From positions 69,541 through 133,540 of the forward strand of contig JAQWFB010000001.1 in assembly GCA_028704635.1 (NCBI GenBank): a stretch of 64,000 bases of DNA, in the 5' to 3' direction. A program made the position numbers and the translations under genes. Source of the stretch: Candidatus Shapirobacteria bacterium. GTDB lineage: Bacteria > Patescibacteriota > Microgenomatia > UBA12405. The notes below the pieces were generated by a model that saw nothing but the letters and a program-made list of their open reading frames with translations, did no database searches and was not told the origin of the DNA. Below, piece after piece: positions 1-64,000 of the stretch. Position 1 is the first letter of the stretch, and each line of letters starts with the position of its first letter.

Positions 1-150
1 GTTCATCAGAAACGTAAGTCACCACACCCTTTCCTACAGAAGAAATAATAATAACTGCCGCAATACCAATAATTATTCCCAACATAGTAAGCAATGATCT
101 TAGTTTATTTATTTTTAAAGAATCAATCGCTGATTTTAATGTTTCTTTTA
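1..150 (-). CDS. ABC transporter permease (MacB/FtsX-like), N-terminal part only, runs off window edge
   Basis: Reverse-strand translation from ATG at 148-150 gives MEIKETLKSAIDSLKINKLRSLLTMLGIIIGIAAVIIIISSVGKG, the typical N-terminal TM helix of MacB-type permeases. Immediately downstream of the ABC ATPase in the same operon. Confidence 0.6.
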
Positions 151-160
151 TCTCCATAAT

Positions 161-868
161 TTATGGTTTATTTTTAACATCTGAAACAATTTTTCCATCA
201 ATTATTTTTATTTTTCTTTTAGCAAAATTAGCAATCTCTTCCTCATGAGTAATAATAATAATGGTGTGACCTTGTTTATTTAAATCTGAAAGTATATTTA
301 TAATTTCTAAAGAAGCTTTACTATCAAGATTTCCTGTCGGCTCATCTGCCAATATCACTGATGGATTCATAATTAATGCTCTAGCAATGGCCACTCGCTG
401 TATTTGACCCCCAGAAATATGATTTGAAAGATTGTCAGCCTTATCAGCAATTCCCACACTCGAAAGCGCCTTCATAACCCTTTGGTTACGTTCTGATGGT
501 GGTATTCCGCCATAAAGCATCGGTCTTTCAACATTTTTAAAAACCGTCATTTTGGGAAGTAAATTAAAAAATTGAAATACAAATCCTATTTCTTTATTTC
601 TAATATCAGCCAATTCATCTTCACTGTAACTGCTAATATTTTTACCCTTAAAAAATTGAGAACCTTCTGTTGGATTATCTAATGCTCCCAATATATGCAT
701 TAAAGTCGATTTTCCACTGCCAGACGGACCAGTAATTGCCACAAACTCTCCTTCATTTATATCCAGGTCAATACCATGTAAAGCTTCATAAAAATCATTT
801 TTACCCATTGGGTATTTTTTAAATATTCCCCTAAGACTAATCAAAAGCGTATCGTTTTTTTTAATCAT
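161..868 (-). CDS. ABC transporter ATP-binding protein, MacB/LolD-type
   Basis: Walker A GPSGSGKST, ABC signature LSGGQIQRVAIARAL, Walker B ILADEPTGNLD, 235 aa. Confidence 0.9.
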   Translation of the reverse strand: MIKKNDTLLISLRGIFKKYPMGKNDFYEALHGIDLDINEGEFVAITGPSGSGKSTLMHILGALDNPTEGSQFFKGKNISSYSEDELADIRNKEIGFVFQFFNLLPKMTVFKNVERPMLYGGIPPSERNQRVMKALSSVGIADKADNLSNHISGGQIQRVAIARALIMNPSVILADEPTGNLDSKASLEIINILSDLNKQGHTIIIITHEEEIANFAKRKIKIIDGKIVSDVKNKP

Positions 869-1996
869 TTATATTTTAAACATACTGGCTTTTGGTGTTT
901 GTTCGCTGGTAAGAGAGACAATAATTTTTTGTCCTTCATTAACTCCTTCAATTATTTGTGTAAACTCTTTTCCTCTTACCCCAATTTTTATCGGTAGATA
1001 TTGAATATTACCTTTATTATCCAAAATTCTAACAGCTCGACCTTTTTGATATGGTTTAATCGCAGTATTAGGTACAGCCAAAACATCAGTCAGTTCGCTA
1101 GTAATAATGTCCGCGTCAGCCGTCATTCCCGATTTTATTTTTTCGTCAGCATCAATCACAGAAATATATAAATTATATTTTGAAACACCCTGAACAACAG
1201 TTCCTTTTTCGTCAAATCTTTTCACCACTCCTTTATAAGTTTTATTTTCAATGGCATCAAATTTAACATCTGCTTTTTGCCCCACCTCAATTTTATTAAT
1301 ATCGTTTTCACCAATAGTAATCAGTATTTCCGTAGGACCACCACTTTTAATAAACAACACCAGATCAGAAGGGGAAAGTAAACTATTAGCCGTAACCATA
1401 GTACCCTCAATTACTGCTAAGTTAGTAATAACCCCAGCAATTGGAGCCACTGCCGTCGAATTTAATAAAGAATTATATTTTGTCTGAGCAGAAACCAAAT
1501 TAGCCTTGGCGGTCAAAAGGGCATCGTAAGCATTGTCGTTAGCAACCTCAGCTGTAGTTCTAGTCTCTTTTTCTAAAAAAGTTTCATCACTATCATTATT
1601 TTTTACATCATCATGGACCCTGTCAACTGTAGCAGAAGAACTACGACGGTTATTTTCCGCCTGTTGTACTGCTGATTTAGCAGACTGATATAAAGCATAA
1701 CCTTCGGCTTTTTCCTGTGGAGTGGCCGTGCTTTTTACACTAAACAATTTTTGTTTTTCAATAACTTTATCACCATTTAAGACATAAACTTTATCAATAA
1801 TTCCTGTAGTTGAAGAATAGATATAAACACCCCCACTTGCAGTGACCGTACCAGATTCAGAAACTATACCTGTTATATTTTTTCTACCTACAGTTTCAAA
1901 AACATATTCATTTTTTTTATTTGAAAAAAAAATCACTCCAACCACAGTTAAAACTATCACCACCATCACAATAATAATCCAGATTGTTTTCTTCAC
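869..1996 (-). CDS. HlyD-family periplasmic adaptor (MacA-like membrane fusion protein)
   Basis: N-terminal TM helix, coiled-coil middle, beta-barrel C-terminal region. Tight operon with the ABC ATPase and permease. Confidence 0.7.
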   Translation of the reverse strand: MKKTIWIIIVMVVIVLTVVGVIFFSNKKNEYVFETVGRKNITGIVSESGTVTASGGVYIYSSTTGIIDKVYVLNGDKVIEKQKLFSVKSTATPQEKAEGYALYQSAKSAVQQAENNRRSSSATVDRVHDDVKNNDSDETFLEKETRTTAEVANDNAYDALLTAKANLVSAQTKYNSLLNSTAVAPIAGVITNLAVIEGTMVTANSLLSPSDLVLFIKSGGPTEILITIGENDINKIEVGQKADVKFDAIENKTYKGVVKRFDEKGTVVQGVSKYNLYISVIDADEKIKSGMTADADIITSELTDVLAVPNTAIKPYQKGRAVRILDNKGNIQYLPIKIGVRGKEFTQIIEGVNEGQKIIVSLTSEQTPKASMFKI

Positions 1997-2081
1997 TTTT
2001 TGTATTAAAACTAACTATTTAATTATACACATAGATATTATTAAAAATGATTTTTGTATCCTCAATGCTAAAATGTAAACA

Positions 2082-2294
2082 ATGAACCTAAGTAATAAAA
2101 GCTACACAATTTTTATTGGTACCAAAAATTTCACTGAAAAATATTACAAAGATAAAAATGGATGGTTAAAAATATCGGCAAAAGGAAATAAATTCCGAAT
2201 GACAGCTGAACAGGTCCTTAATCATTTATTACCCGCATTAGCTGATGTCAAGAAAAATTTGATTTTAAAAGTTGAACATCAAGATACCCCTTAA
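2082..2294 (+). CDS. hypothetical protein
   Basis: 70-aa ORF immediately upstream of, and abutting, the 2H phosphoesterase gene. Confidence 0.3.
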   Translation: MNLSNKSYTIFIGTKNFTEKYYKDKNGWLKISAKGNKFRMTAEQVLNHLLPALADVKKNLILKVEHQDTP

Positions 2295-2866
2295 TGAAAA
2301 CAACCTCTCATTTTTTAGGAATAAATTTAAATAATAAATTATTTGCCGGACTATTCAAATCTTTACAAAAATATTTAAAAGAAAATAATATTGAAGATGT
2401 AATTAGTCTCCAAAATCTATCATCCTTACACATAACGATTTATTATTTTGGTGAAAATTTGGACGATGCAACTTTATCTAATTTAAAAAATGATTTATTA
2501 ACCTTGAACAAAAAAGAAAATTTATTTCCCATTTTTATTGATGAAGTAAACTTTTTTATGCAAGAAGGACAAAATCAACTTTGTTATTTATATCCCTTAA
2601 AAGATAGAAAAATATTAGAAATAAATTCAATTTTAAAACTAAAATATCTTAACAAAATTGTCGATAATAATTATCCTAAATATGTTCCTCATATAACCAT
2701 TTTTAAAATAAAAAATTTCGATTTATACCAAAAACATCAAGAAAATATATTGGCCATAATAAAACATTATCTTAAAGGAATCCGACGAGATAACGCTTTT
2801 AAATCCTTTAATCTTTTTTCAGTTAATTCAACTTTATCCCCAGAAAAGTACACCGTAATTTTTTAA
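2294..2866 (+). CDS. 2H phosphoesterase superfamily protein (LigT/ThpR-like 2',3'-cyclic phosphodiesterase / 2'-5' RNA ligase)
   Basis: Two H-x-T-x motifs about 90 aa apart (LHITIYYF and PHITIFKI), 190 aa, typical of the 2H fold. Confidence 0.6.
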   Translation: MKTTSHFLGINLNNKLFAGLFKSLQKYLKENNIEDVISLQNLSSLHITIYYFGENLDDATLSNLKNDLLTLNKKENLFPIFIDEVNFFMQEGQNQLCYLYPLKDRKILEINSILKLKYLNKIVDNNYPKYVPHITIFKIKNFDLYQKHQENILAIIKHYLKGIRRDNAFKSFNLFSVNSTLSPEKYTVIF

Positions 2867-2892
2867 ATAAAAAATCCCCTAAAGTAGGGGAT
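2864..2892. terminator. intrinsic terminator hairpin, mainly for the minus-strand operon ending at 2947
   Basis: Stem atcccct / aggggat with 5-nt loop (2874-2892). On the minus strand it is followed by a T-run (A-run 2864-2873 on plus). Confidence 0.5.
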
Positions 2893-2946
2893 TAATGCGT
2901 GTTGCCCGTGCCGGTCGTGCCCAATTCTATCACTATAATCTGAACA

Positions 2947-3528
2947 CTAACTACCAATTTGTTCAACCCAATCCTGAACATAGGTTTTTATTCGATCAAT
3001 CTCATCGTCTGGTAGTAAACCAGAGTGCATAATAACATTTCTAGACATCTCAAGGTCATCAAACCTAGAAGTTAACCAAGCCTGATTAGGAACTAAATCA
3101 GAAAAATCTGACCAATTATTAACCACAATATCAGACAAATCACCAAAAGTTGTATAACCAATATCGTTCGTGGATCTTTGCGAATGATATTTATTTTTTA
3201 ACTCTTTATTTTTTAAGTCCAGTACTCTTTTTTTTACTCTATCAGGAACACATTGGTTCCACCAGTCTTTACCACATCTTTCAAATAATCGATCAACAAT
3301 TAATTCTCTCGCAGAATTTTCTAAACAATGGAAAACAATATAAACTGAAGACATTTTATTTGCATCAGAATTTATCCTGGGGTTAAAACTAAATTTTTCT
3401 ACATCAATTCTTGGATTAATTAATTTTGTTTCACTTTTTAATATTCCATCAGAAATAAACTTATCCAATTGACATTGGACAAGCATTCCATCCATTACCA
3501 TTTTCTTTAAATTAGAGATGGATTTCAT
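2947..3528 (-). CDS. HEPN-domain protein (Swt1-like HEPN, putative RNase)
   Basis: Rx4H motif SRNVIMH near the C-terminus, predicted all-alpha. Start overlaps the stop of the upstream gene (ATGA). Confidence 0.5.
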   Translation of the reverse strand: MKSISNLKKMVMDGMLVQCQLDKFISDGILKSETKLINPRIDVEKFSFNPRINSDANKMSSVYIVFHCLENSARELIVDRLFERCGKDWWNQCVPDRVKKRVLDLKNKELKNKYHSQRSTNDIGYTTFGDLSDIVVNNWSDFSDLVPNQAWLTSRFDDLEMSRNVIMHSGLLPDDEIDRIKTYVQDWVEQIGS

Positions 3529-4178
3529 TGTTCCATTAAGTTTTCTTTAATACTTTTAAAAATCGCATTATATATATTTATATCGGTAGTCGCAGGTAAA
3601 TGAATTTGAATATTATAATGAAAATCCACCATTTCTTGTTTTATATACGGCTGTTTCGTTTTTTTCTCTTCCTCTGTATTTCTATCTTTTTTCTCAGTCT
3701 CAATTGGAAAGAGTGAATCTCTTTTTTCAAAATTAGCTAGTGGTAATAAAGATTTAAAGGTATTTAGATAACGAACGACAGTAGCATCATCCTTACCAGT
3801 AACCCTACCAATAGCTCCTTTTATTTCTGAATCAACAGCCTGATTAATATTAACGTTTAAAGCAAATAAATCAGAATATAAATCTCTTATCCTATCAGCC
3901 AAAACAACACCAAAATCTCCGCCGTCCTTTAATCTATTAAAATACTCTGTAGGAGCTCCATCTTGTGTCAAAAACCCCAACCTCTTTATCAACGGAATAA
4001 AAGCTCTGTCGTTAGTGCTAGAAAAACCCAATCTTCTTAAAAAATCGACAGTAAATCTTTGAGGAATCTCTGCTGATTTAATCTTCTCAAAGATAGCAGG
4101 AATTTTGTTGTTAGATATCATGTAGGGATATTCCATCATAATTTTAAAAAATATTAAACTGACGACATGATACACCAA
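3525..4178 (-). CDS. hypothetical protein, translationally coupled partner of the HEPN protein
   Basis: 217-aa ORF with a 4-nt overlap with the downstream HEPN gene. No recognizable catalytic motif. Confidence 0.45.
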   Translation of the reverse strand: MVYHVVSLIFFKIMMEYPYMISNNKIPAIFEKIKSAEIPQRFTVDFLRRLGFSSTNDRAFIPLIKRLGFLTQDGAPTEYFNRLKDGGDFGVVLADRIRDLYSDLFALNVNINQAVDSEIKGAIGRVTGKDDATVVRYLNTFKSLLPLANFEKRDSLFPIETEKKDRNTEEEKKTKQPYIKQEMVDFHYNIQIHLPATTDINIYNAIFKSIKENLMEQ

Positions 4179-4305
4179 AACATAAAATTAATAAAATTTT
4201 TCTACAGGTTTAATCCGTTCGCTGTTTTCAAAGACAAAAATTCAATTTCAAAGGTAAAATAGGTAAAATATAGAAACATCGGACACCTCAAAGCGCTCAA
4301 TTTTG

Positions 4306-4376
4306 TTGCCCCGCATGGATTCGAACCACAATACTCAGCTCCAAAGGCTGATGTCCTACCATTAGACGACGGGGCA
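4306..4376 (-). tRNA. tRNA-Gln (anticodon TTG)
   Basis: Manual fold: acceptor TGCCCCG/CGGGGCA, anticodon stem TCAGC/GCTGA with loop CTTTGGA, T-loop TTCGAAT. Confidence 0.8.
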
Positions 4377-4472
4377 CTAAGACAGGGGAATCATACCAAA
4401 AAAGACACCTCAAAACAAGCCAGAAAACCTTTTTTTAATAAATTTTTAATAAAAAAAATCATAATTTAAAAG

Positions 4473-5645
4473 GTGAATAAGATAATAGAAACTGAAAGAA
4501 TTCCTATTAAACTTTGGCTTGATGATATTGATGATAAAACCTTACAACAAGCCAAAAATCTTGCTAATTTACCTTTCGCTTTTCACCATATCGCCATTAT
4601 GGCCGACGCCCATGTCGGTTACGGCATGCCCATCGGCGGTGTTCTTGCCACTAAAGGTATGATTATTCCCAATGCTGTCGGTGTCGATATTGGTTGCGGT
4701 ATGTGCGCCGTCAGAACTTCTTTAACCCAAATCGACAAAGAAAATCTTAAAAAAATATTAGGACAAATCAGAACAGTTATCCCTGTTGGTTTTGCTCATC
4801 AACGTAAAAAACAAGCTCTTTCAGAACTATCCAAAATAGATTCCAACACTCTTGTTTCAAAAGAATATGAACATGCTCAATACCAAGTCGGCACTCTTGG
4901 TGGCGGTAATCATTTTATTGAAATTCAAAAAGGTAGTGATGGTTTTATTTGGATTATGGTTCATTCTGGCTCTCGAAATTTAGGTAAAAAAGTTGCCGAT
5001 CATTACAACCGCTTAGCCATTGAATTCGACAAAAATCATTTCCCTAATTTTGACAAAAAAATACAACTCGCATTTTTACCAATCGATTCTGCCGAGGGTC
5101 AAAAGTATTTAAAAGAAATGCAATATTGTGTTGATTTTTCTCTAGCCAACAAGAAATTAATAATAAATCGAGTCATGGATATTTTCAAACAATTTTTAAT
5201 TCCCAAATTTACCAACAAAATAGATTTTGGAGAAATAATAAATATTGCCCATAATTACGCCTCTTTTGAAAACCATTTTGGAAAAGATGTAATCGTTCAT
5301 CGAAAAGGCGCCACTAAAGCCAGTGTCAACACCATTGGTATTATCCCAGGTTCTCAAGGTTCAAACAGTTTTATTGTCCAAGGACTTGGAAATCCAGAAT
5401 CTTTTGAATCTTGCAGTCATGGTGCTGGCCGAAAATTAGGCCGAGAACAAGCCAAAAAAACACTAAACTTAACCGAGGAAATAAAAAAATTAGAAAATTT
5501 AGGCGTGTTGCACACCATTCGAGGTGTAAGAGATTTAGAAGAAGCCGCAGGCGCCTATAAAGACATTGATATCGTCATGCAAAATCAAAAAGATTTAGTA
5601 AAAATATTAGTCGAATTAACTCCACTAGCTGTCGTAATAGGCTAA
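4473..5645 (+). CDS. rtcB: RNA-splicing ligase RtcB
   Basis: Motifs HVGYGMPIGGV, HSGSRNLG and SCSHGAGRKLGR, which include the metal-binding His and the HGAGR block of RtcB. 390 aa. Confidence 0.8.
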   Translation: MNKIIETERIPIKLWLDDIDDKTLQQAKNLANLPFAFHHIAIMADAHVGYGMPIGGVLATKGMIIPNAVGVDIGCGMCAVRTSLTQIDKENLKKILGQIRTVIPVGFAHQRKKQALSELSKIDSNTLVSKEYEHAQYQVGTLGGGNHFIEIQKGSDGFIWIMVHSGSRNLGKKVADHYNRLAIEFDKNHFPNFDKKIQLAFLPIDSAEGQKYLKEMQYCVDFSLANKKLIINRVMDIFKQFLIPKFTNKIDFGEIINIAHNYASFENHFGKDVIVHRKGATKASVNTIGIIPGSQGSNSFIVQGLGNPESFESCSHGAGRKLGREQAKKTLNLTEEIKKLENLGVLHTIRGVRDLEEAAGAYKDIDIVMQNQKDLVKILVELTPLAVVIG

Positions 5646-5649
5646 AATG

Positions 5650-5731
5650 TGCCGATGGAGGGACTTGAACCCCCACGCCTTGCGGCATACGCACCTCAAG
5701 CGTACGTGTATACCAATTTCACCACATCGGC
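5650..5731 (-). tRNA. tRNA-Leu (anticodon GAG)
   Basis: Manual fold: acceptor GCCGATG, anticodon loop TTGAGGT, long variable arm, 82 nt. Confidence 0.8.
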
Positions 5732-5807
5732 AAAAAAAATAAATACTAAAATATTCTTTTGAATATTTAGCAAAAATTAAATTTTAAAAGTAAATAATAA
5801 TTTTAAG

Positions 5808-5880
5808 TGGCCACTGAGGGACTCGGACCCCCGACATCTTCGATGTAAACGAAGCGCTCTACCAACTGAGCTAAGTGGCC
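5808..5880 (-). tRNA. tRNA-Val (anticodon TAC)
   Basis: Manual fold: GGCCACT acceptor, anticodon stem CTTCG/CGAAG, loop TTTACAT. Confidence 0.8.
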
Positions 5881-5901
5881 CTCAGGGTCTGAAATAAAAT
5901 G

Positions 5902-5974
5902 AGCGAGAGACGGGATTCGGACCCGCGACCTTCTCCTTGGCAAGGAGACGCTCCACCAATTGAGCTACTCTCGC
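5902..5974 (-). tRNA. tRNA-Gly (anticodon GCC)
   Basis: Manual fold: GCGAGAG acceptor, loop TTGCCAA, discriminator U. Confidence 0.8.
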
Positions 5975-5999
5975 ATATTTATATATTATATCAATTTTG

Positions 6000-6072
6000 T
6001 GCCGAAGGTAGGACTCGAACCTACATCCCAGGTTTTTCAGACCAGTGCCGTGACCATCTTGGCTACTTCGGC
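6000..6072 (-). tRNA. tRNA-Phe (anticodon GAA), slightly atypical
   Basis: Manual fold: GCCGAAG acceptor, anticodon loop CTGAAAA, T-arm GTAGG/CCTAC. The anticodon stem has one U-U mismatch and the D-arm is unusual. Confidence 0.55.
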
Positions 6073-6122
6073 TAGAAGTGTCCTTATTATAAAGGAATAA
6101 GGTCAAAAACTAAAGAATTAAG

Positions 6123-6203
6123 TGCCAAGGGTGGGACTTGAACCCACATGTCTTGCGACACACCGTTCTGAGCGATGCTTGTATACCATTTCAACACCTT
6201 GGC
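6123..6203 (-). tRNA. tRNA-Leu (anticodon CAG)
   Basis: Manual fold: GCCAAGG acceptor, anticodon stem CATCG/CGGTG (one G-U), loop CTCAGAA, long variable arm. Confidence 0.8.
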
Positions 6204-6252
6204 AAAGTAAAGTATTCTACCATTTTAAGGCAATTTAATTGTAAAATCAGAC

Positions 6253-6708
6253 ATGAAACAAGCCACACTTTTATTTTTACTAAAAGACAATCAGATTCTT
6301 TTAGCCATGAAAAAACGTGGTTTTGGCCAAGGTCGCTGGAATGGTGTTGGTGGTAAACCAGAAGAAAACGAAAACATATTAGACACTGCTGTTCGTGAAA
6401 CCCAAGAAGAAATTAGTGTTATTCCTAAAAATATTTCTCAAGTCGCCACTCTGGATTTTTATTTCCAAAATAAATCAGAATGGAATCAACAGGTTTTAGT
6501 TTTTATCACCAATGATTGGGAAGGGGAGCCATCTGAGTCAGAAGAAATGAAACCCCAATGGTTTGAAACCAACAATCTTCCTTTTGATTCTATGTGGCCC
6601 GACGATCCATTTTGGTTACCTTCAATTTTATCTGGTAAAAAAATTCAAGCCGAATTTACTTTTGGTGATAACGATATTGTTTTAGACAAAAAAATAAATG
6701 AAATCTAA
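6253..6708 (+). CDS. NUDIX hydrolase (MutT-like)
   Basis: Nudix box GGKPEENENILDTAVRETQEEISV, which fits Gx5Ex7REUxEExGU. Confidence 0.85.
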   Translation: MKQATLLFLLKDNQILLAMKKRGFGQGRWNGVGGKPEENENILDTAVRETQEEISVIPKNISQVATLDFYFQNKSEWNQQVLVFITNDWEGEPSESEEMKPQWFETNNLPFDSMWPDDPFWLPSILSGKKIQAEFTFGDNDIVLDKKINEI

Positions 6709-7507
6709 TATTTCCAAAAAAGACATCGAATCAGGTAAAGAAATAATTGAAAAATTATCAAAATTAAATCCAAAATTATTACCCCATCACTTAAAAGATA
6801 TTATTTCTGATTACCAAAAATTTTTACCTCATCCCCAAAAATACGGTCTTTGGTCATCAAATAAAACCAAACATCCTAAATTTAGCCAAAAATATGACAA
6901 AATTCTACTTTTACTTAACGGTGTCACCGCCGGCGGTAAAGATGCTATCCATCAAGAAATGGAAAAATTAGCTCCAAATTTGTTTTCTAAAGCAGTCACT
7001 GCCACTTCTCGTCCACCTCGTGAAGGCGAAGTTCACGGTCAAGATTATTATTTTTTCGAAAACCATAAAATTTTTAGACAATCACTTAAAAATGGTGAAT
7101 TTCTTGAATATTATCAAAGAGGAGAAACTTATTACGGTCTTCCCAAAAAAAGTTTGGAAAATTCTATTAATCATCCCAGTCCAATCATTTATTCTCAACT
7201 TGAAATGAGTGGTTGGTCAAAAGCCGAAAAATACATTTCCGCTAATCATCCTAATATTTTTATTTTAAAAATTTTTGTTATTCCAGATATGAATTTTTCC
7301 GATTACAAAAATTGGTTAATTGAAAAAAGAAGTGATAATGATTTAGAATCTCGTCTTAACAAGACTGGTTGGGAATTAAAAAAAGCCCCAAAAAAATCCG
7401 ATTTTATTATTATCAACCATATTGAAGAAAATACTGATTCTCTCACTCGCACCGCCCAAACTATTATCAATCAAATCACTGATTTATTAAAAAACCCAAT
7501 TAAATAA
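6698..7507 (+). CDS. guanylate kinase-like domain protein with non-canonical P-loop
   Basis: TSRPPREGEVHGQDYYF matches the guanylate kinase TTRPPRxGExDGxDYxF block. The P-loop is GVTAGGKD (Ser/Thr replaced by Asp). Extra N- and C-terminal extensions. Confidence 0.5.
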   Translation: MKSNISKKDIESGKEIIEKLSKLNPKLLPHHLKDIISDYQKFLPHPQKYGLWSSNKTKHPKFSQKYDKILLLLNGVTAGGKDAIHQEMEKLAPNLFSKAVTATSRPPREGEVHGQDYYFFENHKIFRQSLKNGEFLEYYQRGETYYGLPKKSLENSINHPSPIIYSQLEMSGWSKAEKYISANHPNIFILKIFVIPDMNFSDYKNWLIEKRSDNDLESRLNKTGWELKKAPKKSDFIIINHIEENTDSLTRTAQTIINQITDLLKNPIK

Positions 7508-7954
7508 TTAATTAATCTTTTTACCGTGTTCAATTAAAGCTTCTATTCTTTGCCAAGTATAACCAGGTAATTCATCTTTCATTTTTACCATTTCACTTAA
7601 AGTTAACCATCTAATTTCTTCCTGATCTTCCAATGGTTGCGCTTCACCTGATTTGTAATAACACAAAAAGGTCATCATAATTACATGGTGACCGCTAATT
7701 CGAACAAAGCCATCGTTATAAATAAATTCAATATGATCTTCTATCTCTAATCCAACCTCTTCCATTATTTCCCGTTTTAAGGCATTTTCGATAATATCTT
7801 TTCCAATTTCATCATCTAATTTTCCACCAGGAAAACTCCATTGACCTCCAGCCTGTAGATCATTAAAACTTCTCCTCGCTAATAAATATTCATCACCCTT
7901 TTTAACTATTCCTGTAACTGCAACTACATGAGTTGTAATGTCATTTTCTTCCAT
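7508..7954 (-). CDS. NUDIX hydrolase
   Basis: Nudix box GGKLDDEIGKDIIENALKREIMEEVGL. Confidence 0.85.
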   Translation of the reverse strand: MEENDITTHVVAVTGIVKKGDEYLLARRSFNDLQAGGQWSFPGGKLDDEIGKDIIENALKREIMEEVGLEIEDHIEFIYNDGFVRISGHHVIMMTFLCYYKSGEAQPLEDQEEIRWLTLSEMVKMKDELPGYTWQRIEALIEHGKKIN

Positions 7955-8298
7955 TATTTTTTAGTTTTTTTAACCAAATTATTTTCCGGATTTTTATGAT
8001 TATATTTTCCCAAAATTTCCTTACTCACCATTTCAAAAGCTTCCTCAATATCCACTCCTAGTTGATTGGCCAAACGACAAGTTCCAAAAAATAAATCACC
8101 AATTCCATCTTTAAAAATCATTTTATTTTTATCAACAAATTCAATTCTTTCCTCTTCATTTTTATAACGAAGATATTGAGACATCTCAATTAACTCTTCG
8201 TGTAAATGGTCAAATTTATCAATATTTGGCGTATCTTTCCAGTTATTTCTTTTAGAAAAATCTTTTACCAATTTTTGAGCCTCTTTAATGGTTTTCAT
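7954..8298 (-). CDS. MazG-like nucleotide pyrophosphohydrolase (all-alpha NTP-PPase)
   Basis: EELIEMSQ ... GDLFFGTCRLANQLGVDIEEAFE, the EExxE/D metal-binding helix pattern of the MazG/HisE fold. 114 aa, start abuts the preceding Nudix gene. Confidence 0.6.
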   Translation of the reverse strand: MKTIKEAQKLVKDFSKRNNWKDTPNIDKFDHLHEELIEMSQYLRYKNEEERIEFVDKNKMIFKDGIGDLFFGTCRLANQLGVDIEEAFEMVSKEILGKYNHKNPENNLVKKTKK

Positions 8299-8397
8299 TT
8301 TTTTTATTTATTCTTATTTTACCAATTGCCTTTTAAGATATCACTTTCATATATGATTCCATAATTCTACTAAATAAATCCCAAAATTTTTATAATA

Positions 8398-8832
8398 TTA
8401 ATACTCAATAAAATTAACATCTAAAATTATCTGCGAACATAAACTTCCTTTAGAAGCTGCTTCCTTTAAAAGATTTAAATCCATTGTCCATTTTTGATCA
8501 ATATATTTTGTATTTACCGTTTTAGCTTTAAATACTGACGGGGCTCTACCAACTAACTTTGATTTAATATCCATTAATATAAAATCGTAATCACCTCTAT
8601 CAACTCTTTTAATCCCCATAAAACCAACTGGTTCTATTTCAGTGTTAAGCTTTTCCTTTCCTACGCGTCTTACTGCATCCTCTGGTAACTCATTACCTTT
8701 AATAGTAACTGCCGGTAAACCCCAAACATTCGGCAATTTATCATCATCCTCTGGTCTTTTAACAATTAAGAACTCTTTATCATTTTCAGGATTTATTAAA
8801 AAAATTGCAACCGAAAATTTTGTGTCTTTCAT
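8398..8832 (-). CDS. divergent Nudix-like protein
   Basis: Degenerate Nudix-box-like segment GNELPEDAVRRVGKEKLNTEI. Sits with two canonical Nudix genes and MazG. Confidence 0.35.
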   Translation of the reverse strand: MKDTKFSVAIFLINPENDKEFLIVKRPEDDDKLPNVWGLPAVTIKGNELPEDAVRRVGKEKLNTEIEPVGFMGIKRVDRGDYDFILMDIKSKLVGRAPSVFKAKTVNTKYIDQKWTMDLNLLKEAASKGSLCSQIILDVNFIEY

Positions 8833-8855
8833 AATTAAAAAAAATCAAACCTTTG

Positions 8856-8926
8856 AGCGGGTAGGGGGAATCGGACCCCCGCCGAAAGATTGGAAATCTC
8901 TCGTTCTACCACTAAACTATACCCGC
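8856..8926 (-). tRNA. tRNA-Gly (anticodon TCC)
   Basis: Manual fold: GCGGGTA acceptor, anticodon loop TTTCCAA, discriminator U. Confidence 0.8.
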
Positions 8927-8998
8927 ATTCAAACTCAATTTTACACCATACTACGGGTACCTTCAATCTTTTATTAATTAAGTAGAGTAAAATAAATT

Positions 8999-9283
8999 AT
9001 GACGAAAAATATCATTTTTGGTCTATTTTCGATTTTGATTGGCTATATTTCTGGAAGAACCGGTCATTTAATCGGTGGACTGTCTCTTAGTCCTCACCAC
9101 TGGATCTATGGATTTATTATAATGATTCTTGGATTAATTTTATATAAAAAATATTCTAAATATTATTTTTTAATTGGATTTTTAGGAATAGGTATTTTCA
9201 TCAGTGATCTTAACGATTTTTTAAACCTTCAATTTTATGGCGTCGACACTGTTAATAAATTTATTTTTTGGAATATAGACTAA
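8999..9283 (+). CDS. small integral membrane protein, hypothetical
   Basis: 94 aa with 2-3 hydrophobic helices. Confidence 0.35.
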   Translation: MTKNIIFGLFSILIGYISGRTGHLIGGLSLSPHHWIYGFIIMILGLILYKKYSKYYFLIGFLGIGIFISDLNDFLNLQFYGVDTVNKFIFWNID

Positions 9284-9286
9284 ATT

Positions 9287-9973
9287 ATGTTTAATAAAAT
9301 TTTGACCACAATTAATATTTGTCTCATTATTTTTTTTGCCTACCTTTTCTCAAAAACCAATTCGACTTCTTATTTTAGACCCACCACCACTTCCTCTTAC
9401 TACATAGAAAAACAAACTCTTTTTGACAATTTACCCCAATCAACCAATACCATTTATTTTTTAGGTGACAGTCTTACCGATGGTTGTGAATGGAACGAAT
9501 TGTTATCAAACCCAAAAATAAAAAATAGGGGAATAATGGGTGACTCTACAGAAGGAGTATTAAATCGACTTAACCAAATAACTCAATCAAAACCCCAAAA
9601 AATATTTATTATGATCGGAATAAACGATTTACTCAACAATATTGAAACAACTAAAATTTTAGATAATTACCAAAAAATTATTACCACCATTAGGACCGAT
9701 TCTCCTAAAACTAAAATCTATATCGAAAGTGTCTTACCTCTCAATTTTGAATTAGACAAAACCAAACGTCCAATAAATAATCAAAATATCTCTGATTTTA
9801 ACAATAATTTAAAGAATTTTACCGATAATTCCAATATTTTTTATATAGACCTTTATTCTGCTTTTTTAAATTTATCTGGGCAACTAAATGAAAAATACAC
9901 GTTAGACGGAATCCATTTAAACGGACAAGGCTATCTGAACTGGAAAAACGAAATCTCAAAATACATTAAATAA
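9287..9973 (+). CDS. SGNH/GDSL-family hydrolase (lipase/acylhydrolase) with N-terminal membrane anchor
   Basis: Block I FLGDSLTDG, block III GINDL, block V DGIHLN. Confidence 0.8.
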   Translation: MFNKILTTINICLIIFFAYLFSKTNSTSYFRPTTTSSYYIEKQTLFDNLPQSTNTIYFLGDSLTDGCEWNELLSNPKIKNRGIMGDSTEGVLNRLNQITQSKPQKIFIMIGINDLLNNIETTKILDNYQKIITTIRTDSPKTKIYIESVLPLNFELDKTKRPINNQNISDFNNNLKNFTDNSNIFYIDLYSAFLNLSGQLNEKYTLDGIHLNGQGYLNWKNEISKYIK

Positions 9974-9981
9974 ATACTGAG

Positions 9982-10055
9982 TCGGGGATACAGGATTCGA
10001 ACCTGCAACCTCATGGTCCCAAACCATGCACGCTAGCCAATTGCGCCAATCCCCG
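9982..10055 (-). tRNA. tRNA-Pro (anticodon TGG)
   Basis: Manual fold: CGGGGAT acceptor, anticodon stem CATGG/CCATG, loop TTTGGGA. Confidence 0.8.
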
Positions 10056-10059
10056 TCGG

Positions 10060-10144
10060 TGCCGCTGGCGGGGGTCGAACCCACACGCTTTTTAAGAGCA
10101 CAAGATTTTAAGTCTTGCGTGTATACCAATTTCACCACAGCGGC
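10060..10144 (-). tRNA. tRNA-Leu (anticodon TAA)
   Basis: Manual fold: GCCGCTG acceptor, anticodon stem CAAGA/TCTTG, loop CTTAAAA, long variable arm. Confidence 0.8.
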
Positions 10145-10194
10145 TAAATGTGTTCTTATTATAGCAAAAAAAATCCAATGTTATAATCTAACTT

Positions 10195-11286
10195 ATGCTT
10201 AATCAGTCCACCTTTGTTCCAGTCGGTACTCAAGCCACAGTCAAATCACTAACCCCTGAAGACTTAAAAGCTATCGGCGTTGAAATATTTTTTTGCAATA
10301 CCTATCATCTTTATCTCCGTCCCGGCGACAAAGCCATCAAAAAATTCGGTGGACTTCATAAATTTACCCGATGGGATGGCCAATTAATCACCGACTCTGG
10401 TGGTTTCCAAGTTTTTTCTCTCGGCAAAGATCACAACGGTGCTGGCGCTTTAGTCAAAATAAATGAGGATGGAGTTGAATTTCGCTCTCATCTTGATGGT
10501 TCTCTTCATATTTTCACTCCCGAAAAATCAATCCAAATTCAACACAATCTAGCCGCTGATAATATTATTGCTTTTGATGAATGCACTCCCTATCCAGCCA
10601 CTAAAGATTATGCCAAAAAAGCTCTTGATCGCACCCATCGTTGGGCTGTCCGATCTTTAAATGAACATAAAAAATTAAATAAAAAATTAAATCAAGATAT
10701 AAAATTATATGGCGTTGTTCAAGGTAGTTATTATAAAGATTTGCGCCAACAATCGGCCGAATTTATCTGTTCTCAAGATTTTGACGGTATTGCCATTGGT
10801 GGTGTTTCTGTCGGTGAACCCAAAAATAAAATGCGTCAAGCTGTTAGTTGGGTTTTACCCACCATTTTAAAAACCGGTAAACCAATTCACTTACTTGGTG
10901 TCGGCGAAGTCGATGATCTCTTTGAATTTTTTGGGCAGGGGATCACTTCAATGGACTGCACTCTTCCCACCAGAATGGCCCGCGGTGGTCAATTTTTACA
11001 TCGTACCGGCAATACTAAACATGACACCAAAAACAAATTTAAAGACCAAATTATGCGCCAAAAATATAAACTCGACCAAACTCAACTCGACAAAGATTGC
11101 CAATGTCCCACCTGTCAAAAATATGACAAAGCCTATATCCATCATCTTTTTAAAACCCAAGAATTACTCGGCTATCGATTAATGACTCTCCACAATATTT
11201 ATTTTATGACTCATACCACCCAATTAATTCGTGATGCTTTAAAAAATGGCACATTTGAAAAATTAAAAAAAGACTGGCTTGGTTAA
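10195..11286 (+). CDS. tgt: queuine tRNA-ribosyltransferase
   Basis: DSGGFQ substrate-binding block and zinc site CQCPTCQKY...HHL. Confidence 0.9.
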   Translation: MLNQSTFVPVGTQATVKSLTPEDLKAIGVEIFFCNTYHLYLRPGDKAIKKFGGLHKFTRWDGQLITDSGGFQVFSLGKDHNGAGALVKINEDGVEFRSHLDGSLHIFTPEKSIQIQHNLAADNIIAFDECTPYPATKDYAKKALDRTHRWAVRSLNEHKKLNKKLNQDIKLYGVVQGSYYKDLRQQSAEFICSQDFDGIAIGGVSVGEPKNKMRQAVSWVLPTILKTGKPIHLLGVGEVDDLFEFFGQGITSMDCTLPTRMARGGQFLHRTGNTKHDTKNKFKDQIMRQKYKLDQTQLDKDCQCPTCQKYDKAYIHHLFKTQELLGYRLMTLHNIYFMTHTTQLIRDALKNGTFEKLKKDWLG

Positions 11287-12281
11287 ATTATCTCGTATTT
11301 ATATTTATTATTTAAAACAGCTCTGATTCTGCTATATTGTTCTTCAGTCGTTTTATTTTTTAAGAAATTCATTTTTTCTTGTATTTCTTTTTGGTCTACC
11401 TCATTTACAGTTCGATCATATTGAATATTATTCAAATATGAAAGCAAAAATAACAGATAATTTGCATACGATTTAGTTTCTCTATAAACATTCATTGGCG
11501 TTGATTTTCCAGACTCAAAACATTCAATAATATTTATCTCACCAATATTTTCTTGCATTTGGCCATCGACAATTTCTTTGATTTTTTCTCCCAATCCATC
11601 ATTAATTTCCAATTCTTTTTCATCCAGAAGTTGCTGTATTAATTCAATATAATCTTCTTTTTTCTCAGTAGTTTTCCATTCATTTTTATATTCATCCAAA
11701 TCAAAATGTATTCCCAATAAACGATAAATTTCTCTTGCTTTCACAAAATCTCTTTTATTCAAAACTTCTAATTTATCTATATCCCTAAAAACCGTACAAA
11801 AAATCTGAGCTTTTCTTTCTACATCATCGACTGGTTCCATCATTTCTTTTAAACTATGATTTCTTATTGTATAACCAATCACTTTTTGTTCATCATCAAA
11901 AAATTTTTTCAAAATTCCTTTCTCTTCCAATAAACGAATACTTATTTCACCATGATCCATAAACTTTCCATTATCATCAACATATCTATCATTATCATGA
12001 AAATGCCTACCCAAATCATGACTCTGGCAAATAAATTTAAACAGAGGAAGATATTGCACCAATTCTTCATCTTTATCCAATTCATAATTTTTTATTATTT
12101 CTTGGGAATTATTTGCCATATTAATCATATGTTCCGATTTATACCTTCCAAATCTATCTCTCTCCCATTGATCACCCATCTGATCAGCAATTTCTCGAGT
12201 CAAGCCATTGACTTGGTCAATCGCCAAATTAACTCTATCCTTCGCCGATAAATTTTCTGTTAAAAACAAAATTTCCTTCAT
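11283..12281 (-). CDS. HD-domain phosphohydrolase, hypothetical
   Basis: H...HD motif in ICQSHDLGRHFHDND. 332 aa, acidic. Confidence 0.5.
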   Translation of the reverse strand: MKEILFLTENLSAKDRVNLAIDQVNGLTREIADQMGDQWERDRFGRYKSEHMINMANNSQEIIKNYELDKDEELVQYLPLFKFICQSHDLGRHFHDNDRYVDDNGKFMDHGEISIRLLEEKGILKKFFDDEQKVIGYTIRNHSLKEMMEPVDDVERKAQIFCTVFRDIDKLEVLNKRDFVKAREIYRLLGIHFDLDEYKNEWKTTEKKEDYIELIQQLLDEKELEINDGLGEKIKEIVDGQMQENIGEINIIECFESGKSTPMNVYRETKSYANYLLFLLSYLNNIQYDRTVNEVDQKEIQEKMNFLKNKTTEEQYSRIRAVLNNKYKYEII

Positions 12282-12330
12282 AACAGTCCTATAATATCAA
12301 AATATTTTTCAAAATCAAATAGACCATCCC

Positions 12331-13254
12331 ATGCTATACTTTTTTATGTCTAGAACAATATTAGTTACCGGTGGAGCCGGTCATGTTGGCTCCCATATTA
12401 TTGAGCAACTTATTCAAAAAAACCCCGAGGATAAAATAATTTCCTTAGACAATTATTTTAATGGTAGTAAAAATAACCATATTTCTAGAGCCGAATATCG
12501 CGAAGGCCACACTAAAGATATTGATAAATTAATTCCCGAAACTCCAGATATAGTGTTTCATTTAGGTGAATATGCTCGCATCGCTCCATCTTTTGACGAC
12601 ATTGAACAAGTTTTTGATATGAATACCATCGGCACTTTTGCTGTCGTTGAATTTTGTAAGAAAAGAAAAGTTAGCAAATTAGTTTACGCCGCTTCCAGTA
12701 CTAAATTTGCCACCAATGGAGAAGAACGATTTGCTAATCCATATTCTTTTACCAAAGCCAACAATGTTGATTTAATCAATAATTATGGAAAGTGGTGTAA
12801 AAAAATGTCCAACCCTGATTTTGAATTTAATTATGCCATTTGTTATTTTTACAATGCTTTTGGACCTCGCGAAAAAGGTGAAGGGAAATACAGTACTCTC
12901 ATTGCCAAATTCCAGCAATTATATTTAGAAAATAAATCATTCACTGTCAACAAACCTGGAACCCAAAAACGAAATTTTACTTATGTTGGTGATTTAGCCC
13001 AAGGCATGATTCTTGCCGCCGAAAAGGGTAATGGTGATGGCTACACTTTAAACAATACTAAGGCTTATTCTATTATTGAAATAGCCCAAAGCTTTGGTGG
13101 ACCAATTGAATATAAAGATGGTTATCCAGGTCGACAAGATTCCGGTGACACCCCAATTCAAGACAAAGCCCGCACTGAACTAGGTTGGAAAACCACTATT
13201 GATATAATCGATTACATAAAAGATTTTGTTGCCAAACATCCACGTCAAAAATGA
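12331..13254 (+). CDS. NAD-dependent epimerase/dehydratase (extended SDR; UDP-sugar epimerase/decarboxylase-like)
   Basis: Rossmann motif TGGAGHVGSH and catalytic YSFTK (YxxxK). Likely true start at M 12349 (MSRTILV). Confidence 0.8.
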   Translation: MLYFFMSRTILVTGGAGHVGSHIIEQLIQKNPEDKIISLDNYFNGSKNNHISRAEYREGHTKDIDKLIPETPDIVFHLGEYARIAPSFDDIEQVFDMNTIGTFAVVEFCKKRKVSKLVYAASSTKFATNGEERFANPYSFTKANNVDLINNYGKWCKKMSNPDFEFNYAICYFYNAFGPREKGEGKYSTLIAKFQQLYLENKSFTVNKPGTQKRNFTYVGDLAQGMILAAEKGNGDGYTLNNTKAYSIIEIAQSFGGPIEYKDGYPGRQDSGDTPIQDKARTELGWKTTIDIIDYIKDFVAKHPRQK

Positions 13255-13360
13255 TATGATTACAATCATTTTAAAATAGTTTTATACAGTAAGTATCTAT
13301 TAGCAGATATGTGACAAGACTGCTAATAAAAGTCATTTAAAAACTTTTACCTAAATTTCC

Positions 13361-14380
13361 ATGAAAAATAGCTCAAAAACATTCTTAAGTATCAATTTTG
13401 GCTGTCGGGTTAATTCCGCTGAAACTAATCAGTGGTCCCAAATTTTAATTAATCAAAATTACATTCCTACTAAAACTAACCCCGACATAATATTAATCAA
13501 TACCTGTTCCATTACTAAAAAAGGAGATTTGGAATCACTTGGAAAAGTTCGCTCTCTTCACCAAAAATACCCAAAAACAAAAATTTATGTCACCGGCTGC
13601 GCTAATCTTGAAAAATTAAAAAATATCCCAAATGTTTTTATTTACCAAAATAATCAAAAAGAAGAATTATTAAAAGATTTAAAATCTTCCTACACTCCAA
13701 AAATAAAAGATAAATTTAGTCACACTCATCGTTTTTTATTAAAAATTCAATCAGGTTGCACCCAATTTTGTTCCTATTGTATTGTCCCTTTTAAACGATC
13801 ACAACTTTGGTCATTAAAAATTAAAGACGCTGTTAATACCGTCAATTCTGCTGTTAAAAACGGTTATCAAGAAATTATCATCACCGGAGTCAATCTTGAT
13901 CAATATGAATATGATTTTTCTGATCTAATTAAAAATATTCTAGAACAAACTGATATAAAATTAATTAGTTTTGGTTCCATTCCTTTAAATTGTATTAATA
14001 AAAAATTCATCGAACTTTTTAAAAAATATCCCGACAGAATTTCTAATTTTCTTCATATTCCTATCCAATCCGGCTCCGACAAAATTCTCAAACTCATGAA
14101 CCGCCCTTATGACTCCAAAAAAATCATAAATACTTTTAATAAACTAAAAAAATTACCTCTCTCTTTCGGAACCGACATCATCGTCGGTTTTCCAACCGAA
14201 TCAGATCAAGATTTTAAAAAAACTCTTAATTTATGCCAAAACATTGGCTTTTCCAAAATTCACTGCTTCCGATATTCCTCTCGTCCCAATACTAAAGCCA
14301 AAATTATCCACGACACTAATTCTAAAATTTCCAAAGAGATTTTAAAATCTCGTTCTCAACAAATTCGAAATTTGGTCTAA
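13361..14380 (+). CDS. MiaB/RimO-family radical SAM methylthiotransferase (short, no TRAM domain)
   Basis: N-terminal MTTase domain (INTCSIT) and radical SAM CxxxCxxC in GCTQFCSYCIVP. Confidence 0.8.
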   Translation: MKNSSKTFLSINFGCRVNSAETNQWSQILINQNYIPTKTNPDIILINTCSITKKGDLESLGKVRSLHQKYPKTKIYVTGCANLEKLKNIPNVFIYQNNQKEELLKDLKSSYTPKIKDKFSHTHRFLLKIQSGCTQFCSYCIVPFKRSQLWSLKIKDAVNTVNSAVKNGYQEIIITGVNLDQYEYDFSDLIKNILEQTDIKLISFGSIPLNCINKKFIELFKKYPDRISNFLHIPIQSGSDKILKLMNRPYDSKKIINTFNKLKKLPLSFGTDIIVGFPTESDQDFKKTLNLCQNIGFSKIHCFRYSSRPNTKAKIIHDTNSKISKEILKSRSQQIRNLV

Positions 14381-14495
14381 ACATCCTGGTTTACAAATCA
14401 ATTCTAATAAACTAACATACACCTACATTTTTCCATGTTTTTAATCCAGACAAGAAACATGGCTAATTATTATCATTTTAAAAATAATTAAACTT

Positions 14496-14765
14496 ATGGC
14501 CCCAATAGAAGGACGCTTCATTTCTCCAACTTTAGAAGAAAATATACTTGCCCAAAACGGTAAAGAACGACATTTTAACGTTAACGACTTAAGGGTTATC
14601 CTTAAAGGATATGAAACCGGTGGTGATGTTTCTTATAAACACGTCTCTCAAAAAAATTATAGAAAAATTCATGTTGAACCAGGTGAAATAATCGAAAAAC
14701 AAGTTAAGGTTGTCGCCAAAGGCGGTGTTATAGAAAAAATTGGTATGAGATTTATTGGTAAATAA
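14496..14765 (+). CDS. hypothetical protein
   Basis: 89-aa ORF, basic, no motif recognized. Confidence 0.3.
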   Translation: MAPIEGRFISPTLEENILAQNGKERHFNVNDLRVILKGYETGGDVSYKHVSQKNYRKIHVEPGEIIEKQVKVVAKGGVIEKIGMRFIGK

Positions 14766-15869
14766 TTATCTTCCAAAATACACTTCCATCTCATCAAAAA
14801 CTGGAAAACTAAAAGATACTTCCTGTCCTGGAAATCTTGCATTTTTACCCCAAATATAGGCTTTATTGACATCATCTCTCATCTGGTTTGAAATCCTTTT
14901 CAAAACATCATCTAAAGTACAGGTATTTTTTAAAATCAAAGGTTGATTATAGTCTGCCTCTGCCGATCTTTCCCTTTTTAAATAAACTCTTACCAATCCT
15001 AGTCCTTTCCATAGTTTTTCTTTAAAATCATCCATTCCAATCCCTTTATCAGCACACATCAACACTAAATTATTTTTTTTACCCACAATTCTGGGATCAA
15101 AATTTTTTGCCAAATCAATTTTTGTAACCACTTCTACTGACGGCATATATTTAATTGACTTCGACATTGCATCTACCAACTTATCAATTCCTTCAACCTT
15201 TTCTCCAATTTGGATAATTGCATTTCCATATCCCATTTCTTTAGCAATTTCTATTACCGTTTCTTTTTCAAAAGATTTATATGGATCAACCACCTGAATT
15301 GACCCTTTATGAGTCCTGTGAATCGAGATTTTAGCCGGTTTAGTATTTAGTCTCATCCCTGAACGATAAAGCTCATCTTCCACCTGTTTTAACCATTCAA
15401 TCCTTTTAATATCTGTCATTAAAACAACTAAATCACTAGCTCTTATTACTGATAACACTTTTTTTCCAAAACCTTTGTTTTTAGCTGCACCTTCAATAAT
15501 TCCCGGCAAATCCAAAATCTGAATTTTAACCCCTTTATATTCCATCATTCCTGGTACCACTCCCAAAGTTGTGAAATCGTAATTTCCCACTCTCGATTCT
15601 GCATTTGTTACTGCATTTAATAAAGTTGATTTACCTACACTTGGTAATCCCACTAAAACCACCGAAGCGTCACCTGAATGTTTAATAGCATAACCAACTC
15701 CACCGCCACCACCTCCTTTCATCGCTCCACCATTTAATTCATCGTTAAGTTTAGCTAACCTAGCCTTCATGATTCCATGATGATGTTCCGTCCCTTTATG
15801 GTACGGCAAATCATGAATTTCTTTCTCTATCCGAGAAATCTGCATTTTAATAATTTCTTCCTTGGTCAT
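14766..15869 (-). CDS. OBG-HflX superfamily GTPase of the DRG/Rbg type with C-terminal TGS domain
   Basis: N-terminal KGTEHHHGIMKARLAKL block characteristic of DRG proteins. G1 GLPSVGKST, G3 DLPGIIEGA, G4 TKID. Confidence 0.7.
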   Translation of the reverse strand: MTKEEIIKMQISRIEKEIHDLPYHKGTEHHHGIMKARLAKLNDELNGGAMKGGGGGGVGYAIKHSGDASVVLVGLPSVGKSTLLNAVTNAESRVGNYDFTTLGVVPGMMEYKGVKIQILDLPGIIEGAAKNKGFGKKVLSVIRASDLVVLMTDIKRIEWLKQVEDELYRSGMRLNTKPAKISIHRTHKGSIQVVDPYKSFEKETVIEIAKEMGYGNAIIQIGEKVEGIDKLVDAMSKSIKYMPSVEVVTKIDLAKNFDPRIVGKKNNLVLMCADKGIGMDDFKEKLWKGLGLVRVYLKRERSAEADYNQPLILKNTCTLDDVLKRISNQMRDDVNKAYIWGKNARFPGQEVSFSFPVFDEMEVYFGR

Positions 15870-15893
15870 TTGTTAGAATAAGATCTATAAACT

Positions 15894-17291
15894 ATGTTTT
15901 TTATTTTCTTATTAATTTTTAGTCTTTTTTTTAATAGCCCTATTTTAGCATCTGACAACACCTTTGGTCTTCATCTTTCTCAAACAGAAGATATCCATTC
16001 TGCCGCCAAAATTATCAATTCCCAAAACGGCGATTGGGGTTGGGCCACTGTCGTTATTCAAACCAATAATTTAGATAAAAATACCTGGCAAAATTTTTTT
16101 GATAATTGCCGAAAAGACCACATAATTCCTATTATTAGAATTGCTACTATTGGTGAAGGGGAAAATTGGAAAGTTCCAGATTATTCCGACATCGACCACG
16201 TCGTTTCTTTTTTTAATTCTCTAAATTGGCCAACTCAAGAACAACATGTCATTTTATTTAATGAAATAAACCACGGATCTGAATGGGGAGGGGGAGTTGA
16301 TATAAAAGATTTTGTCGACAAGAGTTCCTATGCCGCCAAAAAATTTAAAGAGGCTAATCCAAACTTTTTTATTATTTCTTGTGGTCTCGATTTAGTCGCC
16401 CCAGAAGAACCACCAAAATACAAATCAGCCGAAAATGTTTATAAAGAAATTATTTCACTAAATCCAAATTATTTTGATAATATTGATGGATTATCTTCTC
16501 ATTCCTATCCCAATAATGGTTTTGTTGGCATTCCAAACGACACCGGTCAACATAGCATTCGTGGTTATCAATGGGAATTAGATTTATTAAAACAACTCGG
16601 TATCAACAAAGATTTACCCGTGTTTATCACCGAAACTGGATGGCCTCATCGCGAAGGAATCGAAAACCAAAATAATTTTTATACCGCCAAAACCACCGCC
16701 AATTTTTTAATCGAAGCTATTACCAATGTTTGGTCTCCAGATTCTCGAATTAAAGCCATTACTCCTTTTATTTATAATTATTCTCAAGAACCATTCGACC
16801 ATTTTTCCTGGCTCGATGAAAATAATAATCTTTATTCTGAGTATCAACAATTAATTGACTTACCCAAAAAACAAAATGAACCAAAACAAATATTAAGTTA
16901 TCAACTTGAAAAAATAACTTTACCTCTCTTAATTCTCGAAAAGAATACATATGATGGCGAAATTATTTTAAAAAATACCGGTCAATCAATTTGGGGCGAA
17001 AAAAGATTTTGTCTAATTTCAAAATCCAGCCCAAATATTACCACTTCAGAAATTTGTAGTGACAGTAATCTCACCCTTCCGGGTCAATATAAGATCTTCA
17101 AATTTAAATTTATTGTTAATGCAGTTGATAATTACGAAGGCCAAACTTATCTTTCCTGGGGTGATTTAAATAATTTCGAAATTCAAAAATTTGCTAAAAA
17201 ATCCACAATTTACCATCCAAAAGACAATTTTATCCAAAGAATCATAAATTCTTTCAAAGCCTTTGTAATTCGTGCTATTGAAAAGAATTAA
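15894..17291 (+). CDS. secreted glycoside hydrolase, clan GH-A TIM barrel (GH17/GH5-like)
   Basis: Signal peptide. Acid/base FNEINHGSEW (NE) and nucleophile ITETGWP motifs about 120 aa apart. Confidence 0.5.
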   Translation: MFFIFLLIFSLFFNSPILASDNTFGLHLSQTEDIHSAAKIINSQNGDWGWATVVIQTNNLDKNTWQNFFDNCRKDHIIPIIRIATIGEGENWKVPDYSDIDHVVSFFNSLNWPTQEQHVILFNEINHGSEWGGGVDIKDFVDKSSYAAKKFKEANPNFFIISCGLDLVAPEEPPKYKSAENVYKEIISLNPNYFDNIDGLSSHSYPNNGFVGIPNDTGQHSIRGYQWELDLLKQLGINKDLPVFITETGWPHREGIENQNNFYTAKTTANFLIEAITNVWSPDSRIKAITPFIYNYSQEPFDHFSWLDENNNLYSEYQQLIDLPKKQNEPKQILSYQLEKITLPLLILEKNTYDGEIILKNTGQSIWGEKRFCLISKSSPNITTSEICSDSNLTLPGQYKIFKFKFIVNAVDNYEGQTYLSWGDLNNFEIQKFAKKSTIYHPKDNFIQRIINSFKAFVIRAIEKN

Positions 17292-17565
17292 TTTTATTTT
17301 CTACCCAATCTAAGATCTAATTTAAATGTCGAAATAAAAAATATTTTTATTTTAATTTTTTACTAAATCTAAAATCCATTTTGTGCCGAAAATAAAACAA
17401 AATCTTTAAATTTTAAAGTTTTTTTAAAATTCAAATTATTAATAATTCATTTAAGATGTGCACCATCTGGGACGATGTCGGAACCTACTTAACCTCCTCT
17501 ATTGATCCTAAAGAGAAAGCTAGTCTTATTATTGCTTTCGCTCATTTTAAAAAGGAGGGAAAGCA

Positions 17566-18066
17566 ATGAATCTGTTTAATTGGTTTGAATCTTTGACAAA
17601 ATCAAAATCCATTGAATCCCAAAGTGCCAGCTTTATTTTAACAGATGAAAATAGTTTTTATCATCGTTTTACCCAGGATTTATTCCAAGCTAAACAAGAA
17701 GTTATTATTGAAAGTCCATATATTACACTCCCAAGATTACAGAGTTTAAAACCATTTTTTGAACAATTGATAAGAAGAGGAGTAAAAATATTTATAATTA
17801 CTAAAAACCCAAAAGAACATGGTGAACAATATATGGCAGATCAATCGGAAATAGGAATCCGTTATTTTGAATCTCTTGGAGTACAAGTACTACTATGTCA
17901 AAATCATCATCGAAAACTAGCTATGATTGATAGAAAAATAATCTGGAAGGGAAGCCTAAATATTTTATCCCAACAAAATAGCCGTGAATTTATGGAACGT
18001 GAAGAAAATAAAGAAAAAATAAACGTATTGTTTAAATTTCTACAGTATGACAAAATTATTTTTTAA
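17566..18066 (+). CDS. PLD-family nuclease (Nuc-like, single HKD domain)
   Basis: HxKx4D in HHRKLAMID, followed by GSLN (GSxN). 166 aa. Confidence 0.6.
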   Translation: MNLFNWFESLTKSKSIESQSASFILTDENSFYHRFTQDLFQAKQEVIIESPYITLPRLQSLKPFFEQLIRRGVKIFIITKNPKEHGEQYMADQSEIGIRYFESLGVQVLLCQNHHRKLAMIDRKIIWKGSLNILSQQNSREFMEREENKEKINVLFKFLQYDKIIF

Positions 18067-18096
18067 AAAAGACTGATATAATCCAAGAAAGAAGAT

Positions 18097-18330
18097 ATGA
18101 ATAATCCAATTGTAAAAAAATCTGAATTAGTGATTGATGCACTACAATATGCCCATGATCACGGATTGGATGTTCAAAATGAAAAAGATGTCTATAAAAT
18201 TTTAACCGTCCTTGATCCAAACCATACTCAAAATGCAGCTGAATTTATTGAGCTTCTTAAGACTTCCAATATTTTTATGAACATGACAGCAAAAGCAAAA
18301 GAACCTAAAAAAACAAACTTACTCAATTAA
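18097..18330 (+). CDS. hypothetical protein
   Basis: 77-aa ORF downstream of the PLD nuclease. Confidence 0.3.
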   Translation: MNNPIVKKSELVIDALQYAHDHGLDVQNEKDVYKILTVLDPNHTQNAAEFIELLKTSNIFMNMTAKAKEPKKTNLLN

Positions 18331-18338
18331 AATATCCT

Positions 18339-18971
18339 TCATTTACCAGTTTGTGTTTTATCTAAAAATTTTCTCGGATTAACCGGTATTCCAAAAACAT
18401 TAATTTGAAAGTGTAGGTGTGGTCCAGTTGACCAACCAGTACTTCCCATTTTTCCAATTACATCTCCAATCTTAACTGTCTGTCCTTTATAAACCAATAT
18501 TTTATCTAAATGACCATATAACGAAGTCACGTTATTACCATGATCAATAATTATATGTTTTCCATAACCTATAGCCGTTTGTCCGGCATAAGTTACCACT
18601 CCATCCATAAAAGGTGTAATCTCATCGCCAATTTTTCCCACTGGATTAGCAATATCAATTCCGGTATGAGAAATCTGGTAAGGAAGGTCTGATTTGGCAA
18701 ATTCCAAAGTAATAACACCTTTTACAGGCCAAACCATTGACGAGTTTATAGTTGTTATTACTTTTCCGCTAGTAGGATCGTGAATTTCTACTGTATTAGT
18801 AGTTTCATTTAATGAAACTAATTTATCAGAAATAATATTAATTCCTGTTTGAGTTAAGATAATAACGGCAATTACCGGTAATAATAAAATTAAAAGAAAT
18901 GCAGAAATGACTATCTTTAATTCTTTTCGGTAAGACCATAAAGTAAAAATGGTTCCTATGGGAAGTGCCAT
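18339..18971 (-). CDS. M23 family metallopeptidase (LytM-like) with N-terminal TM anchor
   Basis: HTGIDI ... GHLDKILVYKGQTVKIGDVIGKMGSTGWSTGPHLHFQ. Confidence 0.85.
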   Translation of the reverse strand: MALPIGTIFTLWSYRKELKIVISAFLLILLLPVIAVIILTQTGINIISDKLVSLNETTNTVEIHDPTSGKVITTINSSMVWPVKGVITLEFAKSDLPYQISHTGIDIANPVGKIGDEITPFMDGVVTYAGQTAIGYGKHIIIDHGNNVTSLYGHLDKILVYKGQTVKIGDVIGKMGSTGWSTGPHLHFQINVFGIPVNPRKFLDKTQTGK

Positions 18972-18973
18972 AA

Positions 18974-28282: not shown

Positions 28283-28614
28283 TTAGTTGAACTTTGCCAA
28301 GCTGTTAAGAGTCTTCCAATCTCATTAATCAATTCCATAAAATGAGTATATCTTTTAACCGACAACATATTTATATCCTTTGACAATCTAACCTGGATTC
28401 TAAAAACATCCAAAAGTGTTGAAATTTGTTTTTGTTCTTCTTTTCGGTCATTTTTTGAATTAGCCACAATGGTTAATCGCAACATTTCCAAATTCGATTC
28501 CAATAATTTATTAGAAATCAAAAACCGTTGGCTTTTAGGAAATTTAGACACCACCATATTAGTGTAAAGATATAAGTCATACAATTTTTGAAAAATAATC
28601 AGGTGATCAGTCAT
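28267..28614 (-). CDS. avd: DGR accessory variability determinant (Avd)-like four-helix-bundle protein
   Basis: 115 aa. FPKSQRFLISNKLLESNLEMLRLTIVAN matches the Avd / 23S-rRNA-IVS family pattern FPKxE+FxLxxQ...N. Immediately downstream of the VR-bearing target. Confidence 0.65.
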   Translation of the reverse strand: MTDHLIIFQKLYDLYLYTNMVVSKFPKSQRFLISNKLLESNLEMLRLTIVANSKNDRKEEQKQISTLLDVFRIQVRLSKDINMLSVKRYTHFMELINEIGRLLTAWQSSTKVQAA

Positions 28615-28730
28615 AATTAAAATTTTATTAAAGATTTATTAAAAATTTATTAAATATTGTTATGGTTTTAAATCGCTTACCAGATCCCCAGATTTTTAGA
28701 TAAAAAAAAAGGAAAGATAGCTACGCTAAA

Positions 28731-28858
28731 TTACTGCAGAGGGGCCACGCAACGGAAACCAATGTTGTAGCCCGAGTTGCCGGGCGCATTGCTCAGAGAG
28801 AGGGTCCAGACACCGGCATTAGAACCGCTGCTCCAATACCCACCCCGTAGAAAAGCGT
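28731..28858 (-). repeat. DGR variable repeat (VR) at the 3' end of the target gene
   Basis: Encodes YAFLRGGYWSSGSNAGVWTLSLSNAPGNSGYNIGFRCVAPLQ*. Differs from TR only where TR has A. The 3' ~45 nt are identical to TR (IMH-like GC-rich end). Confidence 0.9.
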
Positions 28859-31103
28859 AAACGGTGCTGTCAGCATCAGCCACATCACTATAAGTATAAA
28901 TTCTTCCTACTCCCTGATTAGCATTCCAGGACGGGTTAGACGGCCTAATCGCATCATATCCTACCGAACTTCCTTGACCATTGTTAACCAAAATTCTTGT
29001 TGTTGAACCACTGGCAAAATCAGTCCAACCAAAACCCACATCCGGAGTTCCCGAAGTGGCCGAATCCGGTTCATCTTTCCTCAAAACCGTATTATCTGTC
29101 CATTCCCAAACATTACCCGCCATATCCCAAATAGTTTCTCCATTAGAAAGAGTCAAAGTTCGTTTTTGAGTTCCACCCGATCCACACGCAGTATTAACAT
29201 CTTTCGTCACCGTACCATAACAACCCTGGGAATCATCAGTTGATGCCTGAAGGGCAAAAGCCGGACCATTATCATTATGTCCAGAAGCCACAATCTTACC
29301 GCTTTGGCCAGGAGTAAAACCACAACTACCACCGTTGGAATCACACCAGTTACTGCCCATTTTTTCTAAATTACGGGCAATCGTCATGTACTCATTATTA
29401 GTTATCAAATGCCAACCCCGATCAGAACAAAGGCTTTTAGCATCAATTGCTGAACCATTATCTTGTGTCACATTAGCAATCGGATATCCCGCCGCCGATG
29501 ATACTATTTGCCTTCCGCCAGTATTACAGGGATATGAACTATTTGGCCAAGTATTATAACCTGTATCTTGAGTAATATTTCCCACTCCATCGCTGTTATC
29601 ATCACACTTAGCATTATATTTCATTACACAAAAATCACTGGTTCCATATAAAGGATCTCCTGGCACATGAATAAAACCAGTCGGACAAACCCTCTGGGCA
29701 TTACTAGCTTGAAGCGAATAATTTTTTCCCAAAGTTATCGCTCCACCAGAAAAATCAGCCGCTACTTCAAATAAAGTCCTATTGTATGGGTAAATCATCA
29801 CTTCATCAATTTTGCCATTAAAATAATTTGGGGTCGTTCCCGCCTTACCCACTAAAACCGCTCCTGGTGTTACCGACCACAAAGCCAAAGCTGGTGAAGA
29901 AATTAACCTAGCATTTTTGTAAAAATAAGCATTAGTTCCATCATAAGATACTGCCACGTGTGTCCAAGTATTAGCCTGAATCCCAGCTCCACTACTTGTC
30001 ACTGTTGTTCCACCTAAACTACCAAAATTTAACTCGCCACCACTAGTCAATTGAAAAGTATAGCCGCCAGTATTTGGCTGAGAAATAATGGCATAATTCC
30101 CCAAAGATGTCACATAAATCCAAGCTGATAACGTAATTGATCCACCCAATTGAAATTTAGAGTTACTGCCCAAATCCACATACTGACTATTGGCACTGGT
30201 TAATTGCAAACCATAATTTCTCACCCCAGTAATCCACTGTGCATTTCCAGAAAAATTTATCAAAGCCGCCCGAGAATAATTTGGGGCTTTATTCATTGTT
30301 TGATACCCAGAACCATCATCAAAACCTAATTTCACCACTGGTTTACCCCTTTCTTGTGAATAAGCCAGCGAACCGTCATTTCTAGCGCCAGTTGTTAATC
30401 TCACTTCATCAACGGTTCCATTTAAGAAATTACTGTAAGTTGAGGCTCCAGTTTTAGTGGTCGCCAAATAAAAATTTGAAGCCGTATCGGCCAAAGCCCC
30501 ACCCACACTAGCGGTAGTGCCTTCCCTTACCCCATTAACATAAATATAAATAGTACTCAAACTAGCATTGTAATATCCTTGCAATAAATACCATTGATTG
30601 GGCAATATTTGTGTTTGTCCCATCACTGTTTTAATATTGGCCGCCGTTCCATCCGTCGATACCTGAAACTTAGGAAAATTCCTTCCAGTCGAATCTGTTT
30701 CCACTGTTAATCTATAACTGCGAATATCCGTAGTTTCATCCCATTTTCCCAAAACTGTTTGAATCGTTCCAGAAACATTTGAAACCGCACTAAACTTCAC
30801 CCAAGCTTCAATCGAAAAACTGCCAGTTTGGGAAAACTCAGTACTATCCAGTGCCATCGCATAATTATTAATTCCATTAAATTTCAAACCCCTTCCATAT
30901 TTACCCACCCCTGTAGTCGGCAAGGAAGCACCGGTACTATAAGTAGCAATATTATTATTTCCCATTTTATCCTTAGTATTAGTACTAAGATCCGTCATAT
31001 CTTCAAAGTCATATTGAACCACCGGAGTATCCCAAACAGCATATTGCGCCGCCGCCTGTCGAAAAGAAAAAAGCCATAATAATAAAGCTATTAACAAACA
31101 CAT
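28731..31103 (-). CDS. DGR target: secreted protein with two LamG/ConA-like domains and a C-terminal C-type-lectin (FGE-sulfatase) fold variable domain
   Basis: Signal peptide MCLLIALLLWLFSFRQAAAQ. Two ..G(T/K)VDEV(R/M)L.. LamG-type segments. C-terminal RGGYW...GFRC signature of DGR variable proteins. Confidence 0.85.
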   Translation of the reverse strand: MCLLIALLLWLFSFRQAAAQYAVWDTPVVQYDFEDMTDLSTNTKDKMGNNNIATYSTGASLPTTGVGKYGRGLKFNGINNYAMALDSTEFSQTGSFSIEAWVKFSAVSNVSGTIQTVLGKWDETTDIRSYRLTVETDSTGRNFPKFQVSTDGTAANIKTVMGQTQILPNQWYLLQGYYNASLSTIYIYVNGVREGTTASVGGALADTASNFYLATTKTGASTYSNFLNGTVDEVRLTTGARNDGSLAYSQERGKPVVKLGFDDGSGYQTMNKAPNYSRAALINFSGNAQWITGVRNYGLQLTSANSQYVDLGSNSKFQLGGSITLSAWIYVTSLGNYAIISQPNTGGYTFQLTSGGELNFGSLGGTTVTSSGAGIQANTWTHVAVSYDGTNAYFYKNARLISSPALALWSVTPGAVLVGKAGTTPNYFNGKIDEVMIYPYNRTLFEVAADFSGGAITLGKNYSLQASNAQRVCPTGFIHVPGDPLYGTSDFCVMKYNAKCDDNSDGVGNITQDTGYNTWPNSSYPCNTGGRQIVSSAAGYPIANVTQDNGSAIDAKSLCSDRGWHLITNNEYMTIARNLEKMGSNWCDSNGGSCGFTPGQSGKIVASGHNDNGPAFALQASTDDSQGCYGTVTKDVNTACGSGGTQKRTLTLSNGETIWDMAGNVWEWTDNTVLRKDEPDSATSGTPDVGFGWTDFASGSTTRILVNNGQGSSVGYDAIRPSNPSWNANQGVGRIYTYSDVADADSTVYAFLRGGYWSSGSNAGVWTLSLSNAPGNSGYNIGFRCVAPLQ

Positions 31104-31240
31104 AATTCAGTATAACAAAATTTCTCTCCGCTAATTATATCTTTATTTCAAAAAATGAAATTTTAGTCAAAATTTCAGATTTAATTCCTGATATTCTATA
31201 CGTAGAAGATATCTAAAGTTTGATATATAACTAAACAATA

Positions 31241-32254
31241 ATGAATAGAAACTCATTGAACCAAATAATTAAGGACAGAATATTTGCCTCAAACGGAAAA
31301 ATATTTCAGGAATTAATTTGGAAAATTTTAATAAAAGTCTATCCAGATTTACAAACCCCTAAAATGCAACACGATCTTGGAAATGATGGCTATTCTACTA
31401 AAGAAAAAACATTTTTTGCTTGTTATGCGATCGAAGGAAATAAATACGACAACACCGAAACCATAAACAAAATTAACGACGATTATGATAAATTTGTAGA
31501 TAATTGGAAAAATAGAGGTTCTTTTAATAAATGGGTGTTTATAACAAAAGATGATTTAATGGGAATACCACATCAAACTATTGTAAACTTAAATTCAAAT
31601 AATGATGGTATTCTTAAAGAACTTTGGGGATTACCTCAGTTATTAGATAACTGCAATAATATTTCCGATAAAGACATACGAGTAATTTTCAACATTGAAG
31701 AAGATCCTAAATATATCTGTAACGGCGGAAATCAATTTAATCAACAAACGGACGGAAGTATTACTAATATATTTCAAAATTCAGAAAAACAAACTGACTT
31801 AGAAAGAACAATAATCGAAGAAATTTTTGAAAATGTTTTAAGTAAATTGAGTCCCTCCACATTACAAGAAAAAGTCTCAGACAAAAAACATTTAAATATA
31901 ACCAGTAAAATAGCATTAAATTTTGTCGATGAAGCAGACAGAGAAGATGTTGGACAATATTTTTCGTATGCCTTGACTAAAATTGATGAGATAGAGAGGA
32001 GAATTCAATTAGAGGATTCCGAAACTCAAAAAGATATCGAATCATATATCTACGGTCTTTACAAGCAATTTACTAGAAAAAATATTAGTAATATTGAAAT
32101 ATTAGAGTCATTATTTAGGGAAATAATTCCTCCAAACAAATCTCACGACCCCAAATATGTGAATCTATCAAGAGCATTCGTTCTGCTATTTTTTGATGAT
32201 TGTACAATCTTTAAAAAGACAAAGGAGGAAATAAAAAATGCTGTTACCAACTAA
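31241..32254 (+). CDS. hypothetical protein, candidate effector component of a Lamassu/ABC-3C-like system
   Basis: First gene of a tightly overlapping three-gene operon. N-terminal ~130 aa carries a possible nuclease-like core (HDLGNDGY...CYAIEGNK). Confidence 0.35.
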   Translation: MNRNSLNQIIKDRIFASNGKIFQELIWKILIKVYPDLQTPKMQHDLGNDGYSTKEKTFFACYAIEGNKYDNTETINKINDDYDKFVDNWKNRGSFNKWVFITKDDLMGIPHQTIVNLNSNNDGILKELWGLPQLLDNCNNISDKDIRVIFNIEEDPKYICNGGNQFNQQTDGSITNIFQNSEKQTDLERTIIEEIFENVLSKLSPSTLQEKVSDKKHLNITSKIALNFVDEADREDVGQYFSYALTKIDEIERRIQLEDSETQKDIESYIYGLYKQFTRKNISNIEILESLFREIIPPNKSHDPKYVNLSRAFVLLFFDDCTIFKKTKEEIKNAVTN

Positions 32255-32468
32255 ACATGAAATTTTAAAAAATAACGAGTTGGTTATCGGGGCAAAAATA
32301 ATTAATTTGTTATCAAAAAAGACATCAGTTAATATTACTGACTTATTTGAAGAAACTGTAAAGATAGACTCAATATCTCTTAATCAATTTTATGATACAT
32401 TAACGTTTTTATGGTTAGCTGATATTGTTATATTAGAGAAATTCAAAGTTCAACTTTTAAAACGATAA
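32238..32468 (+). CDS. small helical protein, candidate middle component (LmuC-like)
   Basis: 76 aa. Overlaps the upstream gene by 17 nt and ends 1 nt before the ATPase gene. Confidence 0.35.
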   Translation: MLLPTKHEILKNNELVIGAKIINLLSKKTSVNITDLFEETVKIDSISLNQFYDTLTFLWLADIVILEKFKVQLLKR

Positions 32469-32469
32469 T

Positions 32470-34230
32470 ATGTTTTTACAAAAATTATATTCTGAGCCTA
32501 ATGGTCTATTTAAAACAATTGAGTTTAAAGATGGAGTTAATTTTATCTTTGGAAAAAAGGAAAAGACATCCGATCCGAAAGAATCACTAAATGGGATTGG
32601 TAAATCATTAACCCTCGATTTTTTAGATTTTTGTCTACTCTCATCATTCCAAAAAAATCATTGTCCTCGACTATTTGATGCCTCTCAATATTTATTGGGA
32701 TACCAAATATGTTTAGAGTTTGAAATTGATGATTCAAACTACATCATTAAACGTAATATTGAAACTTCTAGTAAAATAATCATTGGGCCGATTGGAAAAG
32801 AAAAGGAATTATCTTTAAAAGAGGCTAAAGAATATCTTTGTGACCTAATTTTCAAAAGAAATTATGGTGGTTATTATTCAAATAGTTGGCTAAGAAAATT
32901 ATTACCGTTTTTTATAAAAATACAGAAACAAAAAAGCGACAGTTTTACCGACCCGATTAAATACATAAATGAAAGTTCCGTAGCTGAATTACTACAATAT
33001 CACTTTTTTCTATTAGATATTGACAATAAATTGTCTAAATATAATTTTGAACTTCAAAATAATATCAAACAAAAAGAACCTGCACTAAAAGAAGTAAAAA
33101 GTATTGTGGAAGACACCTATGAACTACGTGATATCTCCGAAGCTTCAAATAAGATAGATATATTGAATAAGGATATTGATAAGTTGGAAAAAGCAATTTC
33201 TAACTTTAAATTATCAGAGGAGTATTTTGACGTTGAGAATGATGCCAACGGACTTACTAAAAAAATTAAGGATATTTGGTTTAATAATTTTTCTGATAGA
33301 AAAAAGATATCCTCTTATGAGGATAGTTTTAAATTGGATACTGATATTGATACTAAAAAAATTCATAATATCTACAAACAGTTTAATGAATTACTTGCAG
33401 GTAATATCCAAAAAACCCTAGAAGAGGCGGTTCAATTTAGAATAGATTTAAGTAAATCAAGAAAAGAATTCATTCTTTCTGAGATTGATGAATTAAAAAA
33501 AATTATTACAAAAAGAGAAATAGAGGTAGAAGAGCTTGAAAACAAAAGAGCAAAACTATTTACATTTTTGTCCTCAAAAAAAGCTATTGAGGATTTATCT
33601 GAAGCATACCTTGCTTTAACTCAAAAGAAAGATTCCTCAAAGGATTTAGAGGGTAAAATAAGGCTGTATACTGATTTGTCGAAAGAATTAGCTGAACTAC
33701 GTGTTGAAGAGAAAAAAGTAGAAAAAGATTTTATTGGTTTTACAGAAGAATTCAACGGATCAATTTCAAAATTCAGAGGTATATTTTCAGATATATACAA
33801 CGCAGTCTATCCTCAAAATAAAGACGAATCTATTCTTTCGATAAAATCTGCTCCAAATACAAACGCCAAACTTGAGTTTAATATCACTTTTCCAAGTATG
33901 TACTCAAAAGGTAGAAATCAAGGAAGAACATTAATTTATGACTTAGCTATGTTGATTTATATGGAAACAAATAAAATTAGAGGACCGAGATTTCTTGTTC
34001 ATGATGGTATCTTTGATGGAATGGATAAAGCTCATTTTGTTTCTTTATATGAATACCTTGAAAATCTTAAGACACACTTAAGGTTTCAATATATTATTAC
34101 TATGAACGAAGAGGGAACACTGAACGATAACTTTGGTAATACTGATGCTGTTAGTCCGGAAAAAATTGCCATCGAAGCTATTGTACTTTTAACTCCAAAC
34201 AATAAACTATTGGGAAAAGATTTTAATTAA
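32470..34230 (+). CDS. SMC/ABC-type ATPase with long coiled-coil insert (LmuB / ABC-3C ATPase-like)
   Basis: N-terminal P-loop LNGIGKSL. ~300-aa K/E-rich coiled-coil middle. C-terminal RFLVHDGIFDGMD (Walker B/D-loop-like, with DG rather than DE). Confidence 0.55.
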   Translation: MFLQKLYSEPNGLFKTIEFKDGVNFIFGKKEKTSDPKESLNGIGKSLTLDFLDFCLLSSFQKNHCPRLFDASQYLLGYQICLEFEIDDSNYIIKRNIETSSKIIIGPIGKEKELSLKEAKEYLCDLIFKRNYGGYYSNSWLRKLLPFFIKIQKQKSDSFTDPIKYINESSVAELLQYHFFLLDIDNKLSKYNFELQNNIKQKEPALKEVKSIVEDTYELRDISEASNKIDILNKDIDKLEKAISNFKLSEEYFDVENDANGLTKKIKDIWFNNFSDRKKISSYEDSFKLDTDIDTKKIHNIYKQFNELLAGNIQKTLEEAVQFRIDLSKSRKEFILSEIDELKKIITKREIEVEELENKRAKLFTFLSSKKAIEDLSEAYLALTQKKDSSKDLEGKIRLYTDLSKELAELRVEEKKVEKDFIGFTEEFNGSISKFRGIFSDIYNAVYPQNKDESILSIKSAPNTNAKLEFNITFPSMYSKGRNQGRTLIYDLAMLIYMETNKIRGPRFLVHDGIFDGMDKAHFVSLYEYLENLKTHLRFQYIITMNEEGTLNDNFGNTDAVSPEKIAIEAIVLLTPNNKLLGKDFN

Positions 34231-34295
34231 AGATTTTAATAACAGTTTTCAATACAATCTATTTCATAAGTTGACTTTTTATTTAGTATTTTAAA

Positions 34296-34440
34296 GGGGT
34301 TGCACCCCTCATTTAACAAGGGTTTCCGTTTCACTCCAATGAACTGCTCCGCCTGCTGGCGGATTGCCCTTGTTAAATTTCACCCTGCTTTTTAAATCAC
34401 TTTTAATTTGGGCAGGCAGGTATCACTACCTACCCAAATT
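34296..34440 (+). other. multi-hairpin structured element upstream of the DUF2958 gene (candidate 5' leader RNA or ssDNA initiation/oriT-like site)
   Basis: Hairpin ggggt/acccc (34296-34310). 10-bp stem ttaacaaggg/cccttgttaa enclosing an inner ccgcc-tgct-ggcgg hairpin (34313-34376). Hairpin ttgggcagg/cctacccaa (34409-34437). SD aaggag precedes ATG 34468. Confidence 0.3.
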
Positions 34441-34467
34441 TAAAAATTATAAAAAGGAGAAAAACAA

Positions 34468-34770
34468 ATGAAATTGCTAACAGTCGAGCTTATAAACACC
34501 TTTAAAAGAGTGGGGAGACAAGAAGAAGTTAAAGATCCCTTAGTTATTGCTAAGTTTTTTAATCCCACTGGTGCTGGGACTTGGTATGCCACTGAATACG
34601 AACCAGAATCCAAAATGTTTTTTGGTTATGTCTCTATCTTTAGAGATGATAATGACGAATGGGGTTATTTTTCCCTTGAGGAATTAGAAAGTATTAGAGG
34701 CTATTTTGGCTTAGGTATTGAACGTGATCTTTATTTCACCTCAAAACCATTTAGTCAGATTAAGTATTAA
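34468..34770 (+). CDS. DUF2958-family protein (plasmid/ICE-associated)
   Basis: EEVKDPLVIAKFFNPTGAGTWYATEYEPESKMFFGYVSI...EWGYFSLEELESIRG matches the conserved DUF2958 core. Confidence 0.65.
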   Translation: MKLLTVELINTFKRVGRQEEVKDPLVIAKFFNPTGAGTWYATEYEPESKMFFGYVSIFRDDNDEWGYFSLEELESIRGYFGLGIERDLYFTSKPFSQIKY

Positions 34771-34795
34771 TTATTTATTAAATATTAATTAAAAA

Positions 34796-34987
34796 ATGAT
34801 TAGAAAATTACCAATATTCAAAGGTTATACAGTTGATTTAAGGCTTCAAGAATTTAGAAAAATAGAGGCTGATAAATTACCTGAGTTTATCCCGTTATTA
34901 AGCGATAAAGGTGCCCGTCTGTTTTGGGAATTTAAACAGACTCATGCCGGTCAAAAAGAATTAGATCACTATTTAGGCCGTAAATAA
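34796..34987 (+). CDS. hypothetical protein
   Basis: 63-aa ORF. Confidence 0.3.
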   Translation: MIRKLPIFKGYTVDLRLQEFRKIEADKLPEFIPLLSDKGARLFWEFKQTHAGQKELDHYLGRK

Positions 34988-35018
34988 TAGAAAAATAAGA
35001 AAAACACCCCAGATGAAA

Positions 35019-35789
35019 TTAATTTTTCTCTGGGGTATTTTTTTCTTCAAAAGCACTAACCCATCTATTTGATGGTTCAATGGATAGATAAAAATCAATT
35101 TCTTCTTGATCTTCTTCTTCCATAATTCTAGGGATAAAAGAATGTAAATACTTTTTAATTGAATCATTGGGGCAGAGGATTAGAATTTTTGGAAAAGGAT
35201 GTTTAGTAACTTCTTGCCAAGTGTTGGCATTGTAATATTCTAAATATTGTTTAATTTTAGCCCGGATAACAAATCTGGGTGTGTCTTCGTCAATGATTTC
35301 CAAAAAATAGCGTTTGATTTTTTTGTTTTCCTTTGTGGCAATATAAGCATCTGGGTGTTTGTCCGGCAAATAATCGTAATTTATTAAATCAATTTTAGTA
35401 TAGAAAAATATTTCTTCAGGCAGATGAGATTTTTTAAGACTTAAATAAAAATCAGCTGATAATAAACAATGGTTAATAAATTTTTGAGTTCTCTTTTTCT
35501 CTCCATAAATTCGTTTCATTAATTTGGCATCTTTTTCCAGTTGATCAATTAAATAATTTTTACTTTTGCTTTTTAAAAAATAAATTGCTGGTTTAATATT
35601 GTCACCTAATTTATTTGAGTAGTTTCTACCAATTATTTTTTTATCATTTAGATTTTTTAACCAGATATTAATCTGACTTATTTTTTTATGATTCAGTAGT
35701 TGTTGTATTTGTAATCTGTTTAAGAATCGAAATCTGTAGAGCAGTATTATTATTTCTAATTGTTTTTTAGTTATGTTGTTTTTATCCAT
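35019..35789 (-). CDS. replication-relaxation (Replic_Relax) family protein
   Basis: N-terminal wHTH-like LTKKQLEIIILLYRFRFLNRLQIQQLL, typical of the family found on Gram-positive mobile elements. Confidence 0.5.
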   Translation of the reverse strand: MDKNNITKKQLEIIILLYRFRFLNRLQIQQLLNHKKISQINIWLKNLNDKKIIGRNYSNKLGDNIKPAIYFLKSKSKNYLIDQLEKDAKLMKRIYGEKKRTQKFINHCLLSADFYLSLKKSHLPEEIFFYTKIDLINYDYLPDKHPDAYIATKENKKIKRYFLEIIDEDTPRFVIRAKIKQYLEYYNANTWQEVTKHPFPKILILCPNDSIKKYLHSFIPRIMEEEDQEEIDFYLSIEPSNRWVSAFEEKNTPEKN

Positions 35790-35926
35790 TTTATTTTTTT
35801 ATTCTAGAAACCATCAAGAGAGTTTATCTTTATTCACTCTCTTACTCTATAAGAGTAAAGAGACTAAATTTAAAATTGATTATCCCTAAATTCAGGATAA
35901 ATATTAAAAATTTTTAATGTAGCGGG

Positions 35927-38740
35927 CTACACTAAAATTTCTTTCTTTTTAATTGACTTCTTTAATGGTTTTTTAGCTGTTTTAATTTTGTTTTTAACCT
36001 TTACTTTAGTCATTTCTTTTATTTCTTTTTTGTAAGTGATGGCATAATTTTTTCTTGATATCTCAATTAATTTTTGTAGTCTTTCCGGATTTCGATCTAA
36101 AACAATCGGGATAGTTTCTCCCGAAAATGGTTCTTCTGGTTCCACGGCTGATAATTTCATGTAAAACCTGAAACGAGGTAGATTACCAATATCTCCCTTT
36201 TTCACATAAGGGCTAAATTGGTCTAACATTAACTCTTCATCAATTGGACTAGCGGTTCTAAAACAAATAATAGTCCCAGTATTAGCTAAGATAACATTGA
36301 CCATATTCCGATCTGATTGTTGGGCGGTTGATTGTTCGGCAATGGTCAATCGTAATCCAAACTTTCTTCCCCCAGATAATAATTTAGTAAATGAAGTGGT
36401 AGCAAAATTTTGAAATTCATCCACAAATAAATAGAAGGGTTTTCGATTGATTATCGGAGTTCTGACTCGTCTCATGAAGGCTTGTTGTAGTTTGGCAATA
36501 ATCGTTGTTCCTAAAAGTTGGGAAGTATCCTCACCTAGTTTTCCTTCAGCTAAATTACAAATTAAGATTTTTCCAGAAGAAATAATTTCATCAAAATTAA
36601 TAGTTGATTTTGGTTGTTCCAATATTCTTTTAGCTGTAGGGGAGAATAAGAATCGACCAATTTTAGCCGTCACTCCAGAAACCATTTTAACTGCCTGGTA
36701 ACTTCCAGCTTTCCCAAATTCGTTTAACCAAAAGTTTTTTAAATTGGCGTCTTCTAATTTTGTCGTGATACTTTTTTGATAGTTTGGATTATTAAGCAAA
36801 TCATAAACTGTAAAAATAGTGGCGTCCTTAACGGTAAAGGCAGTATAAATGGTATTCCTCAAAATGTATTCAATTCGATGGGAATCAGTATTTTCATCTT
36901 TAGAAAATATTCGTCTAAAAACTGAAATGACACTTTCACAAACTAATTCTTTTTCTTGTTCTAATTCATCATCACTAAGGCCTGATTTAAGTTCTAATAA
37001 ATTGATCCCAATTGGATGACTAATATCAAAAGGATTTAAATAAATACAATCATCAAAGCGACTTTTGGGAACAGAATATAATAAATCTTCGGCAAGATCC
37101 CCATGAGGATCAATCACCGCCACTCCTCGGCCTTTTTGAATATCATCTTTAGCCATGTGAAAGATAATGGTGGTTTTACCGGAACCAGTTTGACCAATAG
37201 CATAGACATGACGAGAACGGTCATCATCAGTTAACCCAATGTCACTAACCACATTGGCATATTTATTCTTGCCAAAGACCACATCAAAATTGGAATTGTT
37301 TTTAACTGACAGAGGTGAGGGTAGTTCGGAACTATGACTAGTCACCATTCCTTCGGTTTTGGTGGTGACATTGTAAGGAAAATGATAAAGATCACTTAAT
37401 TCTGAAATTGATAAAATTGGATTTTGATTAAGGATTGAATTTGTCGATAAAGATTTTTGTTTAAATTGTTTTATCTGATTTTTAAAATTATTAAAAATAT
37501 AATTTTTAGAGACTAATGATTGATATGGACTACTTAATTGTCCTAAGGAAGAGATTAAACCATTAATTCTGGTTTTATTTTCTTCATCTTTATGAGTGAT
37601 TACTAATAATCTGATGGAAGTTTCAAATAATGACCGGTCAATTTTATCTTTAATAATTCTAGCTAGTTCTTGTTCATAAGGATTTAAAATTTCTTTAGGA
37701 GAGGCAGATGATGTTTGAAAAATTGGCACTGATTTACCACTAGTATCAATTATGGCCGGAATAATACTGATCACAAACAAAAACAGAAGATGAACTATTT
37801 TTCCAATACCTTTAACAAAAAACCAAATAATAGATATTCCTGGTAAAGCTACTAATTTTTGTAAAGCATTTTTTTGAACAACTTCAGTTAGTGGTAATCC
37901 TTGGTATAGTCGTGTTCTTAACTCTTTAATTTCGGACATTATCCTTTGATGAAAGACATTCATGATTGGGCTAACAATTATTTGAAAAGAAATTAATTCA
38001 TCTTTTTTAAGATTAGTCATATTTCCCGTTAGATAAGAGATAGGATCATTTTCTGAAAGTGTTTTTTGAGTTTGGAGTGGTAGGGCAAAATGACTCGATA
38101 ATTTTAATTCAATCAATCTAACTGATTCAGTTGTTTGATTAATTTTATTAATATCCAGATAATCGTTAATTTCCTTAATTTTGATTCCGGGTAAATAGGA
38201 TAAAAGATTATGTTTAATAATTTCTATAAATTTTGGATCAGCTGAGAGTAAATAACGGATACCTTCATTTTTAGTGGAGACAATTTCTAATGAGTATTCA
38301 TTTTTTCTTTGAGTTATTCGATCTCTAAAACTTACCTGTCGAGATAGGGTATGGAGGAGAGTATACAATTCTTCGGTCGCATAAGCTGATTTACTAGTAT
38401 CGGCTGGAAATATTAATTGAATCATTTTCTTACCAGTTCTTTTTTGGGAAAACTGTTTAAAAATCATTGGTACTACTGTTTTAATAATTCCTAAAATTAT
38501 TTTTATTAATATAATCAGAGAAATTATCCCCAAAATTGGTCCCACTACTAAAATGATCGTCATCCACATTGGAGATAACGTTGATATTAAGGGAGTTAAC
38601 CAGTTATAGAAAGTAAGTTTCCAAGAAATAGGTAAAGGCAGTGACAGAATTAAATAGAGGGAAAAGACATGAGTATTGGATAGAGTGTGTTGTTGAATCT
38701 GATGTAATAACTGAAGTTGTTGAACATCAACTGAAGTCAT
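35927..38740 (-). CDS. VirD4/TraG/FtsK-HerA-type coupling ATPase with N-terminal TM region
   Basis: Walker A GQTGSGKTT and Walker B FYLFVDEFQNF in the C-terminal half. TM helices in the N-terminal third. 937 aa. Confidence 0.55.
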   Translation of the reverse strand: MTSVDVQQLQLLHQIQQHTLSNTHVFSLYLILSLPLPISWKLTFYNWLTPLISTLSPMWMTIILVVGPILGIISLIILIKIILGIIKTVVPMIFKQFSQKRTGKKMIQLIFPADTSKSAYATEELYTLLHTLSRQVSFRDRITQRKNEYSLEIVSTKNEGIRYLLSADPKFIEIIKHNLLSYLPGIKIKEINDYLDINKINQTTESVRLIELKLSSHFALPLQTQKTLSENDPISYLTGNMTNLKKDELISFQIIVSPIMNVFHQRIMSEIKELRTRLYQGLPLTEVVQKNALQKLVALPGISIIWFFVKGIGKIVHLLFLFVISIIPAIIDTSGKSVPIFQTSSASPKEILNPYEQELARIIKDKIDRSLFETSIRLLVITHKDEENKTRINGLISSLGQLSSPYQSLVSKNYIFNNFKNQIKQFKQKSLSTNSILNQNPILSISELSDLYHFPYNVTTKTEGMVTSHSSELPSPLSVKNNSNFDVVFGKNKYANVVSDIGLTDDDRSRHVYAIGQTGSGKTTIIFHMAKDDIQKGRGVAVIDPHGDLAEDLLYSVPKSRFDDCIYLNPFDISHPIGINLLELKSGLSDDELEQEKELVCESVISVFRRIFSKDENTDSHRIEYILRNTIYTAFTVKDATIFTVYDLLNNPNYQKSITTKLEDANLKNFWLNEFGKAGSYQAVKMVSGVTAKIGRFLFSPTAKRILEQPKSTINFDEIISSGKILICNLAEGKLGEDTSQLLGTTIIAKLQQAFMRRVRTPIINRKPFYLFVDEFQNFATTSFTKLLSGGRKFGLRLTIAEQSTAQQSDRNMVNVILANTGTIICFRTASPIDEELMLDQFSPYVKKGDIGNLPRFRFYMKLSAVEPEEPFSGETIPIVLDRNPERLQKLIEISRKNYAITYKKEIKEMTKVKVKNKIKTAKKPLKKSIKKKEILV

Positions 38741-38827
38741 TTTGAGTCTCCATTAGGTTATATAAATACTTATATATAAAAATATGACAAAGTATATCAC
38801 AAACACTAATAGGAGGTTGTTAAGGAC

Positions 38828-39049
38828 TTAAGGCAAAATCTCAGAAGATTTAATCTTCAGTGCTTTACAGATATTTTCTATTACTGAAAAAGTAGGATTT
38901 TCTTCACCCCTCTCAATACCCGCATAATAAGTAGTTGAAATCTTACTCATTTTTGCCGCTTCTTCTTGAGAGAATCCCTTTTGTTCTCTCATTTTACGGA
39001 TATTTTTACCAAATTCCTGTTGGCTTTTTTTATTTGGACTTGGAGTCAT
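38828..39049 (-). CDS. XRE-family HTH transcriptional regulator
   Basis: FSQEEAAKMSKISTTYYAGIERGEENPTFSVIENICKAL helix-turn-helix. Confidence 0.85.
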   Translation of the reverse strand: MTPSPNKKSQQEFGKNIRKMREQKGFSQEEAAKMSKISTTYYAGIERGEENPTFSVIENICKALKIKSSEILP

Positions 39050-39105
39050 ATTTTTAGTATAACACTAGGCTATTTTCAGAGTATTGTACTAAAATATTAT
39101 GAATA

Positions 39106-39194
39106 ACAACTATAGTTATATTTTAGCTTCATATTTTACTATATTTACCGCTTGACAGCTATAACCACAGTTGTTATTCTATAACTATAGTTGT
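39106..39194. promoter_or_regulatory. divergent promoter/operator region with repeated dyad CAACTATAGTT(A/G)
   Basis: caactatagtta at 39107-39118 and taactatagttg at 39182-39193, both near-perfect 12-bp palindromes. A related dyad ataaccacagttgttat at 39161-39177. TTGACA at 39152-39157. Confidence 0.5.
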
Positions 39195-39212
39195 AGTTAA
39201 AAAGAGTAAACC

Positions 39213-39422
39213 ATGATAAGTAAAGAGTATCTTGATAAGTTTAAAAAGTTATATAAAGACAAATACAATATAACTCTTTCAGATGAAGAAACAACCGAAT
39301 TAGCAACACATTTTATAAACTTAATGGAAATTCTTATTAAACCAAAATCAAAAACAGAAAACCAAATTAATAATCAGACTTGTATATCAGAAAGGAGACA
39401 ATATGCGACTGGCAGAATATAA
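39213..39422 (+). CDS. hypothetical protein (possible excisionase/RDF position)
   Basis: 69-aa ORF immediately upstream of, and overlapping, the serine recombinase start. Confidence 0.3.
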   Translation: MISKEYLDKFKKLYKDKYNITLSDEETTELATHFINLMEILIKPKSKTENQINNQTCISERRQYATGRI

Positions 39423-41124
39423 CACTAAAAATATAAGCGAGCTTCCAAACACACCACATTACATGATGTATTGCCGAAAAAGCAGCGAATCTGATGAACG
39501 ACAAATTCAGTCTCTACCAGATCAAGTAACTAACTTGACTGATTTTATTCATCAACGAGGAGTTGAATTAGTCGGAGAACCTCTACAGGAACAAAGAACC
39601 GCCAAAATTCCAGGCAGGCCGATTTTCAATCGTCTTGTTCAAATGATTGAGGACAGAGAAATAAACGGAATCGTCCTTCTTAACCCTTCCCGATTATCAA
39701 GAAATACTGTCGACACTGGACGCATCATTTATTTAATGGATCAAGGAAAACTCCTTGAGGTTATAACTCCTTATCAAACCTTTCGGAATAATCCCAATGA
39801 TAAATTTATGCTCAATTTGCTTTGTACTCAAGCAAAACTTGAAAATGATAATAAAAGTGTCAATATTACCGAGGCCTTAAAACTCAAAGCTGAAAGGGGA
39901 GTATTCCCGGGTCGAGCTAGACCGGGATATAAAAATAATCACGAAAAACCTCAAGGACTCCGAGATATCTCCGCTCACCCTGTTTATTTTCCCTTAATGA
40001 GAAAACTTTTTGATCTTGCTTTAACTGGTAATTACAGCGTCCAATCACTAATTAGAGAAGCAAAAATTTTAGGAATCAGAAGTTTAAAATCCGGTAAACC
40101 GATTGTAAAAAGTTGGATGTATAGACTTCTTCGTGACCCCTTTTATACAGGGAGATTTATGTACAACGGAAAACTCTATCAAGGACAACACCCTGCAATG
40201 ATTACTGATGCCGAATTTAATCTGCTGCAAGATATCTTGGATGGGAAGTCAAAAGCGAGACTACAAAAACATGATTTTGCTCTCAATGGAATTATAGAAT
40301 GTGGCGAATGTCACTATTGCATTACTGCTCAAGAACACACCAAAAAATATAAAAATGGCACACAGCAAACTTTTGGATATTATTGTTGTACTAAGAAAGG
40401 TGAAACGAAATGTAGCCAACGCTACACCGCAACCAGTAAACTTGAAGGTCAATTTTTAGACGACTTAGGTCAGTTTAAAATTATGGATCAGGAATTTATA
40501 GATTGGGCTTATGAAGCTTTGGATGAAACGAAGGATAAGAATCAGAAGGTTAATAAAAATAGTTCTGAAGCTCTTCAAATCGCTTTAGATGGAGTTAATA
40601 GAAGAATTGATAATCTTATCGCTCTTAAGATATCACCAGAAAACGACGGCAGCTTACTTTCAAACGCAGAGTTTTCTGACAGGAAACGCGGACTTATGAT
40701 AGAAAAAGAAACAATTCTTCAACAACTCGCACAATGTAATTCTAACGGATCAGATTGGACAAATGTCGCCCGCGATGCGTTTGATTTTGCATTACTAGCC
40801 CAAGAACGCTTTGAACACGGCGATTCACAAGATAAAAAAGTGATTTTCAAAGCCATCGGCGTGAACCCGATCTTACTAGATCAAGAATTACAATATCAGC
40901 CTCGATTTATCTTTTTGAAGATAAAAGAGGGTATTAAGAAAACCAATGACAAAAATAGTCGGCTTGAACCTCAAAAAACCCCATCAGATCAGGCTAATTT
41001 AGAAAATTACCTAAAAAGTTCTGTATGGTGCCGCAGAGAGGAGTTGAACCTCCATGGGTTTCCCCACACGGTCCTAAGCCGTGCTTGTATACCAATTTCA
41101 ACACTGCGGCAAGTTTTTAATTAA
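39403..41124 (+). CDS. large serine recombinase (phiC31-type integrase)
   Basis: Catalytic block YCRKSSESDERQ (YxRxSS/T..Q), recombinase domain, zinc-ribbon cysteines CGECHYC...CC, coiled-coil C-terminus. 573 aa. The last ~85 nt overlap tRNA-Leu(TAG) on the opposite strand. Confidence 0.9.
   Translation: MRLAEYNTKNISELPNTPHYMMYCRKSSESDERQIQSLPDQVTNLTDFIHQRGVELVGEPLQEQRTAKIPGRPIFNRLVQMIEDREINGIVLLNPSRLSRNTVDTGRIIYLMDQGKLLEVITPYQTFRNNPNDKFMLNLLCTQAKLENDNKSVNITEALKLKAERGVFPGRARPGYKNNHEKPQGLRDISAHPVYFPLMRKLFDLALTGNYSVQSLIREAKILGIRSLKSGKPIVKSWMYRLLRDPFYTGRFMYNGKLYQGQHPAMITDAEFNLLQDILDGKSKARLQKHDFALNGIIECGECHYCITAQEHTKKYKNGTQQTFGYYCCTKKGETKCSQRYTATSKLEGQFLDDLGQFKIMDQEFIDWAYEALDETKDKNQKVNKNSSEALQIALDGVNRRIDNLIALKISPENDGSLLSNAEFSDRKRGLMIEKETILQQLAQCNSNGSDWTNVARDAFDFALLAQERFEHGDSQDKKVIFKAIGVNPILLDQELQYQPRFIFLKIKEGIKKTNDKNSRLEPQKTPSDQANLENYLKSSVWCRREELNLHGFPHTVLSRACIPISTLRQVFN
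41039..41120 (-). tRNA. tRNA-Leu (anticodon TAG)
   Basis: Manual fold: GCCGCAG acceptor, anticodon stem CACGG/CCGTG, loop CTTAGGA, long variable arm. Confidence 0.8.
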
Positions 41125-41136
41125 TGTGGGTCCGGC

Positions 41137-41209
41137 GGGACTCGAACCCGCGACCAATCGCTTAAGAGGCGACCGCTCTACCAACTGAGCTACAAACCCA
41201 AAAGACTGT
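41137..41209 (-). tRNA. tRNA-Lys (anticodon CTT)
   Basis: Manual fold: GGGTTTG/CGGACCC acceptor (two G-U pairs), anticodon loop CTCTTAA, T-arm GCGGG/CCCGC. Confidence 0.75.
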
Positions 41210-41218
41210 GATATTTTA

Positions 41219-41803
41219 TCATTTTTGTTTATTTTTTACCGTTTCCATTTCCGCAATCTCGCTATCGGTTATTTTTTTAAATTTTATTATTTCATCAAGA
41301 TAAAAAAGTAGATCACCAAATTCTGATAAAAATTGTTTTCTAGTTCTCACCAACACCAGATTGTTTCCATTTTCTTTAACTTTTTTTAATAATTCTTTTT
41401 CAAAATCAACATCAACTAGTCTTTCAAAACTAAATTTAATACCCTTATTCTTAATCCTCTTAAAAAAACCATCCGTGATTAAAGTCTCTAAACTAACTCT
41501 TTTTCCTTCACCAGGACCATCATCATCATTTGCCCAATGTAAAAAAATTCTCTCATTAAATCCACCTTTTTTCATTATATTAACTTCTTCAATTTCCTCC
41601 AATTCTTCATCTGTTATTTTTTCAGATTCTATTATTTCATCAACCACAAATAATAGGTTGCCAAACTGCGACAAAAATTCTTCTTTGTTTTTTGAAACCC
41701 CTAAACTTTTCCCTTTTTCTCTAACTACACCAAACAATTCTCTTTTAACAAATACTTCATTTAAATTTTTTGGATTTAAAACCCTATTAACTTCTCTTTC
41801 CAT
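41219..41803 (-). CDS. hypothetical acidic protein with two internal repeats (possible MazG-like helical NTP-PPase repeats)
   Basis: Repeated blocks EEFLSQFGNLLFVVDEIIESEKITDEELEEIEE and KQFLSEFGDLLFYLDEIIKFKKITDSEIAEME. The gene is paralogous to its downstream neighbour. Confidence 0.35.
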   Translation of the reverse strand: MEREVNRVLNPKNLNEVFVKRELFGVVREKGKSLGVSKNKEEFLSQFGNLLFVVDEIIESEKITDEELEEIEEVNIMKKGGFNERIFLHWANDDDGPGEGKRVSLETLITDGFFKRIKNKGIKFSFERLVDVDFEKELLKKVKENGNNLVLVRTRKQFLSEFGDLLFYLDEIIKFKKITDSEIAEMETVKNKQK

Positions 41804-41848
41804 TTTTTAACTTTTTTTAAAAACTGAAACATTGTAACACTATTATTC

Positions 41849-42223
41849 TTATTTTTTAAGCTCATCATCTTTTTTTTCATTAGTCCGATAACCATCATCA
41901 GATGTCCAGTGTAAGTATAATCGCTTTTTAAAACCGCCTTTCCTTGCAAAATTTTCTTTTCTAACCTCTTCAAGTTCTTTATCTGTAATATTCTTAAATC
42001 TTTTAATTTCTTCAACAACATACAGTAAATCATCAAATTCAGATAAAAATTCCTCTCTAGTTTCTGCTGCAATTAAACCTTCTCCTTCTTCGGAAACTTT
42101 CTTCAACAATTCCTTTTCAAAATCAATCTCATCTAATTTTTCTATCCTAAATACTAATCCTTTATTAATTAATTTATCACGAACATTATCTCGAATTAAC
42201 CTATTAAAATGTAATTTTTCCAT
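41849..42223 (-). CDS. hypothetical acidic protein, single-repeat paralog of the adjacent gene
   Basis: REEFLSEFDDLLYVVEEIKRFKNITDKELEEVR and FKKRLYLHWTSDDGY align with both repeats of the neighbouring protein. Confidence 0.35.
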   Translation of the reverse strand: MEKLHFNRLIRDNVRDKLINKGLVFRIEKLDEIDFEKELLKKVSEEGEGLIAAETREEFLSEFDDLLYVVEEIKRFKNITDKELEEVRKENFARKGGFKKRLYLHWTSDDGYRTNEKKDDELKK

Positions 42224-42233
42224 CTTTTAAGTA

Positions 42234-42305
42234 CGCCTGGAGGGAATCGAACCCCCATCAATAGTTCCGAAGACTACTACTCTATCCATTGAGCTACAGG
42301 CGCAA
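42234..42305 (-). tRNA. tRNA-Arg (anticodon TCG)
   Basis: Manual fold: GCGCCTG acceptor (G1-U72), anticodon stem GTAGT/ACTAT, loop CTTCGGA. Confidence 0.7.
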
Positions 42306-42314
42306 AGCTAAGTA

Positions 42315-42388
42315 TCCTCAGCAGGGATCGAACCTGCGACCTCCTCCTTAGAAGGGAGGCGCTCTATCCAACTGAGCTATGAGGACAA
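42315..42388 (-). tRNA. tRNA-Arg (anticodon TCT)
   Basis: Manual fold: GTCCTCA acceptor (G1-U72), anticodon stem CCTCC/GGAGG, loop CTTCTAA. Confidence 0.75.
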
Positions 42389-42469
42389 ATAATTACCCTG
42401 TATTTTATCAAATTATCCCAAAAAAATACCCGTTATCCTTTTTTAATAAAGACAACGGGTGTACTACCG

Positions 42470-43156
42470 CTAAATTTTTATAGTTGCATAAGCAATCAAT
42501 ACTGAAATTTGAATTATTATCAATAATACAAAAACCAAGTTTGGTATTGATATTAAAAACGCTAATAATAAAATTATTAATTCCAATAGAGATGCAATTT
42601 TTGCAAACCAACGAGCACTCCCAATATTACGGCGAGCACAAATCATACCAGAAACTAGTTCTTTAATCATTGATGCCATAAGAAACCAAACTGGAATAAA
42701 TTTAAAATCGACAGCAATCAAAATTACACTAAGATGACAAACTTTATCCGCAACTGGATCCAAAAACATTCCCAATTCTGAAACCGTTCCCGTTTGACGA
42801 GCTATTGGACCATCAATTAAATCTATAGCCATTAACATCAAATAAGTAACTATAAAAAACCACTTATTATCTATACCGACCATACTTCCAACGGTGAAAA
42901 TAATTAAAATGGCTATTAATCTAAAAAGAGACAATAAATTAGGAACCATGAGAATAACATGCGGGCTTGTGTCTACTTTTCCATAAAAAATTTTTTTCAA
43001 ACAAACACCAAACCAAATAATACTTTTGGAATTTTCCAGTCTCCACAAGATTTTTTGAAAATGATTTACTCTCGATATTTTATCGGGAGAAAACATTATC
43101 GCTCGATCAAAAAACTTAGCCAATTCAAACTTCGCCATAAAAATCTCTCCCTTCAT
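42470..43156 (-). CDS. CDP-alcohol phosphatidyltransferase family protein (PgsA-like)
   Basis: DGPIARQTGTVSELGMFLDPVADKV matches D-G-x2-A-R-x8-G-x3-D-x3-D. Multi-TM. True start may be MAKFE at 43135. Confidence 0.75.
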   Translation of the reverse strand: MKGEIFMAKFELAKFFDRAIMFSPDKISRVNHFQKILWRLENSKSIIWFGVCLKKIFYGKVDTSPHVILMVPNLLSLFRLIAILIIFTVGSMVGIDNKWFFIVTYLMLMAIDLIDGPIARQTGTVSELGMFLDPVADKVCHLSVILIAVDFKFIPVWFLMASMIKELVSGMICARRNIGSARWFAKIASLLELIILLLAFLISIPNLVFVLLIIIQISVLIAYATIKI

Positions 43157-43204
43157 TTTTTTAATTATAAAAGTGCGGCAAACGAAACGATTATACCATC
43201 AAAA

Positions 43205-43771
43205 TTAGTTCTTTCGTGACAAATAGGCACCAGTTTCTGTATTTACTAAAATTTCTTCACCCGCTTTAATAAAAAGCGGCACCTGAACTGTCAAACCAGT
43301 ATCTAAAATTGCCTGTTTTGTGGCATTAGTTGCCGTATCACCTTTAACTGAATTTTCTGCTTCTACCACTGTGTATGCAATTGTTTTAGGTAAACTAATA
43401 CCAACCGGATTATCATTGTAAAATTTAATTCGATATAAAAGCCCTTCTTTTAAATAAACCTTATCGTCACCAACTATTTCCACTGGCACCATATATTGTT
43501 CAAAACTTCTTGGTTCTATAAAAACATAATTTGATCCATCAAAATAAGAATATTCCGCTTCATGTGTTTCTACTATTACTTCCTCAACTTTTTCTCCCGA
43601 TTTATAGGTATATTCCACAATTCTTCCAGTGTAAAGATTTTTTAACTTGGTTCTATAAAAAGCCGATCCTTTACCAGGGCTAACAAAGGCAATATCAACC
43701 ACCATATGTGGCTCGTCTTGAAAAAGAATATAAATGCCTTTTTTGAATTGTGATGTTGATATAACTCCCAT
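43205..43771 (-). CDS. efp: elongation factor P
   Basis: 188 aa. N-terminal KOW-like segment KKGIYILFQDEPHMVVDIAFVSPGKGSAF with the conserved Lys loop PGKGSAF. Confidence 0.9.
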   Translation of the reverse strand: MGVISTSQFKKGIYILFQDEPHMVVDIAFVSPGKGSAFYRTKLKNLYTGRIVEYTYKSGEKVEEVIVETHEAEYSYFDGSNYVFIEPRSFEQYMVPVEIVGDDKVYLKEGLLYRIKFYNDNPVGISLPKTIAYTVVEAENSVKGDTATNATKQAILDTGLTVQVPLFIKAGEEILVNTETGAYLSRKN

Positions 43772-43906
43772 AAACCTGATTTTAGCACAAAAAAATCCCG
43801 GAGTAACTTTTTAGAGGAGCCACCCCAGGATCTAGTTCATAATATATCAGATATTATCAATAAGTCAATATACACCCATTACACACATAAATTCTGTCCT
43901 ACAGGA

Positions 43907-44572
43907 TCAAAAACTACCGCTTTTAAGTTCCTCGATAAATTGATTTACACCATTCGCCCAAGAACCATTTGAACTTGGACAATATTTTTTCATCATCAAC
44001 TCCGGAGTATTCAAGCCTTTATCAAAATATTCCCTTTTTAAATACTCTGCATAACTCTTAATAGCCAGTTCGTAACCATCAAATTTAAGCGTGCCTTTTT
44101 TATGAATTCCATAACCCCAACAATTATATGAACCTTCAGGTGCTTTTTTACATAAATTAGATTCCTGTTGGGCAATTGCTACAATCCAGTAATATTCAAA
44201 TCCATAATCCTCTGATATTTGAAAAATCAAATCAGAATATGGCGCCATAGGTGAATTATATTTTTCCAAATATTTTTTAATTAACATCGGTCTAGCATCA
44301 GCCCCGCTAACAGTCGCATCCACAGAAATATTCTTAGTATCTTCCGCAGCCGATTCAATCACCACTTTTTCATTACTAAATCCCAATACCACATTATTTT
44401 GGTTTGTTTTTGATAAATATATTAATTCACTAAAACCCACCGCCAATGTTAATACTAGAAAAACAGGCAGCAATAATAACCGTTTGAAACTAAATAATGG
44501 TTTCTCAATCACTATTCTTATGTTATCATGGTGGCACTTATGAAAACAAACTCCACTGATATAAAAAAACAA
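43907..44572 (-). CDS. membrane-anchored glucosaminidase-like (FlgJ C-terminal-type) cell-wall hydrolase, hypothetical
   Basis: AIAQQESNLCKKAPEGSYNCWGYG resembles the AQAxLESGWG block of glucosaminidase domains. N-terminal TM helix. Confidence 0.35.
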   Translation of the reverse strand: MFFYISGVCFHKCHHDNIRIVIEKPLFSFKRLLLLPVFLVLTLAVGFSELIYLSKTNQNNVVLGFSNEKVVIESAAEDTKNISVDATVSGADARPMLIKKYLEKYNSPMAPYSDLIFQISEDYGFEYYWIVAIAQQESNLCKKAPEGSYNCWGYGIHKKGTLKFDGYELAIKSYAEYLKREYFDKGLNTPELMMKKYCPSSNGSWANGVNQFIEELKSGSF

Positions 44573-45355
44573 AATAATAAAGTTTTTACTTTAAATATCG
44601 ACATTAAAGTCACCGATATTAAAAAAGAACACCAAGAGCATTTAAAACAATTTCAAGCTAATTTTGAAACAAAAGGTTTTAGAAAAGGTAAAGCTCCTTT
44701 AGATGTCGTTCAACAAAATATTTCCGAAGAAAAATTATTTGAAGAAGTTGCTTCTCACATAATTTCCCATGCCTATGGTGAAAAAATTAAAGAACATAAT
44801 TTAAAACCAATTATTCAACCTCAAGTTAAATTTATAAATAAAGACGTCGATTTTGACCATGATTGGCAATTGGAAATCACCAGCTGTGAATTACCAGAAA
44901 TTAAACTCAATGAAAAATATTTAGCCGAAGTTAAAAAAGTAAATTCTGATAAAACTATCACCGAAGAAAATCAAAAAATTGAAAAAATTATTGATGCTTT
45001 AGTTAGAAACGGTCAAGTTGATCTACCAGAAATATTAATTGAATCTGATATTCAAAACCAATTGTCTCAATTAATCGATCAATCTCGACAGGCTGGAATC
45101 AGTGTCGCTGATTATCTTAAAAACAAAGGTATAACTCTCGAAAAATACAAAGAAGATTTAAAAACTCAAATTACTAAAGAATGGACTCTTAATTTAGCCA
45201 TTAGTCAAATTGCTAAAGAGCAAAAGATCGAAGTTTCTGAAAAAGAAGTTACTAATATTGCCAGTTCTAATCCATCTCTTGGTCAAAATATAAATTTCAT
45301 TTATTACATTTTGACTCAACAAAAGGTCTTCGATTTCTTGAAAAAATTGTTATAA
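44528..45355 (+). CDS. tig: trigger factor (short form lacking PPIase domain)
   Basis: N-terminal ribosome-binding signature KGFRKGKAPLDVVQQNI (GFRxGxxP). 275 aa. Likely start at MKTN 44543. Confidence 0.65.
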   Translation: MVALMKTNSTDIKKQNNKVFTLNIDIKVTDIKKEHQEHLKQFQANFETKGFRKGKAPLDVVQQNISEEKLFEEVASHIISHAYGEKIKEHNLKPIIQPQVKFINKDVDFDHDWQLEITSCELPEIKLNEKYLAEVKKVNSDKTITEENQKIEKIIDALVRNGQVDLPEILIESDIQNQLSQLIDQSRQAGISVADYLKNKGITLEKYKEDLKTQITKEWTLNLAISQIAKEQKIEVSEKEVTNIASSNPSLGQNINFIYYILTQQKVFDFLKKLL

Positions 45356-45364
45356 TAGGCCACT

Positions 45365-45931
45365 ATGGCAGGTAGTTACGGATCAAAGCAAGATCCAAAA
45401 AAAAGCTTCAACAAGAACAATAACGAGATCTTAAAAGATTTTCCTAATTCTCCTGCTAAAAAAAGCGAACATAATCTTTTCGGAACTCTTTTTCCCGGTC
45501 AAAGCATTGAGGTTAATAAAAAAGAAACTACTAATATTAGCTGGAATCGAGAGTTTTTAACTAAATCAACTACCCAAGAACAGGCAATTTTTGTTAATCA
45601 ACATTCTAAAGAAGTCGAAAAAGCCATTAATGATCTCCGCCTTGAAATTAAAAATCTAATCAAAACTACCGAGAATCTTAATCAAGAAATAATTCAATCA
45701 GCCGAACAAAATGTAGCTGATTTTAGTGAATATCAACTAAATTTTTTCCAAAGAATCAAAATAATTGTCACAAATTTCCGTCAAAATATTACCGAAGCTA
45801 GTGTTTGGCTTGAAAGCTTCAATCATAAAAAAAATAAAAAAAATGCTTTTTGGAATAAAGCCAAAAGTAAAAACGGTGGTGAACAATATTTAATGAGTAG
45901 TGAACACAGTGCTTCCCGATCCGCAAACTAA
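45365..45931 (+). CDS. hypothetical protein
   Basis: 188 aa, hydrophilic, possible coiled coil. Confidence 0.3.
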   Translation: MAGSYGSKQDPKKSFNKNNNEILKDFPNSPAKKSEHNLFGTLFPGQSIEVNKKETTNISWNREFLTKSTTQEQAIFVNQHSKEVEKAINDLRLEIKNLIKTTENLNQEIIQSAEQNVADFSEYQLNFFQRIKIIVTNFRQNITEASVWLESFNHKKNKKNAFWNKAKSKNGGEQYLMSSEHSASRSAN

Positions 45932-45975
45932 ATCTTTTTTTCAATCAGTTTTTAAGATATAATCCGTCTATCCGA

Positions 45976-46049
45976 GAGTCTATAGCTCAGTTGGTTAGAG
46001 CGCTTCGTTGACATCGAAGAGGTCAGAGGTTCGAGTCCTCTTAGACTCA
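45976..46049 (+). tRNA. tRNA-Val (anticodon GAC)
   Basis: Manual fold: GAGTCTA/TAGACTC acceptor, anticodon stem CTTCG/CGAAG, loop TTGACAT. Confidence 0.85.
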
Positions 46050-46071
46050 CACAAAAAACCAACAAGTCTAA

Positions 46072-47886
46072 TTAATTAGACTTGTTCCATAATTTAATTC
46101 TATCGACCAATAATCCCATTTTTTCTTTTAATTTCTTATTCTGTTCAAAAATATCACTTGTCATATTTTCCACAAGTTTTTTTGCTCCTTCTACCTTTTT
46201 ATAATCATCTTTTATTTCACTTACTTTTGTATATTCACTCATACCATCAATACCCAAAATATCTTTAAATATTAAAGGAGGAATATAGTTTTCAATTTCT
46301 CGACCATCAGTAATCCAAACAACAGATCGATCTCCATTTTTATCTATTTCTTCTTTTATTCTTGATTTAGTTTCATTAATTGAATCATTAACATTTTCTT
46401 TATCACTATCAATAACCATAGCAATATTTCTATTTAATTTAATTAATTTGATAAACTTATCTGTTTCTGATTTTTCCTCAGCTTCAATAATGTCAGTTGA
46501 CAAATGGCTCAATAATCTACCGCCATAAAACATAATACTGTAATCAATTCCTTCTTTTAATTTAAAATCAATTAAAGAAATCCATTTATTAATAAAAATC
46601 CTATCGGATGGGCCTTCTACCCAAATAATCCCATTTGTTTGTAAAATATCACTTGCTTTAATTCCTAAGTCATCCAAAACATTTTGCAAAACATTTTCAT
46701 CAGCTTTTTCAACTTTAATTAAATTATTTTGACTAAAAACACGGAAAATGCTACTATTTACATCAGTAAATGAATTTATTAAAACATTTGAATGTGAACT
46801 AATAAGATATTGATGGTCCGTTTCTGTTTTTAAAAAAGAAATGAATTTCTTTTGCATAGAAACATCTAAATGGATTTCCGGTTCTTCCAACGCAATAACT
46901 GAACCATCAGGAGACTTGAGAATATCAACTATTAGAACTATCAATTCTTCGACGCTTGAACCCCAGGATTTATATGGCAAAATATTTTGTTCTCCTGTTA
47001 AATTTTTTGGTTCAATAAATATTTGTTTTTTATCACCTGATACCACCAACTCTATTTCCATCCCAATCAAACTAGAAACAAAAGCATTTAATTTTTTGTA
47101 CTTACCACGATGAACAGGAACAGCATCAACAGGATTTATCCAAACAGAAATATCGTCAATTGTTCTATCTCCATCTATATCCAATAAATTCGATAACCAA
47201 ACAGTTCCTGCATCTGGATTATTATTTAAAGATCCACCAATTTTTCTTACAGCTTTTATTATTCTTAATCGGGTTACAAAGTTCTTGAAATAAACCAGCA
47301 TAACATTTATATAGTTAAATTCAGGCCGAAAATTACCACTATGAAAAGAAGAATAATATTGATCAAAATTTTCCTGACCATTGGAACCACTGTTATATCT
47401 TAAAATTTGTTTTTCTTTATCAATAAGAGGAAGATCATTCCATTTAAGCTCAACTAGTTGAAAATCTAAATTGTTCTTATCGCCTTTAAGTGAAATATTA
47501 AATGAAATTTTTACAGTATTTTCCGATTTAGCGAAAAGTTCTGCTTTAAAAGCAGCAAAATCTACTGCTGTTGGTAACCCTGATAATAAAATATTTTTCT
47601 CTTCATCATTAAAAGAAAAAATAACAGATAAATAAATTTCTTTTTCATCTTTATAAAAAAAATCTTCTGTTTGAGAATAAGAATTATTCACACTTAAACT
47701 AAAAGATCCAAACAATTTAGGGACATCTTGAAATAAATCACCAAGAAAAGGAATTATTTTTATAATATTAGACTTTCCAGCATTGTTTTTTCCAATAAAT
47801 AAATTATATTTTTCCAAGTCATTAATAATTAATCCTTCACTGTTAATATTTCTAAAGTTTTTAATTTCTATTTGTTTAATTTTCAT
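46072..47886 (-). CDS. OLD-family ATP-dependent nuclease (ABC ATPase + TOPRIM-like; Gabija GajA / PARIS-like, single gene)
   Basis: N-terminal IKNFRNINSEGLIINDLEKYNLFIGKNNAGKSNIIKII (AAA_15/21 type). Walker B ALEEPEIHLD. C-terminal IIWVEGPSDRIF acidic block resembling TOPRIM. 604 aa. Confidence 0.6.
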   Translation of the reverse strand: MKIKQIEIKNFRNINSEGLIINDLEKYNLFIGKNNAGKSNIIKIIPFLGDLFQDVPKLFGSFSLSVNNSYSQTEDFFYKDEKEIYLSVIFSFNDEEKNILLSGLPTAVDFAAFKAELFAKSENTVKISFNISLKGDKNNLDFQLVELKWNDLPLIDKEKQILRYNSGSNGQENFDQYYSSFHSGNFRPEFNYINVMLVYFKNFVTRLRIIKAVRKIGGSLNNNPDAGTVWLSNLLDIDGDRTIDDISVWINPVDAVPVHRGKYKKLNAFVSSLIGMEIELVVSGDKKQIFIEPKNLTGEQNILPYKSWGSSVEELIVLIVDILKSPDGSVIALEEPEIHLDVSMQKKFISFLKTETDHQYLISSHSNVLINSFTDVNSSIFRVFSQNNLIKVEKADENVLQNVLDDLGIKASDILQTNGIIWVEGPSDRIFINKWISLIDFKLKEGIDYSIMFYGGRLLSHLSTDIIEAEEKSETDKFIKLIKLNRNIAMVIDSDKENVNDSINETKSRIKEEIDKNGDRSVVWITDGREIENYIPPLIFKDILGIDGMSEYTKVSEIKDDYKKVEGAKKLVENMTSDIFEQNKKLKEKMGLLVDRIKLWNKSN

Positions 47887-48062
47887 TTTTTATTTAATAT
47901 AAGCAAAATTATACGATAAATATATAATTTGTGCTAAAATCCCCTTAAATAATGAAAAAGATTTTTTGTACATCACTTAAAACTACATCGCCCAACAGGG
48001 CATAGTTTCTTTTGCTTTGATTGGGCTCTCTACTTTCTTGTTAAAATAGTTTATTCACATAT

Positions 48063-49844
48063 ATGTCACAACAAAACAATCAAAATTCAGAACTTCAAAA
48101 TATCCGTCATTCAGCCGAACATGTCTTAACCCAAGCCATGCAACGACTTTTTCCTAATAAATTTTTAATGGCCATGGGACCAGCCACTGACGATGGTTTT
48201 TATCTCGACTTCGAACCAATAGGGGACTTCAAGGTCAGCGAAAACGATTTTCCTCAAATTGAAGCCGAAATGGCCAAAATTATAAAAGAAAATTTACCCA
48301 TAATTAAGGAAGAAATCAGTCTAGAAGACGCTAAAAAATTATTCTCCGATAATCCTTACAAAATGGAATGGTTAAATTCCATTAAAGACAGGGGAGAGGC
48401 AATCACCATTTACAAAACCGGCGATGAATTCACCGATCTTTGTGCTGGCCCTCACGTCCGCTACACCAAACAAATTAAAGCTTTCAAACTTTTATCCATC
48501 GCTGGCGCTTATTGGCACGGTGATGAAAAAAATAAAATGTTAACTCGCATTTACGGCACCGCTTTTGAATCAAAAGAGGAATTGGAAAAATATTTGAATA
48601 ATATTGAAGAAGCCAAAAAACGCGACCATCGAAAATTAGGTAAAGAACTTGAAATTTATTTTTATGATGACGAAATTGGTCAAGGATTACCTCTTTGGCT
48701 CCCAAATGGTGGCATTATTATTGAAGAGTTGGAAAAATTAGCCAAAGAAACTGAAGACAAAGATGGTTATTCACGAGTTAAAACTCCACACATTACCAAA
48801 GAATCTTTATTTTTAAAAAGTGGACATCTGCCTTATTATGCTGAATCCATGTATCCTCCCATGGAAATTGATGGTGATAAATACTATTTAAAACCCATGA
48901 ATTGTCCTTTTCATCATAAAATTTATGGCAATAAACCACATAGTTATCGAGATTTACCCATAAAATTAGCAGAATATGGTACTTGTTATCGTTATGAAAA
49001 AAGCGGCGAACTTATTGGTCTTATGCGTGTCAGATCCATGCAAATGAACGACGCTCACATTTATTGTACTGAAGGTCAATTCGAAAAAACCTTTATGGAT
49101 GTTATTAAAATGTATCTTTATTATTTTCAAGTCTTTGGAATTGAAAAATATGTAATGCGTTTAAGTACTCATTCAAAAGAAGGTTTAGGTAAAAAATATA
49201 TTGATAACGAACAACTTTGGATTAAAACTGAAGATATGGTTCGAAATTGCCTTAAAAACGGCAATATAAACTTCGTCGAAGTTGCAGATGAAGCCGCTTT
49301 TTATGGTCCAAAAATTGATGTCCAGATTTATTCTGCCATCGGTCGCGAATTTACTTTAGCCACTAATCAAGTTGATTTTGCCGTTCCAGAAAGATTTTCA
49401 CTTGAATATACCGACGAAAAAGGCGAAAAACAAATTCCCCTTTGTATTCATCGAGCTCCGTTAAGTACTCACGAAAGAATGATTGGGTTTTTGCTTGAAC
49501 ACTTCGCTGGTGCTTTTCCAACATGGCTTTCTCCAACTCAAGTCAAAATAATTCCTATCACTGATGGGCAACTAGAATATGCTCAAAAAATAGAAAAGGA
49601 ATTAAAAGAAAATAATATTCGAGTTGAAATTGATAGTAAATCTGAAACAATGCAAAATAAAATCAGAAATGCCGCAGGGGAAAAAGTTCCCTACATGATT
49701 ATTGTCGGTGGCCGTGAAGCCGAAAATCAAACCATTTCCGTCCGCCAACGCGACGGCCAAGATCTCGGTATCATTCCCTTAAACGATTTTGTTTCAAAAA
49801 TTAAAGACCAAATCACTTCTAAATCAATCACTTTAATTAAGTAA
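48063..49844 (+). CDS. thrS: threonine--tRNA ligase (short form without N-terminal TGS domain)
   Basis: Second-additional-domain RHSAEHVLTQAM block, class II core (FRYEKSGEL.. RVRSMQMNDAH) and anticodon-binding domain. Gene order thrS-infC-rpmI-rplT-pheST. Confidence 0.9.
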   Translation: MSQQNNQNSELQNIRHSAEHVLTQAMQRLFPNKFLMAMGPATDDGFYLDFEPIGDFKVSENDFPQIEAEMAKIIKENLPIIKEEISLEDAKKLFSDNPYKMEWLNSIKDRGEAITIYKTGDEFTDLCAGPHVRYTKQIKAFKLLSIAGAYWHGDEKNKMLTRIYGTAFESKEELEKYLNNIEEAKKRDHRKLGKELEIYFYDDEIGQGLPLWLPNGGIIIEELEKLAKETEDKDGYSRVKTPHITKESLFLKSGHLPYYAESMYPPMEIDGDKYYLKPMNCPFHHKIYGNKPHSYRDLPIKLAEYGTCYRYEKSGELIGLMRVRSMQMNDAHIYCTEGQFEKTFMDVIKMYLYYFQVFGIEKYVMRLSTHSKEGLGKKYIDNEQLWIKTEDMVRNCLKNGNINFVEVADEAAFYGPKIDVQIYSAIGREFTLATNQVDFAVPERFSLEYTDEKGEKQIPLCIHRAPLSTHERMIGFLLEHFAGAFPTWLSPTQVKIIPITDGQLEYAQKIEKELKENNIRVEIDSKSETMQNKIRNAAGEKVPYMIIVGGREAENQTISVRQRDGQDLGIIPLNDFVSKIKDQITSKSITLIK

Positions 49845-49948
49845 ATTTTTTGATTTTCAAAATCAGAAATTTACTATACATGCTATAATCCTATCCTGAG
49901 GGTAGTTCTTTTATAACCAACAAATTTCCTATGTTAGGAGGTGATTCT

Positions 49949-50176
49949 GTGAAGAAAATATCAAGAAAGAGTATTAAAGATACCAGTATTGCAATAATGG
50001 TATTATCATCAGTCTGTCTTGTTGGCTTAAATTTTTTCACATTAAAAACTCCAATATTTATATTACTCGTGATATTTTTTATCTCCATTGTAACTTTTTT
50101 AGTTGCCATTCTTTTTGACTTTAAACAAGGTTGCAATGTTATAAAAAATTACAAAATAAAAATAAAAATTAAATAA
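49949..50176 (+). CDS. small two-TM membrane peptide, hypothetical
   Basis: GTG start 8 nt after aggagg. 75 aa with two hydrophobic helices. Confidence 0.3.
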   Translation: MKKISRKSIKDTSIAIMVLSSVCLVGLNFFTLKTPIFILLVIFFISIVTFLVAILFDFKQGCNVIKNYKIKIKIK

Positions 50177-50305
50177 TCTACTCTCGCCCGGCAGGTATTT
50201 GCGAACATTTTGTTCAAAAATATTTCTGCCGGTTTTCTATTTTTATTTTATCGGAGTATAAACTAATGAATTCATCCTTCATTTCTGGTAAAATAGACGA
50301 ATTAT

Positions 50306-50872
50306 ATGAGTAGTTTCAAAACTAACACTAACCGCAAATTTTATAAAATTAATCAATACATTAATGCGCCCACAGTCCGTCTTCTCAGCGACGATGGTAA
50401 ACAAATCGGCGTCGTTTCACTCACTGAAGCCCGTCAACAAGCACAAGAAACTGGTTTAGACTTAGTCGAAATCAACGGCAAAGCTGTTCCACCAGTCATT
50501 AAATTAATTAGCTTTACTAAATTCAAATATCAAGAATCTAAAAAGCTCCAAGCCGAAAAAAAAGGTATCAAAGGCGGCGATTTAAAAGAAATTCAAATGA
50601 GCCCTTTTATTGGTGCCGGTGACTACGAAACCAGAATTAAAAGATCCCAAAAATTTTTAACTAGTGGAAATAAGATTAAATTAAGTGTAAAATTCCAAGG
50701 TCGCCAGATGAATCATCCGGAATTTGGCCACAATTTAATTGCTAAAGTCAAAACCGATTTACAAGACTTTGGAACTCCCGAAGGTGAGGCCAAATTAATA
50801 GGTAAAAGGTTAATGCTTACATTCACACCTTCTAAAAAGGTCGGAGGAGTAAAAAATGAAGAAACAAAGTAA
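50306..50872 (+). CDS. infC: translation initiation factor IF-3 (true start possibly ATT at 50348)
   Basis: INQYINAPTVRLLSDDGKQIGVVSLTEARQQAQETGLDLVEI and the C-domain. Position after thrS. Confidence 0.85.
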   Translation: MSSFKTNTNRKFYKINQYINAPTVRLLSDDGKQIGVVSLTEARQQAQETGLDLVEINGKAVPPVIKLISFTKFKYQESKKLQAEKKGIKGGDLKEIQMSPFIGAGDYETRIKRSQKFLTSGNKIKLSVKFQGRQMNHPEFGHNLIAKVKTDLQDFGTPEGEAKLIGKRLMLTFTPSKKVGGVKNEETK

Positions 50873-51065
50873 AAAAATGAAAATCAAAAAATCTGTTTCT
50901 AACAGATTTGAAGTCACCAAAACTGGTAAAGTTTTGCGTATGTCATCTTTTAATCGACATTTACGTCGAAAGAAAAGTAAAAAACAATTACGCCGATTAA
51001 AAGGTAAACACCCAGTTGCCAACGCACTTGCAATCAAAGTTAAAAAATTATTAGGTAAACTATAA
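50856..51065 (+). CDS. rpmI: 50S ribosomal protein L35
   Basis: 69 aa, very basic, FEVTKTGKVLR block. Between infC and rplT. Confidence 0.8.
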   Translation: MKKQSKKMKIKKSVSNRFEVTKTGKVLRMSSFNRHLRRKKSKKQLRRLKGKHPVANALAIKVKKLLGKL

Positions 51066-51071
51066 AAAAAC

Positions 51072-51416
51072 ATGAGAGTTAAAACCGGAACAGTTCGACG
51101 AGCTGCACATAAAAAAGTCTTAAAAGCCGCTAAGGGTTTTTGGATGACTCGTCACAAAAGATTTAAAGTAGCCCACGAAGCAGTTATGCATGCTGGCCAA
51201 TACGCCTTTGTCGGTCGACGTCTTCGCCGTCGAGATATGCGTCAACTATGGATTACTCGCTTAAACGCTGCTCTTAAACCATTCGAGATTAAATATTCTG
51301 CTTTCATTAAAATGATGAAAGATAAAAATGTCGAATTAAACCGAAAAGTATTATCTGAAATTGCTATTAATGATAATGCTACATTTAAGTCCATTGTTGA
51401 TTTTATAAAAAAATAA
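51072..51416 (+). CDS. rplT: 50S ribosomal protein L20
   Basis: MRVKTGTVRRAAHKKVLKAAKGFW N-terminus. Confidence 0.9.
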   Translation: MRVKTGTVRRAAHKKVLKAAKGFWMTRHKRFKVAHEAVMHAGQYAFVGRRLRRRDMRQLWITRLNAALKPFEIKYSAFIKMMKDKNVELNRKVLSEIAINDNATFKSIVDFIKK

Positions 51417-51440
51417 GGGGACTTGTTTTAAAAAATTAAA

Positions 51441-51466
51441 GGCTCCCCAAAAGGGAGCTTTTTTGT
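51441..51466 (+). terminator. intrinsic terminator/attenuator between rplT and pheS
   Basis: gctccc-caaaa-gggagc hairpin followed by tttttt. Confidence 0.6.
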
Positions 51467-51487
51467 ATAAATCAGATAAAATATACT

Positions 51488-52507
51488 ATGAATCAAAACT
51501 TGGAGACAATTAAAAATCAGTACCAAGAAAAAATTTCAAATCTCAAAACTGATAAAGATTTAGAATCTTTAAGAATTGAATTATTTGGCCGTAATGGTTT
51601 ATTCAATGATCTTTTTACCAAATTAAAAGAAATCCCAGTCGATGAAAGACGAGCCTACGGACAAGAGTTAAACGTTACTAAAAACGAACTTGAAAGATTA
51701 ATTGCCATTCAATCTCAAAAGGTCCAAAAAATTGAAAATAAAAAAATAAAAAATCTAAAATCTGATATCTACGAACTACCAAAAATCGGCCATTTACATC
51801 CAATTACTCAAACCGAACGACAATTAAATGAAGTTTTTAGAAAACTTGGTTTTTCTGTTTATAACAGTCCCGAAATTGTCACCGACGAATTTAATTTCGA
51901 ACGATTAAATGTACCCCAAAACCATCCTGCTCGCGACATGCAAGACAGTATTTATATCAAAGAACCAGAATATTTACTTCGAACTCAAACTTCCACTATC
52001 GAAAGCTACTTATTAAAAGCCAAAAGCCAAGATTTGCCTATTCGTGCCGCTTTTCCAGGATCTGTTTTTCGAAATGAAAAAGTCAATCGTTCCAATCATT
52101 TTGTTTTTCATCAATATCAAGCCGTCGTTGTCGACAAAAATATCACCATGAAAGATTTAATTGGCACCATGGATTTAATGTTCAAAACTCTCTATGGTCC
52201 TGATGTTGTCGTTCGTTATCGCTGTAAATATTATCCTGAAGTCGAACCAGGCGTTGGTCCCGACATGCAATGTTTCAGTTGTCATGGTAAAGGCTGCCCA
52301 TTGTGTAAATATGCCGGTTGGATTGAAATGGGCGGCAGTGGCATGATTCACCCCAAAGTTTTAGAAGCCGCCAGCATCGATTCTAAAGTTTGGTCCGGTT
52401 TCGCTTTTGGTATGGGTCTCGATCGCTGGACCATGGCTCAAAAAAATATTAAAGATATTAGAACATTAATGGGTGGAAACTTAGCCTACAAACCAAACGA
52501 ATTATGA
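51488..52507 (+). CDS. pheS: phenylalanine--tRNA ligase alpha subunit
   Basis: Class II motifs FRNEKVNRSNHFVFHQYQ and GWIEMGGSGMIHP. 339 aa. Confidence 0.9.
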   Translation: MNQNLETIKNQYQEKISNLKTDKDLESLRIELFGRNGLFNDLFTKLKEIPVDERRAYGQELNVTKNELERLIAIQSQKVQKIENKKIKNLKSDIYELPKIGHLHPITQTERQLNEVFRKLGFSVYNSPEIVTDEFNFERLNVPQNHPARDMQDSIYIKEPEYLLRTQTSTIESYLLKAKSQDLPIRAAFPGSVFRNEKVNRSNHFVFHQYQAVVVDKNITMKDLIGTMDLMFKTLYGPDVVVRYRCKYYPEVEPGVGPDMQCFSCHGKGCPLCKYAGWIEMGGSGMIHPKVLEAASIDSKVWSGFAFGMGLDRWTMAQKNIKDIRTLMGGNLAYKPNEL

Positions 52508-54315
52508 AACTAATCTATTCTCAACTTCAAAAATTCCTACCAGACCTAAAAGTTGAACCACAACAACTCCGCGACGATCTAACTATGATCGGCCATTTTA
52601 CTAATTTTTTTGAAGAAATTGACGGCAAAATCGTTTTTGATTTAGATATTAAAGTTAATAGGGGAGACTGCCTTGGTTATTATGGCCTCGCCAAAGATTT
52701 ATCAGTTTTTTATAATCTTCCACTCCAAAATTTATCTCAACAAATAAATAATTCCTCTAATAACCAATTACCAATAAAAATAACAACCGAAAACGTCAAG
52801 AGAGTAATGGCTGTCAAAATTTCAAATTTAAAAAATAACTCTTCTCCTCAATGGCTCCAAACCTTTTTAAAATGTCACAATGTTCACTCCATCAACACTC
52901 TTGTTGACCTAACCAATTACATCATGTTTTTATATGGTATTCCAAATCATGCCTTTGATACGGCAAAATCAGGAGAAAATTTAATTTGGGAAATGAATTC
53001 TAAATTCAAAGAATTTATTAGCCTCGACGGTTCTAAATTGATTTTAGACAATAAAATTTTAATGATTAACAATCCCGACAAAACTCTTAGTCTTAGTTTT
53101 TGGGGAGGGGAGTCTTGTGCAATTGATTTAAACACTACTGAAACCATTATTGAACTAGCTATTTATGATCGCACCACTGTTCGCCAAAACAGCCGTCAAT
53201 TAAAATCCGTCACCGAAGCCAGCATTCGACTTGAAAAAGATCTTGATCCAGAATTAATTCCAACGGCTTTCAATCATTTAGTTAATTTAATTTTAGAAAA
53301 TTGCGGTGGTCAAATTAATTCTCAAACTTTTGATCATTATCCTCAAAAAGCAGATTTACCTCAAATCGAATTTAACCCTAAAAAACCATCTCTAATTTCC
53401 GGCATTGACATCCCCACTGATTTTTCCATCGATTGTCTCACTCGTCTCGATTGTGAAATAGAAAATAAAGAAAACACTCTGCTTTGCAAAGCTCCTTCAA
53501 TCCGCAAAGACATTACTATCGAAGCCGATCTAATTGAAGAAGTTATCCGTTTTTGGGGCTATCAAAAAATCCCTACCAACCAACCTTTAACCTTTAAAGA
53601 AGTCAGCGATATCACTCCACCAGAAATTTATTTAATTGAAAATCTAAAAGATAAATTAATTCAGCTCGGCTACGACGAAGTTTTAACTTGGCCTCTAGTT
53701 ACGATCCCCACTGATGAAAAAACCGTTATTACCACTCAAAACAGTATTAATTCTGAAGCTATTTATCTTCGTCAATCTTTAGTTCCATCATTAATTCAAC
53801 AACTTAATCAATATAATCGTTTTAAATTACCAGAACCACAATTTTTTGAAATCGGTAAAATATTTTTAAAAGAAGGGGATAACTTTATTGAAAAAAATGC
53901 TTTGGGAATTTATCATTACAACATAGACATTCTTCGTAGAGACGTTTTGCAAAACGTCTCTACTGATAAAACAAAAATAAAATTCGATAATAATTTTGCC
54001 GAAATAATTATAGATAATTTACCTAAACCAGAAAAATACATTCCTAATAAACAACAAAATAACGCCATCGAGCTTACTTCTCAAATAATCACTCTCGATG
54101 CCAATATTACTCTTGATACCAAAGAAAATCCAATTAAATTAATTGAAAAATATTCTCAAATCATCGGTTCTAAAAATCTCTGGAAATTAATTATCACTGA
54201 TATTTATCAAGATTCCAAAACCAATAAATATCGCTATACTTTTCAAGCCTCGTATTTTAATTTAGACGATAAAACCGCCAAATCGATTCACTTAAAAACT
54301 TTTGATTTAATTTGA
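52504..54315 (+). CDS. pheT: phenylalanine--tRNA ligase beta subunit (reduced form)
   Basis: B3/B4-like FDLDIKVNRGDCLGYYGLAKDL block. Start overlaps the pheS stop. 603 aa. Confidence 0.8.
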   Translation: MKLIYSQLQKFLPDLKVEPQQLRDDLTMIGHFTNFFEEIDGKIVFDLDIKVNRGDCLGYYGLAKDLSVFYNLPLQNLSQQINNSSNNQLPIKITTENVKRVMAVKISNLKNNSSPQWLQTFLKCHNVHSINTLVDLTNYIMFLYGIPNHAFDTAKSGENLIWEMNSKFKEFISLDGSKLILDNKILMINNPDKTLSLSFWGGESCAIDLNTTETIIELAIYDRTTVRQNSRQLKSVTEASIRLEKDLDPELIPTAFNHLVNLILENCGGQINSQTFDHYPQKADLPQIEFNPKKPSLISGIDIPTDFSIDCLTRLDCEIENKENTLLCKAPSIRKDITIEADLIEEVIRFWGYQKIPTNQPLTFKEVSDITPPEIYLIENLKDKLIQLGYDEVLTWPLVTIPTDEKTVITTQNSINSEAIYLRQSLVPSLIQQLNQYNRFKLPEPQFFEIGKIFLKEGDNFIEKNALGIYHYNIDILRRDVLQNVSTDKTKIKFDNNFAEIIIDNLPKPEKYIPNKQQNNAIELTSQIITLDANITLDTKENPIKLIEKYSQIIGSKNLWKLIITDIYQDSKTNKYRYTFQASYFNLDDKTAKSIHLKTFDLI

Positions 54316-54424
54316 TTTTAACTAAACCGAGTCTTTTTATTTTGTAAATATACATACACAATACGTATTAGCAAACACAACTACTAACTGCTAAAGGTCT
54401 TTTAAATTATAATTTGACCTATCA

Positions 54425-57076
54425 TTAGGGAGTAGTTGTTCCTGTTGACGAAGTAGTTGTTCCAACCAAGGCCATCGTTGGAGTTGGTAGTTTATCCCAA
54501 GGTGTATTCACTCCAATTCTAGTTTCTTTTTCTACTGTATTACCATCTTTATCAGTTGCCTTAAATTTAATTACATGAGGACCATCAGACAAGCCACTAA
54601 TAGATGTTTCGTATGGTTTTTCTGTCCAAATTTTCTTCTCCAAACCATCAATCCACATTTTAACTTCAGTAACCTTTTTGTTCGAAGCTGTGGTTACTTT
54701 AGTATTAAAATCACTCGACACAGTTGATTGATCACCTGGATAATCAATTGTTAAAGCCACTAAGCCACCACTTCTACAAAAATTTGTCGGTGGAAGATAT
54801 TTACCATTATCAGATTGCTCTGCAATCCATTTATCAATTCCCACTTGCCATCGGTTTATTCCATCAGTTGAAATTGGATCTTCTTCTTTAAAAGAAAAAT
54901 ATTCTTTAGTATCATAATTTCCATTAGACACATCTTCCAAATTTGCCAAACCAGTTGAATCCTTACAAACTTTTAAATTAACATGAATCGGATCTGATAC
55001 TGATTGTTGAGTCCCATCAATAAAATATTCCTTTTTAGAAGCAAATCCATCATGAGCCGGATAACCAGATACTGCATCAACATCAATATTTATAATTCCG
55101 CTCGGAATTGGAAAATCTTTTTTCTCTCTCTTTGGTAATTCAAAAAGCATTATTTTTCTCCAAATTGGCGCTGCTCCAGAAACACCAGAAGCCACCTTTC
55201 CCATTGGGGAGTTATCATTATTTCCAACCCATACTGCAGTCAACAAATTCGGAGTCCAGCCAATTGTCCAGTTGTCACGTAAATCATTTGTCGTTCCAGT
55301 TTTTACTGCCACCTGGTACCCAGAAATTTGAAGACTATTAACTGCTCCAAAAGTCATTGATCTAGCTGAATTATCAGATAAAATATTTGAAATAATAAAT
55401 GATTCTTGTTCTGTCATCACTTTCTCACCCTCTGGTGCTTTATATTCTTCCAACACTCTACCACTATTATCCTCAACCTTTAAAATTCCCACCGGTTGCA
55501 TACTGGTTCCACCATTAGCAAAAGCCGTATAAGCTGAAGCCAAATCAATCATTTTCACTTCAGCCCCTCCCAACGTCACCGCCAAACCAAATCTGGATAA
55601 ATTTTCATTAGTTGGTTCTAATGTCGATAAGCCCATTTTATAAGCCAAAGTTAACATGTTTTTTACCCCAACATTAGCCAAAACTTTTACTGCTACTGTA
55701 TTTATAGAATTACCCAAAGCATTTCTAAGTGACATCGGACCATTAAATTTACCATTATAATTTTCAGGACTGTAATCCTTTTGTCCAGCACCTCCAGGAA
55801 AAGTAACCGGTGTATCCATAAACATAGTTGCAGCCGTCATTCCTTTTTGAAGTCCAGCCAAATAGGTGATTGGTTTAATGGACGACCCTGGTTGTCTTAA
55901 TGCCTGAGTTACCATATTAAAATTACCATCGGTTTTAGTTGAAAAATAATCCCTCGAACCCACCATCGCTAAAACCTGACCATTAGTTGGATCCAAAACC
56001 AAAGCCGCTCCATTAGTTATTCCCAATTTTTCCGATGCATCAATTTGCTCACTTACTATTTTTTCCATCTGTTCTTGTAACTCCAAATCCAATGTCGTTG
56101 TAATTTTTAAACCACCATTTTCAACCACTTCTGCACCATATTTTTGAGTTAATAAATCTTTAATCCAAAAAACAAAATGCGCTGCTTTTGTTGTTGAATC
56201 CTCACTTCCAAAATTATAATTATTAACTTCTTCCATTGTTGCATCCGCCAATTCTTGAGTAATATATCCATCTTCAACCATTCTTGTTAACACATGATTA
56301 GTTCTATCAACATAAGCTTTTGGCGTACTTGAATAAGGTGAATAGACACTAGGTAACTGTGGCAAACCAGCCAAAATTGCACATTCTGCCAAATTTAAAT
56401 TTTTTACTTTCTTTCCAAAATATTGTTCAGCTGCCGGCCCCACTCCCCAAGAATTTCCACCATATGGTGCCTCATTCAAATACATCAACAAAATTTCATC
56501 TTTACTATACTTAGCATCAATTTGAATCGACAAAATCATTTCCTTTATTTTTCTAGTCAACGATCTTTCTGTTGTCAACAAAACATTCCTTGTTAATTGT
56601 TGTGTCAAGGTTGATCCACCAGTAACTTTTCCAAAATAAAACAAATTTTTAACAATTCTAAACGGAGTCAATAAATCAATACCACTGTGGGTATAAAAAC
56701 TTTTATCTTCTACTGCCACTGTTGCTTTCTTTAAATAATCAGGAATATCTTCTGCTACCACTGGTTCTCTTTTGGCATCATTATAAATATCAAACAAAGC
56801 ATTATCATTTCGATCATAAACCTTACTTGAATAGCCATCTCGTCTCACCACCTTCGTTGGAGATGGTAAATCTTTCGAATACCACACAAATAAAACCAAA
56901 ATAGCCACCACTCCAACTGCCAACAAAACCAAAACTACTCTAAAAAAATTAAACCAAAAACTTCTGCTCTTAATTTTAGTTCTAACATTCTCTCTCATTT
57001 TTAACCCAGATTCTGCAAATCTAAAAGAAAATTTTCTTTTCATTTTTGTAAAGAAAATAAGTAACTTTCGCTTCAT
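54425..57076 (-). CDS. class A penicillin-binding protein (PBP1A-type) with C-terminal Ig-like extension
   Basis: GT51 motif EDKSFYTHSGID. Transpeptidase SXXK in RQPGSSIKP, and KTGTT. N-terminal TM helix. 883 aa. Confidence 0.9.
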   Translation of the reverse strand: MKRKLLIFFTKMKRKFSFRFAESGLKMRENVRTKIKSRSFWFNFFRVVLVLLAVGVVAILVLFVWYSKDLPSPTKVVRRDGYSSKVYDRNDNALFDIYNDAKREPVVAEDIPDYLKKATVAVEDKSFYTHSGIDLLTPFRIVKNLFYFGKVTGGSTLTQQLTRNVLLTTERSLTRKIKEMILSIQIDAKYSKDEILLMYLNEAPYGGNSWGVGPAAEQYFGKKVKNLNLAECAILAGLPQLPSVYSPYSSTPKAYVDRTNHVLTRMVEDGYITQELADATMEEVNNYNFGSEDSTTKAAHFVFWIKDLLTQKYGAEVVENGGLKITTTLDLELQEQMEKIVSEQIDASEKLGITNGAALVLDPTNGQVLAMVGSRDYFSTKTDGNFNMVTQALRQPGSSIKPITYLAGLQKGMTAATMFMDTPVTFPGGAGQKDYSPENYNGKFNGPMSLRNALGNSINTVAVKVLANVGVKNMLTLAYKMGLSTLEPTNENLSRFGLAVTLGGAEVKMIDLASAYTAFANGGTSMQPVGILKVEDNSGRVLEEYKAPEGEKVMTEQESFIISNILSDNSARSMTFGAVNSLQISGYQVAVKTGTTNDLRDNWTIGWTPNLLTAVWVGNNDNSPMGKVASGVSGAAPIWRKIMLFELPKREKKDFPIPSGIINIDVDAVSGYPAHDGFASKKEYFIDGTQQSVSDPIHVNLKVCKDSTGLANLEDVSNGNYDTKEYFSFKEEDPISTDGINRWQVGIDKWIAEQSDNGKYLPPTNFCRSGGLVALTIDYPGDQSTVSSDFNTKVTTASNKKVTEVKMWIDGLEKKIWTEKPYETSISGLSDGPHVIKFKATDKDGNTVEKETRIGVNTPWDKLPTPTMALVGTTTSSTGTTTP

Positions 57077-57260
57077 TGCATTAAAATCATTAACGGAGCC
57101 AATAAACTAGACAATAATAATGCCAATAAAGTCACTACCAAAATAGTTTTTTTAATTGTATTTGACTTGATCTTCATAAACTAATCATAGCACAAAATTA
57201 AAACTAATTAACCCCAATTAAACCCGAAAACTAAATAAATTTTTTGCTATTATTATTTCT

Positions 57261-59267
57261 ATGGACAGTCTTTCTCAAATTCCCGGCGTTGGGCCAAAAA
57301 TTATTGAAAAACTCAAACGACTCAACATCAATTATTCAAAAGATTTACTTTATCATTTTCCTAATCGTTACATCGATTTTTCCCATTCTGTCAAAATAAA
57401 TTCCATTTTGGAAAATGAAAATGTTACGATCACTGGCCAAATTTTAGATTTCAAAAATATTTTTACTAAAACTGGTAAAAATATTCAAAAAGCTATTATT
57501 ACCGATAATACTGGAAAAATAGATCTAATTTGGTTTAATCAACCCTATTTATCCAAAAATATCAAAACAGGGGATATTCTCAGTTTCGCTGGCACTGTTT
57601 CTCTTTTTCAAAATAAAAAAACCATTATCGCCCCAGAATATGGTCCTCACAACACTGGTAAAATTATCGCCGTTTATCCTGAAACCAATGGTCTAACTTC
57701 CAAATGGTTTCGCAAAATTATTCAAACTCAAATTTCAAATCTTTTAAATCCCGTCACAGAAACATTACCCACCGACTTAATTAAAAAATTTAAATTATTA
57801 GACTTAAAAACCGCTCTTCTTCAAATTCACTGTCCCACCGACTCCCAACTTCTTTCTCAAGCCAGAACCCGTCTGGCTACTGAAGAAATTTTATCTCTTC
57901 AAATTAAATCCTATCTTTCCAAAAAAGATTGGCTAAAGCAAAACCCTAAAACCAAAATTAAAATTACCAAGCCTATCGATAAAAAAATTAAAGATTTAAT
58001 AAAATCATTATCTTTTAAATTAACTGATTCTCAAAATAAAGTTATAACTGAAATTTTTTCCGATCTTACCAATCCTAATCAAGTTATGAATCGGCTTCTT
58101 CAAGGCGATGTTGGTTCGGGTAAAACCATCGTCGCCCTACTTTCTTGTTATTTAACTCATCTAAATAATTCTTTGTCTGTTTTAATCGCCCCTACTGAAA
58201 TTTTAGCTCATCAACACTACCAAAATTTTCAAGATATTTTAAAAGACAAAAATATTCCTATTTTCCTAATGACTGGCTCCAAAAAAATCGACCTCAAAAA
58301 AATCCCTAAAAACGCAATAATTATTAGTACCCATGCCATAATTTATAAAAAAGATAACCTAAAAAACAAAATTTCTCTTTTAATCATCGACGAACAACAT
58401 AAATTTGGGGTCAAACAACGATCTTTTTTAAATTCCTCAACAAAATTACCACACTGTTTAACCATGACCGCTACTCCAATTCCTCGAACCATCAGTCTAA
58501 CATTACTTGGTAACTTAGACATTTCCATTATTGATACTCTTCCTCAAAATCGCCTTCAAATTAAAACCTTTCTGGTTCCTGATACTAAAAAAATCAATTG
58601 TTATAAATGGATTGAGACCGAAATTAAAAAAACCGGTTGTCAAGCATTCATTGTTTGCCCATTCATCGATATTTCCGAGTCCATGGCCAGTGTTAAATCT
58701 GCCATCAAAGAATTTGAATTTTTATCAAAAAATATTTTCCCAAATCTAAAATTAGGCCTAATTCATGGCAAAATTAAATCAGAAACTCGCCAAAAAATAA
58801 TTAAACAATTCCAAGATAATAAAATTAATATTCTTATTACCACTCCTATTATTGAAGTCGGTGTCGATATTCCCAATTCTTCCATTATTATTATTCAATC
58901 AGCCGACCGCTTTGGTTTAGCTCAGCTTCACCAGCTCCGCGGTCGAGTTGGCAGGGGACACCAACAAAGTTTCTGTTATCTTTTTACTGAATCCCAAAAT
59001 TCCAAAGCCATAAATCGTCTTGAATTTTTAGAAAAAAACCATAATGGTCTAAAAATCGCTGAATATGATTTAAAAAATAGGGGACCAGGTGAAGCTTTTT
59101 CTACTATTCAACATGGTTTTCCCTCTCTAAAAATTGCCAGTTTCTCCGATGCTAAATTAATCAGTTTCAGTCAAGAAATTTTAAAAGAAATTATTAAAAA
59201 TTATCCCGAATTTAATTTTTCTCAAATCATTTCCGAAAACATTATTTCCGAATCAATCAATAATTAA
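57261..59267 (+). CDS. recG: ATP-dependent DNA helicase RecG
   Basis: Wedge domain, Walker A GDVGSGKT, DEQH box, QLHQLRGRVGRG motif VI. Confidence 0.9.
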   Translation: MDSLSQIPGVGPKIIEKLKRLNINYSKDLLYHFPNRYIDFSHSVKINSILENENVTITGQILDFKNIFTKTGKNIQKAIITDNTGKIDLIWFNQPYLSKNIKTGDILSFAGTVSLFQNKKTIIAPEYGPHNTGKIIAVYPETNGLTSKWFRKIIQTQISNLLNPVTETLPTDLIKKFKLLDLKTALLQIHCPTDSQLLSQARTRLATEEILSLQIKSYLSKKDWLKQNPKTKIKITKPIDKKIKDLIKSLSFKLTDSQNKVITEIFSDLTNPNQVMNRLLQGDVGSGKTIVALLSCYLTHLNNSLSVLIAPTEILAHQHYQNFQDILKDKNIPIFLMTGSKKIDLKKIPKNAIIISTHAIIYKKDNLKNKISLLIIDEQHKFGVKQRSFLNSSTKLPHCLTMTATPIPRTISLTLLGNLDISIIDTLPQNRLQIKTFLVPDTKKINCYKWIETEIKKTGCQAFIVCPFIDISESMASVKSAIKEFEFLSKNIFPNLKLGLIHGKIKSETRQKIIKQFQDNKINILITTPIIEVGVDIPNSSIIIIQSADRFGLAQLHQLRGRVGRGHQQSFCYLFTESQNSKAINRLEFLEKNHNGLKIAEYDLKNRGPGEAFSTIQHGFPSLKIASFSDAKLISFSQEILKEIIKNYPEFNFSQIISENIISESINN

Positions 59268-59270
59268 CTT

Positions 59271-59308
59271 TATAACTTGATAAACTTGATAAACTTGATA
59301 AACTACTA
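59271..59308 (+). repeat. short tandem repeat (taaacttga-like 9-mer x ~4)
   Basis: tataacttga taaacttga taaacttga taaactact directly between recG and rpmF. Confidence 0.4.
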
Positions 59309-59464
59309 ACCATGACAGCAGTACCAAAACATTGGCCATCTAGTCGCCGACAAGGCAAAAGAAGAGCCGCTCAAACTGGCCCTAAAATAGCCAAAACCGT
59401 AAATTGTAAACATTGTGGTCAACCCAAAATGGCTGGTTTTCAATGCCCTAATTGCAAACAGTGA
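59303..59464 (+). CDS. rpmF: 50S ribosomal protein L32
   Basis: Not in the ORF track (53 aa). MTAVPKHWPSSRRQGKRRAAQTGPKIAKTVNCKHCGQPKMAGFQCPNCKQ with the L32 SRR.KRR block and a C4 zinc ribbon. Confidence 0.8.
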   Translation, partial: LLTMTAVPKHWPSSRRQGKRRAAQTGPKIAKTVNCKHCGQPKMAGFQCPNCKQ

Positions 59465-59871
59465 AAAATAAATTCGATCCACGTCATCTAAAAAGAATTA
59501 AAAATATTCAAGCATTATTTGCTTGGGGTTGTGGCGGTATCGAAGTCAAAACCGAAGAATTCGATAAAATTGTCAAATCTGTTCCAGAAATCGACATTAT
59601 CATTCAAGAAAACGCTCCAAAATGGCCACTCGACAAAATTAATAAAATTGATTTAAGCGTTTTAAGATACACTTTTTGGGAGTTGTTTTATTTAAAGAAA
59701 AATCCACCAAAAGTTGTCATCGATGAAGCCATTGAAATTGCCAGAGAATATGGAACTGAATCTAGTTCTTCTTTTGTTAATGGTGTTATTGGCAGCGCTA
59801 TTAAAAAATCTAAACTAGATGTTAATCAAGAATCAGAATATGAACCAGAATCTCCAGAATCTTCAAAATAA
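59452..59871 (+). CDS. nusB: transcription antitermination factor NusB
   Basis: HLKRIKNIQALFAW N-terminal block and C-terminal FVNGVIGSAIKK. TTG start at 59452 (alternative GTG at 59461), overlapping the rpmF 3' end. Confidence 0.65.
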   Translation: MQTVKNKFDPRHLKRIKNIQALFAWGCGGIEVKTEEFDKIVKSVPEIDIIIQENAPKWPLDKINKIDLSVLRYTFWELFYLKKNPPKVVIDEAIEIAREYGTESSSSFVNGVIGSAIKKSKLDVNQESEYEPESPESSK

Positions 59872-60538
59872 AATTGACTACACTTTCAAAGACGAGAAAA
59901 AGTTAGAACAAGCCTTAACCCATCGTTCCTTTTTAAACGAAAACCGTAGCCAAAATTTACAATCAAACGAAACTTACGAATTTTTAGGTGACTCTATCCT
60001 TGAATTTTGGATTTCCGACAAACTTTTTCATAAATTTCCGGAATTTAACGAGGGAGATTTGACTAATCTCAGAGCTCTAATCGTTTGTACTGAAAATTTA
60101 GCCTTAACATCAATAAAAATCGGGTTGGGAGATTTTATTTTACTTTCTAAGGGTGAAGAACGACATGGTGGTCGAACCAACCATTCCATTCTTGCCGATA
60201 CCTTCGAATCAGTTCTTGGATCAATTTTTCTTGATGGTGGTATTGCTCCGGCCTTTAAGTTCTTAGAAAAAACTCTCAATCCAAGTATTTCTGAATTATC
60301 ACAAAAAAAAGTTTACAAAGACCCTAAAAGTCTTTTTCAAGAAATTGCCCAATCAAAGAGGGGAATTACTCCTAAATATCAAACCATCGGCGAATCCGGA
60401 CCTGACCACTTAAAAGTTTTCGAAGTAGCCGTTTTTTTAAATGACGAGTTAATTGCCTCGGGTTCCGGCAATTCAAAACAAAAAGCCGAAGAAGATGCTT
60501 CAATTAAAGCTACCAAAATCCTTACTAATCTTGTATAA
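59819..60538 (+). CDS. rnc: ribonuclease III
   Basis: RNase III signature YEFLGDSILEFWIS and C-terminal dsRBD. Confidence 0.9.
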   Translation: MLIKNQNMNQNLQNLQNKIDYTFKDEKKLEQALTHRSFLNENRSQNLQSNETYEFLGDSILEFWISDKLFHKFPEFNEGDLTNLRALIVCTENLALTSIKIGLGDFILLSKGEERHGGRTNHSILADTFESVLGSIFLDGGIAPAFKFLEKTLNPSISELSQKKVYKDPKSLFQEIAQSKRGITPKYQTIGESGPDHLKVFEVAVFLNDELIASGSGNSKQKAEEDASIKATKILTNLV

Positions 60539-60546
60539 TCCACCAT

Positions 60547-60816
60547 ATGCTAAAAATAAAACTTGCTCCTCGTGGCAAAATTCATCAAATCACCTATAGA
60601 ATCGTTATTGCTCAAGACCGCAGCAAATTAAATGGTCCAGTTATTGACGATTTAGGTTTTTACACACCTCAAACCAAAACTTTTGAAATCAATAAACAAA
60701 AATTGGCCGATTGGCAAAAAAAAGGTGCTCAAATAACTTACGGTGTCGACCGACTTCTTAATCCTTCAAAATATCCTAAAAAAGTCAAAAAAGTTGTTGA
60801 GAAAAAATCTGAATAA
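60547..60816 (+). CDS. rpsP: 30S ribosomal protein S16
   Basis: MLKIKLAPRGKIHQITYRIVIAQDRSKLNG..GFYTP. Confidence 0.9.
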   Translation: MLKIKLAPRGKIHQITYRIVIAQDRSKLNGPVIDDLGFYTPQTKTFEINKQKLADWQKKGAQITYGVDRLLNPSKYPKKVKKVVEKKSE

Positions 60817-60818
60817 TT

Positions 60819-61052
60819 ATGAACACCATTAAAGATACTCTAGATTATATTGTTAAAGCCATAGTTCCCGATTCAAAAGAAGTTGTTATCACTGATTCTG
60901 AAGAAAATGGATTAATCACTTTTGAAATCAGTGCTCCACCAGAAATAATTGGAAAAATTATTGGAAAGGAAGGTAAAATAATCAAATCAGTTAGAACTAT
61001 TTTAAATCTATCCCATCCAAACACTCGTTTTCTACTCAAAATTAAAGACTAA
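60819..61052 (+). CDS. KH-domain RNA-binding protein (KhpA/YlqC-like)
   Basis: IIGKIIGKEGKIIKSVRTIL, the GxxG KH loop. 77 aa, immediately after rpsP. Confidence 0.8.
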   Translation: MNTIKDTLDYIVKAIVPDSKEVVITDSEENGLITFEISAPPEIIGKIIGKEGKIIKSVRTILNLSHPNTRFLLKIKD

Positions 61053-61797
61053 AAGGATTTTCTCTTTGATATTGTTTAAACTCTGTCGTTCCTATATTAG
61101 ATTGATTTTCTTCTATTTTAGTAAAACTACTTATCTTTTCTAACAAAGCTGATTCTTCATTTGATAAAATTAAATCGCTTAACGCAACATTACTCGTATC
61201 TATATTTATTTCATCACCAATATAATAAGAAGAAACTGTTAAATTCAATCTTGCGATATCTCCACTCGTACTAGTTTCAAATCTATCAATAAATAAAATA
61301 GGTAAAGTTCTTTCCAAAGCCGATATTAATTCTAACTTTTTATCTTTTGGTCCATCTAATGATAAATTTATTGGCATTTTAACCATATTTCCCAAAGAAG
61401 TTTTACTTTTTACTTCGTCATCTTTTAATTCACCTGGTGCCAAAGAAAAACTTTCTATTTGATAATTAAACTTACTCGCTACCCCTCTTATTATCCCCAC
61501 TAATAAATAAAACTCTTTATTCTTTAAAACCGCATTATCTAAATAGTCCGCATTTTTTTGCAATTCTTCTGAGTCTACAGAATTCAAATATTTAATTTGC
61601 TCGTTTACCTTATCAGTTTTAGAATTAATTTCATTAATTTTTTTATTTACATTCCTAATTTCATTTATTCTTGGTATTAAAATAAAATTCAAGCTAATAA
61701 AAAAAATTAAAATTAAAACCAATGGAGGCAAAAAAAGTGTCAATAATGATTTTTCTAACCCAAAAATTTTGTCTGGCAACTTAAAACCTTCTTTCAT
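61042..61797 (-). CDS. type IV pilus assembly protein PilO-like
   Basis: N-terminal TM helix then coiled coil. Last gene of a pilM-pilN-pilO arrangement. Confidence 0.55.
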   Translation of the reverse strand: MKEGFKLPDKIFGLEKSLLTLFLPPLVLILIFFISLNFILIPRINEIRNVNKKINEINSKTDKVNEQIKYLNSVDSEELQKNADYLDNAVLKNKEFYLLVGIIRGVASKFNYQIESFSLAPGELKDDEVKSKTSLGNMVKMPINLSLDGPKDKKLELISALERTLPILFIDRFETSTSGDIARLNLTVSSYYIGDEINIDTSNVALSDLILSNEESALLEKISSFTKIEENQSNIGTTEFKQYQRENPFSL

Positions 61798-62336
61798 ATT
61801 AAATCAACCTCCATTTCGAATGTCCAACTATTATATCCAATGGCTACTGAATTTAATTTAGCCAAACCAAAATCAGGATACAAACCAAGATTAATATCTC
61901 TTACTTTATCTTCAACTTCACTAATATTAATTCCATTAACCATAGAACCTTTTAACAAAAACTGTTTTTTATCCTTTATTTCAAAATTTTCCAAAGTTAT
62001 ATTTTCCGAAAACAAATTCATTATTTTCTCAATCGAAGATCCATATTCAAACCTTTCTTTTAAAACCTGTCCAACCAACTTGGCCTGATATTTGTTTTTT
62101 TTACTCAAAACCACATTTGTTGCCAATGACCCATAATTATTCAATGCAGTTGTATTTTTACTTTCCGTTTTTTTTAATGAATAACTACTAAGCCAAAACC
62201 AGCTAAAAATAAACACCGCCGACAAAACCCAACATCCCAAAAAAATGCCCATCCCTAAATTAATTCTTTTTCTAAGTCTAATTTTTGCTGCCTGAAATTT
62301 CGCCACTGAAGGCAATAAATTCAATCCTTCCTTCAT
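61794..62336 (-). CDS. type IV pilus assembly protein PilN
   Basis: N-terminal LNLLPSVAKFQAAKIRLRKRI (INLLP motif) then a TM helix. Confidence 0.7.
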   Translation of the reverse strand: MKEGLNLLPSVAKFQAAKIRLRKRINLGMGIFLGCWVLSAVFIFSWFWLSSYSLKKTESKNTTALNNYGSLATNVVLSKKNKYQAKLVGQVLKERFEYGSSIEKIMNLFSENITLENFEIKDKKQFLLKGSMVNGINISEVEDKVRDINLGLYPDFGLAKLNSVAIGYNSWTFEMEVDLI

Positions 62337-63358
62337 ATTAAACTCCTTAAAGCCAAACCAACAGATAAAGAAAATCTACAACCCTCAGTATTTAAATTAT
62401 AAACAGATTGAACTTTCGTTGTATCGATATTAACAAAAGGTTGCAAAACCTGAACTTCAATTCCTAATATTTTCGTTAATTCTTCAGCCATTCCCGGTAA
62501 ATTAGCACCACCACCAGTAAGAATCAAAAGTTCAGCTGGCTTTCCAATATCTTCATTAAATAAAGCCAAAGTCTTTCTTATCTCTTCACTAATATCGTTA
62601 AAAACCGGCATAATTGCAGCTCTTATTTTTCCTTCTAACTCACTTTCTTTCATTCCATAAGCTTTTTTATATTCCTCAGCTGAAGCCATATCTAAACTCA
62701 AATTTAAAGAAATCGCTCTAGTCAAAGACTCTCCTCCTACTGACAATGGTCTAGAAAAATAAACATTACTTTTATTAATACTAGAAATATCAGAATATTT
62801 TTCGCCAATATCAACCACCACCACCCTTTCAACCATTGGCGTCCCTAATTTTAAAACACGTCTTAAAGCATTAGAAGGAGATTCCAAAGCTAACAATTCT
62901 AACCCTATTGATTTAAATAATTTAAGATAGCTATTTATCAAATCATTTTTTGCTGCAATTACAAAAATATTCAACCTCCCAGCATCATCTTTCTCTATCA
63001 CTTCATAATCTATTGAAACCTGATCTAACGGAAAAGGAACAAAAGTTTCTGCTTCAAACCGTAGTGCGTCCATAATTTCACTATCTTTCAATGGAGGTAA
63101 TCTCACTAATCTACTCATAACTTCATTTTCCGGTAAACTAACTACGGTTTGTTTACTTTTTATTTTTAAATCACCCAACAAACCCTTTATTTCTTTTCCA
63201 ACTTCAATCAAAAACTTATCCCTATTAATTTCTTTATTTTCTGTTTTTGGTATTTTACTTTCACCAATTGCATTTAAAACAATTTTAGAATTGTCATCAG
63301 AAATACAGGCAATTTTTACCGTGCTTTGACCAATATCAATACCAACAATACTACTCAT
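62333..63358 (-). CDS. type IV pilus assembly protein PilM (actin-like ATPase fold)
   Basis: IVGIDIGQSTVKIAC N-terminal phosphate-1 block. 341 aa. Stop overlaps the pilN start. Confidence 0.8.
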   Translation of the reverse strand: MSSIVGIDIGQSTVKIACISDDNSKIVLNAIGESKIPKTENKEINRDKFLIEVGKEIKGLLGDLKIKSKQTVVSLPENEVMSRLVRLPPLKDSEIMDALRFEAETFVPFPLDQVSIDYEVIEKDDAGRLNIFVIAAKNDLINSYLKLFKSIGLELLALESPSNALRRVLKLGTPMVERVVVVDIGEKYSDISSINKSNVYFSRPLSVGGESLTRAISLNLSLDMASAEEYKKAYGMKESELEGKIRAAIMPVFNDISEEIRKTLALFNEDIGKPAELLILTGGGANLPGMAEELTKILGIEVQVLQPFVNIDTTKVQSVYNLNTEGCRFSLSVGLALRSLI

Positions 63359-63399
63359 ACAATCTAAGTATATAGATTTTCTCCATCTGACTCAAGAAC

Positions 63400-63852
63400 T
63401 TATTCAATCGCATTCTTAGCAGTAATAGCATCCAACATAAAGGAAGGGAATTGATAGACATATCTGGTTTTAATTTGAGTTTTAACACCATTATCAGTAC
63501 TACTAGCAGCAGTTATTTCTTCTCCCTGAACAGGAAACTCAGAATCACCGGAAATTTTTATTTTAGCAGAGCCGCCTAATGGGGTTACTGAAACCAATAA
63601 AGATTTTTTACCGGTTACAGATATTTTATTACTACAATCAAAGTTAAAACCGACAAAATTAACATTAGGAACTGAAGGAGGACAACCAAATCTATCAACC
63701 TTATAATCAGATCCATCAATGTAAAAATAATCTATTTTTAAGGCAACATTGGTATTATCCGCCTCGATTTTAAAATCACTTTGATAATAAGTTGATCCAA
63801 TTTTATTATTATCATGATTAACTAACCAAAATAATTGATTTGTATTAGCCAA
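63400..63852 (-). CDS. hypothetical protein (possibly part of a larger secreted/pilus-associated gene running toward the window edge)
   Basis: 150-aa ORF, beta-rich composition, no motif recognized. Confidence 0.25.
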   Translation of the reverse strand: MANTNQLFWLVNHDNNKIGSTYYQSDFKIEADNTNVALKIDYFYIDGSDYKVDRFGCPPSVPNVNFVGFNFDCSNKISVTGKKSLLVSVTPLGGSAKIKISGDSEFPVQGEEITAASSTDNGVKTQIKTRYVYQFPSFMLDAITAKNAIE

Positions 63853-64000
63853 AACTACACCTTCTGTAGAAATTTCTTTAACATTATTACCACCAATTGA
63901 AGTAGAGGCTACAGTGGCACCACTACCCTCAGTTGAATAACTAGTTTTATTACTATCAGTTAAATAATTATTAATTGCTGATTCAGCTGTATTAAAAGCT

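Follow-up and report, generated by a model that had tools for sequence, protein, structure and literature searches.

A predicted HEPN ribonuclease cassette of the PDC-M34 family lies, probably by coincidence, beside RtcB, 2H phosphoesterase and tRNA genes in a Candidatus Shapirobacteria genome

Introduction

A short stretch of a Candidatus Shapirobacteria genome brings together a putative HEPN ribonuclease with its partner gene, an RtcB RNA ligase, a 2H phosphoesterase and tRNA genes. This raises the question as to whether these genes act as one unit or whether a nuclease cassette has come to lie among resident genes that have nothing to do with it. The ends left by HEPN RNases, a 2',3'-cyclic phosphate and a 5'-OH, are those that RtcB joins (PMC11090510; HEPN survey PMC3710099). 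The original prediction for this DNA read the locus as an integrated RNA damage/repair island, that is, a toxin-like nuclease module co-localised with its own repair enzymes, in which the HEPN protein would cut tRNA/rRNA and the flanking RtcB and 2H proteins would be dedicated repair and end-healing partners. All positions below refer to the window, the whole 64,000-nucleotide stretch that was analysed.

Results

A two-gene cassette next to RNA-repair and tRNA genes

The locus comprises the following features:

2294-2866, plus strand: 2H phosphoesterase gene, a resident neighbour outside the cassette, towards which it converges
2873-2893, minus strand: terminator-like hairpin, AATCCCCTACTTTAGGGGATT followed by a T-run, 3' of the HEPN stop codon (consensus scan)
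2947-3528, minus strand: Swt1-type HEPN gene (PDC-M34B), 193 aa, predicted endoribonuclease effector
3025-3045, minus strand: Rx4H catalytic motif SRNVIMH, S162-RNVIM-H168 (aa 162-168), with E160 just upstream
3525-3528, minus strand: ATGA stop/start overlap of the DUF5343 and HEPN genes, coupling their translation
3525-4139, minus strand: DUF5343 gene (PDC-M34A), ~204 aa, ATG at about 4139
4140-4304, minus strand: 165-bp spacer from the tRNA-Gln 3' end to the DUF5343 start, presumed promoter/operator
4305-4376, minus strand: tRNA-Gln(UUG), a neighbour outside the cassette
4473-5645, plus strand: RtcB RNA ligase gene, a resident neighbour outside the cassette, from which it diverges with tRNA-Gln in between
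5649-6203, minus strand: array of five tRNA genes (Leu-GAG, Val-UAC, Gly-GCC, Phe-GAA, Leu-CAG), neighbours only

The original prediction had picked out the 2H gene with two HxT motifs, the RtcB gene with its HGAGR motif, the translationally coupled minus-strand pair, the Rx4H motif in the distal gene of that pair and six adjacent tRNA genes, and all of these were borne out; the six tRNA genes are all on the minus strand. The DUF5343 gene followed by the Swt1-type HEPN gene makes up a two-gene operon at 2947-4139 (minus strand). Both proteins match the PADLOC candidate system PDC-M34 end to end (A being DUF5343 and B the Swt1-type HEPN protein), and the adjacency and co-orientation of A and B that characterise PDC-M34 are found here, with both genes on the minus strand in A-then-B order. 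Judged by these matches, the cassette is a new copy of the already catalogued PDC-M34, a candidate phage-defence system. The 145 PDC systems are 'guilt-by-embedding' predictions that were explicitly left untested, and the PDC-M34 family was recognised via its embedding in restriction-modification, BREX or DISARM loci (Payne et al., bioRxiv 10.1101/2024.01.29.577857). Our literature search returned no paper that mentions DUF5343, PDC-M34 or HEPN_Swt1.

The hairpin at 2873-2893, a pattern match, would close the operon. The 165-bp spacer presumably holds the cassette promoter/operator; it shows no conservation with a Saccharibacteria locus that carries the pair (L001), and a consensus scan of it gave no promoter match exceeding the shuffle background. 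With regard to insertion of the cassette, neither attachment-site repeats nor a compositional anomaly were found.

The HEPN protein matches Pfam HEPN_Swt1 (PF18731; E 2.4e-12, 47.6 bits vs. a cut-off of 27.5, profile positions 2-115 of 115) and PADLOC PDC-M34B (PDLC04592; E 3.6e-65, residues 1-192 covering profile positions 1-191 of 192). E160, R163, N164 and H168 are invariant across 31 HEPN homologues (alignment A1), and the ExxRNxxxH signature is present in 77/79 pair loci. An AF2 model of the protein is all-helical (pLDDT 83.8) and has no significant PDB match by Foldseek, so that the fold assignment rests on the sequence profile. By its motif the HEPN domain appears catalytically intact, and its product is a predicted endoribonuclease.

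The partner protein, thought at first to be 217 aa long and of unrecognized family, turns out to be a DUF5343 protein (Pfam PF17278, E 5e-44) and PDC-M34A (PDLC04589, E 1.1e-66; residues 15-215 covering profile positions 3-208 of 208). Its length also needs revision: the mechanically defined 217-aa reading frame starts from a TTG at 4178, gene callers choose the ATG at about 4139 to give 203-204 aa, and the profile matches begin at residue 15-18. No nucleotidyltransferase (MNT) signature was found in it with Pfam. An AF2 model (pLDDT 82.9) predicts a helical N-domain at residues about 1-135, possibly including a winged helix at residues 13-63, and a disordered, charged linker at residues 142-174. 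Since this model has no significant PDB match by Foldseek, the winged-helix reading rests on the secondary-structure pattern. The C-terminus consists of an ultra-conserved 30-mer, FHYNIQIHLPATTDI..YNAIFKS.KENL (alignment A2). The DUF5343 family comprises 2,455 clusters at 50% identity, and among the best 150 listed, nearly all proteins are about 200-215 aa long and stand-alone.

The pair recurs across phyla in changing surroundings

We identified 264 relatives in GTDB species genomes and examined 80 of them for genomic context; these 80 span CPR lineages, Proteobacteria, Firmicutes, Bacteroidota, Acidobacteriota, Planctomycetota and others. In 78/80 loci, a co-oriented DUF5343 gene immediately precedes the HEPN gene, and in the two exceptions the HEPN gene is frameshifted. 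The spacing between the two genes ranges from -4 to +17 nt in 75/79 pairs, with the identical 4-nt overlap in 17. DUF5343 is thus the obligate partner of this HEPN protein across phyla. No conserved third gene surrounds the pair in the 78 loci compared, the biggest recurrent neighbour family being present in only 7 of them, and among 144 direct neighbours every Pfam/PADLOC family occurs at most twice. Type I restriction-modification, GmrSD and AriA/AbiL-like ATPases are represented among these direct neighbours, as are housekeeping genes. In a Zambryskibacteria locus (L158), the pair is located between GmrSD, a methylase and T5orf172 and, on the opposite side, a large serine recombinase.

Given its position among tRNA genes, the pair could be imagined as a housekeeping RNA-processing pair for tRNA/rRNA maturation in a reduced genome, akin to eukaryotic Swt1 and Las1, in which HEPN domains have been recruited for RNA processing (PMC3710099). 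We find this barely credible, as the distribution of the pair is extremely patchy with ~50% identity between unrelated phyla, its genomic context differs from locus to locus, pseudogenised copies exist, and four related genomes, sampled for their 2H locus, do not carry it.

More weight is due to the idea of an ordinary type II toxin-antitoxin (addiction) module that plays no dedicated part in anti-phage defence. DUF5343 would then be a DNA-binding, autoregulating antitoxin that neutralises HEPN via its C-terminal tail, and the module would serve selfish persistence or stabilisation of a variable region. The bicistronic operon with an overlapping upstream partner that is expected of type II systems is present, and the antitoxin-first order, the ATGA overlap and the tight spacing are classic; the succession of N-domain, disordered linker and conserved C-terminal peptide is a typical antitoxin layout, the majority of genes adjoining the pair are not defence genes, and HEPN pseudogenes occur in 5 loci. 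However, DUF5343 is larger than the HEPN protein (~204 vs. 193 aa) and also more conserved (mean column identity 59% vs. 42%; alignments A2 and A1), not what one would typically expect of a simple, labile antitoxin. Moreover, searches of PLSDB plasmids and GenBank phages and a pattern scan of IMG/VR did not turn up the pair, although addiction modules are frequent there, and the family was picked out by its embedding in defence loci, with some of the loci seen here also lying among defence genes. On balance, we regard a pure addiction module as unlikely. Toxin-antitoxin and abortive-infection roles can coexist.

The repair enzymes are not linked to the cassette elsewhere

The protein encoded at 2294-2866 has HxT motifs at H46-I-T48 (2429-2437) and H133-I-T135 (2690-2698), with both histidines invariant in 13 orthologues. 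It scores above the cut-off for Pfam LigT_PEase (PF02834; 26.9 vs. 23.3 bits) and below that for the ThpR equivalog (TIGR02258; 44.5 vs. 65.7 bits); it belongs to the 2H superfamily without reaching the ThpR equivalog level. RtcB matches PF01139 (E 7.4e-108) and carries HGAGR at aa 316-320 (5418-5432); as it scores under the NCBIfam equivalog cut-offs, it is best described as a family member, not a named equivalog. It is flanked by tRNA genes, with neither RtcA nor RtcR encoded next to it. An 11-nt direct repeat is present on both sides of tRNA-Gln (4282-4292 and 4404-4414).

The proposal of an RNA damage/repair island draws on the fit between the ends that HEPN RNases generate and those that RtcB joins, on the presence of three genes and six tRNAs within 4 kb, and on the joint retention of the 2H gene, a 70-aa ORF and the pair in three near-identical contigs. 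The original prediction had staked itself beforehand on linkage of the pair to rtcB in other genomes. RtcB was found in 0/80 pair loci (within ±10 kb), and the pair in 0/65 RtcB loci. This 2H family was likewise found in 0/80 pair loci by a single-sequence phmmer search, which does not reach distant 2H proteins. At 60-77% identity, the nearest homologues of the pair are without RtcB and 2H neighbours, and five closer relatives, including L001, have neither gene. In four related contigs, 2H orthologues (58-84% identity) are located behind a GNAT gene, in surroundings free of HEPN and DUF5343 genes; judged by these contexts, the 2H gene is resident in the lineage. The RtcB side differs even in a near-identical strain: in its 99.9% identical contig (L082), homology ends at the tRNA-Gln 3' end and other sequence replaces RtcB. 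The tRNA genes that occur near the pair in other loci represent many different isoacceptors.

The gene layout also speaks against integration. The 2H gene, the cassette and RtcB belong to three distinct transcription units whose strands alternate, the convergent 2H gene being split from the cassette by the terminator-like hairpin and the divergent RtcB gene by a tRNA gene; neither co-transcription nor RtcBA-RtcR-like shared regulation is apparent from this arrangement. In addition, Remus, Jacewicz and Shuman (2014) reportedly found that ThpR-type 2H enzymes convert the cyclic phosphate into a 2'-phosphate. A 2'-phosphate end is not known to be a substrate of RtcB, so that the two 'repair' enzymes would not form one pathway.

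Clustering of the pair with RtcB, 2H and tRNA genes is not supported beyond chance and was seen in no other genome examined, which makes the closeness of the cassette to RtcB and 2H look coincidental. Comparative genomics thus largely refutes the repair-island model: the counts of 0/80 and 0/65, the contexts of the 2H orthologues and the breakpoint in the near-identical strain point to a chance juxtaposition with resident genes, and we consider a dedicated repair partnership highly improbable. What survives of the earlier reading is the two-gene module with its intact HEPN motif; the functional link to RtcB, 2H and the tRNAs does not.

Discussion

In our view, the pair at 2947-4139 (minus strand) is probably an autonomous, horizontally mobile and translationally coupled PDC-M34 cassette with a predicted HEPN RNase, and its adjacency to RtcB, 2H and tRNA genes is incidental. 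The cassette would have landed in a variable stretch between the resident 2H gene and tRNA-Gln, with RtcB, the 2H enzyme and the tRNA genes as its housekeeping neighbours.

By analogy with characterised HEPN enzymes, the HEPN protein would be a metal-independent RNase, probably dimeric, that cleaves cellular and/or phage RNA to 2',3'-cyclic-phosphate and 5'-OH ends, leading to translation arrest. DUF5343, encoded upstream, may be produced in stoichiometric excess and could silence the RNase and/or serve as a trigger sensor. The likely HEPN-binding element would be its flexible linker together with the invariant C-terminal strand-helix peptide, and the binding of nucleic acid or some other ligand may fall to its N-domain with the possible winged helix. 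Once phage infect the cell or DUF5343 is lost, the RNase would be freed, with an abortive-infection or toxin-antitoxin-like outcome.

More tentatively, and with some doubt on our part, DUF5343 might act as the sensor in a widespread two-component HEPN abortive-infection system, its conserved N-domain recognising phage nucleic acid or protein and its C-terminal peptide gating the HEPN active site. If so, the cassette would rank among the few portable immune modules exchanged between genome-reduced CPR bacteria (Shapirobacteria, Saccharibacteria, Paceibacteria, Zambryskibacteria), and the resident RtcB of this genome could incidentally permit recovery after activation.

Several known systems invite comparison. 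Damage by a ribotoxin followed by ligase-mediated repair is exemplified by the PrrC/EcoprrI anticodon nuclease and the phage T4 Pnkp/Rnl1 enzymes. In that case, nuclease and repair enzymes are on opposing sides, host vs. phage. PrrC/T4 and RtcBA/RtcR are conceptual precedents for a repair island. Ribotoxins leave 2',3'-cyclic-phosphate/5'-OH ends, and ligases repair the damage (PMC11090510). RtcBA/RtcR is a conserved regulated operon, whereas the locus described here has a lone RtcB in a separate transcription unit with no conserved linkage to a nuclease.

HEPN-MNT type II/VII toxin-antitoxin systems (e.g. Shewanella SO_3166/SO_3165) have in common with the cassette the two-gene operon and, as predicted for the cassette, a small stand-alone HEPN RNase toxin with an Rx4-6H motif and a co-transcribed neutralising partner. 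Here, however, the partner is DUF5343 instead of MNT and its gene comes first, and the HEPN domain falls into the Swt1/Abi2 clade, in contrast to the NT-associated clade of HEPN-MNT (classification of PMC3710099). That survey does not describe a pairing of DUF5343 with HEPN. Abi2/AbiD/AbiF abortive-infection proteins are from the same clade as the cassette HEPN, but occur as single proteins or in fusions (AAA+, transmembrane, wHTH-REase). Swt1/Abi2-clade HEPNs, including Abi2/AbiD/AbiF, are predicted to be active and are linked to restriction-modification and defence loci (Anantharaman et al. 2013, PMC3710099).

The closest system is PDC-M34 itself, from which we see no structural difference. 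This copy lies outside restriction-modification, BREX or DISARM loci, beside tRNA-Gln in the genome of a CPR bacterium (Shapirobacteria), and shares with PDC-M34 both full-length profile matches, the common strand, the A-then-B order and the adjacency of the two genes.

A candidate PDC-M34 cassette between a 2H phosphoesterase and RtcB

The two minus-strand genes that lie between a 2H phosphoesterase and RtcB match the components of PDC-M34 in PADLOC-DB end to end (A, E 1.1e-66; B, E 3.6e-65), and the locus has all the sequence-level hallmarks of membership in PDC-M34 and in the Swt1-type HEPN family. Judged from its sequence, it is a further case of a known but only predicted candidate defence system. 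Payne et al. (bioRxiv 10.1101/2024.01.29.577857) used "guilt-by-embedding" to nominate 145 phage-defence candidates in type I restriction-modification, BREX or DISARM loci, which were released as untested predictions. Our literature search found no paper mentioning DUF5343, PDC-M34 or HEPN_Swt1, and the DUF5343-HEPN pairing is not described in the 2013 HEPN survey (PMC3710099). The features of the locus are as follows.

2082-2294, plus strand: orphan 70-aa ORF, its stop overlapping the 2H start (TAATG)
2294-2866, plus strand: 2H phosphoesterase, 190 aa, LigT_PEase profile, HIT motifs
2873-2893: terminator-like hairpin, 3' of the HEPN gene
2947-3528, minus strand: HEPN gene, 193 aa, HEPN_Swt1 profile, SRNVIMH
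3525 (end) to an ATG near 4139 (start), minus strand: DUF5343 gene, Pfam DUF5343
4305-4376, minus strand: tRNA-Gln
4473-5645, plus strand: RtcB, Pfam profile, HGAGR
5649-6203, minus strand: five more tRNA genes

GC content of the window is low, at about 32%, and positions 1-5976 are identical to a contig of the Candidatus Shapirobacteria MAG GCA_028681165.1. All of the motifs named in the original prediction are indeed present. The two genes overlap by ATGA at 3525-3528, residues 162-168 of the distal one read SRNVIMH (window 3025-3045), and a profile search of 2947-3528 returned HEPN_Swt1 (E 2.4e-12). The two HxT motifs of the 2H protein are HIT at residues 46-48 and 133-135, kept in 12 homologues, and its LigT_PEase match is barely over the Pfam cut-off; RtcB (Pfam, E 7e-108) has HGAGR at residues 316-320, and six tRNA genes, tRNA-Gln and the five at 5649-6203, adjoin the module. 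The partner gene, proposed to encode 217 aa of an unrecognized family, needs correction on both counts: it matches Pfam DUF5343 (E 5e-44), and the TTG start at 4178 is disfavoured, the true start almost certainly being the ATG near 4139, which gives the 203-204 aa that public gene calls also have.

Conservation and architecture of the two proteins

The catalytic signature of the HEPN protein is intact. E160, R163, N164 and H168 are invariant among 31 aligned homologues (27-77% identity), and ExxRNxxxH is found in 77 of 79 genomic copies. Its AF2 model is all-helical (pLDDT 83.8) and had no significant PDB neighbour in Foldseek, so that HEPN membership rests on profile and motif. Five distant Swt1-type homologues of 238-277 aa (P0096-P0099 and P0101) form a subgroup with an N-terminal extension of about 40-60 residues (LAQTNRQVLDALKEKLG...) that is missing from the window protein.

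DUF5343 is the more conserved of the two, with a mean column identity of 59% vs 42% for its partner. A helical N-domain spans residues about 1-135; next come a linker that is charged, variable and disordered (residues 142-174) and a near-invariant C-terminal 30-mer, FHYNIQIHLPATTDI.VYNAIFKSLKENL. Within the N-domain, residues 13-63 have a helix-helix-helix-hairpin pattern in the AF2 model that is suggestive of a winged helix; neither the sequence nor the fold of DUF5343 had a match in the PDB. The family comprises 2,455 clusters at 50% identity (E up to 1e-3), and nearly all of the best 150 are stand-alone proteins of about 200-215 aa.

The pair is autonomous and patchily distributed

Scanning GTDB, with each species represented by one genome, yielded 264 relatives, the best 80 of which were inspected with genes taken from simple longest-ORF calls. 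Identity across these 80 is mostly around 50%, and they come from CPR bacteria (Saccharibacteria, Paceibacteria) as well as from Alpha-, Beta- and Gammaproteobacteria, Clostridia, Bacteroidota, Acidobacteriota, Planctomycetota, Gemmatimonadota, Ignavibacteria and Spirochaetota, a patchy distribution of the kind that a module spreading by horizontal transfer should show. In 78 of the 80 loci the gene immediately upstream of HEPN, on the same strand, is DUF5343, and the two exceptions have frameshifted HEPN genes. Of 79 pairs, 75 are spaced by -4 to +17 nt, and 17 share the 4-nt overlap seen here. Clustering of 777 ORFs within 5 kb revealed no conserved third gene, the largest neighbour family occurring in 7 of 78 loci, and each Pfam or PADLOC family appears at most twice among 144 direct neighbours. 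Housekeeping genes occur among them alongside subunits of type I restriction-modification systems, GmrSD and AriA/AbiL-like ATPases. In a Zambryskibacteria genome, GmrSD lies with an EcoRI-type methylase and T5orf172 on one flank of the pair, and the opposite flank has a large serine recombinase. Since its neighbours are not conserved, the pair is a self-sufficient two-gene cassette.

DUF5343 was not found in a pattern scan of IMG/VR viral contigs, in PLSDB plasmids or in GenBank phages, and a PHROGs search gave nothing meaningful. Around the cassette, candidate attachment-site or target-duplication repeats are short and at chance level, and GC and GC3 of the pair resemble those of its neighbours, with no compositional sign of recent transfer.

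Five comparison loci (L040, L064, L069, L070 and L157) have a frameshift or truncation in the HEPN gene, as would fit a toxic gene that is inactivated now and then; DUF5343 is apparently intact in L040, L069 and L157 despite the damaged HEPN, and none is detectable in L064 and L070. L157, with a truncated HEPN and a DUF5343 66% identical to that of the window, also has three 23S_rRNA_IVP-family genes around the pair (5314-9689).

RtcB, the 2H phosphoesterase and the tRNA genes

The gene order had been read as an RNA damage and repair island, in which the HEPN nuclease would generate ends for RtcB and the 2H enzyme next to a tRNA array. The neighbourhood is chemically plausible, and the question is whether it recurs. 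RtcB is conserved enough to be detected by phmmer, and there were no homologues within 10 kb on either side of the pair in any of the 80 loci; conversely, HEPN and DUF5343 profile HMMs found the pair in 0 of 65 metagenomic RtcB loci (43-69% identity, 376 kb in total). Both RtcB and the 2H gene are missing from four contigs carrying close relatives (P0003 and P0005, 69% and 64% HEPN identity; L157; and L001, 60% HEPN identity). In the loci examined, the pair is thus never linked to rtcB elsewhere, the outcome that the original prediction had itself set against the idea.

The 2H protein has just 12 detectable homologues, and its family is in 0 of the 80 pair loci by single-sequence phmmer, a search that would miss distant 2H proteins. 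Its counterparts in four related contigs (58-84% identity) are never followed by HEPN, DUF5343 or RtcB; a GNAT acetyltransferase always directly precedes them (L086:7437-7985, L087, L088, L090), and the content 3' of them varies (serine recombinases, histidine phosphatase, unknowns). Given this steady GNAT-2H order with varying downstream genes, the 2H gene is lineage-resident and the DNA 3' of it is a variable spot. In the window the GNAT position is occupied by the orphan 70-aa ORF, which had no family match in profile searches; we rejected it as a GNAT remnant, there being no tblastx similarity either.

With their alternating strands, the 2H gene, the HEPN pair and RtcB are three separate transcription units, and the hairpin at 2873-2893 follows the HEPN gene while a tRNA gene parts DUF5343 from RtcB. 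ThpR-type 2H enzymes convert 2',3'-cyclic phosphate to 2'-phosphate, which RtcB is not known to ligate, so the two enzymes would not form one pathway. On this comparative evidence a dedicated nuclease-plus-repair locus fails its tests, and the idea of a new RNA damage and repair island can be dropped. This grouping of a nuclease, a ligase, a phosphoesterase and tRNAs illustrates how, in small genomes, variable regions close to tRNA genes can by chance bring together chemically plausible neighbourhoods.

The tRNA-Gln gene marks a point of divergence. L082, a 3.2-kb contig, comes from a second MAG (GCA_028689945.1); it matches window 1837-4318 at 99.9% identity and departs from it exactly at the tRNA-Gln 3' end (window 4305-4318; L082:1-760), continuing into unrelated sequence with a 149-aa gene and with neither tRNA nor RtcB. 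This is a strain-level rearrangement or an assembly breakpoint at the tRNA, and adjacency to RtcB is therefore apparently not fixed even between near-identical strains. Of the 80 loci, 10 have tRNA genes no more than 1.5 kb from the pair; these are of many isoacceptors, which fits integration hot spots near tRNAs better than a functional link. In a second CPR class, at the Saccharibacteria locus L001, a tRNA-Gln (CUG; 9194-9267) likewise precedes the pair, 111 bp ahead of the DUF5343 reading frame. We rejected a tRNA-Gln travelling with the cassette, as only generic tRNA conservation is shared and the spacers are unrelated; the similar placement may be coincidence, or both cassettes may favour the 3' flank of tRNA-Gln. 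An exact 11-nt direct repeat, GACACCTCAAA, at 4282-4292 and 4404-4414 flanks tRNA-Gln and not the cassette. It may have arisen by chance, about 0.3 such repeats being expected over the scanned region, or be a recombination trace at tRNA-Gln.

Other features of the window

A cluster at 6253-8832, with tRNA genes on both sides, has an unusual density of nucleotide-hydrolase genes: three NUDIX hydrolases (6253-6708, 7508-7954, 8398-8832), with a guanylate-kinase-like protein (6698-7507) and a 114-aa ORF without assignment (7954-8298). Further on, about 31200-41200 is an apparent integrated mobile element, with a sign switch in GC skew across 32-40 kb.

32470-34230: DUF2326 ATPase, matching PADLOC candidate PDC-M68B (E 2.5e-74)
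34468-34770: DUF2958
35019-35789: Replic_Relax
35927-38740: TraG/TrwB-like coupling protein
39403-41124: large serine recombinase

The recombinase ORF extends into tRNA-Leu (41026-41110), and tRNA-Lys (41126-41199) follows immediately.

Proposed mechanism and relation to known systems

Sequence and comparison establish a mobile, autonomous DUF5343-HEPN operon whose two genes are coupled and obligately paired and whose HEPN retains its catalytic signature. From HEPN biology (PMC3710099), the HEPN protein would be a metal-independent endoRNase. Once unleashed it would cut RNA to leave 2',3'-cyclic-phosphate and 5'-OH ends (PMC11090510, which summarises RNA end chemistry and RtcB function), and translation would stop. 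The architecture of DUF5343 suggests that it silences the RNase by binding through its linker and conserved C-terminal peptide, with the highly conserved N-domain as a putative module for binding the operator and/or sensing the trigger. The RNase might then be activated by infection or when DUF5343 is lost, and the outcome would resemble abortive infection or a toxin-antitoxin response. In our judgement the probable reading is a PDC-M34 HEPN cassette that is autonomous and whose neighbours are incidental; within it, we give roughly equal weight to a genuine anti-phage role and to a purely selfish toxin-antitoxin role.

To our knowledge, few immune systems are recognised in CPR bacteria, and the window offers a clean, compact instance of this predicted HEPN-based candidate defence in one of them. 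PDC-M34 is only predicted so far, is present in several CPR lineages and has an unusually conserved DUF5343. Handles for characterising the family are its strict two-gene autonomy, the invariant ExxRNxxxH and the unusual conservation of DUF5343, notably that of its C-terminal 30-mer. Bacterial Swt1/Abi2-clade HEPN domains occur in restriction-modification and abortive-infection contexts and are predicted to be active (PMC3710099). The logic of the pair is like that of HEPN-MNT toxin-antitoxin systems and of Abi2-clade abortive-infection proteins, but it differs from both in its partner, which here is DUF5343.

What the first reader, a model, noticed from the sequence alone, without database searches (positions are those of the whole stretch)
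31241..34230. Candidate Lamassu / ABC-3C-type three-gene defense operon between the DGR and the integrative module
Three tightly overlapping plus-strand genes: a 337-aa protein with a possible nuclease-like N-terminal domain, a 76-aa helical protein, and a 586-aa protein. The last one has an N-terminal P-loop (LNGIGKSL), a ~300-aa K/E-rich coiled coil and a C-terminal RFLVHDGIFDGMD block, i.e. an SMC/ABC head split by a coiled coil. Order effector - small protein - SMC-like ATPase matches Lamassu (LmuA-LmuC-LmuB / DdmABC) and ABC-3C systems. The Walker B acidic pair is D-G rather than D-E. The 337-aa protein has no recognized motif, so this could be an unrecognized variant.
Basis: inference. 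Interest (0 to 1): 0.7.

Follow-up and report, generated by a model that had tools for sequence, protein, structure and literature searches.

The report
Lamassu-like ABC-3C defence operon, Mrr-like head
The three genes are an intact member of an already catalogued family of predicted bacterial anti-virus/anti-plasmid systems (ABC-3C, the wider Lamassu family), sitting on a mobile element of a Candidatus Shapirobacteria genome; the only new part is an unannotated nuclease-like head whose usual catalytic lysine is replaced by tyrosine.

Summary
Three co-directional ORFs lie at 31241-32254 (337 aa), 32238-32468 (76 aa) and 32470-34230 (586 aa).

- **76-aa protein:** it passes Pfam's threshold for ABC-3C Middle Component 6.
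- **586-aa protein:** it is a YydD/DUF2326 SMC-like ATPase (PADLOC PDC-M68B, 2.5e-74). Its closest structures are B. subtilis YydD and then the LmuB chains of solved Lamassu complexes, ahead of SMC/Rad50.
- **Conservation:** the effector–MC–ATPase order recurs in about 60 of 67 related loci from many bacterial and archaeal phyla, in unrelated neighbourhoods. RefSeq already labels plasmid homologues "ABC-three component system" proteins.
- **Walker B:** the D-G pair (H-D-G) is invariant in 121 homologues, so it is a family trait.
- **Effector head:** it lines up with E. coli Mrr but has Tyr in place of the catalytic Lys. D45, D49 and K77 are invariant.

Verdict: a new member of a known, computationally described kind. 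Its mechanism is inferred by analogy with Lamassu, and this clade has no experimental defence data. Interest is modest.

The parts
31104..31240 (+). Intergenic region upstream of the operon, shared divergently with the DGR variable-protein gene. It is the presumed promoter region; no element was identified.
   Evidence: Sequence read. The promoter/terminator scan found no more sites than shuffled sequence gives. The assignment rests on position only.
31241..32254 (+). Effector component (LmuA analogue), 337 aa: N-terminal head, linker and C-terminal CTD10-like domain.
   Evidence: ORF. There are 13 close homologues, mostly from CPR bacteria, and 860 profile hits. AlphaFold model.
31241..31696 (+). 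Effector head, residues 1-152: a restriction-endonuclease (PD-(D/E)xK, Mrr-like) fold with a non-canonical active site. D45, D49 and K77 are invariant, and Tyr62 sits where Mrr has its catalytic Lys219.
31784..32254 (+). Effector C-terminal helical domain, residues about 182-337, CTD10-like. It is the predicted docking/oligomerisation module.
   Evidence: Pfam CTD10 scores 16.3 bits, below the gathering score of 28.1, but spans profile positions 10-134 of 134. The relative P0134 reaches CTD10 at 50.7 bits. An HMM of this domain hits 61 of 62 upstream proteins in related loci.
32238..32468 (+). Middle component (LmuC analogue), 76 aa, Pfam MC6.
   Evidence: MC6 scores 30.1 bits against a gathering score of 27.2. 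64 of 65 small ORFs directly upstream of ATPase homologues are homologous to it. RefSeq names the plasmid counterparts 'ABC-three component system middle component 6'.
32470..34230 (+). SMC-like ABC ATPase (LmuB analogue) of the YydD/DUF2326 family, 586 aa.
   Evidence: DUF2326 at 2.9e-22. PDC-M68B at 2.5e-74. AlphaFold pLDDT 85.6. Foldseek top hits are YydD 9a6c_A (7.4e-25), then the LmuB chains 9ux7_A, 9uxh_F and 9hqx_B.
32584..32607 (+). Walker A / P-loop, residues 39-46 (S-L-N-G-I-G-K-S).
   Evidence: S39, N41, G44 and K45 are invariant in 121 homologues.
33028..33807 (+). Coiled-coil arm, residues about 187-446, without a CxxC zinc hook.
   Evidence: Helices in the model. No CxxC occurs in this region in any of 121 homologues.
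33904..34116 (+). C-terminal ATPase lobe motifs: a signature-like S479-x-G481-x-N483, the deviant Walker B F508-L-V-H511-D512-G513, the D-loop region D516-G-M-D519, and Q540-Y541...N546-E547-E548-G549 where the H-loop would be.
   Evidence: Column conservation in 121 homologues. Motif names are assigned by position in the ABC fold and are inference.

Best explanation
This is an intact three-gene ABC-3C system of the YydD/DUF2326-MC6-CTD10 clade, that is, a 'short', type II-like Lamassu in the broad sense. It is carried as cargo on an integrative/conjugative-type element of a Candidatus Shapirobacteria genome. The likely mechanism is inferred from solved Lamassu complexes. A dimer of the SMC-like ATPase together with the 76-aa middle component holds the C-terminal domain of the 337-aa protein, which keeps its N-terminal Mrr-like head monomeric and inactive. 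When the ATPase heads meet an aberrant DNA structure from an invader (for example free DNA ends), ATP binding and slow turnover by the deviant H-D-G Walker B site release the effector. The effector then self-associates through its C-terminal domain and its restriction-endonuclease-fold head cuts DNA. This aborts the infection or destroys the incoming plasmid. Shown here: the domain identities, the fold similarities, the operon conservation, the effector-head swapping and the purifying selection. Inferred: complex formation, the trigger, the release step and the nuclease activity.
For: - **Components:** MC6 passes Pfam's cut-off and DUF2326 scores 2.9e-22. PDC-M68B scores 2.5e-74.
- **ATPase fold:** the model's best matches are the B. 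subtilis YydD-YydB integrative model (7.4e-25), then LmuB chains of type I, type II and Salmonella Lamassu, ahead of SMC, Rad50 and JetC.
- **Modular tail:** the same C-terminal domain is attached to SIR2_2, HNH_2 and SMEK_N heads in relatives, which is the ABC-3C/Lamassu effector logic.
- **Synteny:** about 60 of 67 ATPase loci across many phyla have a CTD protein, a ~75-aa MC and the ATPase in that order, in unrelated contexts.
- **Existing annotation:** RefSeq labels plasmid trios as ABC-three component system proteins. One carries the same head (E 5.7e-40). Another lies on a conjugative plasmid.
- **Selection:** dN/dS is 0.043.
- **Literature:** type II Lamassu equals ABC-3C, and LmuB proteins naturally have deviant Walker B motifs yet hydrolyse ATP (10.1101/2025.06.23.660979). 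Short LmuB proteins are about 600 aa, with Mrr, HNH, SMEK and Sir2 heads and a headless clade (10.1101/2025.04.02.646746). The sequestration, release and tetramerisation model comes from 10.1101/2025.03.14.643221.
Against: - I found no experimental defence data for this clade. Literature searches for DUF2326, PDC-M68 and YydD/YydB gave nothing relevant.
- The head lacks the canonical catalytic Lys: the position is Tyr, Asn, His or Trp in all 31 aligned members. One member weakly hits an 'inactive REase' Pfam family.
- Foldseek against the PDB gave no significant hit for the effector model.
- PADLOC's LmuA profiles do not hit the effector, and its LmuB profile hits only weakly, over the coiled-coil part.
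- Walker B has Gly, not Q/S/T/E, after the Asp, and there is no H-loop His, so ATP turnover is uncertain.
- About 24 of 62 related loci encode a headless CTD protein, so the core may act without an enzymatic head.
- The C-terminal domain of the window protein is below Pfam's CTD10 threshold and is modelled with low confidence.
Confidence: 0.72

Rival explanations
1. The system is an ABC-3C complex, but the Mrr-like head is catalytically dead. It would act as a DNA-binding or sensor module, or only as an oligomerisation-dependent scaffold. The output would then come from the ATPase-MC-CTD core itself, as it must in the headless relatives.
For: The canonical beta-3 Lys is absent in all 31 aligned heads: the Q-x-K position reads (A/Q)-x-(Y/N/H/W). 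One member weakly matches Pfam NA-iREase2, an 'inactive restriction endonuclease' family (E 0.0024). About 24 of 62 related loci have a 171-204-aa CTD-only protein with intact MC and ATPase genes. The literature reports a similar headless clade O (10.1101/2025.04.02.646746). The head is also fused to TPR arrays in P0130 and P0152, an architecture in which it could serve as either a sensor or an effector.
Against: The two metal-binding-type aspartates (D45, D49), K77 and D81 are invariant or nearly so across a family with 21-57% identity to the window protein's head. That pattern suggests a maintained active site with a relocated Lys. The head occupies the slot that SIR2, HNH and SMEK enzymatic domains occupy in paralogous proteins.
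Confidence: 0.17
2. The trio mainly serves the mobile element that carries it. It would act in plasmid/ICE competition, exclusion of rival elements or post-segregational stabilisation rather than in anti-phage defence of the host.
For: In the window it lies between a DGR and a Replic_Relax / T4 coupling protein / serine recombinase module, with T4SS pilin/TrbL-like genes upstream. A homologous HNH-MC6-DUF2326 trio sits next to MobF and VirB genes on a conjugative Pseudomonas plasmid. 43 plasmid records carry homologues. Loci L011 and L012 also have a serine recombinase nearby. The Lamassu system DdmABC has reported anti-plasmid activity (PMC11707656; 10.1101/2025.03.14.643221).
Against: This differs from the best explanation in target, not in mechanism. 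Many related loci show no obvious mobile-element genes within the flanks examined. Only one weak phage-record hit and no direct evidence of a target exist.
Confidence: 0.08
3. The 586-aa protein is a housekeeping SMC/RecN/SbcC/Rad50-type DNA-repair ATPase, and the two upstream ORFs are unrelated neighbours.
For: A profile search of PDB sequences finds only weak Rad50 N-lobe matches (E about 0.01). The fold is SMC/Rad50-like.
Against: The best structural matches are YydD and LmuB, not Rad50 or SMC. The gene is always preceded by MC6 and a CTD protein. ATPase identity of 45-57% across CPR bacteria, Bacteroidota, Planctomycetota and methanogens, in variable neighbourhoods, points to horizontal transfer. 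No Mre11/SbcD-like or kleisin partner is present. There is no zinc hook.
Confidence: 0.03

Closest known systems
ABC-3C systems (Krishnan, Burroughs, Iyer & Aravind, NAR 2020; the paper could not be read here and is known through the Pfam families MC1-8 and CTD1-12 and citing papers), specifically the DUF2326/YydD-MC6-CTD10 clade. This equals PADLOC candidate PDC-M68 and the B. subtilis yydB-C-D type.
   Same: The gene order is the same. The small protein passes Pfam's MC6 threshold. The ATPase is DUF2326 and PDC-M68B over its full length. The effector tail is CTD10-like and the effector head is swappable. RefSeq uses these names for plasmid homologues. The ATPase fold is closest to the YydD model 9a6c.
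   Different: PADLOC's PDC-M68A profiles match an HNH-headed relative over its whole length, but the window protein's close relatives only through their C-terminal domains. The window protein instead carries an Mrr-like head with no Pfam or PADLOC model. By my recollection B. subtilis YydB has a different, phosphoesterase-type head; this was not tested here.
Type II / 'short' Lamassu (LmuA-LmuC-LmuB; V. cholerae DdmABC, Salmonella LmuACB)
   Same: There are three genes in the order effector, small protein, ~600-aa SMC-like ATPase. The effector has an enzymatic head and a docking C-terminal domain. Walker B is naturally deviant. LmuB chains rank 2, 3, 6 and 9 in the fold search. The literature treats ABC-3C and type II Lamassu as the same class and lists Mrr, HNH, SMEK and Sir2 heads and a headless clade for short Lamassu.
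   Different: The families differ at sequence level: MC6 rather than MC3, CTD10-like rather than CTD7, and DUF2326 rather than the LmuB profiles (PADLOC LmuB only 1.6e-5 over the coiled-coil part, no LmuA hit). Walker B is H-D-G rather than hhhhD[Q/S/T/E]. The head is Mrr-like with Tyr for Lys rather than Cap4. There is no experimental evidence for this clade.
Mrr-type PD-(D/E)xK nuclease domains (EcoKMrr, AF1548, the FokI cleavage domain, the Avs4 N-terminal nuclease)
   Different: Mrr's Q217-A-K219 is A60-C-Y62 here, and no family member has Lys at that position. K77 and D81 on the next helix are invariant instead. Pfam Mrr_cat is reached only weakly by 4 of 31 members.
Rad50/SbcC and SMC proteins
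   Same: The ABC head is split by an antiparallel coiled coil, with a Walker A and a signature-like motif.
   Different: The arm is much shorter. There is no zinc hook or hinge, no Mre11/SbcD or kleisin partner, and no catalytic Glu or H-loop His. The gene is patchily distributed and mobile.

Membership tests
ABC-3C system (MC6/CTD10/DUF2326 clade) | SMC-like ABC ATPase: N-terminal Walker A lobe, coiled-coil insert, C-terminal signature/Walker B lobe (DUF2326) | tested here: met
   DUF2326 at 79.3 bits against a gathering score of 28.7. PDC-M68B at 2.5e-74 over residues 13-555. Motif conservation. Model.
ABC-3C system (MC6/CTD10/DUF2326 clade) | Small 'middle component' of a recognised MC family encoded directly upstream of the ATPase | tested here: met
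   Pfam MC6 at 30.1 bits against a gathering score of 27.2. Homologous small ORFs are present in 64 of 65 related loci.
ABC-3C system (MC6/CTD10/DUF2326 clade) | First gene encodes a protein ending in a recognised ABC-3C C-terminal domain (CTD) | tested here: met
   The direct Pfam CTD10 match is below threshold (16.3 against 28.1) but covers profile positions 10-134 of 134. The criterion is therefore met by transitive homology. A profile of the window protein and its orthologues retrieves proteins that pass CTD10 (P0134 at 50.7 bits; 4 of 22, plus CTD11 and CTD12). The CTD HMM hits 61 of 62 upstream proteins.
ABC-3C system (MC6/CTD10/DUF2326 clade) | Variable effector heads on a conserved CTD across the family | tested here: met
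   SIR2_2 (P0101), HNH_2 (P0051, L095) and SMEK_N (4 loci) heads occur, as do the Mrr-like head (about 20 loci) and headless forms.
Lamassu (type II / short), as defined by LmuA/LmuB/LmuC profiles and experiments | ATPase matches LmuB sequence profiles | tested here: not met
   The PADLOC LmuB match is only 1.6e-5 over residues 143-437, the coiled-coil part. The best match is PDC-M68B. An orthologue (L008) hits one LmuB model at 8.6e-16 over the N-lobe only. DefenseFinder's newer LmuB models could not be run.
Lamassu (type II / short), as defined by LmuA/LmuB/LmuC profiles and experiments | ATPase has the LmuB fold (short folded SMC-like arm) | tested here: met
   The LmuB chains 9ux7_A, 9uxh_F, 9hqx_B and 9hqu_A score E 8.6e-12 to 2.1e-9. 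They rank just below YydD and interleave with the top SMC/Rad50 hits at ranks 4-8.
Lamassu (type II / short), as defined by LmuA/LmuB/LmuC profiles and experiments | Effector matches an LmuA profile | tested here: not met
   No PADLOC family hit at E <= 1 for the 337-aa protein.
Lamassu (type II / short), as defined by LmuA/LmuB/LmuC profiles and experiments | Deviant Walker B (no catalytic Glu after the Asp) | tested here: met
   H-D-G is invariant in 121 homologues. The residue after the Asp (Gly) falls outside the published D[Q/S/T/E] set (10.1101/2025.04.02.646746).
Lamassu (type II / short), as defined by LmuA/LmuB/LmuC profiles and experiments | A1:B2:C1 complex, DNA-end sensing, effector release and oligomerisation, and protection against phage or plasmid | not testable with these tools
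   This needs biochemistry, cryo-EM and infection assays. No multimer prediction tool was available.
PADLOC candidate PDC-M68 | Both PDC-M68A and PDC-M68B profiles are matched | tested here: inconclusive
   B is matched strongly. A is not matched by the window protein. Its orthologues P0007 and P0009 match A only through their C-terminal domains (7e-5 and 0.0028), whereas the HNH-headed P0051 matches at 1.5e-29.
Mrr-like PD-(D/E)xK nucleases (Pfam Mrr_cat) | Restriction-endonuclease alpha-beta-beta-beta-alpha-beta core | tested here: met
Mrr-like PD-(D/E)xK nucleases (Pfam Mrr_cat) | Catalytic D ... (E/Q)-x-K motif | tested here: not met
   The Asp residues are present (D45 and D49 pair with Mrr D199 and D203). 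The (E/Q)-x-K position is A60-C61-Y62, and no Lys occurs there in 31 family members.
Mrr-like PD-(D/E)xK nucleases (Pfam Mrr_cat) | Passes the Pfam Mrr_cat model | tested here: not met
   The window protein gives no hit. 4 of 31 family members hit with a best E of 0.0079.
Housekeeping SMC / RecN / SbcC / Rad50 | Orthology to a repair or condensation ATPase, with its usual partners and a hinge or zinc hook | tested here: not met
   Rad50 is matched only at E about 0.01 over the N-lobe. There is no CxxC. There is no Mre11/SbcD or kleisin neighbour. The gene is always linked to MC6 and a CTD protein.

The most novel reading that the evidence does not exclude
The YydD/DUF2326 clade may be mechanistically distinct from the studied Lamassu systems. 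It has an invariant H-D-G Walker B and N-E-E-G in place of the H-loop, and about 40% of its loci encode a headless CTD protein. These features would fit an ATP-binding switch whose CTD-MC-ATPase core is itself the active agent. The Tyr-for-Lys Mrr-like head, with invariant D45/D49/K77/D81, would then be either a new catalytic variant of the PD-(D/E)xK fold or a nucleic-acid sensor rather than a DNA-shredding effector.
Probability: 0.15. Interest if true: 0.6.

Novelty: new member of a known kind. Interest (0 to 1): 0.33.

Why it matters
The finding adds a clearly intact, selected ABC-3C/Lamassu-type system to a Candidate Phyla Radiation genome, where it rides on a conjugative/integrative element next to a DGR. 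It also defines an effector head with no Pfam or PADLOC model and no PDB sequence homologue: an Mrr-like fold with the catalytic Lys replaced by Tyr. That head accounts for about a third of the sampled YydD-type systems and is also found fused to TPR arrays. The practical value is better annotation: a profile for the head, and recognition that PDC-M68, DUF2326/YydD and MC6 belong to the wider Lamassu family. It also points to an untested clade with an unusual ATPase site (H-D-G, no H-loop His) that would be a useful comparison for the Lamassu activation model. It does not reveal a new kind of system.

Tried and rejected
- **PDB sequence-profile searches:** nothing for the head. Only weak Rad50 N-lobe matches for the ATPase, and the Lamassu chains were not detected by sequence.
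- **NCBIfam:** nothing meaningful for any of the three proteins.
- **Promoter/terminator scan:** counts no higher than shuffled sequence, so no regulatory claim is made.
- **Literature:** the defining ABC-3C paper (NAR 2020) could not be fetched by DOI or by a PMC id recalled from memory. Searches for 'PDC-M68', 'DUF2326', 'yydD' and 'YydB' returned no functional study.
- **hhalign of the head family against a single Mrr sequence:** only a short, low-probability alignment (E 0.018). I use it only to place D45 and D49; the rest of the correspondence was read by eye.
- **Housekeeping SMC/RecN/SbcC reading:** considered and rejected (see rival explanations).
- **A non-coding RNA in the region:** the Rfam scan of 20-45 kb found only tRNAs.
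Full report
**1. Observation**

The ORF list shows three co-directional plus-strand ORFs at the reported coordinates.
- 31241-32254 encodes 337 aa.
- 32238-32468 encodes 76 aa and overlaps the first gene by 17 nt.
- 32470-34230 encodes 586 aa and starts 1 nt after the previous stop.

The antisense ORFs in the interval are short (50-64 aa) and were not examined further. The quoted motifs are present. Residues 181-440 of the 586-aa protein are 15% K and 12% E. The AlphaFold model (pLDDT 85.6) shows long helices over residues 187-446 between two beta-rich lobes. The window is about 31% G+C and the operon about 28%. The 337-aa protein is identical to a protein annotated in a Candidatus Shapirobacteria MAG. 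The same contig was recovered from several metagenomes.

**2. What the three proteins are**

Pfam:
- The 76-aa protein matches ABC-3C Middle Component 6 at 30.1 bits (gathering score 27.2).
- The 586-aa protein matches DUF2326 at 2.9e-22 over residues 444-582.
- The 337-aa protein matches ABC-3C C-terminal domain 10 (CTD10) below threshold (16.3 against 28.1 bits), but over almost the whole profile (residues 200-325).

PADLOC:
- The ATPase matches candidate PDC-M68B at 2.5e-74 over its full length.
- It matches LmuB only at 1.6e-5, over the coiled-coil part.
- The other two proteins have no hit.

NCBIfam gives nothing useful. JGI names the ATPase homologues 'YydD (DUF2326 family)'.

**3. The ATPase**

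In 121 homologues of 45-97% identity:
- The Walker A residues S39, N41, G44 and K45 are invariant, and S/T follows at position 46.
- A signature-like S479-x-G481-x-N483 is conserved.
- H511-D512-G513 is 100% invariant.
- Q540, Y541, N546 and G549 are invariant and E547 and E548 are 98% conserved.

There is also no His at the usual H-loop position. No homologue has a CxxC hook in the arm.

A profile search of PDB sequences finds only weak Rad50 N-lobe similarity. The fold search is clearer:
- The best hit is 9a6c_A, the integrative model of B. subtilis YydD-YydB (E 7.4e-25).
- Next come LmuB of type I Lamassu (9ux7_A), of type II Lamassu (9uxh_F) and of Salmonella LmuACB (9hqx_B, 9hqu_A).
- SMC, Rad50, Smc5/6, MukB and JetC rank below or among these.

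The protein is thus a YydD-type relative of LmuB and not a housekeeping SMC/RecN/SbcC.

Against a natural variant that differs at 93 of 1761 nt, the gene shows dN/dS = 0.043. This indicates strong purifying selection.

**4. The 337-aa protein**

Close full-length homologues are few (13), mostly from CPR lineages. A profile search of 1.84 billion representatives gives 860 hits and splits the protein into two mobile modules.

*C-terminal module (about residues 182-337).* It occurs in three forms:
- alone, in proteins of about 185 aa;
- behind other heads, such as SIR2_2 (P0101) and HNH_2 (P0051);
- behind the same head in P0134, where it passes Pfam CTD10 at 50.7 bits.

*N-terminal module (residues 1-152).* It also occurs fused to long TPR arrays (P0130, P0152). 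It is modelled confidently (pLDDT 80-90) as helix-helix-strand-strand-helix-strand-helix-strand.
- Foldseek against the PDB is not significant.
- Sequence profiles find no PDB relative.
- Pfam Mrr_cat is hit only weakly, by 4 of 31 family members.

*Comparison with E. coli Mrr.* The 31-member alignment and the comparison with Mrr show a matching layout.

| Feature | Window protein | E. coli Mrr |
|---|---|---|
| First helix | G-x-x-F-Q | R-F-E |
| Asp loop/strand | H-D45-L-G-N-D49-G-Y | G-D199-G-G-I-D203-G-V |
| Next strand | T-F-F-A60-C-Y62 | V-Y-V-Q217-A-K219 |
| Later strand | K-W-V-F-I-T-K-D | R-G-V-F-I-T-T-S |

- The Asp pair is invariant.
- The Lys position is Tyr in most members (Asn, His or Trp in the rest) and is never Lys.
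- K77 is invariant and D81 nearly so; both lie on the following helix.

I read this as an Mrr-like domain with a rearranged active site. Whether it is catalytically active is not shown.

**5. Conservation of the trio**

Orthologues of the 337-aa protein in four other contexts are each followed by a ~75-aa ORF and a ~586-aa DUF2326 ATPase. These are a WWE3 genome, an unassigned 290-kb contig, a Moranbacteria genome and a contig with a serine recombinase. In the WWE3 locus the small gene had simply not been called.

A scan of one genome per GTDB species returned 80 loci. They come from CPR lineages, Bacteroidota, Ignavibacteria, Planctomycetota, Omnitrophota, Pseudomonadota, methanogens, Nitrososphaeraceae and Woesearchaeota.

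In 67 loci with enough upstream sequence:
- 65 have a small ORF abutting the ATPase, and 64 of these are homologous to the window's 76-aa protein.
- 62 have a further upstream ORF, and 61 of these carry the CTD.
- About 20 of the 62 have the same Mrr-like head.
- About 24 are headless (171-204 aa).
- The rest have other heads, including SMEK_N (4) and HNH_2 (2).

Plasmids carry distant homologues (21-26% ATPase identity) that RefSeq annotates as 'ABC-three component system protein / middle component 6 / DUF2326'.
- The Yoonia plasmid effector has the same head (E 5.7e-40).
- The Pseudomonas example has an HNH head and lies beside MobF and VirB genes.

**6. Context in the window**

Upstream lies a DGR.
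- Its template repeat (25828-25955) and variable repeat (28731-28858) are 91% complementary over 128 nt.
- Its genes are an RT (26110-27006), a Fic-domain gene (27224-28252), bAvd (28267-28614, minus strand) and a 790-aa variable protein (28731-31103, minus strand).

Downstream lie DUF2958, Replic_Relax, a T4 coupling protein and a large serine recombinase. The recombinase ORF's 3' end overlaps tRNA-Leu(tag). T4SS pilin/TrbL-like genes lie at 21810-23123. The operon therefore looks like cargo of an integrative/conjugative-type element.

No promoter or terminator stands out above chance. Rfam finds only tRNAs in 20-45 kb.

**7. Mechanism**

All of the following is inference from the solved Lamassu systems.
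- LmuA's C-terminal domain is sequestered by two folded LmuB protomers and LmuC.
- DNA-end binding and ATP turnover free LmuA, which tetramerises and activates its nuclease (10.1101/2025.03.14.643221; 10.1101/2025.04.02.646746; 10.1101/2025.06.23.660979).
- Those papers also state that type II Lamassu equals ABC-3C and that LmuB proteins naturally have deviant Walker B motifs yet hydrolyse ATP.
- They further report that short LmuB proteins are about 600 aa, with Mrr, HNH, SMEK and Sir2 heads and one headless clade. This pattern closely matches what I found around YydD-type ATPases.

I therefore propose the same sequestration-release-oligomerisation logic here, with the Mrr-like head as the DNA-cutting output.

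Three points weaken the analogy: the missing canonical Lys, the Gly after the Walker B Asp, and the many headless relatives. These underlie the main rival, an inactive or sensor head with the core as the actor.

**8. Comparison with known systems and novelty**

The system passes the tests for ABC-3C membership. These are a DUF2326 ATPase, MC6 above threshold, a CTD10-like tail (by transitive homology) and swappable heads.
- It resembles Lamassu in architecture and in ATPase fold, but it does not match the PADLOC LmuA profiles and matches LmuB only weakly.
- It is the PADLOC candidate PDC-M68 with a different head.
- I found no experimental study of this clade.

I rate it a new member of a known kind. 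The modestly new element is the unannotated Tyr-for-Lys Mrr-like head and the clade's unusual ATPase site. Interest: 0.33.

Noticed in passing
window 25828-31103: A complete DGR lies immediately upstream. The template repeat (25828-25955) and variable repeat (28731-28858, the 3' end of the minus-strand 790-aa gene) are 128 nt long and 91% complementary. The genes are an RT at 26110-27006, a Fic-domain gene at 27224-28252 between RT and bAvd, bAvd at 28267-28614, and a variable protein with two Laminin_G_3 domains and an FGE-sulfatase-like C-terminal domain.
   Followed up: partly
window 21810-23123 and 34468-41199: There is an integrative/conjugative-type module. It comprises a T4SS pilin/TrbL-like protein, DUF2958, Replic_Relax, a 937-aa T4 coupling protein and a large serine recombinase (39403-41124). 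The recombinase ORF's 3' end overlaps tRNA-Leu(tag) at 41026-41110 on the opposite strand, with tRNA-Lys next to it. This is a probable integration site.
   Followed up: partly
loci L016-L019, L021, L024, L029-L030, L032, L036, L038, L044, L046, L048-L052, L060, L067, L070: About 24 of 62 related operons encode only a 171-204-aa CTD protein with no enzymatic head, yet keep MC6 and the ATPase. This resembles the 'clade O' headless short Lamassu mentioned in 10.1101/2025.04.02.646746. What acts as the effector in these operons is unexplained.
   Followed up: no
proteins P0130 (923 aa) and P0152 (733 aa): The same Mrr-like head (residues 1-166) is fused to long TPR arrays instead of the ABC-3C C-terminal domain. 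In these two proteins the Tyr62 position is His. This looks like a separate single-protein conflict-system architecture.
   Followed up: no
L008 6984-7208: The MC6 protein of a related locus gives a weak PADLOC hit to the C-terminal part of JetA, the Wadjet kleisin (E 0.0018, residues 28-72 against JetA 395-439). This could hint at a kleisin-like winged-helix origin for MC6, or it could be chance.
   Followed up: no
window 34084-34116 (ATPase residues 539-549): Where ABC ATPases carry the H-loop His, this family has F-Q-Y-I-x-T-x-N-E-E-G. Q540, Y541, N546 and G549 are invariant, and E547 and E548 are 98% conserved. Together with the invariant H511 before the Walker B Asp, this suggests a non-standard catalytic arrangement.
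   Followed up: partly
window 34468-34987; L093 2123-2675: The DUF2958 gene and a 63-aa ORF downstream of the operon are kept in the same order in a contig whose ATPase differs from the window's at 93 of 1761 nt. Whether they are functionally linked to the trio or simply belong to the same element is unknown.
   Followed up: no
PDB 9a6c (fold search hit): An integrative cross-linking-MS/deep-learning model of B. subtilis YydD-YydB exists in the PDB, which implies that the ATPase and effector of this clade contact each other in cells. The source paper was not found with the literature tool.
   Followed up: partly

Follow-up and report, generated by a model that had tools for sequence, protein, structure and literature searches.

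The window, a 64,000-nucleotide stretch of Candidatus Shapirobacteria DNA, very probably carries a single 23.57-kb integrative and conjugative element (ICE) at positions 17458-41031, inserted by a large serine recombinase (LSR) at tRNA-Leu(TAG) of this Patescibacteria/CPR chromosome. The original prediction of an integrative element anchored at this tRNA gene was borne out by an attR mapped in the tRNA 3' end. The approximately 7 kb that it flagged form the right-hand third of the 23.6-kb element; its proposed start at 34250 is not a boundary, the left end being the P' half-site at 17458, where homology to the related locus L180 breaks.

Boundaries of the element

The target and the two ends were located as follows.

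41026-41110, minus strand: target tRNA-Leu(TAG) (ARAGORN)
41029-41110, minus strand: tRNA-Leu(TAG) body (Rfam)
41126-41199, minus strand: tRNA-Lys(ctt) (ARAGORN)
17458-17461, plus strand: attL core GTGC, with P' matching the sequence directly 3' of the LSR in L022; junction host B arm ...TTCATTTAAGAT / GTGC / ACCATCTGGGACGATGTCGGAACC (P' arm)
41028-41031, plus strand: attR core GTGC, from comparison of occupied and unoccupied tRNA-Leu; junction ...AAAAAGTTCTGTATG / GTGC / CGCAGAGAGGAGTTGAACC (B' arm, the tRNA acceptor and T arm)

Comparison of occupied with unoccupied tRNA-Leu genes placed the crossover within GTGC, the 4-bp core common to attL and attR and the antisense of ...GCAC, which comprises tRNA positions 71-73 and the first C of CCA. 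Occupied tRNAs end in ...GGCACCA; unoccupied tRNA-Leu genes at the same loci mostly end in ...GGCAC followed by A/T-rich DNA, and the encoded CCA of tRNA-Leu(TAG) (41026-41028) is contributed by the P arm of the element. The tRNA acceptor/T arm (B') was the sole conserved attB half-site, with almost no sequence information in the B arm. In the P' half-site, GGAC is as far from the core as in B', and the T-arm-like TTCGAACC lies 4-5 bp farther out (GGAC/TTGAACC in B' versus GGAC/TTCGAACC in P'). LSR attP and attB half-sites are expected to differ in spacing by just such an offset; in the structural model of Rutherford and Van Duyne, the outer motif reportedly lies 4-5 bp farther out in attP than in attB. 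The sequence of attP is centred on GC, and a palindromic dinucleotide in this place would be unusual for an LSR, so the crossover is assigned to the GTGC core rather than to one dinucleotide of it. A direct repeat of the tRNA-Leu 3' portion, one of two boundary marks suggested earlier, was not found, and a repeat search detected no tRNA fragment displaced to the other end of the element; the 4-bp shared core is that expected for a serine integrase. The suggested empty-site comparison yielded unoccupied tRNA-Leu genes in the compared loci, and neither an empty attB of the same species nor reads across a circular junction were found.

Related loci were compared with these ends. L180 is 95.3% identical to window positions 17457-20692; its left flank is unrelated, the homology ending not more than 1 nt from attL. 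The host genes at 14766-17291 are syntenic with L001, where tRNA-Lys directly follows the second gene. L208 and L011 together yielded another complete element, 17.96 kb long, with its T4SS genes between attL (AATAAT / GTGC / ACCATCTGGG) and attR (CTGTATT / GTGC / GGGTGAGAGG, inside tRNA-Leu(gag)). P' was found in more than 120 metagenome contigs (~130 P' sites), nearly all with unrelated left flanks; the P-core-P' junction was intact at one of these sites (L022, in a rearranged chromosomal context) and partial at two more (L092, L105). The module order P'-PLD-o77-(cargo)-M23-VirB4-o206-PrgI-VirB6-pilin is conserved, and cargo varies between element copies.

The recombinase gene and its detached 3' end

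The LSR gene and its parts are listed below.

39403-41124, plus strand: LSR open reading frame (Pfam Resolvase, Recombinase, Zn_ribbon_recom)
39403-41031, plus strand: native LSR part, codons 1-543, ending ...KSSVWC (homologue comparison)
41032-41124, plus strand: read-through tail, 30 codons from antisense tRNA and spacer (homologue comparison)
17459-17569, plus strand: detached LSR 3' end, encoding C-TIWDDVGTYLTSSIDPKEKASLIIAFAHFKKEGKQ* (coding signature, 51 unique copies)

The LSR reading frame spans all of tRNA-Leu(TAG) in antisense and stops at TAA (41122-41124). This overlap had been noted earlier and covers the whole tRNA, the coordinates of which had been placed about 10 nt off those given by ARAGORN and Rfam. 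It extends through the family, at 23 loci whose targets are tRNA-Leu, Glu or Arg, and is not due to chance, because it is repeated in 22 further loci (relatives at 57% identity or more); it also occurs in some LSRs at 31-36% identity. More than 1100 LSR homologues were found at 60-88% identity, with R25, S27 and the four zinc-ribbon cysteines invariant. LSRs at 80-88% identity occupy different tRNA-Leu isoacceptors, and in homologues the sequence of the read-through tail depends on which tRNA is the target, and its stop position varies. The last ~25 nt of the native part constitute the P half-site.

The detached segment encodes the native last 35 codons (TIWDDV…KKEGKQ). Its first ~26 nt also serve as the P' half-site, and its stop codon shares bases with the ATG of the PLD nuclease gene that follows. 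Across 51 unique copies, entropy at codon positions 1, 2 and 3 was 0.68, 0.39 and 1.04, and the ratio of synonymous to nonsynonymous codon differences was 9423:12435 in frame versus 3694:18077 and 1407:20371 in the other frames. Of 110 copies, 69 have the stop at codon 37-38, and the frame of the segment invariably continues that of LSR ...TGG TGC. In L022 both LSR parts form one continuous 579-aa reading frame, and in L092 an LSR C-terminal fragment is joined to the tail. AlphaFold2 modelled the tail with low confidence. As read from these sequences, attP is situated inside the LSR gene.

We propose that the LSR would put the element into the last nucleotides of tRNA-Leu(TAG) at GTGC, leaving the tRNA intact with a gained encoded CCA. 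Because integration would sever the reading frame after codon 543 (...W-C), the chromosomal LSR would gain 30 arbitrary codons by reading into the antisense tRNA, and the native 35-codon tail would be displaced 23.5 kb to the left end, ahead of the PLD-nuclease and T4SS genes. Excision, which together with transfer may still take place today, would rejoin both parts into a 578-aa protein in which the tail may have a function.

We consider it unlikely that the region is a fixed, domesticated chromosomal island, with a T4SS used for host interaction and an LSR and att sites that are immobile relics. Nearly all junctions found are integrated ones, and two related hosts, L088 and L133, have a related element close to the same locus, a pattern also expected if a fixed island were inherited vertically. 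Patescibacteria T4SSs, reported from ~2,400 assemblies, are described as chromosomal and mostly without detected relaxases, and have been argued to be co-opted for non-conjugation functions (PMC12102498, Microb Genom 2025); in Saccharimonadia the T4SS is essential to epibiotic growth (PMC12102498). However, the LSR is intact and highly conserved, the 95%-identical copy in L180 has a different flank, LSRs at 80-88% identity sit in different tRNA-Leu isoacceptors and cargo differs between copies. The detached tail, moreover, is under purifying selection, yet would be part of a protein only after excision. There is very little probability that 17459-17569 is instead an independent small gene or a leader of the PLD/T4SS operon, with the LSR ending at any stop after ...WC. 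In the window and several other copies an in-frame ATG (MCTIWDD...) comes from the host arm, gene callers give orphan reading frames of 37-117 aa there and the stop overlaps the PLD start codon; but the upstream flanks are unrelated and often have no start or an in-frame stop, and the constant frame with the LSR, the continuous L022 gene and the L092 fusion also argue against it.

Transfer genes and cargo

The single-ICE reading draws further on gene content, beginning with the left end and the T4SS.

17566-18066, plus strand: PLD-family (Nuc-like) nuclease, first left-end gene (Pfam PLDc_2, 4.8e-10)
18339-18971, minus strand: M23 peptidase, candidate transfer cell-wall hydrolase (Pfam Peptidase_M23, 1e-30)
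18974-21329, minus strand: VirB4-like ATPase, split in two ORFs (NCBIfam conju_CD1110)
21301-21813, minus strand: PrgI/VirB3-like protein (Pfam PrgI, 26.6 bits, under the gathering cut-off of 27 bits)
21810-23123, minus strand: VirB6/TrbL-like protein with pilin domain (Pfam TrbL_4, 20.2 bits, also under that cut-off)
23130-23474, minus strand: TrbC/VirB2-type pilin
24029-24700, plus strand: YceG/MltG-like protein (Pfam YceG, 1e-56), in the element by position
24703-25248, minus strand: 181-aa ORF with no assigned function, in the element by position

VirB4 scored 370 bits against conju_CD1110 (cut-off 325); its N-terminal part (20709-21329, a 206-aa ORF) aligns to profile positions 11-178, and the ATPase part occupies 18974-20716. 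The position of the M23 peptidase gene beside VirB4 is conserved, the PLD nuclease gene follows P' in dozens of metagenome contigs, and in L011, L016 and L018 T4SS homologues are the immediate left-hand neighbours of DUF2958. The VirB4/pilin cluster at 18-23 kb, previously taken as external, lies within the element, between attL and attR.

34294-34440, plus strand: conserved structured non-coding block, upstream of DUF2958 in at least 15 loci
34468-34770, plus strand: DUF2958 protein (Pfam, 1e-19)
34796-34987, plus strand: conserved 63-aa ORF
35019-35789, minus strand: Replic_Relax protein, N-terminal wHTH and PD-(D/E)XK-type domain (Pfam, 2.1e-11)
35927-38740, minus strand: type IV coupling protein, 937 aa (Pfam TrwB_AAD_bind, DUF87, TraG-D_C)
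38828-39049, minus strand: XRE repressor (Pfam HTH_3)
39213-39422, plus strand: conserved 69-aa ORF, divergent from the XRE repressor and overlapping the LSR start

For this backbone, ORFs and Pfam matches agreed with the genes named earlier (DUF2958, Replic_Relax, the 937-aa ATPase, XRE divergent from a small ORF, and the LSR). The claim that a relaxase is missing did not hold: PMC5357655 (Table 1) places Replic_Relax (PF13814) in the MOBC relaxase superfamily, and PMC3424549 identifies it as a PD-(D/E)XK nuclease. The window protein also matched the PHROG 'replication initiation by nicking' (3e-9); a comparison of 21 homologues showed conservation of E97, P146 and D147, with the PD-(D/E)XK motif visible in part only. 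On these family-level HMM matches it is a candidate MOBC-class relaxase and, because Replic_Relax falls in that class, the element has the appearance of an ICE and not of a mobilizable element that lacks a relaxase. The coupling protein has N-terminal transmembrane segments and a Walker A motif (GQTGSGKT), with weak, sub-cutoff NCBIfam matches to SXT_TraD and VirD4-like CD1115. The XRE repressor and 69-aa ORF are syntenic across all family members; the latter, a candidate directionality factor, had no family match in Pfam and PHROG profile searches. The non-coding block contains a GC hairpin with a T-run, a long stem CAAGGG...CCCTTG, the motif TTCACCC(Y)GCT and a perfect inverted repeat, shows compensatory changes in 12 of 19 predicted pairs and had no family match in Rfam; it is a candidate oriT or operator.

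Least probable is an integrative mobilizable element of ~7 kb (34250-41209) that lacks a relaxase and borrows an external T4SS: although DUF2958-orf63-Replic_Relax-ATPase-XRE-orf69-LSR makes up a conserved, compact unit of 6.5-7 kb, the non-coding block starts at 34294 and small T4SS-less variants occur (e.g. L085, ~5.6 kb), there is no att half-site around 34.25 kb and P' is at 17458, the block, which has hairpins that covary internally, is found again within longer elements, the T4SS lies between attL and attR in both the window and L208+L011, and Replic_Relax is of MOBC class.

The element has a monoderm-type conjugation set (split VirB4, PrgI/VirB3-like and VirB6-like proteins, two VirB2-like pilins, M23 hydrolase and coupling protein), which it would use as an ICE. 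Transfer would be initiated by the candidate relaxase, possibly paired with the structured candidate oriT; an XRE switch and cargo (DGR and Fic, ABC-3C) are also present.

25828-31103: DGR with embedded Fic gene (cargo)
25828-25955: DGR TR
26110-27006: DGR RT
27224-28252: Fic
28267-28614, minus strand: Avd
28731-31103, minus strand: DGR target gene
28731-28858: DGR VR, within the target gene
31241-34230, plus strand: three-gene ABC-3C / PDC-M68-type candidate defence operon (cargo; Pfam MC6, DUF2326)

Over 128 nt, TR and VR share 91% identity, and each of the 11 mismatches is at a TR adenine. The operon had been called Lamassu-like, a loose description: its best match was PADLOC PDC-M68B (2.5e-74), with Pfam ABC-3C MC6, and LmuB reached just 1.6e-5. 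The DGR, Fic and defence genes belong to the island as suspected, and its left end lies at 17458 rather than 25.3 kb.

Comparison with known systems

Like Tn5397/TndX and the Clostridioides CTn, serine-recombinase ICEs of monoderms, the element has one LSR at one end and a very short identical core. The CTn carry CD1110-type VirB4 and CD1115-type coupling proteins, and the window VirB4 passes the conju_CD1110 cut-off; PrgI-like, VirB6-like, hydrolase and VirD4-like coupling protein genes of MPF_FATA type are common to both. In contrast to monoderm ICEs, it has a Patescibacteria host, a MOBC/Replic_Relax candidate relaxase and a recombinase ORF across attP. Serine-recombinase elements typically insert within protein genes and disrupt them (PMC5704250), whereas the target here is a tRNA gene 3' terminus, left intact. 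The clusters of PMC12102498, the text of which does not mention integrases, recombinases or tRNA, share the phylum and gene set (VirB4 nested in MPF_FATA, VirB2-like pilins, PrgI, VirB6-like and coupling protein); unlike those clusters as described, that of the window is bounded by mapped attL and attR sites and accompanied by an LSR and a MOBC-class protein. Insertion at a tRNA 3' end, an integrase gene abutting the tRNA and a regenerated tRNA recall Islander/P4-type islands (PMC4383910). Those islands have a tyrosine recombinase and a repeat of tens of bp, unlike the serine recombinase and 4-bp core found here; the window element also differs in leaving no tRNA fragment at its other end, and contributes only CCA to the tRNA.

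Bxb1, phiC31, A118 and SPbeta integrases share the order Resolvase-Recombinase-zinc ribbon-coiled coil, short att sites and an attP outer motif 4-5 bp farther out than that of attB. Their attP lies outside the int ORF, whereas the window attP lies inside the LSR ORF; also unlike canonical phage LSRs, the B half-site has no detectable conservation and the apparent symmetry centre is palindromic GC. As in the window element, the attachment site in the integration-dependent immunity of mycobacteriophage BPs is in a coding sequence, so that different proteins are encoded before and after integration; the enzyme there is a tyrosine recombinase. The 'suicidal' integrases of SSV-type archaeal elements (PMC7253208) likewise have attP in coding sequence, with different proteins encoded in the integrated and excised states. 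SSV integrases are tyrosine recombinases whose gene is split into two inactive halves, whereas the window LSR swaps only the last 35 of 578 codons and keeps its catalytic and DNA-binding domains whole.

The recombinase family and its antisense tRNA target

The large serine recombinase (LSR) is encoded by an ORF at 39403-41124, which specifies 573 aa in the integrated state. Domain analysis revealed a catalytic domain (Pfam Resolvase, 4.4e-16, residues 22-167) carrying the R-x-S nucleophile motif, with Y23, R25 and S27 invariant in an alignment of 40 homologues, followed by Recombinase (Pfam, 1.8e-10) and Zn_ribbon_recom (1.5e-5) domains. The zinc-ribbon cysteines C300, C303, C329 and C337 were also invariant among the aligned homologues, and an AlphaFold2 model of moderate confidence placed long helices at residues 365-447, in keeping with the coiled-coil insertion of LSRs. 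More than 1100 homologues were recovered at E <= 1e-10, mostly 60-88% identical and from hosts named as Microgenomates, Woykebacteria, Roizmanbacteria and Saccharimonadales; the family was also matched in more than 570 genome stretches. Exact-protein look-ups of the LSR and of the right-flank protein gave no match, and IMG/VR, scanned for members of this family, yielded no relatives.

The tRNA genes next to the right end of the element are as follows:

41026-41110, minus strand: tRNA-Leu(tag), ARAGORN
41029-41110: tRNA-Leu body, Rfam
41126-41199, minus strand: tRNA-Lys(ctt), ARAGORN

The LSR ORF runs antisense to the entire tRNA-Leu and stops at 41122-41124. The original prediction had described this overlap correctly and had placed the tRNA about 10 nt away from its position according to ARAGORN and Rfam. 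An alignment of the LSR family served to fetch 80 genome loci. In the window and in 22 of these loci, with LSRs of at least 57% identity, the LSR 3' end lay over an antisense tRNA; the targets were Leu-tag, Leu-gag, Leu-cag, Leu-taa, Glu-ctc, Glu-ttc and Arg-tcg. LSRs at 31-36% identity overlapped or adjoined tRNA-Glu, Ser, His and Gln. The gene order DUF2958-orf63-Replic_Relax-ATPase-XRE-orf69-LSR was kept throughout the family loci. Nearly all homologues shared the C-terminal sequence ...LKSS(V/L)WC, followed by diverging strings, such as (R/G)RE(D/E)LNLH or ESNP, that are the antisense translation of the tRNA acceptor and T arm.

A comparison of occupied with unoccupied tRNA-Leu genes covered the window, one related locus (L001) and all loci together. 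After ...GGCACCA, occupied genes ran into TACAGAACTTTTT, antisense to the last native LSR codons, whereas unoccupied genes mostly ended in ...GGCAC followed by A/T-rich DNA (encoded CCA absent in 10 of 16). These 3' ends place the exchange point in or next to the antisense GTGC, with the CCA supplied by the element. The LSR overlaps the tRNA because attP lies inside the recombinase gene, and the LSR family is a large, highly conserved serine-integrase family that targets tRNA 3' ends without destroying the tRNA genes.

Several further features were observed around this junction. Many database homologues (P0024-P0043 and others) end exactly at ...WC(G/R), and one contig (L021) ends at the LSR/tRNA junction, which suggests that the contigs of those homologues end there as well; strain heterogeneity or repeated tRNAs would be compatible with assemblies breaking at attR. 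At 11032-11106 of L001, roughly where the window has tRNA-Arg(tct), ARAGORN called a tRNA with anticodon CTA ('Pyl'), possibly of suppressor type and possibly a miscall. The window has two paralogous ORFs (41219-41803 and 41849-42223, minus strand; 194 and 124 aa) between its tRNA-Lys and tRNA-Arg genes that share a repeated ...FLSEFGDLLFxxDEII... motif and matched no family.

Boundaries of the element and its att sites

Compared at the protein level with all loci, the VirB4/pilin genes of the window (18974-23474) have homologues directly left of DUF2958 in three relatives (L011, L016 and L018). Further left, the host genes at 14766-15869 and 15894-17291 share synteny with L001, in which a tRNA-Lys directly follows the second gene. 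In the intergenic DNA after 17291, GTGCACCATCTGGGACGATGTCGGAACC is present at 17458; this sequence is also found directly after ...TTTATG of the LSR in a related locus, L022. The sites are as follows, with P and P' denoting element arms and B and B' host arms:

17458-17461: attL, ...TTCATTTAAGAT-GTGC-ACCATCTGGGACG...
41028-41031: attR, ...GTTCTGTATG-GTGC-CGCAGAGAGGAG...
attP (predicted): P-GTGC-P', 60-mer AAAAAGTTCTGTATGGTGCACCATCTGGGACGATGTCGGAACC
attB (reconstructed): ...AAGAT-GTGC-CGCAGAG..., 60-mer TAATAATTCATTTAAGATGTGCCGCAGAGAGGAGTTGAACC
P' sequence: GTGCACCATMTGGGAC

Together attL and attR enclose the whole unit of 23,570 bp, and the junctions in hand as sequence are attL, attR and one intact attP (L022). 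A repeat of the tRNA-Leu 3' portion, proposed originally as one possible att marker, was absent from the window, as expected for a serine recombinase; the att sites instead share the 4-bp core GTGC, in keeping with the short att sites of LSRs. The window likewise lacks a P-arm copy in inverted orientation; short matches at 25290-25304 and 34800-34812 were treated as chance. The reconstructed attB closely resembles unoccupied tRNA-Leu sites. A search of all fetched loci for the empty attB of the window species, as reconstructed, gave no match, and no junction reads were found.

Four independent lines support the left boundary at 17458. A JGI contig (L180) is 95.3% identical to window positions 17457-20692 and has an unrelated left flank. 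The same core and P' recur in a second locus (L085), at a site other than a tRNA gene. A third (L208) overlaps L011 at 100% identity, and the two combine into a second complete element, 17.96 kb long, which belongs to a Gottesmanbacteria MAG, targets tRNA-Leu(gag) and has GTGC at either end. Finally, a scan of JGI metagenomes for the exact P' pattern yielded at least 129 sites, a few of them chance matches in unrelated genes; nearly all had unrelated left flanks and several lay beside neighbouring tRNAs. A left end at 34294, where conservation starts upstream of DUF2958, with att arms in the first hairpin of that block, was rejected, since the hairpin shows internal covariation and longer elements contain the block in their interior.

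P' also occurs in unusual arrangements. On the reverse strand of L105 (~5190-5300), a P arm of 15 nt, with the core and P' after it, directly adjoins the non-coding block (...CCCTTGCAATCCTCACCCCGCTT); this 'mini-attP', which lacks DUF2958 through LSR, may have arisen by deletion or may be an element that can be mobilised in trans. Two to three P' copies occur within 0.6-2 kb in L108 (8375, 9012 and 10223), L102, L107, L131, L165, L198 and L206, which suggests attL-type remnant arrays formed by repeated insertion and decay at one site. In eight loci (L108, L117, L128, L136, L145, L147, L197 and L200) the motif TATATCA(G/A)(T/C)CTATTCG... lies ahead of P', ~45 nt leftward from the core. The motif comes after another LSR, only 28% identical, in L145 and L200; it may reflect a second recombinase family sharing the P' site, or tandem elements.

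The B arm holds almost no sequence information (91 unique flanks, among the matches listed), and B' corresponds to the acceptor and T arm of the tRNA, which are conserved; the LSR family appears to specify only one attB half-site. P and P' mirror each other around the core's GC in an ACCAT-NNN-G-R-AC pattern. GGAC lies 9-12 nt from the core in both P' and B', and TTCGAACC in P' is 4-5 nt further out than TTGAACC in B'. In the Rutherford/Van Duyne model of large serine integrases, attP half-sites are known to differ from attB half-sites by just such an outward displacement of the motif, and it accounts for the T-arm-like look of P'. LSR polarity depends on a non-palindromic dinucleotide at the centre of the site. 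The symmetry centre GC is palindromic here; TG and GT are also possible crossover dinucleotides within GTGC, and the Glu- and Arg-targeting relatives have the core GTAC.

Conjugation genes, a candidate relaxase and a candidate oriT

The right part of the element contains the following features:

34294-34440: structured non-coding block, candidate oriT, with three helices and compensatory changes in 12 of 19 predicted pairs
34468-34770: DUF2958 (Pfam)
35019-35789, minus strand: Replic_Relax, 44.7 bits against a cut-off of 25.3
35927-38740, minus strand: 937-aa coupling protein, TrwB_AAD_bind, DUF87 and TraG-D_C above Pfam cut-offs, Walker A GQTGSGKT
38828-39049, minus strand: XRE HTH protein, divergent from a 69-aa ORF

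All ORFs and domain assignments of the original prediction (DUF2958, Replic_Relax, the 937-aa ATPase, XRE and LSR) were recovered. Homologues of the coupling protein also match DUF8128. The non-coding block matched no Rfam family, and the small ORFs orf69, orf63, orf77 and orf181 had no Pfam or PHROGs match.

From its left end onward the element encodes a nuclease of PLD type, then a 77-aa ORF and a peptidase of family M23 (Peptidase_M23, 1e-30), followed by VirB4 (NCBIfam conju_CD1110, 370.5 bits against a cut-off of 325). VirB4 (18974-21329, minus strand) consists of two overlapping ORFs, of 206 aa (the N-terminus of the CD1110 profile) and 580 aa (the ATPase part); the same split is present in L208 (205 and 594 aa), which argues for a conserved arrangement rather than a sequencing frameshift. 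Accessory mating-pore genes are also present: a T4SS_pilin match, a TrbC/VirB2 pilin, and PrgI-like (9e-6, 26.6 bits) and VirB6/TrbL-like TrbL_4 (4e-4, 20.2 bits) proteins, both just under the Pfam cut-off of 27. The order P'-PLD-o77-(variable cargo)-M23-VirB4-...-pilin was found in at least 15 metagenome contigs.

The element had been described as an integrative mobilizable element lacking a relaxase and a T4SS. The T4SS genes (18339-23474) and the Replic_Relax gene both lie between attL and attR. Replic_Relax (PF13814) forms the MOBC relaxase superfamily (Coluzzi et al., PMC5357655, Table 1) and has a PD-(D/E)XK fold (Steczkiewicz et al., PMC3424549). The best PHROG of the window protein is 'replication initiation by nicking' (3e-9), and E97, P146 and D147 are conserved in 21 homologues; the catalytic motif is only partly visible. 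Judged by sequence, the protein is a candidate relaxase, and with its probable MOBC class and nicking match the description of the element as relaxase-less probably does not stand. The earlier finding is real but under-called: the flagged module is that end of a 23.6-kb candidate ICE of MPF_FATA type which serves integration and DNA processing. Mobility of the element is supported indirectly by L180, by the different tRNA targets of close relatives and by selection on the tail described below.

Cargo of the element

The cargo includes a DGR with the following repeats:

TR 25828-25955 and VR 28731-28858, minus strand: 91% identical over 128 nt

All 11 TR/VR mismatches fall at TR adenines, a pattern with which the DGR looks active. 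The VR is the last 128 nt of a 790-aa target gene with a Laminin_G_3/FGE-sulfatase fold, and a SoFic-like gene is embedded in the DGR. A DGR beside the same backbone was also seen in L008 and L031. A YceG-like protein is encoded between the pilin and the DGR. The operon at 31241-34230, previously called 'Lamassu-like', is better described as ABC-3C, by its Pfam MC6 and DUF2326 matches, and as PADLOC PDC-M68B (2.5e-74); LmuB matches at only 1.6e-5. The cargo of L104 includes a homologous ABC3C_A/DUF2326 pair, flanked by the genes for the 77-aa ORF and the M23 peptidase. In this reduced genome, the candidate ICE carries both the DGR, with its A-specific TR/VR differences, and defence genes.

A recombinase tail exchanged by integration

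Analysis of P' revealed that it continues the LSR reading frame (...WC-TIWDDV(R/G)TYLTSSIDPKEKxxLIxAxxHFKKExKQ-stop), so that integration detaches 35 native codons, here termed the tail, at 17459-17569. Among the matches listed, the stop fell at codon 37-38 in 69 of 110 unique copies, and the entropy at codon positions 1/2/3 was 0.68/0.39/1.04 in 51 unique copies of one length, with the bases that the search pattern had set left out of the count. Codon differences, synonymous to nonsynonymous, were 9423:12435 in the LSR frame versus 3694:18077 and 1407:20371 in the other frames. In L022 the LSR and tail form a single continuous 579-aa ORF, and in L092 a C-terminal LSR fragment is joined to the tail. 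The flanks upstream of attL are unrelated and often closed, which argues against the tail as an independent gene; the host arm in the window happens to give an in-frame ATG before it. A separate protein, P0125 (75 aa; NCBI Levybacteria MAG, 2,678-bp contig), has the first 39 residues of DUF2958 (...NPCGAGTW) fused in frame to CTIWDDV..., which implies a probable deletion or recombination between a TGG-T site in the DUF2958 gene and P'.

Because attP lies inside the integrase ORF, the excised and integrated proteins would differ: 543 + 35 = 578 aa in the excised form, and 543 residues plus 30 set by the antisense tRNA in the integrated form. AlphaFold2 modelled the tail of the L022 protein, at low confidence, as a linker without order that leads into a helix at the terminus; the model of the attP-form LSR (P0109) had a mean pLDDT of 66, and below 60 in the tail region, too weak for a fold search or for placing the tail on the protein. 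With the tail as query, a word-indexed search and a scan of all 1.84 billion cluster representatives gave only orphan ORFs of 37-117 aa, a result that says little on the frequency of excised-form LSRs, since full-length forms would cluster with integrated forms.

A joint conjecture, tentative and on balance doubtful, is that the tail swap acts as a state sensor and directionality switch and that much of the 'chromosomal, relaxase-less' Patescibacteria T4SS is ICE-borne with MOBC-type relaxases; conjugation would then be a major route of gene flow in the CPR. On this conjecture, the excised circle alone would give the complete integrase of 578 aa, including its flexible linker and an amphipathic helix at the end. 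The integrated copy would yield a tail-less enzyme of different activity, for example excision-competent or freed from auto-inhibition, and the direction of a serine integrase would then be set partly by recombination of its own gene, beyond a separate directionality factor alone. An attP inside the integrase ORF may bear on directionality control and on integrase engineering.

Comparison with known systems

A survey of the same T4SS genes across Patescibacteria described them as chromosomal, mostly without relaxases and probably co-opted (PMC12102498); its text makes no mention of integrases, recombinases or tRNA. Against that reading, as chromosomal and probably not conjugative, our data set an att-bounded mobile context with a candidate relaxase and oriT. 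CPR conjugation is now directly testable. Nine of the loci (L006-L010, L015, L016, L028 and L030) are TPA MAGs titled 'uncultured Gammaproteobacteria/Pseudomonadales' yet carry the CPR element and CPR-style tRNA clusters; these labels are probably wrong.

Published accounts assign tRNA 3' ends to tyrosine-recombinase elements and describe site-specific serine-recombinase elements as inserting in and disrupting genes (PMC5704250; PMC4383910), and the LSR catalogue of Durrant et al. makes no mention of tRNA. Attachment sites within an integrase ORF are known in archaeal SSV-type tyrosine integrases (PMC7253208). Our literature search, whose coverage lay outside subscription journals, returned no earlier tRNA-targeting LSR families, attP-spanning LSR ORFs or CPR ICEs. 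Targeting of tRNA 3' ends without destruction, a logic earlier tied to tyrosine integrases, is here carried out by a serine enzyme. The window element differs from tRNA-targeting tyrosine-integrase islands, which have a tyrosine enzyme and a distal tRNA 3' repeat, in having a serine recombinase and no such repeat. In its machinery it is closest to the serine-recombinase ICE/conjugative transposons of Firmicutes.
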